DNA of 40,795 bases. Source: Macrostomum lignano. Taxonomy: Eukaryota. Below the pieces are notes generated by a model. The model was not told where the DNA came from. It worked only from the letters and a program-made list of their open reading frames with translations, and made no database searches. The stretch lies in assembly GCA_002269645.1 (NCBI GenBank), contig NIVC01004603.1:1-40795 (forward strand). Direction: 5' to 3'. The position numbers and the translations under genes were made by a program. Below, piece by piece: positions 1-40,795 of the stretch. Position 1 is the stretch's first letter. Each line of letters starts with the position of its first letter.

Positions 1-442
1 GCTATGCGTAAGATTGATCGCAACTTTACGAGTTCGTAACTTTGCGCAAAAGACTGTTTCTCGAAACGTTCGTATGTCTATGGTCTTTCGTAGGTTGATC
101 TTAACCCTACGACTGCTCTGGTAATCAGTCGTAAGACGCACTTAAGCACATAATCGCATAGTACGTGAAGCTTTAGTCAAGCCAAGTCAAGTTAAACTTT
201 ATCGAGGTGGGTCTTTCTCGAAAGCAAACTTACGATAGACTAAGTAAAGATATTTGCAGATTTATGACCATAGACATGCAACTTTTCGTTTCAGATACGA
301 CTTACGAGCTACGAACAGCGTAAGCCACGCAAAGTTAAGTGAGTTTGAGAAAGTGTCTTACGAGCAAACTTACCTACACGTAAATTTCTTTCTTACGATC
401 TAACTTACCATACGAACATTACGTGAGTTTCTGAGAAAACCC
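1..442. mobile_element. Right part of a non-autonomous DNA transposon (PIF/Harbinger-like MITE), truncated by the window edge
   Basis: Dense reiterated CTTACGA/TCGTAAG and TTTCTCGAAA motifs. Ends in GTTTCTGAGAAAACCC followed by CAG, resembling Harbinger-type termini with a 3-bp CWG target. The left end is not visible, so neither TIR nor TSD can be confirmed. Confidence 0.4.
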
Positions 443-1039
443 CAGAGCCTGCGCGCTTGTCAAAGATATACACAGGCGCGCTTTTGCAGTCCTCCCACCT
501 GTCTGTGGTGTTCAAATTAAAACTTTGGATGAGACAACAACATTTTGACAGGCCGCATCGTTCCTGGCCTGGCGACCTTATGTACAGTGTTTACTTTTTA
601 AATTGTGAAAAAGCGTTCTGTGAGAGTGGAAACTCAGCTATAGTTCTGTTCAATAAAAGTAACTTAATATTTTAGAATGCATAGCATCGAACAAGGGTTT
701 TACACAGACTACGACAATTTGACTGCCGACGAAATTTTATGAAACCAGTAACTAATTTTAAGGAAATTCCCGAGTCAACAAAAATAAACTCTGTGCAGAC
801 AAGAAAAAAGATTTCTGAGAAGAAACTGAAGCAAAAATAGCAGGTGAGCAGGTAGTAAATTGAAGATTCTTGGGTATAAAATAGAATGGCTACAATGTAG
901 ACAAAACTTGGAATTGCCAATGGATAGTCCAGGCAACTGTTATATAATGGAGCTTTCGCAAGTCTTGGCTAAGCACGGATTCAAACAGGCTGAGTCTCAG
1001 ACCAATTAAAACTGCAACGCAAAAGTTAATCTTGCCGCA

Positions 1040-1653
1040 ATGCTGACAACACAGGCTCTATTAGGTCTTCTTGCACTTGTCGCCATTACCATCTCAAACG
1101 GCCAGGCGAGCCCCGGCGACTGCCTGACTCTCCTGCAGGGCGAGGCGGCTGACATGCTGATCGAGGCTGTGGAGGGCCTGCGGGACATCGCCGGCCGACT
1201 CGAGCAGCGACTGCCGCTCGGCTCCTCCTGCAGCCACCGAACGCAGTCTGCTGCCCTCATTGAACCAGTCGACGCTGGGCTTTGACACGCCAAATCGGCG
1301 AGCGCTCAACGCCACGCAGCTGACGCTGCAGTTCCTGCAAAGCTTCGGCTGGCCGAGAACGCGGAGGGCCTGCGATCTCTGGCCTGCAATTCGGTCAAGA
1401 TCGAGCGCCGCCTGTATGTCACCGCCTGCCTGCTCCGCCAGCTCGGCGGTGTGACGGACGCCCAAGCGGAGCAATCGCGGAATCCGTCGCAGAGTCCAGA
1501 TGGCTGCAGCAGAGCTTCAGCAGGCAGGAGCAGCGCTACAAACGAGATTACATCCTGTGCTGGGACTGCGCCAGAGCCCTGGCGACTGCCGCCAACGATC
1601 TCGTAAACGGGACGTTAAGTGAGTACTGCGTATGCAGGGAGGTCAACTCGTAG
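1040..1653 (+). pseudogene. Secreted ~205-aa helical, Cys-containing protein (four-helix-cytokine-like), interrupted by 3 apparent single-base frameshifts
   Basis: ATG at 1040 with a hydrophobic signal peptide (MLTTQALLGLLALVAITISNG). GC-rich coding-like sequence continues through frame changes near 1260, 1341 and 1450: ...AAL/LNQSTLGFDTPNRRALNATQLTLQFLQ/KLRLAENAEGLRSLACNSVKIERRLYVTACLLRQLGG/CDGRPSGAIAESVAESRWLQQSFSRQEQRYKRDYILCWDCARALATAANDLVNGTLSEYCVCREVNS, with TAG at 1651-1653. Confidence 0.5.
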
Positions 1654-2945
1654 GCCAGGACAGGCTTCTTTTCGAATTTCGTTGGAGGCCGAAAATTAAT
1701 CAGAAAGTTTTTTAGTTTTTTAGCACCAAAATTACAATGTATCTCACCTAGCTGGACTTCGAAATTTGAAAAGAATACACAGAAACAGGAACGATTGTGC
1801 TTAATTTCTATCTCCGGTAGCATATCCTCTTATACAAAATAGCTTGGCAACCTTGACAGCTATTCATAGATAACCTCATCAACTGACGGATAAAAACCCG
1901 CCCCCATCTCCAACTTGCAGGCTACATCTTACCAGACGACTGTCCGTGAGGCTCCGACGGTCTCTGTGGACTTGCCAGCTGCATCGCTGTAACTGATTTC
2001 TAAATGTACACATCATTTGTTCTTCCATTCTGGCCTATTCAGCAACTCCATTCCGAGCATTCGGTGGGCTTTTTGACAATAAGATTTTTAATCGCATTCA
2101 TGCCATTAAAGCCTATCCATCCCCTCGCACCGTCCGTCCATGTTTCTGCTGAATTTCAGCATTTTTTATTTTTAAATTAACTTTCGTCTACACATTGCCT
2201 AACTGATCACTGTATCTCAAAGCTGCTTGTTCTTACACTCGTGCAGAATACTCACTATGATAAAATATTTAGCTATTAACCTTTAAAGTATTTTTTACAT
2301 TAGTCAAAGCTAGTACCTCTTTTAACCGATCTACTATTGTGTAAAAAAATCATGATAAATGTAGATCACTTGAAAATAAATCTTCTCTATAACAAAAAAC
2401 CATTCGAGAATCCAAAGCAATTGGGAAATTGCGCGTAGCTACGCTCCTAATGCCTGTGAAATCCAATGCTGAGTTTTTTAAACACGAGAAATTGCATAAT
2501 TTGCGATAATGCGATAAAAACGAAAAGGGGTTATATTTGAACGAGATACTCTAGGTCGACATTTATAAGCTGAATGAAAGCGTAAAATATACACGATTGA
2601 GCGTAATATGGGGTGGGGCGACCAGTAAAGAGTGAAAGTGGTGCGATCAATAATTTGGGGGAATGTACGTACTAGCAAGATAAATATGCTAGTCTAAATT
2701 GAGCGTATATTTAGCTGCTATTGCAAATGTAAAAGTACAAGAAATACCGCGACACAGTGGCTGCTCCAGAACAGGCCTCGGTGCACCTGTGTGAGCGTGT
2801 GTGAGAATTGCTGTCAGCGCTGGTCGTGGACGAAGTCGCCGAAGGCCCACAGCCTTCCTGCAAATGTTTTGTGATTAACGCCCAGACACTGCTGTTCTCT
2901 GTCCCTTCGACTTAACAGCAGGGACAGCAGGGCGGTAGCCACGAC

Positions 2946-5573
2946 CAGGGGCGTAGACAGGAATTTCCTACGGGGGGAGATAACACCAAGGTGAATTTCC
3001 TACGGGGGAGATAACACCAAGGTGAATTTCCTACGGGGGGAGATAACACCAAGGTGAATTTCCTACGGGGGGAGATAACACCAAGGTGAATTTCCTACGG
3101 GGGGAGATAACACCAAGGTGAATTTCCTACGGGGGGGGGTACACCAAGGTGAATTTTCTACGAGGGGGATACACCAAGGTGAATTTCCTACGGGGGGAGA
3201 TAACACCAAGGTGAATTTCCTACGAGGGGGATACACCAAGGTGAATTTTCTACGGGGGGAGATAACACCAAGGTGAATTTCCTACGAGGGGGATACACCA
3301 AGGTGAATTTTCTACGAGGGGGATACACCAAGGTGAATTTCCTACGGGGGGAGATAACACCAAGGTGAATTTCCTACGGGGGGAGATAACACCAAGGTGA
3401 ATTTCCTACGGGGGGAGATAACACCAAGGTGAATTTCCTACGGGGGGAGATAACACCAAGGTGAATTTCCTACGGGGGGAGATAACACCAAGGTGAATTT
3501 CCTACGGGGGGAGATAACACCAAGGTGAATTTCCTACGGGGGGGTACACCAAGGTGAATTTCCTACGGGGGGGGTACACCAAGGTGAATTTCCTACGGGG
3601 GGGTACACCAAGGTGAATTTCCTACGGGGGGGGTACACCAAGGTGAATTTTCTACGAGGAGGATACACCAAGGTGAATTTACTACGGGGGGAGATAACAC
3701 CAAGGTGAATTTCCTACGGGGGGAGATAACACCAAGGTGAATTTCCTACGAGGGGGATACACCAAGGTGAATTTTCTACGGGGGGAGATAACACCAAGGT
3801 GAATTTCCTACGAGGGGGATACACCAAGGTGAATTTTCTACGAGGGGGATACACCAAGGTGAATTTCCTACGGGGGGAGATAACACCAAGGTGAATTTCC
3901 TACGGGGGGAGATAACACCAAGGTGAATTTCCTACGAGGGGGATACACCAAGGTGAATTTTCTACGGGGGGAGATAACACCAAGGTGAATTTCCTACGGG
4001 GGGGGGTACACCAAGGTGAATTTTCTACGAGGGGGATACACCAAGGTGAATTTCCTACGGGTGGAGATAACACCAAGGTGAATTTCCTACGGGGGGAGAT
4101 AACACCAAGGTGAATTTCCTACGGGGGGAGATAACACCAAGGTGAATTTCCTACGGGGGGAGATAACACCAAGGTGAATTTCCTACGGGGGGAGATAACA
4201 CCAAGGTGAATTTCCTACGGGGGAGATAACACCAAGGTGAATTTCCTACGGGGGGTACACCAAGGTGAATTTCCTACGGGGGGGGGTACACCAAGGTGAA
4301 TTTCCTACGGGGGGGTACACCAAGGTGAATTTCCTACGGGGGGGGTACACCAAGGTGAATTTCCTACGGGGGGGGATACACCAAGGTGAATTTCCTACGG
4401 GGGGATACACCAAGGTGAATTTCCTACGGGGGGGATACACCAAGGTGAATTTCCTACGGGGGGGGTACACCAAGGTGAATTTCCTACGGGGGGGGTACAC
4501 CAAGGTGAATTTCCTACGAGGTGGGTACACCAAGGTGAATTTCCTACGGGGGGTACACCAAGGTGAATTTCCTACGGGGGGGTACACCAAGGTGAATTTC
4601 CTACGGGGGGGGGGATACACCAAGGTGAATTTCCTACGGGGGGGGATACACCAAGGTGAATTTCCTACGGGGGGATACACCAAGGTGAATTTCCTACGGG
4701 GGGGGTACACCAAGGTGAATTTCCTACGGGGGGGGGTACACCAAGGTGAATTTCCTACGAGGTGGGTACACCAAGGTGAATTTCCTACGGGGGGGATACA
4801 CCAAGGTGAATTTCCTACGGGGGGGTACACCAAGGTGAATTTCCTACGGGGGGTACACCAAGGTGAATTTTCTACGAGGGGGTACACCAAGGTGAATTTC
4901 CTACGGGGGGTACACCAAGGTGAATTTTCTACGAGGGGGGTACACCAAGGTGAATTTCCTACGGGGGTACACCAAGGTGAATTTCCTACGAGGGGGGTAC
5001 ACCAAGGTGAATTTCCTACGGGGGGATACACCAAGGTGAATTTCCTACGGGGGTACACCAAGGTGAATTTCCTACGGGGGGGATACACCAAGGTGAATTT
5101 TCCTACGGGGGTACACCAAGGTGAATTTCCTACGGGGGGATACACCAAGGTGAATTTCCTACGGGGGTGGGTACACCAAGGTGAATTTTCTTACGGGGGG
5201 GGGTACACCAAGGTGAATTTCCTACGGGGGGGGTACACCAAGGTGAATTTCCTACGGGGGGGTACACCAAGGTGAATTTCCTACGGGGGGGGGGTACACC
5301 AAGGTGAATTTCCTACGGGGGGGGGGGGGTACACCAAGGTGAATTTCCTACGGGGGGTACACCAAGGTGAATTTCCTACGGGGGGGGGTACACCAAGGTG
5401 AATTTCCTACGGGGAGGTACACCAAGGTGAATTTCCTACGGGGGGGATACACCAAGGTAAAAGTGCTATGACAGAGTCACATGGTAGCATGTATAGCAAC
5501 AAAGGGCAACAAAAAAGTTTTGGTCAGGCTCTTCGGGGGGATACATCCCCCTATCCCCCCTCCCTACGCCCTG
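2946..5573. mobile_element. Non-autonomous hAT-type element carrying an internal minisatellite
   Basis: Exact 8-bp TSD GCCACGAC at 2938-2945 and 5574-5581. Termini CAGGGGCGTAG (2946) and CTACGCCCTG (5564-5573), with G-rich and C-rich subterminal tracts. Confidence 0.8.
2961..5458. repeat. Minisatellite, ~27-32-bp unit ACACCAAGGTGAATTTCCTACG(G)n[AGATA|AT|GT]
   Basis: Directly visible ~2.5-kb tandem array with a variable G-run. The ORFs at 4246-5275 are by-products of the array. Confidence 0.98.
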
Positions 5574-7020
5574 GCCACGACCCTCTCTAGCCATGGATCA
5601 AATCCAGAATGTTTATTTTTACTCAGGACAGGCTCACCTACGTCGGCCCCAACCCGGACCTCTCCGATGTTTTCAGGCCCGATAATTACTGCCAGCTCGT
5701 CCGCTACCTAAGGGCTACCGGGCGAGCGACTGTCCAACTCCTGGACTCTCCGAGGGGCACTGCGCTGCGGACACCCGCACCACCGGATCTCCCTGCGCGA
5801 TAACGCAGCACCAGTTAGCGGAATGGACGGCGACGCCTCCCCCCTGCATCTGGTTTTCCAGAGCCCCCCCCCAAAGTAAAAGTAAATTACGAATACCCTA
5901 CACAAGATGCTTTCTTGAATGTCCTTTCACACTGACATTTATCATTAGTCAGGTTCTGCTGGCCATGCAGTCCACAATTGATCAATGGAATAAAGAAAGG
6001 CACTGCTGAAAGAATTAAGAGCTGCAATCCAACACACTTAATCAATTTATTATTGCTGCAACGCTGAAAACAATAATTGTTAACGCTCTTGATATCTGAA
6101 AGCCAACACCCCCGAGGTGTGGCGCACAACAACAGGACAATGACACTGGTTGAGCAAATGAATTCGATTATTAATTATATCGATCTAGATTGAGTAACAA
6201 AGGCTAAAAACAGTTTACAGATAAAATATAGGCTGGCAGCTTACTTGGAACTCAGCTCGAGTCCAGCGCTGAGTCTTGTCACACAGGGAGATAAAATGCA
6301 AAGTGATAAAATGATATTTTTACACGCACCGGATGACCTCTCTGCGAATGACCGCTTTGACATGCCATTCGCAGTTGAGCCACCAAAGCAAAGTGAATGG
6401 AATAAAATTGAAATGCTAAAAGCTAAATTAATCGAGAACTGCACATAGCATCAATATTAGTTTATGTACAGTTTATGAGAGAAGCCATGGATAGGCCAAT
6501 TTAAATTTTAACACGGTTTGTGAAAGTTTTTGTGACATTTCACTGTCCAAAGTGAAAGCGACAGAGTTCTGCCTCTAAATTGCATTGGCTAGCTGCAGGA
6601 CTTTAGCATCCAAATCTGTACAGAGAAACAACAGCTAAAACAGGTTTAAATAGATGCAGATATCTTACTATTAATTAAAAGTTCATGCAGCTACAGATAT
6701 ACTCAAGGCTGGCTCACAATTTCCGCTAGCAACTCTGCCAGCCAAAGATTGCTCAAGCCAAATCAAGTCTAAACCAGAGTACATTAATTTGAGCAATCTT
6801 TCACTTGTGCAGCTGCTAGTGGTTGTGAGGTTGTGAGAGAGTCAAAAGTCATTGCTACTTCCTGCAAAGATGGTTACTTTTTAATAGTTTTAGAATTATT
6901 TTATAATTCAAAATCCTAAACGTGAAGTAATTCGCTTAAAAAATATCGGAAAATCCTTGTTCAAGACTTCACGACTTTTGGCGCGCATTTGAATGCAACG
7001 TTAACAACATTTTGAACTTA

Positions 7021-7401
7021 TCATCGCCGCGCGTCGGTTATCTCGGCCAGGTCAGACATTGCTGCTCCACCGCGGCCGCTCCGCTGGCAGTAGTATCGGA
7101 AGAACAGCTGCAGGAGGGCCCGCACACTGTCCAGGCTGCACGCGAGCCGGTCGCACGCGACTGTCTGATTCAGGTCCTTGGCCAGGGCGAGCCTCTCAGT
7201 CAGCTGCTGCTTGTACTCGCGCAGGGCGACAATCTCGCTCACAATCAGCCGCAGTCGCTGTTTGGATAGTCGCGGCGAAGCAGGAGCGCGGGGACTCCTG
7301 GCGTCGCTGCTGCCGAGCTGCTTGCGCGAATGTCGCGAGATGCCGCCAGCGCCGCGGCGGTTCTGATGAGTGCCGCTTTCCTGCCGACTGTCTGGCTGCA
7401 T
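7021..7401 (-). CDS. Hypothetical 126-aa protein with a predicted coiled-coil segment
   Basis: ATG at 7401 just after an AG (TTCACAG). GC-rich island in an AT-rich background. Heptad-like RLRLIVSEIVALREYKQQLTERLALAKDLNQ. No family recognised. Confidence 0.4.
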   Translation of the reverse strand: MQPDSRQESGTHQNRRGAGGISRHSRKQLGSSDARSPRAPASPRLSKQRLRLIVSEIVALREYKQQLTERLALAKDLNQTVACDRLACSLDSVRALLQLFFRYYCQRSGRGGAAMSDLAEITDARR

Positions 7402-7953
7402 ATTCTGTGAATTAAAATCTAATTTTAGCTTCTCCAGCTTTAGAGCGAAGCACGAAATTGGCTGTCAATTTTTTTTATTGAAGCCCGCAATGAGTTTTTA
7501 TCGCCCTAGCCAAGCTGAAGCGCCACCAAGGCAATTGTGTGATTGGCTGCTTCGTTTGGTCCTGCCCCTGCGTACATTGGCATGTACATTCGGGTGTACG
7601 CAGGTTGTGCTGGCCAACCCCAACCCATTCAAGCCTTATTTACAAAAACTCTGCCTAACACGGATGGCAAAACTTTTTTGTAATAACAGACCCAGAATCT
7701 GTCTGCCGTGCAAGTCACAAAACCTACTAGAGACTGCTGTGTACTAATATTATATTACTTTATACGATATCTATTTCTCACTTTCCAAATATCACTTGCA
7801 GTTGTAAAAAAAATAGAACACAACTCAGCTAGCCTAATTAAGCTCGGGGGGTTGTCTGGAGCCCATGCAGTGTCAGTATTTTGCATACACCGGTACAGAA
7901 GAAGGCCTATAACTGACGCCTAATATAGGCAAGCAAAGTCCGTCCTGGTTGTG

Positions 7954-8880
7954 TCAGTAATTCGAAACATTGTACACCGAGTTGTGCTTTGGACCACCGC
8001 ACTTCTCCTTGCTATTGCCCGGGCAGGGCATGTAGCAGTTGACCAATGTCGCGGGGTTCGGCGAGATGTTCCCGTAGCTGTCCCCGCACCAGCACTCCTT
8101 GCCATTGTGCAGCCCAAAGTACTTTTTCAGCTTGGCGTGACACCTGTCGTTGCAATTGTTGGGACTGTTCGCGTCAAATGAGCCGGCAAATACGGGCAGG
8201 TCGCGGACTTCGCTGCCCGAGACGAAGCAGCCGAGCAGAGTGGCCACGGCACGAGTGGGCACCACTTTCGTGTTAATGAACTCGTCAACTTTCTTCTTCT
8301 TAACTGAAGTTTCAACAAATGGCAATTGCAGGATGCGATGCTCATGGATCGATCGACAATCAAAACATAGAACTTTGATTGAAGGTGTGTATCAATGACT
8401 GATGTTTCTTAGAAAAATATTTGAAGGCTAGCTTTACGCGAAAAATACATTGCCGAGAGTGGAAGCCAACATGCGCCACATCAGATTTAATACTATATGA
8501 TTGCATTATTCTTTCAGTCTTACGGGTGGCACTTTTAGACTTTATGTCTGTAAAAGTAGTTTTATAAGAAAGATAAAACTGGCTATTCTAAGATTCGAAG
8601 TTTATTTTCTTTTTAAAAACTTATTTTAAGGCAGCTTGAACTCAAATCTACATGAATGTAACTGAATAAGATTCAGTGAGCTGAGTTTAGACTGAGATAA
8701 GCCGAATTTATATCGAACAAGCTGAAAATAAGCAGAGATGCGAATCAAAGCAATTCTGTGCACAACAAGAGGCAGAAAAGATGACTCACAGGGTCTCATA
8801 ATGCAGGAATCTGAGCAGGTGAATAGCACAGCCGAACAGATGACAATGCAGATTCGAAGCTGAGCAGACCTGAGCAGCAT
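7954..8880 (-). CDS. Secreted WSC-domain protein, 2 exons (8880-8790, 8303-7954), 146 aa
   Basis: Exon 1 MLLRSAQLRICIVICSAVLFTCSDSCIMRP is signal-peptide-like and ends at a GTGAGT donor (phase 1). Acceptor CTTCAG at 8304 gives T+TT = Phe in frame. The WSC Cys pattern is LGCF...CNDRC...YFGLHNGKECWCG...CYMPCPGNSKEKCGG...SVY. Confidence 0.8.
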
Positions 8881-9751
8881 TTGATACAACTGCACCAGGA
8901 AAAGTAGTGCGTTTGCTCAGAAATTCACATTCGCTTTCCCACTTATCACACAGACTCAAGCGAAATAACTATGCAAATTAGGAAAGTTAGTCTAATGAGT
9001 TGGACTTGCGCAATTCAAAAAAGCAACGCGCAGTGAAAAATTTGCTAAGTTATGTCTATGGTGTTTACGATATCATCACGATATTTTCAAGTTCAAGGCG
9101 TAGGTGGTCAAATGTGTTTGAGCTGACATTTTAACGAACATCCACCAGCTGCATCTGAAGAATTTCTGGAGCTGTCTCTTGACCAAGATGGAATCGACCT
9201 TGACGCCTGTTGAAATCCAGTCGCCTGCCAAGGACGTCTCAGAAGCAAATGATGCCCCGTGGTGGCATCCTAGCGCACCATACAGGTTTCTTGTTGACAC
9301 CGAATTTCCTAAATTATATGAATGCATAGCTTACAAAAGTTGCAGTATACTTGTCATCTACAAATACACCCCCACCCCCAAATCAAAGTAAACCTTCGCA
9401 ACAAAGTCGTCAGCAAGTGCGAGTAGCAAAAAAAGTGCACGAGAAATCGTCTTTCTTCGCTGTGATGAGCATCAAGGTGTAATGTGAGGTTGTTTGGCTA
9501 AATTCGCAACCAATGTCCAATACAGGACTAAGTAATGGCCAGTGGAAATTGAACTGCGAGAATACTGTAGCCTTTTTGTACAGCAAATCACAAAACGCGT
9601 GAGTAGACATGTTCTGAATACTGTAGTCCAAGTACATGTAGTCATTAGTTTTCATACAATTCACTCCAGCTGGAATATGAGCGTGGAATATGAGGAAAGC
9701 GTATCTGAACTGGAGTCACTGAATTCAGCTTCGGCTTGCCAGCTCGACTGG

Positions 9752-11010
9752 TCAGTCAACGTCATCTTCAAACGCCACAGTGTACGCGTCTACCCGGCAG
9801 TCGTGGCCGCCGGGCACCTCAGCAGCAGCAGCAGCGCGCGGGACCCTTTGCTGACTAGACGCACCGCTGCAGGCCGTTGGCCTGTCAAGCCGCCGCCACC
9901 GCTGGCCGCGGTCAACACCGCGTTCGCTGCACGAGTGCAAGCGACGGCCAGGCCCATGCTGCCCGCTCGGTACACCAGCACGTGACCCGTCCCGATGTCC
10001 GTGACGTACAGCTGGTCAAAACGCTCATCCAGATGAAGACCGCACGGCGACTGACCAGCCGGGTAGCTGAGGTGGCAGAGCGGTTCCAGGGTCAGCCAGT
10101 CGAACTTCACCACGCGGCGGGTCTCGGGAAACGAGACCCACAGGCAGGTCAGGCGGTGGCCGGGCACGGCGAGGTAGTAGGGCACGCCGAACCTGGCAAC
10201 GTCGATGCTGCGAATCCGCTTCAGTGCCGGCGCCGGCGTGTAGTGGTCCACGGTCAGTTGGCGCGGGTTCGTCACCCAGCACTCGCCACGGAAGTTGACT
10301 CGCACGGCGAACATACCCGGTCTGGACGGATGCGCCGTCGCTCCTCCGTCACTTCGTTGCCGACGAGTTGAAGCCTCCAGCCGGGAGGCGGCCAGCCGGC
10401 CAGCCCTATCGAAGACGAAGAGACCGCAGCGGCCGGAGGTGCTAATAGCGGTGAGGTAGATGAGGCCCGGAGTCGCATCGATGCACAGTGGCGCGCGGTG
10501 GCCCAGGCTGGCTGGCCAGCTACTGGCGTCGCCCTGCGTCCGGCAAGGCTGGGCCAGGGAGAACTCGGCGACGTCCAGGCCAGGGACCAGCAGGCGGTCG
10601 GTTTGAACGGCAAAATCGTAGGGGCTGGTCCAGGCGTTGAGCCGGACGGAGGTGAAGGCTGAGGCGCTGCGGAGTTTCCGGCCCGGTGGTGGCAGCGGGC
10701 AGATGTCGTAGGCGCCCGGTGAGCCGCTGCCGTCCGCGACGTCTTCATCTGTGCCTTCGTTGTCGCTGCGCTTTCGCAACGGCGAGTTCTGACGTCGACG
10801 GTCGCGGCTGCGGCTTCGACTGCGACTGCGCGCAAACAGCCGTCGGCGCAGCTTGATCCGCTTGAAGAAGCTGACAATGGCTGGCTGCTTCTTGCCTTTC
10901 TTCTGCTGCTGATGCATTGGGTCTTCTGCAGCCGGCTTGATTGGCACCTCATCGTCGCTGGCCGGTTTTATCTCGCGCTCCTTTCCTCGCGAGCGTCGCA
11001 GCTTTAACAT
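9752..11010 (-). CDS. Basic/RS-rich N-terminus plus NHL/SMP-30-like beta-propeller protein, with a probable frameshift near 9810
   Basis: 406-aa ORF with RSRSRSRSRD and blade-like motifs (PGLIYLTA, GLFVFDRAG, GECWVTN, SPCGLHLDERFDQLYVTDIGTGHVLVY). A more plausible C-terminus, EVPGGHDCRVDAYTVAFEDDVD*, lies in the adjacent frame and ends at 9752. Confidence 0.65.
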
Positions 11011-12229
11011 TTTTCACCTGCGTATCTCAGTTGCGTCCCTCCTCGCTGTGGCTTATGTCTCGCTCAGCTGGCGCTCTTGAGCTGGTGCATTCGAGGTCTT
11101 GTATCAGACCATGCCGGCACGACCACCGAGCTTCGATCTGTATCTTTTTTCACTTCCTTTCCTGCTTCTGCTCGGCTGCTTTCAGAGCATAGAAACTTAA
11201 TAATCAGAGCAACTCCAAAGAAGCAGGTATACGACTAAACTCAAGTGCTCCAACACTGAAGTATTTAGGTATTTATAAGCGATTCCGCAGAAGATTCTCA
11301 CTTGCTATTTGCGACTTGGCGTTTTTCGTGACAAGCGTCAAGGAATCTTGTTGACTCAGACCCAGCTGTTTGCACACCGTCTTCCTACTTTTATGCCTAG
11401 TGTTTTTGCCCGCCTTCGTGGCCCGAAAGAGCAGTCTGACTGGATCAGCGAATGCAGAGTACAAAAGAAAGAGAAAAAAGCTCGCGCTTCAATCCAAGCA
11501 AAGTGTAAAAACTGCGCAATTAGCTGGGGGCTGAGCTGAATCTGGTTTTCTTAGGTGGGGCAGAGAAAATGGAGACGAAGATCATTGGCTCCAAGTCAAA
11601 TAAATTGTGGGCTTGGACGATGAGTTACTTGAAAATGCGGCCCGTTGTTAGACCTTTTCAGGACTCTTTGGGCGTCTGCGGCAGGGTGGAAGAATGGATA
11701 GACTTGCAGAATTACCTTCACATGCAGCCATCAGACTTGCGCGCACATTATTCTGCTAAGCTACCCTGGTACATCGCTAATTTGCACTTGAGATAGTAGC
11801 CTAACTGTAGACCTTGCACTACTCTGTAGACCAAAGTCTGTACGGCTTATTTTGGCTGCGCGAGTGAAGAAAAAAATGATGAAGAGATGAGTCTGGACTG
11901 CGTGAGAAAGAAGTTGACAGTATCTAGATTTACAAAGCTATTCAGAAAGTAAACGGTGAAAGAAAACAAATTAGGCGCCGCAGACGCGCGTACCAAGAGA
12001 TTGACAGTGAGACAGCCGCAAAGCACTCGTTAGTCGTCCACTGCACAACCAGTTTCACCTCTTGGCTAGCAAACAACCTATTTTGTGACGTTACTTACTC
12101 GTCGCATCTTTGCATTATAATTCTGATCGGAACCGAACTTCTTCCAGATATAAATTCACAGAACATGAAGAATCAAACTCTGCCGAATATATATACATGT
12201 ATTATATTCCATTTAAAAGCTTTCTCTGC

Positions 12230-12850
12230 TTTCTGTCTGATGTACCAGATCACCAGCCGATAGTTTCCGCAACTGTCGAGCTCCACGATTGTACAGCTGC
12301 GCTGCTCTACCGCACTTTCTTACAAAAGCCTCAATGCTGGAGTGAATACGAGTTTCCTTTGGTCGCAGGTCCTTGACAGTCCCTGGCACGTCACTATGAA
12401 GCATACGGTCGAGAGCCATCTTCGCCGGGCTTGGAAAGCCGCTGCCGACTGGTGTGTTGCGGTAGTGAAGCAAATGCCAGCTCCAGACTTTGGCCTGTCT
12501 CGAAGAATTTCTTCAGCATGCTTTTGGCTACGCTGGACTTTGAAATTCTGTGTTCCAACTTGAACTCAGCCATTTTCTGTCGAAACTCCCGAACAGAAAA
12601 CTGCGGACCTCCATCACTGACTAGCAGCTTCTCTGGCGCTCCAACGTTTTGAAAATTATCCACAGCCACAGCCAAGCTAGTCGTTGATCTCATCCGTGTG
12701 ACACTCATCCAGCGGCTGTAGGAGCCAACGTACACCAATTTAGTAGGATCCACCAGTGAACTCAAACAGATTCGTCAAACAAATTTTGAACGGAAAATTC
12801 GGCCCATCCACAGCCATCAACGTTTCTTTGGACTGAGTCCCCATATTCCG
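12230..12850 (-). mobile_element. Degenerate Ty3/Gypsy integrase fragment
   Basis: LVYVGSYSRWMSV...GAPEKLLVSDGGPQFSVREF and, in the next frame, HYRNTPVGSGFPSPAKM...LRKLSAGDLV. These are integrase-core motifs with frameshifts and deletions. Confidence 0.8.
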
Positions 12851-14102
12851 CTGGCCAGCGTGGAGGTAGGTGGCTAGTGAATTTGAATAAACATAAGGAT
12901 GATTTGAATCGCATTTTGAACTTAAACATCCAGTACGGTATAGTTCCGAGCTTGAGCCAGCTAATTTTAAGCAATATAACTACGAAAGAGTTAGAGAAAA
13001 CAATTTTTTCTGCTTCCCGAGAGTAATGTCCCCTAATTTTGGATGGGAGGTGGGCCAACCGCCTTTGACGACCCAATTCCCCCTGAATTCGCCAGTAATT
13101 GAGATGAAATTACAAGACAGTGGGTGTCAAGTCCCCTAATTCGGTGCATGTTTTAGTCTGCTAGCCAATAATAGCGTACATGTAGTAGTCAGATTGATGA
13201 AAAAGAAAAATTATCTGAATTCTATATTCTACATCAATTACAGTCTTCAATCTGTCGAGAGCCGAGAGGATGTGACTAAATTTGTGGGTGTTTTTCAGAA
13301 CAGCAGGTTACGCTGCACATGTTTGACATTGTTTTCATTTCTTAGCACACACAAGAATCAGTGAATATCAATCATTTTTGCTAGCATTTCACCATTTTTT
13401 TCTTTGTAAGAACGACTATTTTATCTTAAATCGAAGTCACTTCCTTCCAGGCGCGGCGGAGCCGGCCGGGCAGGGTAGGCAATTGCATGCCTACCCAATA
13501 AATTTGTTGCGGGGGGGCATTCATTGCCTTCCCAATATTTCAATCACATCAAATGATAAAGGCACGTCCTGCCCCCCCCCCCTAACTTTTGCGCCCCTCT
13601 CTTCCTCAGATTCAGACTCATGCTTATCGCCCGCCTCACTCTCCCGTGAACCAATCCCCACCTCCTTTCTGTTGTACGAAACCAATAATGAGTGCGACAT
13701 TCCCAAAACTTACTGGGAAATTCCTAGTAAAACAAAGTATAAAGCTTATCGTATTGGAATGACTAATGTATGTATTGCATTCCAGTATACGAGCGAAAAG
13801 AAAAAATAACGATACAAAATTAAAATAATAAGTATTGAACGGTTAATTATAATTTGAAATAGGAAAACAAATAGGTTATAGTTAACGCGATAATACTACT
13901 GAAAAATCTACGAATTCAAATCCGTTTCAGATTGAAATCCTGTGTCTAGTGTGACTAGGCAGTTGCTACATTCGAAATTATTTTATGGATTTGTAATGCT
14001 TGGGCCTGCTATAGTTTAATACTTCTGAACGAAAGAATATTCATTAAGTAGTTTATGTCTGCTTCTAAAATATTTCAAGTTATTCGTATTCAACTCTGCA
14101 AG

Positions 14103-17100
14103 ATGCGAACTATTGCGACTGCACTTGGTCTTTGCGTCATTATGATGCTTCTTTTTAGTAGTTTTCATACTGGTGCATCGGCCAAAGGACCCAAAGTAAC
14201 TGACAAGGTAACAATATATAAACAAAAAAGTACTTAAATTTTATACGTGTCATAATAGTATATACAAGGACCACTGGGTTCACAAAGTTAAGTCAATGAT
14301 TGATGATAGCATGGTTGTTTACCTGTTTAGTTGCTTAATAATATAAATGTATTTAGATTAAAAGAATATTGTTTAAATAAAAGTAGGCACTCAATAAATA
14401 GGCCCCTAATAACATGTTATAGGCTAGAGCTGTCAAAATTAGAGATTTTATTCGAGACGAGATTCGAGACGAGAAAGGCTTATAAGTCGAGAATTTCGAG
14501 ACGAGACAAGACAAAGTAAATCTAAAAAATATATTTCAGAATTGCATCTTGTCTTGCTTTTATCTTGCCTTATCTTGTCTTAAATTTCTTGATAAAATAC
14601 AATTCTAAAAAAATATTTTTTAGATTTTCCAGAATACTTTCTTAATTCTAGTTTTAATTCTTTGCTATTTATTCATAAGAATTTATGCTTGTAGCATATA
14701 AGCCCTTGGCCCTACTATGTCTATTACTAATTTGTCAAAAGACCTGTGTAGATTATCTTCAAGTCTGCTATGATACACCTTGCTGCAGAACTGAAATGAT
14801 AACTAAAAGAGCACATATGCAATGCAAACTCGTATATAACAACGTTCGTTAAATAACTGCTCAACATTGGCTAGATTTTACCATTTGAAAATTGCCCTAT
14901 CAAGCGTGTTACAACAAACAGTTGTATTTATATGAAAATTTGCTCCCCTTTTTATATTTTATCACTTAAAAGCTTTTGAAAAAAGGTATCGGAAAAATTC
15001 TTGAATCTCGTCTTGAATTTCTTGACAAAATTCGAGATTTCTCGAGACGAGAAAAAATGTCGAGATCTTGTCTCAAATCTTGTCTCGTCGAGATCTCGTG
15101 ACAGCTCTATTATAGGCCTAGTTTCTCCCTAAAATATATTGTTTCTTACTAAGCTTAATAAGGTTACTTAAAAATGATTATCTTCTATAAAAATATTTTA
15201 TTCATGCAAAACTATAGTTTGCCAAATATGTTATTGTCTTCTAAAAGCAGTAGAGAAAAATTTTTCCAAGGACCTAAGAGATAAATAAACAGCTAAAGAC
15301 CAAAGTTTGCCTATGCATGCCAATGCATTTGCCAATAGAATAGGCTTTTACCAATTATTAAATTTGGTATTCTTATTTTTTTATTATATAATAGCTCAAG
15401 ACTAAAGTTTACAAAAACCTATTGCATATATTTTTTACATTGTTTAGTTATCAAATAAAGCTATTTTGAATCCTAAGAATGATGGAAATTTATCTTTATT
15501 TCTAGGTTTATATATAAATAGTTTTGGGGATTAGAATTTATTGGGCTCAAAATCTATTGGTTTCAACCTCTTATAATAAAAGTTATAAGTGGTAAATCTA
15601 GGATTTTTAAAGTAAGGGGGCAATCCTAGGCAGAATGGCCCAACTTTTTGGGTTGGCCTAAAATAAGCTTTAAATAAGCCAAATGTTGCAATACTCCCCC
15701 CTTATATACAAGTTCAGCCATGGCAAAAGAGGAGGGTGACTGCCCCCTTCTCCTGCCCCCCTTCTGGATCTGCCACTGAGTTTTAATTTATATATTGTCA
15801 AACAACTTTATTTAGGCCTAACAAATTTCTAATAGCAATAAACATACTTATATCTATTTAACAATCTTAACTTACATTAGGTTATGTAAGGACAATAAAA
15901 CATTTTTTATATAATATAAAAGTAATAGTTTGTGTCCAAGTCTAATATTTTTTAATATATAGCTAATAGTATTTTAGTTTTTGACTAGGCTTATAATGGG
16001 GCCATTCTACCATTAGACTTGGACAAGGCTATACGAGTGTATTTATAGCTATAGTCATAGTTGCAGTGGAACATTAACTATTATAGTACTTTAAGTATAA
16101 GTTTATAGATATTTTAGCTAGATTTTCTGTGTAGTTATTTTATGATCAAGAATAAAATCATCTAGGTAAATAGCCTATATCTAGCACCCATAATTGGCTT
16201 AGGATTGCCATGTATTCACATATAAGGGCCAACCCCTATGGCATAGAAAGTGTATATGCATGACAATTTGAAATTTAAGGCTGCTTTAGTGCTATACAGC
16301 TTGTGTATAGGCCAGGAGTCAATGGAATAGGCAGAAAGCTTTGCCATCTAATCCTGCTTTAGCTCTCATTAAATTTTCAAATACTGGTGTGAGTGCACTG
16401 TGTGGCTTGCTAATTTTGTAATGAAATCAGGAGTTGAAAAGCCTCTATCCAGCTTTTGGGTCCTTTGAAACTTTACAATAGCAGTCTGGCCTGTTTGAGG
16501 TCTCTTCTCAACTCTCTTACCTCCTGTTCCTTCCCTCTCCTTTCCTCTCTCATCTGGCCCGCAGCCATTAGCTAGGTTCTTTATCTGGCTTTTGAGAAAA
16601 GTTTGCCGGACCCTGATCTAAATAAACCTTCGCTCCCAGGTGTTCTTCGACATCACCATCGGTGGGAAGCCAGCTGGCCGCATCGTCATCGGCCTGTTTG
16701 GCGGCAGCGTGCCAAACACTGTGAAGAATTTCAAGTCGCTGGCGGAGGGCGTGCCCCAGGAGTCTGGCGGCAGCATGGGCTACAAGGGGTCCAAGTTTCA
16801 CCGCGTCATCAAGGGCTTCATGATTCAGGGCGGCGATTTCACTAAAGGCGACGGCACCGGAGGCAAGTCCATCTATGGCGAGAAGTTCAAGGACGAGAAC
16901 TTCAAGCTGAAGCATTACGGCGCCGGCTGGTGCTCCATGGCCAACGCTGGCCCGGACACAAATGGCAGCCAGTTCTTCATCACCGTGGCGAAGACCCAGT
17001 GGCTGGACGGCCGGCACGTTGTATTCGGCAAAGTGCTAGAGGGGATGAGCGTGGTGAGGACGATCGAGACCACCCCAACTAACCAGAATGACCGGCCATC

Positions 17101-17179
17101 CCAGGATGTGGTCATCGCCGACTGCGGCTCGCTGCCTGTTGACCAGCCGTTCGCTGTTGAGAAGGCGCCGTCTGATTAG
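14103..17179 (+). CDS. PPIB: Cyclophilin B (ER peptidyl-prolyl cis-trans isomerase), 2 exons (14103-14207, 16640-17179), 214 aa
   Basis: Signal peptide plus KGPKVTDK|gtaac, then a phase-0 join to cccag|VFFDITIGG. Canonical cyclophilin motifs [38 protein letters not shown] and [12 protein letters not shown]. Confidence 0.95.
14425..15109. mobile_element. hAT-type MITE in the PPIB intron
   Basis: 11-bp TIR TAGAGCTGTCA...TGACAGCTCTA. Exact 8-bp TSD TTATAGGC at 14417-14424 and 15110-15117. Subterminal CGAGACGAGA repeats. Confidence 0.88.
15587..15778. mobile_element. Small decayed MITE of the CAGTGGCGGATC type
   Basis: The right end GGATCTGCCACTG pairs with a degenerate left end AAGTGGTAAATCTAGG. 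C-rich/G-rich subterminal tracts. No clean TSD. Confidence 0.4.
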
Positions 17180-17976
17180 CTTCTCGTGTGGCTTCTAGAT
17201 AACTCTGCTCGTTCGCTACTACTCTTAGTACCTGTTTTAAGTAGTACAAAATCGACAAAACAATTTATTACAGTTTTGCAAGTAGTTTAATCGTATCTTT
17301 GTTCGGCTGGAATGATTTTTCTTTTGCTAATTTATTTTATAAATTTTCAAACCTAAAACCTAAAACCTATTCAAAGCCTAAATATTCATAGTTTCCCAAC
17401 TTGGACTTGGGGAAAAGTACTTTATAACTTAATTCAGAATCAGAGTAAGTGCACGTTGACACTGGCAGTGACTCACTATAAATTGATGCAATCTACTTTA
17501 CAAATACAATTCGTTTGTTTGCGTTTCCCAGTTGCCAATATTGAAATTATTATAAAATTAACTAAATTGAATATTATAGTTCTCTGTTGATTTTGGTTTT
17601 ATTAATCTTTGGTGTCCGGTGCATCATTTTGTAGGTCTCCGTATTGGATTGAAAACTTGGTGTCGCTTGTGTGTCTTGTTCTGTACGCAATTTTCTGATT
17701 CTCTCTGATAGATTGTTCCCTCTTTCGCTTACAAGCTTATTGATTACTGATCTGCCCGCGTTTTTTAAACAAATAATTATCAGTAGCTATTTGTTCTGCC
17801 AGCTCGCTTGACCCACTGTGCACTTGTATAAACACCGAGTTGGAATCCCAAATACACTCTGCAAGTCTGCTATTGTCTTCTTTCTCCTGCAGGTTTCTGT
17901 CGGCATCTTGAAATTTACATTGCGGCTGTCGTGCGCTTGTGGATTTCATTAATTTCTGAAATTTCGGAGGGAAGGT

Positions 17977-19254
17977 GGAGAGGCAGATTCTCAGGCACTG
18001 AGGGGGAGCGGAGAGGCAGACTCTCAAGCACTGAGGGAGAGTGGAAAGGCAGATTCTCAGGCACTGAGGGAGAGCGGAAAGGCAGATTCTCAGGCACTGA
18101 GGGAGAAGCAGATTCTCAAGCACTGATGGAGAGGCAGATTCTCAAGCACTGAGGGAGAGCGGAGAGGCAGATTCTCAGGCACTGAGGGAGAGCGGAGAAG
18201 CAGATTCTCAGGCACTGAGGGAGAGCGAAGAGGCAGATTCTCAGGCACTGAGGGAGAGCGAAGAGGCAGATTCTCAGGCACTGAGGGAGAGCGGAAAGGC
18301 AGATTCTCAGGCACTGAGGGAGAAGCAGATTCTCAAGCACTGATGGAGAGGCAGATTCTCAAGCACTGAGGGAGAGCGGAGAGGCAGATTCTCAGGCACT
18401 GAGGGAGAGCGGAGAAGCAGATTCTCAGGCACTGAGGGAGAGCGAAGAGGCAGATTCTCAGGCACTGAGGGAGAGCGAAGAGGCAGATTCTCAGGCACTG
18501 AGGGAGAGCGGAAAGGCAGATTCTCAGGCACTGAGGGAGAAGCAGATTCTCAAGCACTGATGGAGAGGCAGATTCTCAAGCACTGAGGGAGAGCGGAGAG
18601 GCAGATTCTCAGGCACTGAGGGAGAGCGGAGAAGCAGATTCTCAGGCACTGAGGGAGAGCGAAGAGGCAGATTCTCAGGCACTGAGGGAGAGCGAAGAGG
18701 CAGATTCTCAAGCACTGAGGGAGAGCGGAGAGGCAGATTCTCAGGCACTAAGGGAGAGCGGAGAGGCAGATTCTCAGGCACTGAGGGAGAGGCAGATTCT
18801 CAAGCACTGAGGGAGAGCAGAGGCAGATTCTCAAGCACTGAGGGAGAGCAGAGGCAGATTCTCAAGCACTGAGGGAGAGCAGAGGCAGATTCTCAAGCAC
18901 TGAGGGAGAGCGGAGAGGCAGATTCTCAAGCACTGAGGGAGAGCAGAGGCAGATTCTCAGGCACTGAGGGAGAGGCAGATTCTCAAGCACTGATGGAGAG
19001 CGGAGAGGCAGATTCTCAAGCACTGAGGGAGAGCAGAGCAGATTCTCAAGCAATGAGGGAGAGCGGAGAGGCAGATTCTCAAGCACTGAGGGAGAGCGGA
19101 GAGGCAGGTTCTCAAGCACTGAGGGAGAGCGGAGAGGCAGGTTCTCAGGCACTAAGGGAGAGCGAAGAGGCAGATTTTCAGGCACTGAGGGAGAGCGGAG
19201 AGGCAGATTTTCAGGCACTGAGGGAGAGCGGAGAGGCAGACTCTCAAGCACTGA
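17977..19254. repeat. Minisatellite, ~33-bp unit GGCAGATTCTCA(G/A)GCACTGAGGGAGAGCGGAGA, with a 217-bp higher-order repeat
   Basis: Visible tandem array. The same translated blocks recur in the ORF track at 18090/18307/18524 and 18116/18333, a 217-bp period. Confidence 0.97.
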
Positions 19255-19487
19255 CTGAAGGGAGTGCGTATTTGCAAACATCAGCAAGCAATTGCATTTT
19301 TGAGATTTGGAAATCCCCAGTTTTGAGGAACTGCTGCCCACAGACATTTCGCAGATGAGCGATCTAATGCTCGCCTTGCACTCTTGACAAGCCGAAGTAA
19401 CACGTCTCTAAATCAATGCTCTAAATAGATTTTGCAACTATAGCAGCTAAATTGATTGTAAAGATTCATCAGGCACAGGCCGTTCGC

Positions 19488-19748
19488 ATGGCAACCCAGC
19501 CAGTGGTGATGCAGCAGCCAAGCTCAATCATTGGGCACCGGAGCTGCACAGAAGGGGCAGGTTTGCAATCAGGCGGACTCGACGCGGCGCAGCCGAAAGA
19601 CCATGTGGGTCAGAAGATGCACACGATGGTCAGATGTGCTGCCATCGCCTGCGCTCCCTGCGGCGCTTCGCTGCTGAACTGCTGCCAGCTGGTCCATCCC
19701 TGCTGCACGGGCAGTCGGCGCGACACCTGGAGAGCTGGAGTTTATTAA
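19488..19748 (+). CDS. Small Cys-rich protein, weakly PLAC8/cornifelin-like (possibly degenerate)
   Basis: MATQPVVMQQP start and a CAAIACAPC...CCQL...RRD C-terminal part resemble the two ends of PLAC8 proteins. The central Cys-rich core is not recognisable. Confidence 0.3.
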   Translation: MATQPVVMQQPSSIIGHRSCTEGAGLQSGGLDAAQPKDHVGQKMHTMVRCAAIACAPCGASLLNCCQLVHPCCTGSRRDTWRAGVY

Positions 19749-20039
19749 CTAGAAGCAACTGCTACACCTGCTTTTTGCACGAGTTCTTTGACTGACAGGA
19801 CTAGAAAAACATTTCTCGGAAATAAAACAATATTTTCCAATCAAAGCCACTCGCTATGCTTTCCCTTTCAGTGCTGTGGTTATACAAGTATGCATTGCAC
19901 ACTTTTTAAGGGCTATAGAGGGTTACTGGATCGTTCTGAATTGACCAAATGTGCCTCTAAATCACCGGAATAAAACAGCATGTGCATTGGATTTTAAAAT
20001 GCGAAATGTTAACGCCTAAAGTGAAGTACAGCACTCATC

Positions 20040-20850
20040 CTCAGTTGCTGGTTAAACCTCCAAAATCCTCAGTTGCTGAGCCAGCCTCCCAGATCCTAGG
20101 TTGCTGAGCCAGCCTCCCAAATCCCCAGTTGCTGGAACAGCCTCCCAGATCCTCAGTTGCTGGGCCAGCCTCCCAGATTCTCAGTTGCTGGGCCAGCCTC
20201 CCAGATTCTCAGTTGCTGGGCCAGCCTCCCAGATCCTCAGTTGCTGGGCCAACCTCCCAGATCCTCAGTTGCTGGGCCAGCCTTCCAGAAGGTCAGTTGC
20301 TGGGCCAGCCTCTCAGATTCCCAGTTGCTGGGCCAACCTCCCAGAGTGTCAGTTGCTGGGCCAGCCTCCCAGAGTGTCAGTTGCTGGGCCAGCCTCCCAG
20401 ATCTTCAGTTGCTGGGCCAGCCTCCCAGAGTGTCAGTTGTTGGGCCAGCCTCCCAGGATGTCAGTTGCTGGGCCAGCCTCCCAGATCCCCAGTTGCTGGG
20501 CCAGCCTCTCAGATCCTCACTTGTTGGGCCATGCAACCTCCCAGATTCCCAGTTGCTGGGCCAGCCTCCCAGATCCCCTGTTGCTGGGCCAGCCTCCCAG
20601 ATTCTCAGTTGCTGGGCCAGCCTCCCAGAGTGTCAGTTGCTGGGCCAACCCCCCAGATCCTCAGTTGCTGGGCCAGCCTTCCAGAAGGTCAGTTGCTGGG
20701 CCAGCCTTCCAGAAGGTCAGTTGCTGGGCCAGCCTCCCAGATCCCCAACTGCTGGGCCGGCCTTCCAGATCCCCAGTTGCTGGGCCAGCCTCCCAGATCC
20801 CCAGTTGCTGGGCCACAGCCGCTAACTCTCAGATCCTCGATCAGTTACTG
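20040..20850. repeat. Minisatellite, 28-bp unit CAGTTGCTGGGCCAGCCTCCCAGATCCT
   Basis: Visible tandem array. All three + frames are open only because the unit lacks stop codons. Confidence 0.97.
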
Positions 20851-22396
20851 AACCTTCACCTTTCACACCCTTTCCAAATTTCTGATAGTTAAAAATTGGA
20901 AGGCCGATTTGATTGGAAAAACTCTCAAGATTCGATGTTTTTTTAATTAAAGTGGACAAGATTTTAACTCAAGCTGCGCCAAATGCATGGCTACCCGCTT
21001 TTTTGCTGTTCAGAAGACCAGCGAGTCTGAAAGTTTTCTCTGCACTAAGAGTAATATTGGCCTTTAAGTCTAGCACTACTACTAAACTATATTTCTGGAT
21101 CGTGCATTAAATGACCCCAGCCAATACGCGATCACAAGCCGTTTAAGCACGGTTTTAGGGTTTGATGCAGGGATGCAGAATCGTGTTTAATTGAAAAGCA
21201 AGTCTCCCACTAACGATAAAATTGCTCCTGACCAGGCTCAATTGGCTTTTTTGTTTCCAGCCAGCTCTCTGCACTCTCATTTACTCCACCCACCAATTAG
21301 CTTCAAAACTGAGTGTACAGCAATTAGCTGTACTGAGTGTACACTGGCCAAGTGCATTGGACAGACAAGTCTTGCTATGAAGTACAAGGTACGAGCGTAA
21401 TAAGCTACAAGGTACTAAAACCCAATGTACATAGCAGGCAGATATTTTGATACTAAAAGCTGCAGTTCTTCCCTCATTCTATAGTTTTCATTTCTATTGC
21501 AAACTAAACTGAAAATTGGCAGAATTCATTCTGCGATATTTTTTTTCTACGTCGTAAGAAGTATGCCGGATCCGTTGGTAAGTTGATAATTAAATGGATA
21601 TTAAATGGATATTGCACTGGTTTTAGTATGGAGTGGATCAATCACTCGCATGGATGGAGGCATATCATATTTTTGGGTCTCATTTCTGTGGCTCTTGTCT
21701 ATATATTGATGAGCCGATCGACTGACTTTTCGTGATGATTCGATCACGGAGATGTTACACTTGCAGAAAATGGTGTTATAAAGTGGAGAATTTCGAGTAA
21801 GAATCTTCCGAATGTTTTGGGATCGCGCTCTGAGGATTTGAATAAAATTTTAAGTCCACCTATTTTTCAAGATTCGCTGAGTCAATTTATAGTTCGGCTG
21901 ATCTCAAAGAGCCAGCAGAGATTGCTATGAGGCGATGGGGTGAAGGGATAGCCAAGTTTCTTGCTTGATTTTTACAAGGGTTTATTTCTAGTATTTTCCC
22001 CAAAGTCTTTCGCATTGAATATATTTCCTTAGCACACTACTGCTCCCAATTGGTTGAGACTCAGACCGAATCTCCTGCTGGTTAGAGCACTCGCATTGGT
22101 TGGTATAGCATTCAGAGCTAGAGGGATTACATGATCACTCAATCGGATGCAAATGCAGGCACATGTCATGAGAGAGATTCATGCATCTAGAGTACGTAGG
22201 TCCTCACTCTCGTCGTTAGGCATCGCACACATTCCATAGCTTCGAGTTTGACTACCCATGGGTGGGAATGGCACCTGTTTATAGGTGTTAACCCAGGGGA
22301 TTTTGTATCAGTCCGGATCTCAGAAAACTGCTGCATACCTGTGATACAGATGCCCTATTATTAACCACGTGTTTAAAAAACCCCTATTTGCTTCAG

Positions 22397-23761
22397 TCCC
22401 AGACCAGCGAGATCGCAGAGAAGCTGAAGGAGGGAAACTACGGTCTGCTGTTGGATCTCGTAGCCAAGGAGGACCTGACCCCGTCAGACTGCAGGGCGGT
22501 CCTGGCTGAATGCGCCGGGACTCCCGGCGGTCTGCGCGCGAACTGCGCCAAGAGCTTCGAGCTGCTGATTGACCGGTCAGCTTGCGAGCTTCACAGTGCC
22601 GATGAGAACGGGGACAGCCTCGCCCATCTGGCCGCCCGGCATGACAACTTGATGTTGCTGGCTCTGCTCCCGGCTGAAATCAAATTCCAGACCAACAACA
22701 AGGGACTCACGCCATTTATGGAGGCCGCCCAATCCGGGAAGACCCGCTGCGCGAAGCACTTGATGCACCTGTTCAGGCAGACACACCTGGCCAGCAACTG
22801 GCAGGCAGTTCTGTGCAAAAATAACTCGGAAGGTCGGACGGCGCTGGACATGGCTGAGGAGTGCGGCTGGCACGAGTTGGCCAAGATAATTGAGGCGTGA
22901 GTGAGGCAGTATATAATATAAAGAATCCGATTTTTAAATGTTAAAACAGTTTGATAAATACTTGTACACCGATCATTTTAGTGAACTGAAGTTACTTGAG
23001 AACGGCCTGACGCCCCAGGTGAGTGTTCAAAAACTTGCTTGCAGATTAATTTAGCATCCTTAGACTAATGAACAGCTATAGTTTGTACTTTTAAAAATCG
23101 TGGTGCCAAGCGGACACGTCAAAATGTCAATTTGGGAGTTGCCATTAATTGTCATTACACACTTGCGTGACAATGACGATTCGAGGCACATGCGAGCGTA
23201 AACATGATCTTGTGTGCTCAGTGCTTGAGCCTGTGGCAAGCGTCTAAAGTCCTTAATCCCCAATAATTGTCTAAATATACGTACCTTCCAGCAAGAGCGA
23301 ATTCGCATACAGCTGGAGCAGCTCGCCCTTGCTGGCAATCTCGCCGAGCTCAAGCTGCTGGCCACCAGCGCCAACTGCGACTTGCCCGACGGTGCCGGCA
23401 AGACTGCGCTGATGCGAGTCTCCGAGTGCAAGTCAGCCGGCCTTGAGGTGCTGAAGCTCCTGGCAGGTCTTGGCGACCCCACGGCGCCTGACGCCAACGG
23501 CTGGAGCAGTCTGCACTCGGCCGCCGCAGCCGGCTGGGAGGGCGCCATGTGGGCGCTCGCCAACTCCGGGGCGGCCGTGAACTGCGGCGACCACCGCAAC
23601 TGGACGGCCCTCATGCAGGCGGCCAGCCGCGACCACGTGGACAGCGTCAGGGCGCTGCTTCGGCTTGGCGCCAACTGGGAGATGCGAGACAACAACGGGA
23701 GCACCGCGCTGTACTATGCTGATAGGAACTGCTGCAAGCAGACCTCCGAACTGCTGGGCCA
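22397..23761 (+). CDS. Ankyrin-repeat exons (about 8 repeats in two blocks)
   Basis: DENGDSLAHLAA, NNKGLTPFMEAA, NSEGRTALDMA, DGAGKTALM, DANGWSSLHSAA, DHRNWTALMQAA, DNNGSTALYYA. Confidence 0.9.
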
Positions 23762-26700
23762 GTGAGAACTCTCTATTTGTTATCTTGTTGTGTGCTGCAA
23801 TTTTTCTATTTTACTACAACACCTAGACTCGCTAAATGACGCCCCAAGGTTCGCGGATAAATCATTCTTCAAGGAGAAACTGCGAGTTCACCCGTGAGAA
23901 ATTTGCTCTTTGATCTGTTACAAGCCATTACGAGCCACGATGCTGTTTTCACGGATGATGAAATGCCCTCTTTTTCAGGCTTCTGGCTAGCGCAGACTCT
24001 GCAACTCTGCCTACAATGAGGTCTTTTAACAACCGTCCGACTCTGCCGGTTCGTGCTCCAGGTAACAGCGGTATTAAGCAGCAAGAAGGCTCAAGGCTTG
24101 ATCTGAACAGCAAGCTGGATGCACTTAATGCAGCTGCTGCAATGCAAGCAAAAGAGACGCCGGTGGCAGCTGGTGAAGTAGCAATGGAAACAGAAGCAGC
24201 AAAACCAACGGAGAGTAGCACGGTTCCGAAAGTGGAATGGTGAGTTGCATTGCAGATGGTTTTTTAAAATTTGTTAGTCATTTCTAACTTAACCGAAATC
24301 AGTTTGTTTGGTGTTTAGTTGGTGACAGAAGACCCTCAGCCAGCGAACTGGAAGATCAAATTGCTTTTCATACCCTGAGCATTGAGCTTACACACAATAC
24401 ACAATGAGCTTACCCTTGCAGCAAGTCCGTCATGAAGAGCATCAAATTCGGCGAAGAGATCGGTCGGGGCGCATTCGGAACTGTTTGCCGGGCCACTCTG
24501 CCGAACAGCCCGACCGAGTACTGCGCCAAGTTCATTAACTTGCCCTTCCACGACACAGACGGAAAGGACGTCAGAAATCACAAAGTCGCAGACAATATCA
24601 AGGCTGAACTGAATCTGTGCGGACTGAAACACGAAAACATTGCAAAATTTGTTGAAATATGCTACAATGCCGATAGCCTGCAGATCACTGTTGTGATGGA
24701 GCGCGTCTACGGTAAAACGCTGAATAATTTTCTTAATGGAGAACCTGTTCAAATCGAAGTGAACCGAAAGCTAACAACCCAGGTGAGACTTGCCTAGATT
24801 TGAAAGTTAGAGAAGAATTTCATTTTAAACTCTCAAGTGGAAACCCTGCTTACAGATCTGCAGCGCTCTACAGTATATGCACAGCATGGGTGTTGTTCAC
24901 CGGGACATCAACGGCAACAACATCCTTATAGATAGAAATAAATTGGTGAAACTTATCGACTTTGGTCTGTCTCGCAGGCTGTGCGAATCCGACACGCACT
25001 GCCTGGAGAGCAGCACGATGCCGAAAGGGACTCTCCATTTCCTGGCTCCGGAGAGATTCGGCGGAGACGACCAGGAAGGCGGCAGCTCCGGTCGAATCTG
25101 CCCCAAAACGGACATCTGGGCCCTCGGTTGCATCGTGTACTACATGGCGAATGGCAGAGTGCCGTATGACAACATAAAAAGCTTCGTGCATCTTGGCAGC
25201 AAAATTTCAACGTTCGGCGCTCCTTCACTGGCGAGTTCACCGGAGACATGCGACATCAAAATGATAGATTTTTACGGCTGCTGTACAGACAAGAATTACA
25301 AAACTCGAAAGTCGTCAGCTGAGCTGCTTAAGCATCCATTTATCGTGTGCAGTGAGTGCAGATTAAGTTGTTGGATCAATTTAAATATTTTAGTATATAC
25401 TAGGTTTAGTATAGCAAACGTTTAGTTCACTAAGGGGATGGGGGGAGTAGCAAAGCGCTAAAACGCGTCATGCCTGATGACGAGTGTCCGGGCCGTTGAA
25501 AGCTCTCAGGGTGTACTTGCGTGTATTAAGATCTACTTTATCCTAATTTGCGGTTGTACTCAAAGTTTCTCTTGCGATCGCAGACTATTAAACTCATACT
25601 CATCAGTAGCTGTATACTAGCTGATTATAGTTTAGGCCCTACTTCTCGTACAGATATTAATTGGGAATCTGCATGATGACAATAGACAATCATTTCATCC
25701 AAGTGAAATAAAAACATTTTAGATTCTGACCATTTGGCCGTAAAAAGTCAGAATAGCAACGACGATGACAATGAGAAAGGCAGCGGTCCAGATGGAGGCG
25801 ATTGCAAGCGCAGGCCAAATGCAGGCCACGGAGATGGCACAAATGATCCCAGAGGAGCCGATTCTAATAACGGAGGCGGTCCAGGCGGGCCAAGTGGCAG
25901 CTCTGAAGGCAGCATATTGAATAACCCCGGAGCCGTTGCGTCTCAGAGGTTGGTCCCTGACTGACTAAAAGTATATTTGCACGCCTATGCAGAAGCTGAA
26001 AAATGGGGAAAGAAAATTCCCTAAGAAACTGATGCTTTTCCCAGCCCCAATGACCTATGCAGATTTTAAAAACAGTGTCAGACAAATCTAATCGCCTTGT
26101 CCAAAAATAATAGAATGGAAAATTGAAATTATGTGTTCTCAGCTGCATGTTCAGTATTAGATTCGTCAGTTGCGCCATTGCAAGTAGTGAAAACAATTGC
26201 GTAACAAGAGCAGGCATCAATTGCAAAGTTTAGAGCATAAATTTAAGGGCGTCATAAAATGCTGTACATTATTAGATAGAAATTTTGGCAGACAACTCAA
26301 ATGTACATATTTATTGAGATCTATTGTGATTAAGGGATTGAGAAACAATGAACAGACTATGTACATTCATAAAGTAGAACATGCCTCTTATCACAAGTTT
26401 GCTAACACGCAGACTTCCTTTGAAAATAAAGTTGCAGTCAATTGAAACAATTACCCTCAGTACTCAAATCAGTTCTCTGGCCTCGCGATGCCAAACTTTC
26501 GACGCACACATGAAGAGAATCGTATCTGGTGCTGCATCCTCTGCTTCCGCAAAGCCGATCGCGTTATTTCAGCTGCTCAGGCAGAACTCATCGAGCAATT
26601 TATCCTGCCAGAATTCTGTCATGCCTACATCCGTAATACTCTGCCAGGAGGCATGTGCAGCTGCTGCAGCAAGAAATTGCAGTCACAGACGTCACCTGTA

Positions 26701-29700
26701 CCGCAAGAACTGCCTGCTCGACTGCCATACCTTCAAATTGTTGCAGATTTGGAGGTTTTGCCACAACTCACACGTGAGCATCCGCACTGCTCCTGCTGTA
26801 TCTGCCAGGTAGTTTCCAGCCCATCAAACAAGCGGGTGGCGGTCTGGCACCCATACATGTCTGACAGCAGCCGGGCCAACCATAAATTGCCCCAAGGACG
26901 ACCTGCAGAAACAACTCGAAGCCAGGACAGAGACTCGGAGAAGCGCTGCACTAGGTGCCACTCACTTGTGGGCAAAGGCCTAAGGCACGAGTGCAGCGTC
27001 TCCAGCAAGTTGCAGTACCTGCGCACGCTCAGCCCTACATCAAAAGAGCACATCGCTCATGACGTGATGCGTGAAAAGCTAAGAGCAGCAGCAGCATCAG
27101 GACATGGATCAACGGCTTCTATTTCCAGCGCCACCGGTGGCCCACCAATGCAGCTGAGGCATGCAAGTGATTCAAATGAGCAGAGAGCGCTGAGGACCGA
27201 GACACTAGTAACGTTAAAGACATCTCTCAATCTGAGTGACCGGCAGACAAACATGGCAGCCACAATTATCAGGCAGGCGGAGGGCAGTCGTAAGGCCGTG
27301 CAACCCGGACTGCGGGCAGCTCTGGCAGCCGCAGGCAGCATCGCGGAGAGTTTTTTTGAGATGCGGCAGCTCAAATTCACTCAAAAGTCCTCAGGTGGCA
27401 GCTTTACTGATACCACAAGATGTTCCGTCATATGCCCCGATCTGCAGGGCCTGCTGAGCTTCATTTGCTCAAAGCGAGGATTTAGTGAGTTCGATGTGAG
27501 ATTGAAGCTGGGGATGGACGGAGGTGGTGGCTCGCTAAAAATCTGCCTTAGTGTCGCCCCAGTACTGCCTACCGAACCACAGGCAGAGTCCACACCTAAG
27601 AAGCTGAGCAGGGAGTCGCGAATAAGCAACTTTGGCGTAAAAAAACTGTTTATCATCGCGATTGCTGAGGATGTCCAGGAGAACTATGCAAATGTGCGAG
27701 CACTTCTAGATGAGCTAGACTTGACATCGATTAAGTTCACAGTCGCTTGCGACTTCAAGCTAGCCAACATCCTGTGTGGCCTTCAAAGTCATGCCGCAGC
27801 TCATCCTTGTCTCTACTGTGAGGGGCAGGCGCCGTGGCAAGTTGCCGGTTCCATAAGAACCCTTGGATCCATTCGTCGGATGGCCACGGCATTCGAGGCT
27901 GCTGGTAGCTGCCAGCGACTGGCAAGAAACTACGCAAGCTGTGTCAGACAGCCTCTTCTCCCTGGGGCTGATTCTACGCCAATGCTGGACCTCGTGCCAC
28001 CACCAGAGCTGCACATCATGCTTGGTGTGACCAACAAACTGCTCGATCAGCTGAACTCAGCTTGGGGCGACGACAAGGCATACAAGTGGGCGCATTCAGC
28101 TGGAATCTGTCGCGAGCAGTACCACGGCGGGTGTCTGGAAGGCCCTGCGTGTGTCAGATTGCTGCTTAAAGCTCAAGAGCTCAAGAGCAACCTGCCATCA
28201 AGGCTCCAGGGCTATGCGTCTGCTCTCATGGCATTCGATGCTGTTCGCCAAGCATGCTTTGGGCAACAGCTGATGAGCGACTTTTGCCAGAAGATTGCCC
28301 AGCTGGAATCCTGCTGCGCTGAACTGAAGCTGGTGCCGACACCTAAGATGCACGCCCTTTTCCACCATGTTCCGGAGTTCTGCGAGCGATTCAACTCAGG
28401 CCTTGGGACCTTCAGTGAGCAGGCAGTCGAGTCTGCACACAGCGACTTTCGTTCGACGTGGCAGCGGTTTCGCAGGCCTCTGGGGCATGTGCAGTATGCA
28501 GAATGCCTGCTGCGCGCAGTTGTTAGCTACAATTCCAGCCATATTTGATGTCAAGCATTTTCATGCCTGCAAAGATTTCTAGGATTTAGCTTGTGTACTT
28601 AATATCCATGCACACTTTATTCCATACGGACATTAGCAATAATAAGTGCATGGTTCTCATTTTATAATATTAATACTAATACAGTTGCACGTTCCTTTAA
28701 TGATTAAAATTAATATTAAAACTACGAACTTATATTAACATTAATATTATCGATGGGTTTCGCCTTAAATACCTATCATATTACATGTAATTTGCATATA
28801 ATATAAAAAATTCATATTACCATTTTTGACAAGGCGATTAGATTTGTCTGACACTGTTTTTGAAATCTGCATAGGTCATTGGGGCTGGGAAAAGCATCAG
28901 TTTCTTTGGGAATTTTCTTTCCCCATTTTTCAGCTTCTGCATAGGCGTGTTTGATTTATTTGCATCACCAGTATAACAAATCGCTATTGCAGAACCGCTG
29001 AAGACGACGACCGATACCCAGTGACGTCTCCGCGACGGGGTGTTTGTCTAATAATCAACGTTGAAAAGTATGACAGGAGGTCACTCCTCGAGGATCGGGA
29101 AGGATCTCGCTTGGACGTAGATAGGCTATCAACACTGTTCTCAAAGATGGCTTTTGATGTCCAGTTGGCGCAAAATCCAACTAGTCAGGAGATGCCGGAA
29201 CAAGTTCACGCGGCTTCAGTTGAATTTGGCCGTTCCAACCTCGGCTGCTTTGTGTGCGTCATCATGGCTCACGGCTCTAGTGGGGAAGTCTATGGAAGTG
29301 ATGGAGAATCCGTAGGCTTAGAATCAATTATGCGGCCTCTGTACCCTGTTCACTGCACCAGTCTGCTCAACAAGCCAAAGATTTTCATTATTCAAGCGTG
29401 TCGTGGATTGAAAGCTGACGAGTCGCGCTTTTCACCAAATCGCGCGGAAGATTCCAGATTCAGCCCTTATAAAAAAGATTTTCTGGTCTGCCATTCAAGC
29501 ACTAAGGGCGAAACAGCCCATCGGGATCGGTATAATGGCTCACTGTTCGTACAGACATTCTGCGACGTCATTTGTGACCGGTTTCGTCACGATCATCTGA
29601 CGGACATTATGGCCAATGTAAACTGCCGACTAATGAAGGCTCAATCTTCAGCTCGGCATGGGTTCGATGATATTGTTGTATCCGAGTACTGCTCGACCCT

Positions 29701-29764
29701 GACAAAGAAGTGCTACCTGGATATAGTAACAGATGTAAGGGTTAATACTGAGGAGGACATGTAG
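22397..29764 (+). CDS. Predicted ankyrin-repeat / Ser-Thr kinase / caspase fusion protein; exons 22397-22896, 22982-23018, 23292-23761, 23979-24239, 24422-24782, 24856-25351, 25723-25948, 28972-29764; start exon not found
   Basis: All 7 introns are GT-AG and phase-compatible (2,0,2,2,0,1,2). The exons sum to 3144 nt, i.e. 1047 aa plus stop. The last junction uses donor GTTGGT (25949) and acceptor CACCAG (28971), giving ...ASQS-ITNRYC...DRYPVTSPRRGVCLIIN. Confidence 0.68.
24422..25351 (+). CDS. Ser/Thr protein kinase domain (STE11/MAP3K-like motifs), split by a 73-nt intron (24783-24855)
   Basis: IGRGAFGTV, CAKF (beta-3 Lys), KAEL (alphaC Glu), HRDINGNNIL, DFG, GTLHFLAPE, DIWALGC, LLKHPF. Confidence 0.93.
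25980..28949 (+). mobile_element. Full-length Chapaev-type (Transib/RAG1-related) DNA transposon, 2970 bp
   Basis: 122-bp TIRs (25980-26101, 28828-28949) with 2 mismatches. 5'-CAC...GTG-3' termini. 4-bp TSD TTTG (25976-25979, 28950-28953). One intact transposase ORF. Confidence 0.9.
26488..28548 (+). CDS. Chapaev/RAG1-like DDE transposase, 686 aa
   Basis: N-terminal H-x7-C-x2-C...P-x3-C-x2-C Chapa-type zinc finger. Putative catalytic triad in GMDGGG / ACDFK / SEQAVES. Zinc motifs CLYC and HALFHH. PPELHIMLG. These parallel the RAG1 core (GYDEK, CTLC, HKTLAH, SEGNES). Confidence 0.9.
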   Translation: MPNFRRTHEENRIWCCILCFRKADRVISAAQAELIEQFILPEFCHAYIRNTLPGGMCSCCSKKLQSQTSPVPQELPARLPYLQIVADLEVLPQLTREHPHCSCCICQVVSSPSNKRVAVWHPYMSDSSRANHKLPQGRPAETTRSQDRDSEKRCTRCHSLVGKGLRHECSVSSKLQYLRTLSPTSKEHIAHDVMREKLRAAAASGHGSTASISSATGGPPMQLRHASDSNEQRALRTETLVTLKTSLNLSDRQTNMAATIIRQAEGSRKAVQPGLRAALAAAGSIAESFFEMRQLKFTQKSSGGSFTDTTRCSVICPDLQGLLSFICSKRGFSEFDVRLKLGMDGGGGSLKICLSVAPVLPTEPQAESTPKKLSRESRISNFGVKKLFIIAIAEDVQENYANVRALLDELDLTSIKFTVACDFKLANILCGLQSHAAAHPCLYCEGQAPWQVAGSIRTLGSIRRMATAFEAAGSCQRLARNYASCVRQPLLPGADSTPMLDLVPPPELHIMLGVTNKLLDQLNSAWGDDKAYKWAHSAGICREQYHGGCLEGPACVRLLLKAQELKSNLPSRLQGYASALMAFDAVRQACFGQQLMSDFCQKIAQLESCCAELKLVPTPKMHALFHHVPEFCERFNSGLGTFSEQAVESAHSDFRSTWQRFRRPLGHVQYAECLLRAVVSYNSSHI
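28972..29764 (+). CDS. Caspase (peptidase C14A) domain on a terminal exon
   Basis: YPVTSPRRGVCLIIN, REGS, catalytic MAHG and QACRG, and small subunit DFLVCHSSTKG...HRDRYNGSLFVQTFC. There is an in-frame stop at 28952 and no ATG before the fold begins, so an upstream exon is required. Confidence 0.93.
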
Positions 29765-30644
29765 GACCTGAAAGTGTCTCATTTGTAGCTTCTACTAAAA
29801 TTTGGAACCATAAATTTGGGAAACGATGAATTTTTTGTTCTGCCAGTTTTTCATTAGATTTGCATTATACATCGACTGATAACGCGTCATACAGTGTATC
29901 TGTCATCGACGTCGAACGTCGGCCAGACTTGCATGTATTGACAGTTCAGGTGCTGTGGCTTATATCAGAAGACCTTTGCTATAGTGGCAATCTAGAATTA
30001 ATTTCGCAAAGGAGACTGTCAGGCCTCAGAAAATTACTACTTAAAATTACTAATTATTTTCTAATCGGACATTTTGTCCGCCATCTGTTTACTCCATCTG
30101 ATCTACCCGCTATTTTACGCCTAAGAAACTATGTTTGCGATAGTTTAATTTGCATGCTAAATTTGTTATTTTGTGTTTTAGGTTAAGTTCTCTGTAGATC
30201 CACGTTCGTCTAAGTCTTTAAATTGTAATATTTTACTACGAGCAATATACTGTAGGTTTGATATCGAACACAAATTGCAACTATACTGCAGACAAGTTGA
30301 CAAATAAAATGAAATCTGCCAATTCGAACATGCAAAGTGTACAAGCCATTGTGAGTTATTACCCCCTTGTAACTTCGTTTATCCAGGCGAGTGGCTTGTT
30401 GTACAAGAAGTACAAGAAACCGTGAATTTTACGTATTTAATTGCCCCAGGGTGAAAGGACTCTTATCGAGCTTGTGTCGAGTGTTAACTACTCCACACTT
30501 TAGGAGCAACTCTATGGCCCAAACCCGGGGGACCAGGCCGCTACGATCTTATGATCTGAAAGCAGCTAGCTACATAAAATACTCTCATCGCTGCATTAGT
30601 TGAACGAGAACTCAAGCCAGCGTGCTCAACTTGCTGCCGTCATC

Positions 30645-30974
30645 ATGTCCTCATCTGACCGTAACATCGACCGGAAATGCGACGAAGTTCGCAGTAAAAT
30701 CGAAGCCAAGCTGCAGGCCTCCGGCGAGCAGGACCGGATCCGGCGCCACATCCGGGCGGCTCTGAACAGCTCGGGCTGGATGGACGAAGTGAAAAGCCAG
30801 TGCCGAGATCTCATCCGGGCCAAGGGGGTCGAGTACTGCACTGTGGAGGAAATTGTTGAGGCGGTGCTGCCGCAGGCCAGAGAGCGGGTGCCGAAGGAGC
30901 TCAAGCAGGAGGTACTGGACCTGCTATGGAAGTTTGTCGACACGCACGACATTGGACTGGGAGATGACTGCTGA
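30645..30974 (+). CDS. ENY2: ENY2/Sus1 (SAGA DUB module / TREX-2 subunit), 109 aa, intronless
   Basis: IEAKLQASGEQDRIRRHIRAALNSSGWMDEVKSQCRDLIRAKG...TVEEIVEAVLPQARERVPKELKQEVL matches the ENY2 pattern I recall (KLIETGERERLK...GWKDQLK...TVDDLV...VPDSVKKELL). Confidence 0.88.
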   Translation: MSSSDRNIDRKCDEVRSKIEAKLQASGEQDRIRRHIRAALNSSGWMDEVKSQCRDLIRAKGVEYCTVEEIVEAVLPQARERVPKELKQEVLDLLWKFVDTHDIGLGDDC

Positions 30975-32585
30975 TTACGTCGCACAATGTACTGATTTTC
31001 ATCGAGAAACTTAGAACCAATTACAATTCAGTTCGTCAGGGGCTTCATTTTCCTTAGCACCGCTTTCATGCATCTTATAGTAGTCTCCATGTACTGATTT
31101 CGATGTGGTATTTTAACAGCAGTCGATTGAAATTTCTGTGCTCGTGCCGAGTGCACTAGAAGACTTTTTGTTCTTAATGTAGCATTGAAATAAGAGATTA
31201 TTTTTAGTATACTATGCATTGATTTCGTATTGAAATTGTAACCAAATAGTAAAGATGAAATCAAAATTACATGTATTTGCGCCTAAGCGACATAAAAACA
31301 GTTATTTATTCGCTTTTCTTGATTTATTTTGGTGGACGCGCCTATTATCTGCAAAAAATGCTGCCAATTATTGGAATTCCAAGTCTACAGATAAAACTCT
31401 ACTGCAGCATTTCGTATGGCTGGCGAGCGAACAGGACTTGAACTCTATAGAAACCCTTTCTCTGAAACTTTCTGCGGTAATTATGCATTATCCGTGAAGT
31501 ATTCTGACGCCCGCCGACGACGGAACCGAGTACAGATCCATGTGTACCTAACGTTGAAGGACGCCGCTGGCATATTTATATGTACATGTAGGTATAGTTT
31601 GACATTACGCCAACGGATAACGACGTCATTACATAAAAGCAGAAACGTCGACGTATTTTACATTTAAAAGTACTTAATTTGCTTGATTACATTGTTGGTT
31701 TACCGCGTGCACATCGCACGTGCTACAAGGAAAGCAGTGTAGCAAACGCTAGAAAGGGGAAGTCAGCCCAGTGGGTCGTCCAGTTACCATATAATCACTA
31801 TGACTATGATGCTGTCACACGAAAGCCTCGGGAAAACTCCCCGTCAGCTAGCAGCAGACTGACTGGTTGGCACGTGTAGTAATAAATTTGTTTTCAAGAC
31901 CGGTTCTCATTCCGTTAGCTCCGCTGGTCTATCTGAGGTTGCTCAAATCGATAAGTAGTTGGTTCAGACTCATTTTAAAGTTGAGTTGATATTAGTATTC
32001 TCACAAGAATAATTGGTTCCAGAACAAAATAACTCCGTTATCCAATTCTACAACCAGAATCAGATGGGAAATGAAAAGCAACTTGAATTTATTTAAATGT
32101 TGCCAGCCTTTACAGGAAACGTGAATGGATCGAAAATTTTATTTAGACAGACACGCAGCGTTCTGGAACTGGAACCCATTTTGAAAATGGATATTAAAAA
32201 TTAAACAATTGGTACGAACCGGCTAGACCCCGGCCATTTAGTTTCGAGAATCGATTATATTTATTTATTATTTCATTCACTGCTCTCACTAGACCATACA
32301 AGTTGCCACGTTGCCACGCCTGAATTAAAAAATCTGCTCTTTACTGTCCTATGTTCAGCTCATGATTTAGTAGCAGTCCAAGTTCTGGTGCAACAATATA
32401 AGGACTGTGCAATTCTATTCATTGTTGATTTAACGATGTACATTAATTTGATGAATAGGGGGAATGGGGAAAGGGCTGTTGAGTTGTGAGTGTGTACAAT
32501 TAGCTATATTTGGTTTAGTTAGTTGCGTATATACATGTTTAGTTAGAAAGCTGATGGAAGCGGGCTGCATATTGATTTCCTTAAA

Positions 32586-34155
32586 ATGGATAACTCGTGC
32601 ATCATATACGAAAATGAGGTCCGCCAACGTCAACAAGGCTTGCAGTGTGATGGCTGCCATGGTTGGCAACACCGAACATGCAACAGTGGCATGTACGATT
32701 GAAAAGAATGAAAAGAAGTAAAAACTAACCGTTGTCATTCCTTCCTACATGTATACATGCAAAGGCACTCAAGGCCATCGTCCCGCACGCGAAACCAGAG
32801 GGCTTTATCGTTGACTTTGAGGCCGCAGTTCTGAGAGCCATCTGAACTGTCTTACCACAAGCATCAATTCGTGGCTAGCAGCTAGGCTTGCCATTCAGCA
32901 GCTAGGCTTGCAGCCGGCGTACTGTAACGATGATGGAACTCAGCGATTCTGCCGAAAAGCTGATGGCGCTCCCCTTCCTGCCACCTGAGCATATTGCGAT
33001 GACATTTTACCGTCTCCACGTTGAGAGGCTGAGACTGCTCTAACACCTCTCCTGACTGCCCTGTGCGACTACGTCCAAGTGACGTGGATCACCAGCTCCA
33101 TCTGCTGGAACATCCATGACATCTCCGTATACAGACAGGTGAAGTTATGACAAAATATTTTATGTGTATCCGGAAAAAATATCATTGCAAACTTGGAGAT
33201 AACTTGGAAAGTTCATGTAGGCATGTAGGCATGTAGGCATATTGAAAATGTAAGGAAAGTACCAGTACTTCATACTTTGGCAGTTTTCATTGTTGCAAAA
33301 AAGTTTAATTACTTGACAAGTATTTTCATGGTGATTTAAAGTAGATACAAGAGAGTGTACTGTCTTAGAGTATCACTTTAAGAGTGATACTAAGTGCAGA
33401 ATTCACCTTAAGTACTACATGTAAGGAGGAAAAATGATGTACTGGGACTGACTTCGAAAGTATGACTTTGTTGTATGAACTAAAGTGATTAACAAGTTTG
33501 ATAAGTTTGCTTAACAAATACATGTCACTACTGATACGCATAAATGCATTATTTTACGCATTTGTGTCAATACATTTTTCTATATTTCACAGGTGATTAG
33601 CTGGACCAACAACGACTTAGAGAGCAGGCATCGCGCGCTAAACTACAGAGCCTGCGAAGATACATCCAATTTTACCTGCTCATCAAGCTCCTATTCAATG
33701 AAGCACGAATGATCCCCGTGGAGGTGCAGCTCCTCTCCCAAGGAGTAATGCGCCGCGTACAGCACAACAGATACCGAGGTATGCAGGCCCAGTACTTTAA
33801 GTACTGGAAATTATTCAGGCGCGGCAACCGCTCAGTGGATGATCTACTGAAGGCAGTTAGTGCAATAAATGGACCTCACTGAACCACATTTTAACAAATA
33901 CATTATAACAAATACAAGTCTAATTCATTTTAATTGCTCATGTACATTCTAACAAAGCATTTTAACAAATACAAGTATAATCGTCAAAGTTCGTCAATTT
34001 AACTGCTTGTACATTCTAACAAATGCTTTTAACAAATACAAGTCTAATAAATTTTAACTACTTTTTACTACTAGTTTACTACGACTGTCGCCCTTTTGAC
34101 TGTTGCCCTTTTGACTGTCGCCCTTTTGATCTGTCGCCCTTTTGACCTGTAGCCG
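32586..34155 (+). mobile_element. Internally deleted, degenerate MULE/MuDR transposon with an N-terminal PHD-like finger
   Basis: MDNSCI...QGLQCDGCHGWQHRTC at 32586. PEGFIVDFEAAVLRAI. KLMALPFLPPEHI. Intron 33139-33592. WTNNDLESRHRALN through a stop at 33882. The right end has four CTGTCGCCCTTTTGA-like repeats ending GTAGCCG at 34155. Stops and frameshifts present; left TIR not found. Confidence 0.8.
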
Positions 34156-36189
34156 TACTAACTGGCAGGCAGTAGGCAGGCCATAGGCCTTAAGTAAACT
34201 GCATTATTTGAGTCTAGAATAGGCCTATTTGACATTATTTAGGCCTAGGTATAGGGACCTATGATTTCATTTTACCTAGTTAGAGCCTAGTGCCTGAAGA
34301 CGAAGTATAGTAAGCCCATTTTTTTAGTCACCACACCAGTGCCAACAATAGTAGGGCCTAGGCCTACTTTGATGTTTGATCACTTGATGCTGATGGGAAT
34401 AAACCTAGCTTAAATTAACCTAAATTAAAATTAAATTAAATTTTCATAATGTGTAGGCCTAATGGTGTCACAAAGTTTAAGATAGAAGCCTAGAACTTAA
34501 AAGGCTCACCTCAAATTCAAAAATTGTTTTTTGTTGCAAATTTTGTGTCCAAATAGTGTGTCATAGGGCTTACTTCTGTCCTCTGGACCTCTGAATTCCA
34601 CCAAGTTGTGCTAAGCTTAACTAACTTCTGTCTTAATGCTTTTAACTGTTTCCTAGAATTTCATTTGATATATCTGGTAGCATCTTATGTATAGTTCTAG
34701 TAGTGTCTTATGTATGGCCTGAGCAGTCTAATACTGGTAATGGTACATGAGTTAGTCCAATTGGGCGTTACCAGGACTAGAGAGTCATGCCCATGGTGCC
34801 TTTCTTAATCTTAGTATGTTTCTACAAATTATTTCCCAATTCCTTCTCTTAGCAAATTTCTTAGCACTGTTCTTAGCCTTTTTTAAATGAATAAATCTTT
34901 GTATTGTACTTGAAAGACTTTAAAAGTTTATAGATTGAATTGCTTTTATTGCTTGCAATAGTTGCTCATGGATTAGATACCAGACAATTGAGTTTACTTG
35001 GCTGCAAAATTGCTCCTAGCCTATTTATACATCAAATTTCTTAATAAATTATAACAAAAATTGGCGATTTTCCTCTTTCGTTCTTTAAATTATTTTTTCG
35101 ACAGAAACAAGTTGTGACTACTGAGTAATGTCAGAAAACGACAGTAATGGGATGCTGGGACTTAAATTTTTCTCGGAAAGTTGGATGGAGTTGATGCAGT
35201 CTCTAGGCGTCTGGGTGATGTTGGCCAGCTTGCGCATCATAAAGTTTATGTCGCACAGCTCCAGCGAGGGACGCAGTTGTCCAGGAGGGACGATGAATGT
35301 AGGTGCCGCTGGGCGCCCAGCCATGTTGCAGTTCGAGTAAAATTTAATAAAATTTAACAAGTGAGGACTCAATGCGATAAGTCAAAGCTCATGCGAGAGT
35401 GGGAAGGGGAGCAAGGAGCGAGTGCAAGCTGCTGCCTATACTCCGCCACGAACCGAGTAGGTGAGTAGTGCCATAGACATGTGTCAGCAGCAACCCCATG
35501 TCCTTTCCACTACTGCCACATCATTTTTTCAATAGGCACAATTTCAAATGCTGCCACGTCACTTTTTTGCGTCTACGCACCGATTCAAATCGAAAAAATA
35601 ATTTAACGAACGAAAGAGGAAAATTGCCCAAAAATTATTTTCCCAATTTATTTTGTGCAGTAAAACAAAAATACATGGTGCATTAAAACAAAATATTTAT
35701 TCTCTTCTAATGCATAGCCTACAAATTCTGTTTCTAAGAAATCATACATTATTGCTTTGATCCTGTTAATTATCATTATTCTCTAATTGGATAGGCAACA
35801 TAGCCATAGGCCTAATATTATATTATAGAAGTATTTAACTTTCTAATATTTAATAAAAAAACTCACTATTAAATTTATCTTTAAATTTGCTTTAAATTTC
35901 TTAGGCCATTAGGGCTTAATATTAATATTAATGAGAAGTTAAGAACCGTATTATAGATTAAAAAAATAGTAAAATTTTATTAATAATACAGCTATGAGAA
36001 TCTATAGAATATGATAGCAATTATCATATTTCCATAGTCATAACCATAAGAGCAGCTACCTATCATAGGCATATCTGTAATTGCCATAGGCACCTATTTT
36101 ACCATATTTGCCATAGGATCCTATAGCTGTAGCCATAGCTATAGTGGAACACTACTTCCTCTTTTTCACATTGCATTTCTCTCTAAATA

Positions 36190-36620
36190 GACATTTGCCA
36201 TGGCTCTTCATTCCTTTCCTCAATTGATATAATATTTGAGCTTTCTTCACTTGATCATCTCTATAGATTCTAGTTCCTTTCCAATTACCTCCTTATCTTT
36301 TTTCTCAAAATTCAAGCATTTGTCTTTTTCTCTTTCCATGAAATCCTTAGCATTCTTTTGTAACAGTTTCAAATGCTTTGAGTGTCCATAATTTTCTTCT
36401 CTATAGTCCAGCTCTTGCACCCATACATGTAGAGCAATGTTGCCCATGGGACCGAATTTGAGATCTTGAGGCGATTCTTCAAACTGACTCCTTTGAGCCA
36501 CCAAGGTTCATCAAGCCTTATTGTTGAGCTGGTTGCAATACCAATTTGGATTCTGATCTCTTCCTCCACCTTTCTTTACCATGATGGTTGCCCCCAGATA
36601 TTTAAACTTCTTCACCATTC
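36190..36620 (-). mobile_element. Degenerate RTE-clade LINE fragment (post-RT region)
   Basis: Across frames: FKYLG...EEEIRIQIGIATS...GVSLKNRLKI...LLY.YGCKSWT...AFE...RMLRISWKEKKTN...RKLK, typical of RTE ORF2. Confidence 0.75.
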
Positions 36621-36707
36621 CATGTCACCACTGTCCTGCTCTTTCTTTGCTGACTTCCACGCCACTCCATAGGCATACTTGGGCGCAACCTAGGGAATCA
36701 CCCCACT

Positions 36708-36813
36708 GTTTCTATTGGCAACACACACATGTAAGTCGCTATTGGACAGAATAGTAGTCACGTGACTGCTCTCAGCCAATAGCGACTTACATGAGTGTGT
36801 TGCCAATAGAAAC
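36708..36813. promoter_or_regulatory. ~106-bp palindrome with a central GTCACGTGAC and four CCAAT boxes
   Basis: Arm GTTTCTATTGGCAACACACACATGTAAGTCGCTATTGG versus the reverse complement of the right arm shows about one mismatch over ~38 bp. Lies ~160 bp upstream of the ANKRD54-like ATG. Confidence 0.6.
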
Positions 36814-36975
36814 GGCCTGGTGATTCCGAAGGTTGCGCGTGTATGTGACCATAGGTCTGTTTAAAATAATTGCAAGTGTCAGTGAACTTCGCCCATTCGT
36901 CTGACCGATCGCTTTGTTTTAAAAAAATTGATGGTATTTCGCTCTCCAGCCCACACAGCTTCACCCTCGGCAGTG

Positions 36976-37800
36976 ATGGCCGCTGCCACCAGCGCCAGCG
37001 TCCTTGGCGAATCGCCTCCGGTCACGCCGCCGCCTCCGCCGCTGTTGCCGCAGGCGCCGCCATTGGCGCTAACTGTGCCGGACGAGTTCCGGCGCGGTTT
37101 CGGCGTCTTCCAGCAGCGCCACCTGCTTGGCAAGGCGGCGTCGGCACCGTCGTCAGCGGCGGACAGAGGCGGCGCCCGGATCGGCCCGAGGCGCGCCCGG
37201 TTCCGCGCCCGCCTGGGCCAGGAGCTCATCGAGGCCGTCAATCGGCGCCACTCAACGGCGCGTGTTCGGCGCCTACTCGAAGCCGGGGCGCCGCCGAATG
37301 TTGCGGATAAAAAAGGTCGAACACCGTTGCACATCGCCTCGGCTAGGGGCGACAGTGAGTTAGTGGACTGTCTGCTCGCCTGCGGTGCCGATCCCAGCCG
37401 AGTGGACTGCGTTGGCAACACGCCAGCCAGGCTGGCGGCCGTCACAGGCCGGCTGGACCTCGTCGGCCGCTACCTGGCCGCCGGCGCCACCCAAGCGGAC
37501 CTGGGCCGCAGTCCCGTGGCTCTGGCCAGGGACGGCCTGGCCCGGGCTAAGCGAGCTTTCACCCTGTCCGGAGACACCGCCTCGCTGCTGCAGGCCTACA
37601 GGGACGCCCGGTCGCTGCTGCGCACCTGCCTGACAATCCAGGAGCGACAGTCGCCGCCGACGCCTCCACGGCGAGTGGCTTCTGCGTCGGCCCCAGAAAC
37701 CCCAACTGCCGCGCCGGCAGCTTCGTCGACTGAACCGGCCGACGCTGAGGCTGAAGAAGTAGACAGCCTGCTGCTGCGGCTGGAGGGTGTTCGATTCTGA
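36976..37800 (+). CDS. ANKRD54: Ankyrin-repeat protein, ANKRD54-like, 274 aa, intronless
   Basis: LLEAGAPPNVADKKGRTPLHIASARG, GADPSRVDCVGNTPARLAA, GRSPVALAR and C-terminal EVDSLLLRL resemble ANKRD54 as I recall it (GADPCAADDKGRTALHFAS...EVTDLLASF). Confidence 0.75.
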   Translation: MAAATSASVLGESPPVTPPPPPLLPQAPPLALTVPDEFRRGFGVFQQRHLLGKAASAPSSAADRGGARIGPRRARFRARLGQELIEAVNRRHSTARVRRLLEAGAPPNVADKKGRTPLHIASARGDSELVDCLLACGADPSRVDCVGNTPARLAAVTGRLDLVGRYLAAGATQADLGRSPVALARDGLARAKRAFTLSGDTASLLQAYRDARSLLRTCLTIQERQSPPTPPRRVASASAPETPTAAPAASSTEPADAEAEEVDSLLLRLEGVRF

Positions 37801-37939
37801 TTGGCTGCTCAACAAACTAGCTTTGGCACTCTGTGCGCTCAGACAATCTGTCCGAGGTCTGGTTAGTCACTGAAGAGGGTAGCCGGTCTCTTGCGTGGCT
37901 GGAAAGTCACTGAAGAGTTTATCTAGTCTGTGATGTAGA

Positions 37940-38113
37940 GAGAGAAAGTCACTGAGTCGGTTAGAAAGTCACTGAGTCGGGTAGAAAGTCACTGAGTCCG
38001 GTAGAAAGTCACTGAGTCGGGTAGAAAGTCACTGAGTCGGTAGAAAGTCACTGAGTCGGGTAGAAAGTCACTGAGTCGGGTAGAAAGTCACTGAGTCGGG
38101 TAGAAAGTCACTG
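37940..38113. repeat. Minisatellite, 20-bp unit GTAGAAAGTCACTGAGTCGG
   Basis: About 9 visible tandem copies. Confidence 0.95.
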
Positions 38114-38609
38114 GTTTGGGTATACAATCACTGGATTTATTATTAGAAAGTCACGGAAGCAGCGACACTGAATTAATAATATCTCTTCATTCAACTCTTC
38201 CCTACGGAGTTCTTGTTGATCAAATTAAAGCTTACTAATCTCGTTTTGTGTTAAAACTTCTGTAAAATATTTACAACTTATAGATAATAACAATACTTGA
38301 CTAAATTTTGTAACTTGTTGTCTCCATAGATACTAGATTTAGTTTATTCACTTAAATAACCCCCTTTTCTCATGGCATTTATCTGTGTTGTGTTTTTTGC
38401 GGCTTAAAATTGAAATTTGCTAGCCTGTGTTAGTATTCTGTATGCTGGAGAACTGCATGGGCAGTTTAGCTGTAAATATGAACCAGTTTTGACAATATTA
38501 ATAACAAATATATCTAATCACGTTCTTATCACATTATTGTATCAGATCAGGCTTGTTATCTTCAGAAACTTTTGTTGAGCTAGTTAAAGGGCGATTCTGT
38601 ATTGGTTGT

Positions 38610-39662
38610 CTGGGAGATTCCCTATAGAGTTTTGTAGCAGATTCCCCATAGGGTTGTGAGGGAGATTCCCTGTATGGTTGTGAGGGAGATTCCCTGTATG
38701 GTTGTGAGGGAGATTCCCCATAGGGTTGTGATGGAGATTCCCTGTAGGGTTGTGATGGAGATTCCCTGTATGGTTGTGAGGGAGATTCCCTGTATGGTTG
38801 TGAGGGAGATTCCCCATAGGGTTGTGAGGGAGATTCCCCATAGGGTTTTGTGGGAAATTTTCCATAGGGTTTTGTGGGAGATTCCCCATAGGGTTGTGAT
38901 GGAGATTCCCCTAGTGTTGTGATGGAGATTCCCCTAGGGTTGTGATGGAGATTCCCCTAGGGTTGTGATGGAGATTCCCCTAGGGTTGTGATGGAGATTC
39001 CCCATAGGGTTGTGATGGAGATTCCCATAGGGTTGTGATGGAGATTCCCATAGGGTTGTGAGGAGATTCCCTGTAGGGTTGTGAGGGAGATTCCCTGTAT
39101 GGTTGTGAGGAGATTCCCCTAGGGTTGTGATGGAGATTCCCCATAGGGTTGTGATGGAGATTCCCCATAGGGTTGTGAGGAGATTCCCATGGTTGTGATG
39201 GAGATTCCCCTAGGGTTGTGATGGAGATTCCCCATAGGGTTGTGATGGAGATTCCCCATAGGGTTGTGATGGAGATTCCCCATAGGGTTGTGATGGAGAT
39301 TCCCCTAGGGTTGTGATGGAGATTCCCCATAGGGTTGTGATGGAGATTCCCATAGGGTTGTGATGGAGATTCCCCGTAGGGTTGTGAGGGAGATTCCCTA
39401 GGGTTGTGATGGAGATTCCCCAGGGTTGTGATGGAGATTCCCATAGGGTTGTGATGGAGATTCCCCATAGGGTTGTGATGGATATTCCCCATAGGGTTGT
39501 GATGGAGATTCCCATAGGGTTGTGATGGATATTCCCCATAGGGTTGTGATGGAGATTCCCCATAGGGTTGTGATGGATATTCCCCATAGGGTTGTGATGG
39601 AGATTCCCCATAGGGTTGTGATGGATATTCCCCATAGGGTTGTGATGGAGATTCCCCCTAGG
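38610..39662. repeat. Minisatellite, 22-24-bp unit AGGGTTGTGATGGAGATTCCCCAT
   Basis: Visible tandem array. The overlapping ORFs are repeat artefacts. Confidence 0.97.
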
Positions 39663-39735
39663 GCTATACCGCGCCATTGGCTATATACCGTAGATGCCTA
39701 CTTTCAGTAGTTTACTTACCGAAAGTCTTTAATGC

Positions 39736-40222
39736 ATGCAGCGGCAACGGCGCCTTCAGGCAACCGCATCGGCCGCTGACGCCGTCGGGCGCGTCGACGA
39801 ATTCGACAGTCCGTTCGGGCCGCCAGTGGTGCACAACAGCAAGGAGGCCTCGCCAATGCCAGCTGTGGACTCTGCTGCCCAGCCAGCTGCTGATGAGGCA
39901 GCATCGCCAGACTGGGCCAGCCGCTGCTGTGGCGGCGACCGACCGACAACTCGCCGGCTGCTGGTGTCGCTGGCGCTCGGCCAGCTGCTGTCGCTGTTCA
40001 TCTGCGGCACGCAGTAACATCCGGCTATTTGCAACGGTTCGGCGTGAACGCGCCGACTTCTCAGTGCTTTCTTAACTACCTGCTGCTGGCCTTACCTTTG
40101 GCTCCGTGGCGTTCTACCGGCTCGGCCGGGCCGCCAGCCTGCGCGCCGCCGCTCGACGCCTCTGGTGGAGATACCTGCTGGCCGCTCTGATGGACGTTGA
40201 GGCCAACTTTCTTGTGGTTAAG
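39736..40222 (+). CDS. SLC35F2: SLC35F1/F2-like transporter, first coding exon, with two apparent 1-bp deletions (~40011, ~40091)
   Basis: LVSLALGQLLSLFICGT/AVTSGYLQRFGVNAPTSQCFLNYLLLA/LTFGSVAFYRLGRAASLRAAARRLWWRYLLAALMDVEANFLVVK|gtgagc matches the SLC35F pattern [20 protein letters not shown]...WWKY...DVEANY. Confidence 0.85.
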
Positions 40223-40367
40223 GTGAGCCTTGCTCGTCACACTTCCGGTTACATGTGCCTCGCTTCCAAAGTAAAGTAAAGGGTTTCCTTTGTTTCACTT
40301 TAGCCGTAGGTTACCTAAGATTTTACTTGCCAGCACCCCACTTTCGAATGCCTAACACCACCGGTTG

Positions 40368-40795
40368 TCTCACACTCCACCTCCGGTTGCCCCCACTCCA
40401 CCTCCGGTTGCCCCACACTCCACCTCCGGTTGCCTCACACTCCACCTCCGGTTGCCTCACACTCCACCTCCGGTTGCCCCACACACCACCTCCGGTTGCC
40501 TCACACTCTACTTCGGTTGCCCCACACACCACCTCCGGTTGCCCCACACTCCACTTCCGGTTGCCTCACACTCACTTCCGGTTGCCCCACACTACTCCGG
40601 TTGCCCACCACCACCTCCGGTTGCCCCACACTCCACCTCCGGTTGCCCCACACTCCATTCCCGTTGCCCCACACTCCACTTCCTGGTTGCCTCACACACT
40701 CCACACATTTGTCTTCACTTCCGGTTTGCCCCACACTCCACTTCCGGTTGCCCTCACATCCCCTCCTGGTTGCTTCACGTTATACTTCCGGTTGC
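40368..40795. repeat. Intronic minisatellite, 21-22-bp unit CTCCACCTCCGGTTGCCCCACA
   Basis: Visible tandem array running to the window end. Confidence 0.95.

Follow-up and report, generated by a model that had tools for sequence, protein, structure and literature searches.

A Macrostomum lignano gene encodes ankyrin repeats, a kinase and a caspase in a single chain

Introduction

In flatworm ANK caspases, an ankyrin prodomain lies N-terminal to the caspase, as it does in the protein described here; the Schistosoma members are credited to Lee et al. 2014, and the clade was defined by Krasovec et al. 2024 (Genome Biol Evol evae204, PMC11463336). The same study reports a caspase with a kinase pro-domain in Macrostomum lignano, placed in its tree as sister to the ANK caspases and next to the DED caspases, and a kinase-caspase in the earthworm Eisenia andrei (PMC11463336). 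Its main text gives the M. lignano protein one sentence, with no accession, same-chain ankyrins or function (PMC11463336).

Here we analyse a window of 40,795 nt of M. lignano (contig NIVC01004603.1) that holds a gene of the same architecture class from the same species. A preliminary description of the window had proposed an ankyrin-kinase-caspase chain, had known of no animal kinase-caspase fusion, and had framed the kinase by RIPK and ANKK1; the single polypeptide stands, whereas the novelty, already overtaken by the M. lignano and E. andrei cases (PMC11463336), the RIPK/ANKK1 homology and the preferred acceptor at 28972 do not. The gene is real, but because its protein was already in GenBank and the caspase type was reported in 2024, we regard it as a curiosity rather than a discovery.

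Results

The eight exons first proposed (exons 2 to 4 and 6 to 9 of Table 1, followed by 28972-29764; 3144 nt in all) were reproduced exactly, with GT-AG at all seven introns and an open frame of 1047 aa ending at the stop codon 29762-29764, yet the start, a cassette and the last acceptor needed correcting. The frame does not begin at 22397, as the start is supplied by an upstream exon (ATG CCG GAT CCG TTG, then GTAAGT, giving Met-Pro-Asp-Pro-Leu), a 45-nt exon had been missed, and the caspase exon is entered at 28993, which had been named as the alternative. With these changes, a ten-exon splice of the window gives GenBank PAA47029.1 (1060 aa) residue for residue, showing that the region is a single ten-exon gene, BOX15_Mlig018903g3, which encodes, in order, an ankyrin prodomain, a linker, a kinase that appears STE/TTK-like, a disordered Gly/Asn/Asp-rich linker and a complete caspase. 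Pfam searches of the 1047-aa chain returned several Ank matches, Pkinase (E 2.4e-46) and Peptidase_C14 (E 2.4e-43), and no death, CARD or DED domain.

Table 1 Features of the ankyrin-kinase-caspase gene in the window (a slash marks an exon-intron junction)
Feature	Position	Strand	Basis or remark
Exon 1: start codon and MPDPL, then donor GTAAGT	21563-21577	+	pattern search; needed to match PAA47029.1 exactly
Exon 2: first ankyrin block	22397-22896	+	aligns with ANK-caspase prodomains of P0144 and P0186
Exon 3: 37 nt, between ankyrin blocks	22982-23018	+	splice model
Exon 4: second ankyrin block	23292-23761	+	strongest Pfam Ank_2/Ank stretches
Exon 5: 45-nt in-frame cassette, FADKSFFKEKLRVHP	23849-23893	+	GenBank models
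Exon 6: Ala/Pro/Glu-rich ankyrin-kinase linker	23979-24239	+	no Pfam domain
Exon 7: kinase N-lobe, GRGAFG glycine loop, CAK lysine	24422-24782	+	Pkinase match
Exon 8: kinase C-lobe, HRD (24898-24906), Asn (24910-24912), DFG, APE	24856-25351	+	
Exon 9: Gly/Asn/Asp-rich linker, donor AG/GTTGGT at its end	25723-25948	+	
Intron 9: 3044 nt, against 70 nt in two paralogous loci	25949-28992	+	
DNA transposon, 2970 bp	25980-28949	+	TIRs 25980-26106 and 28823-28949; 686-aa ORF 26488-28548
Stretch of 21 nt between the two acceptors	28972-28992	+	best read as intron
Exon 10: complete caspase, p20 and p10	28993-29764	+	Peptidase_C14; His codon 29270-29272, QACRG Cys 29399-29401, stop 29762-29764

The acceptor at 28993 (...ASQ/RTAEDDD) is used by all six models on deposit (in GenBank PAA47029.1, PAA50850.1 and PAA59155.1, which share one assembly, and in UniProt three further entries found only there) and that at 28972 by none; the first three bases of the 21-nt stretch between them differ at two positions in copy g1. 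Cassette exon 5, which the GenBank models include and the UniProt-only A0A1I8H... models lack, matches FQGKDFF of the ANK caspase P0144. Left unspliced, exon 9 reads into a stop at 25962-25964, and the caspase exon, as previously noted, has no start codon of its own, with an in-frame TGA at 28952-28954 and the first in-frame ATG at 29147, 51 codons in.

That kinase and caspase belong to one polypeptide is borne out by the exact match to PAA47029.1 and by the transposon-free paralogous loci L001 and L002, where the linker exon lies only 70 nt from the caspase exon, an intron with room for neither a promoter nor a first exon. A different reading would be an operon of two genes, an ankyrin-kinase gene ending at 25964 and a trans-spliced caspase, with the fused model as an unprocessed precursor. 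Trans-splicing affects about 30% of the genes of M. lignano, and 15% of its genes are organised in operons, whose spacers measure ~100 bp when repeats are excluded; the spliced leader has an ATG at its end (PMC8629364). Precursors make up ~7% of assembled transcripts (PMC5730564). However, the leader ATG falls out of frame at both acceptors, reading ATG AAC CGC TGA at 28993 and ATG TAT AAC ... TGA at 28972, while starting at the first in-frame ATG would cost the protein 51 residues, and with them the S1 Arg and the first beta-strand. In addition, the 70-nt intron is not a multiple of three and must be removed to give the fused ORF, which means that the assembled transcripts have been cis-spliced; the annotation pipeline, which cuts at observed leader sites, left all three copies uncut at this point; the stop at 25962 reads AGA in copy g1; and the 70-nt spacer contains neither AATAAA nor ATTAAA. 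We therefore consider the operon highly improbable.

Novel metazoan architectures have been described as frequent products of prediction error (PMC3927609, PMC4967905), and the M. lignano genome is repeat-rich and highly duplicated, which could make the fusion an artefact of assembly or gene prediction. Against this stand three distinct contigs in a single assembly with identical adjacency and exon junctions, the same junction in three UniProt-only entries, and a matching exon plan in a second family of only 29% identity, which together largely refute an artefact and leave it a next to negligible chance.

Intron 9 owes its length to a transposon whose 127-nt terminal inverted repeats are 98% complementary and which is flanked by the target duplication TTTG at 25976-25979 and 28950-28953. 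Both paralogous loci have the empty site, with BLAST breakpoints that share exactly 4 bp, and removal of the element with one TTTG leaves the compact 49-nt intron that had been predicted for acceptor 28972, or 70 nt for 28993, and makes the window identical to L001 at the intron. These results show a recent insertion into the 70-nt linker-caspase intron of this copy only, young because its inverted repeats are 98% identical; the 686-aa ORF of the element had no match in Pfam or the PDB.

The insertion raises the question of whether the fusion, real for the family, is impaired in this copy (g3), with transcripts ended or mis-spliced inside the transposon or running on to the stop at 25962-25964, yielding an ankyrin-kinase protein that ends ...ASQRLVPD and leaves the caspase exon unused. 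The element has the orientation of the gene and an intact 686-aa ORF, contains AATAAA at 26425 and ATTAAA at 28703 and 28715, and has stretched the 70-nt intron to 3044 nt, so that the original CTGAC element now lies ~3 kb from the acceptor. The GenBank models are StringTie/TACO/Trinity RNA-seq transcripts, split wherever spliced-leader or poly(A) sites had been observed, for which up to 1000 multi-mapping positions were permitted (PMC5730564). As the exons of the three copies are 98.6-99.4% identical, attribution of the g3 junction is uncertain, and both its support and the g3 model could come solely from reads of g1 and g2. On the other hand, the insertion has left the two splice sites and the TATAAC element before 28993 unaltered, and all three match copy g2 exactly. 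The g3 caspase exon is also intact, with one non-synonymous and three synonymous changes relative to g2, which, given the youth of the insertion, says little either way. Introns of ~3 kb that contain transposons usually get spliced. Weighing these observations, we judge an impaired g3 unlikely.

The 1060-codon frame is open in all three copies, with pN/pS of 0.30-0.44, estimates that rest on 20-44 substitutions; the caspase segment gives 0.99 against copy g1, and the kinase segment 0.18-0.47 from few substitutions. The g3 variants present in PAA47029.1 include Asp88, Arg590, Lys698 and Gln864. No other species in the collections searched yielded an orthologue.

Over its full length, the ankyrin region aligns with the prodomains of the M. 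lignano ANK caspases used for comparison, P0144 and P0186 (38-39% identity, 135-161 bits), against at most 66 bits for generic ankyrin proteins, pointing to a specific relationship with ANK-caspase prodomains. The window protein differs from ANK caspases in a 280-residue kinase and two linkers between ankyrins and caspase. Aligned to the caspase-6 and caspase-3 structures, the caspase domain has matching His, QACRG Cys and S1 (Arg/Gln/Arg) residues; the catalytic residues and the Asp pocket are intact. By plain similarity to solved structures the domain is nearest to the executioner caspases-6, -3 and -7, and in a rough neighbour-joining tree it groups with ANK caspases at a bootstrap of only 33-60%; we take it to be probably initiator-type, mainly on the strength of the published tree (PMC11463336).

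Among solved structures the kinase is closest to TTK, MAP2K4, PAK2/3 and MAP3K2, with no RIPK among the 31 matches at E <= 1e-20, and its best database matches outside Macrostomum are MAP3K19-like. The best match, TTK/Mps1 (E 3e-25), includes a long insert between APE and the next helix, and identity to TTK/Mps1 and the STE group (MAP3K19, MAP2K4, PAK) is only ~30-33%, a likeness short of family assignment. The kinase thus appears STE/TTK-like rather than RIPK-like, and the RIPK/ANKK1 framing does not hold as homology. RIPK1, FADD and caspase-8 offer a functional analogy only, that of a kinase and an initiator-type caspase acting together; RIPK4 and ANKK1 share with the window protein ankyrin repeats and a kinase in one chain, but in the reverse order, the kinase preceding the ankyrin repeats.

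Unlike TTK and the STE kinases, the window kinase lacks their accessory domains and has Asn for the catalytic-loop Lys (HRDINGNN) in all six models, a change that may abolish kinase activity. It could accordingly be a pseudokinase, a module for dimerisation or docking only that stands in for a death-fold prodomain, which the visibly degenerate kinases of a paralogous family, attached to a caspase-like domain without the catalytic Cys, would also suggest. However, the remaining motifs (the GRGAFG loop, the CAK Lys, the HRD Asp, the downstream Asn, DFG and APE; the ATP-binding Lys is Lys479 and the HRD Asp is Asp580 in PAA47029.1) are complete and invariant in the window's family, the pN/pS of the kinase segment, though drawn from few substitutions, argues the same way, and some active kinases, such as haspin, lack the catalytic-loop Lys. 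We hold a pseudokinase to be a real possibility but lean somewhat against it; most likely, as far as the motifs allow a prediction, the kinase is weak or regulatory and acts in cis, or serves as a dimerisation scaffold, rather than being a signalling kinase of RIPK type.

At least two kinase-caspase families exist in M. lignano, that of the window and P0149/P0153, and the protein of Krasovec et al. 2024 could belong to either (PMC11463336). The P0153/P0289 family is collinear with the window protein over kinase and caspase (29% identity, 286 bits, 95% coverage), has the same kinase-internal intron position (after ..TTQ, with whole-codon boundaries in both), and has a separate linker exon and a caspase exon preceded by an intron of 77 nt. 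Because so distant a family shares the kinase, linker-exon and caspase-exon plan, the fusion is old. Related kinases (phmmer E 4e-44 to 6e-42) in the same collinear kinase-linker-caspase arrangement occur in PAA89054.1, A0A1I8GZ94 and PAA70070.1, which have no N-terminal ankyrin region and run kinase, pseudo-caspase, ANK, caspase. In this paralogous family, the caspase adjoining the kinase lacks the catalytic Cys (QAEKQ, QTHRD), unlike that of the window, the kinase motifs are degenerate (HRQINPST or HRDVNCRT; glycine loops ARGAHSD and SRGEFGE), and another ANK-caspase unit lies downstream.

Discussion

One ten-exon gene, an origin as a kinase-bearing ANK caspase and an initiator-type working mode very probably explain the locus jointly. 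By homology, the gene would descend from an ANK caspase, of the flatworm branch next to caspase-8-type initiators, with a kinase placed between prodomain and protease. With its long prodomain, the product would be expected to behave like an initiator-type caspase. The ankyrin repeats may bind a partner or ligand, upon which the ankyrin-kinase module would draw two chains together and allow the caspase domains to dimerise. These could then cut after Asp in the acidic linker (AEDDD/R, the slash here marking the bond cut) and in the short p20-p10 linker (KAD/E, AED/S), and this cleavage would free an active Asp-specific protease. The sensor-kinase-executioner scenario of the preliminary description may hold.

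ANK caspases are stated to be restricted to parasitic flatworms (PMC11463336), and several are found in M. lignano, a free-living species.

Gene structure and the deposited protein

The preliminary description had joined eight exons into a single 1047-aa frame, and our analysis bore out this reconstruction (3144 nt, GT-AG introns, stop codon at 29762–29764). Translation of the spliced eight-exon chain gave several ankyrin matches in Pfam, together with a full Pkinase match covering profile positions 3 to 263 of 263 (E 2.4e-46) and a full Peptidase_C14 match covering positions 1 to 232 of 233, including both the p20 and p10 regions (E 2.4e-43). A database search with the spliced protein returned PAA47029.1 from the free-living flatworm Macrostomum lignano, a hypothetical protein of 1060 aa (BOX15_Mlig018903g3) that carries Ank, Pkinase and Peptidase_C14 domains and is matched residue for residue by a ten-exon model. 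Compared with this entry, the joined frame of the eight-exon model stood, whereas the 5′ exon carrying the start codon and a 45-nt cassette exon had been missed.

Features of the window, with the ten exons of the model that equals PAA47029.1
Feature	Position	Strand	Remarks
Exon 1	21563–21577		carries ATG (MPDPL)
Exon 2	22397–22896
Exon 3	22982–23018
Exon 4	23292–23761
Exon 5	23849–23893		45-nt in-frame cassette exon (FADKSFFKEKLRVHP)
Exon 6	23979–24239
Exon 7	24422–24782
Exon 8	24856–25351
Exon 9	25723–25948
Exon 10	28993–29764
Insert between linker and caspase exons	25980–28949		2970 bp
ORF within the insert	26488–28548		intact, 686 aa
Cyclophilin gene	16640–17176	+	Pro_isomerase, E 1e-50
EnY2 homologue	30600–30971	+	~840 nt past the caspase stop
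Small ankyrin-repeat protein	36928–37797	+	neighbour gene
ATG-initiated ORF	9790–11010	−	406 aa
Minisatellite array	2961–5458		period 32 nt
Minisatellite array	17977–19254		period 33 nt
Minisatellite array	20037–20815		period 28 nt
Minisatellite array	38613–39663		period 24 nt
Minisatellite array	40356–40704		period 22 nt

The whole-chain word-indexed search was dominated by generic ankyrin proteins, and architecture was informative only within the protein's own cluster. This cluster contained five further models, namely the paralogues g1 and g2 from the same assembly and three UniProt-only entries (accessions beginning A0A1I8H), and all six models share the linker-caspase junction ASQ/RTAEDDD. 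All three GenBank models contain the cassette exon and all three UniProt-only ones lack it, pointing to alternative splicing or to a difference in annotation; a conserved counterpart of its sequence occurs in P0144, an ankyrin-caspase (ANK-caspase) of M. lignano.

As initially proposed, the caspase exon has no start codon of its own: an in-frame TGA lies at 28952–28954, and the first in-frame ATG (29147) is 51 codons in, beyond the first β-strand (GVCLIINV) and beyond the substrate-pocket Arg. The acceptor at 28972, originally preferred, gave way to 28993, the one used by PAA47029.1. We rejected 28972 as the main acceptor, given that no deposited model uses it, that its 49-nt intron is an outlier beside the other introns of the gene (73–819 nt), which a 70-nt intron fits, and that the 21 nt between the two acceptors vary among the copies, g1 differing at 2 of the 3 first bases.

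A copy-specific transposon separates the linker and caspase exons

The insert between exons 9 and 10 is bounded by 127-nt terminal inverted repeats that are 98% complementary and begin CACGCC, has TTTG at both flanks as a 4-bp target duplication, and is apparently an autonomous DNA transposon. Searches with its ORF gave no Pfam match, even with the threshold relaxed to E ≤ 10, and no credible solved structure. The start of the ends and the length of the duplication hint at a CACTA/Mirage/Chapaev-type element, a group marked by inverted repeats starting CAC, a target duplication of 2–4 bp and a recognisable transposase; this assignment is tentative. No second copy was found in the window or in three further M. 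lignano loci, L001 (copy g2), L002 (copy g1) and L003 (a second kinase-caspase family), and the element is absent from the homologous sites in L001 and L002.

At these two paralogous loci the gene spans ~5.2 kb, compared with 8.2 kb in the window, and in BLAST alignments to them window positions 25979 and 28950 abut with a 4-bp overlap. At the empty site the sequence is ...GTATATTTGAT(T/A)TATTTGCATCACCAG...; once the element and one TTTG are taken out, the window matches L001 at every position of the 70-nt intron. Because the empty sites match the window minus the element, the insertion is real, with TTTG as its target duplication, and the linker and caspase exons lay 70 nt apart before it, a spacing that leaves room for neither a promoter nor a separate first exon. 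The check on transposon-free paralogues thus favoured the joined gene, as both g1 and g2 connect the two exons through the 70-nt intron, and the transposon is a recent, copy-specific insertion. The in-frame TGA at 25962–25964 of the window, at which an ankyrin-kinase product would stop if the intron stayed in place, reads AGA in g1 (L002 ~14376–14378), and is therefore not a conserved terminator. Close to its caspase C-terminus, copy g1 also has an insertion of two codons (Asp-Ser), and it accounts for most non-synonymous changes in the caspase domain.

Indirect transcript evidence for a single chain

The BOX15 gene set was built from Trinity transcripts and StringTie/TACO assemblies mapped to the genome, with transcripts cut where spliced-leader or poly(A) reads were seen and ORFs called on the resulting mRNAs (PMC5730564). 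Since the 1060-aa ORF requires removal of the 70-nt intron, whose length is not a multiple of three, the assembled transcripts were cis-spliced and uncut at this point. Because that pipeline let an RNA read map to as many as 1000 positions (PMC5730564) and the exons of g1, g2 and g3 are 98.6–99.4% identical, the g3 junction could derive from reads of g1 or g2. That the domains form a single chain is well supported at the level of the gene family and, for the window's own copy (g3), probable. For g3 alone, the transposon might instead divert transcripts, as it lies in sense orientation and bears AATAAA/ATTAAA signals, an outcome that we consider unlikely but a real chance. The full frame is open in all three copies, with an overall pN/pS of 0.30–0.44 from 20–44 differences, a low-power comparison used solely to state that the frames are intact.

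Two genes in an operon, with the caspase exon trans-spliced to a spliced leader, would be a more serious rival than the preliminary description could know, because about 30% of M. lignano genes are trans-spliced and operon spacers measure ~100 bp; in addition, the 35-nt leader ends in ATG (PMC8629364). However, joining this ATG at 28993 yields ATG AAC CGC TGA, and joining it at 28972 reaches the same TGA after ten codons, so that the leader ATG was rejected as the caspase start, being out of frame at both acceptors. Initiation at the first internal in-frame ATG would lose essential parts of the fold, and the 70-nt spacer contains no AATAAA or ATTAAA. We therefore regard an operon as highly improbable. 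A scan for bacterial promoters and terminators was disregarded as meaningless for a flatworm gene.

The caspase domain retains catalytic and pocket residues

The caspase domain, of peptidase family C14A, aligned over its full length with structures of caspase-3, -6 and -7 (E about 1e-28 to 3e-30). Its MAHG (His codon 29270–72) and QACRG (Cys codon 29399–401) segments line up with the catalytic-dyad motifs of caspase-6 and caspase-3 and are invariant in all six models, and the same structure alignments predict an Asp-accepting S1 pocket formed by REGS (RRGT/RNGT in the structures), QACRG and AHRD (SHRE/SWRN). Judged from these motifs, the predicted catalytic and pocket residues are intact. The linker between p20 and p10 is short and contains KAD/E and AED/S.

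By raw similarity, the closest solved structures are executioner caspases, and the nearest named matches outside Macrostomum in the large search were DED caspase-8-like proteins. A neighbour-joining tree, which lacks schistosome sequences and serves as a consistency check with weak support (bootstrap 23–60%), placed the domain in an M. lignano-only clade of ANK-, Ras- and LRAT-caspases next to the DED caspase-8-like proteins. In a published Bayesian tree, an M. lignano kinase-caspase is sister to the ANK caspases (Krasovec et al. 2024).

The ankyrin region, the kinase and the linker

Ankyrin residues 56–345 are collinear with the prodomains of the ANK-caspases P0144 and P0186 (38–39% identity, 135–161 bits), whereas generic ankyrin proteins scored 66 bits or less against the same region, and the alignment reaches into the cassette exon (FADKSFF versus FQGKDFF). 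Given this end-to-end match, the predicted protein resembles an ANK-caspase whose prodomain and protease have been parted by the insertion of a kinase. The 85-residue linker preceding the caspase, read directly, is rich in Gly, Asn, Asp, Ser and Pro and ends AEDDD/R.

Among solved structures the kinase best matched TTK/Mps1 (E 3e-25), followed by MAP2K4, PAK2/3, MAP3K2 and MAP2K5, and its best database matches outside Macrostomum in the large search were MAP3K19-like. Its motif set is near-complete, comprising GRGAFG, the CAK Lys, HRD, the final Asn of the catalytic loop, DFG and APE. That loop reads HRDINGNN in all six models, with Asn in place of the Lys of Ser/Thr kinases. The domain could well be a pseudokinase that acts as a scaffold, which we rate somewhat below even odds.

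The kinase-caspase fusion is old

A word-indexed search with the caspase domain alone returned 7 distant caspases, and the M. lignano relatives emerged from an exhaustive HMMER search with this domain, combined with local domain mapping, Pfam and source names. Almost all of the closest single-domain matches came from M. lignano itself. They comprised a Ras/Roc-GTPase-caspase (P0134, 41% identity; also P0282), an LRAT-domain-caspase (P0148), several ANK-caspases (P0144, P0186, P0175, P0229 and P0263), a large ankyrin-repeat protein of 2049 aa that bears a caspase domain (P0193), and a second kinase-containing family with the order kinase, caspase-like, ANK, caspase (P0149 and P0153).

The second family is collinear with the kinase-linker-caspase part of the window's protein at 29% identity (286 bits, 95% coverage). 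In its locus L003, an intron interrupts the kinase at the same position (AKQ/ICSAL and TTQ/ICSAL, with whole-codon boundaries in both), and a separate linker exon is followed by a 77-nt intron and then the caspase exon. As families so divergent share one exon plan, the kinase-caspase junction predates their split, and the fusion is old and real. An annotation accident was rejected on the same ground, the exon plan being common to two families at 29% identity; a literature search on the Pfam names gave general warnings about mispredicted architectures alone.

The kinase of the second family is degenerate (HRQ..., HRDVNCRT, broken glycine loops). Members of this family (L003 2887–7449 on NIVC01001268.1; P0149, P0153 and P0289) have a caspase-like domain next to the kinase without the catalytic Cys (QAEKQ or QTHRD), and their final caspase keeps it. 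The GenBank models end after the pseudo-caspase (533–583 aa) and the UniProt-only models cover all four domains (about 1080 aa), so the two sets of models place the end of the gene differently.

Comparison with known systems

The preliminary statement that no animal kinase-caspase fusion had been described is out of date, since one was reported in a survey of caspases in 60 lophotrochozoan genomes (Krasovec et al. 2024). That report mentions neither a function nor ankyrin repeats in the same chain, whereas the window's chain has ankyrin repeats. The survey also limited ANK caspases to parasitic flatworms and stated that flatworms have no other unusual prodomains (Krasovec et al. 2024); the ANK-caspases and the Ras/Roc- and LRAT-linked caspases of the free-living M. 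lignano qualify both statements. The protein is already deposited in GenBank and the kinase-caspase class already published, and a literature search for 'Mlig018903' found nothing.

The comparison first drawn with RIPK1/caspase-8 and RIPK4/ANKK1 holds as an analogy only. No RIPK occurred among the solved-structure matches to the kinase at E ≤ 1e-20, which TTK, MAP2K, PAK and MAP3K lead, and Pfam detected no Death, CARD or DED domain in the chain. In RIPK4 and ANKK1 the kinase precedes the ankyrin repeats, whereas the window's protein runs ankyrin-then-kinase. The main value of our analysis is corrective: the fusion is real, old and present in GenBank and the 2024 survey, its kinase does not resemble the RIPKs, and the transposon is a recent, copy-specific insertion. 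The remaining interest lies in the animal's experimental tractability and the wider diversification of Macrostomum caspases.

A proposed mode of action

In the animals studied best, recruitment of initiator caspases relies on death-fold domains of the CARD or DED kind, and the kinases that regulate them, such as RIPK1, are separate proteins. The window's protein would most likely act like a long-prodomain initiator caspase, in which the ankyrin module may bind partners and the ankyrin-kinase part may bring protease domains close enough together to dimerise. Cuts after Asp residues in both the acidic linker and the linker joining p20 to p10 could then free the active enzyme and stabilise it, and the kinase might modulate the protease in cis or have turned into a scaffold.

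In a bolder reading, the gene would belong to a fast-diversifying, caspase-8-like set peculiar to Macrostomum, whose members carry a sensor or an enzyme where the death-fold prodomain used to be (ankyrin repeats, kinase, Ras/Roc GTPase or an LRAT/NlpC-type domain), and in this member an active kinase would control the attached caspase in cis; taken jointly, we hold this to be rather doubtful. If true, death or immune signalling would run through one self-contained switch gated by phosphorylation, for which flies, nematodes and vertebrates have no counterpart, and ANK caspases would be older than parasitism in flatworms. A natural chain of ankyrin repeats, kinase and catalytically intact caspase would offer a direct test of whether phosphorylation and proximity can be hard-wired to a protease. 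As M. lignano is a regeneration model in which cell death matters and is transgenic and amenable to RNAi, the functional experiment is feasible.

Other features of the window

The cyclophilin, EnY2 and ankyrin families were called at the g2 locus in the window's order; at the g1 locus cyclophilin is present, and the contig ends before the EnY2 and small ankyrin genes. The 406-aa ORF on the reverse strand, where GC content reaches its peak for the window (65%), had no Pfam match. The minisatellite arrays are large, with up to 82 copies, and some of them explain why these stretches show long ORFs that are spurious and a strong GC/AT skew.
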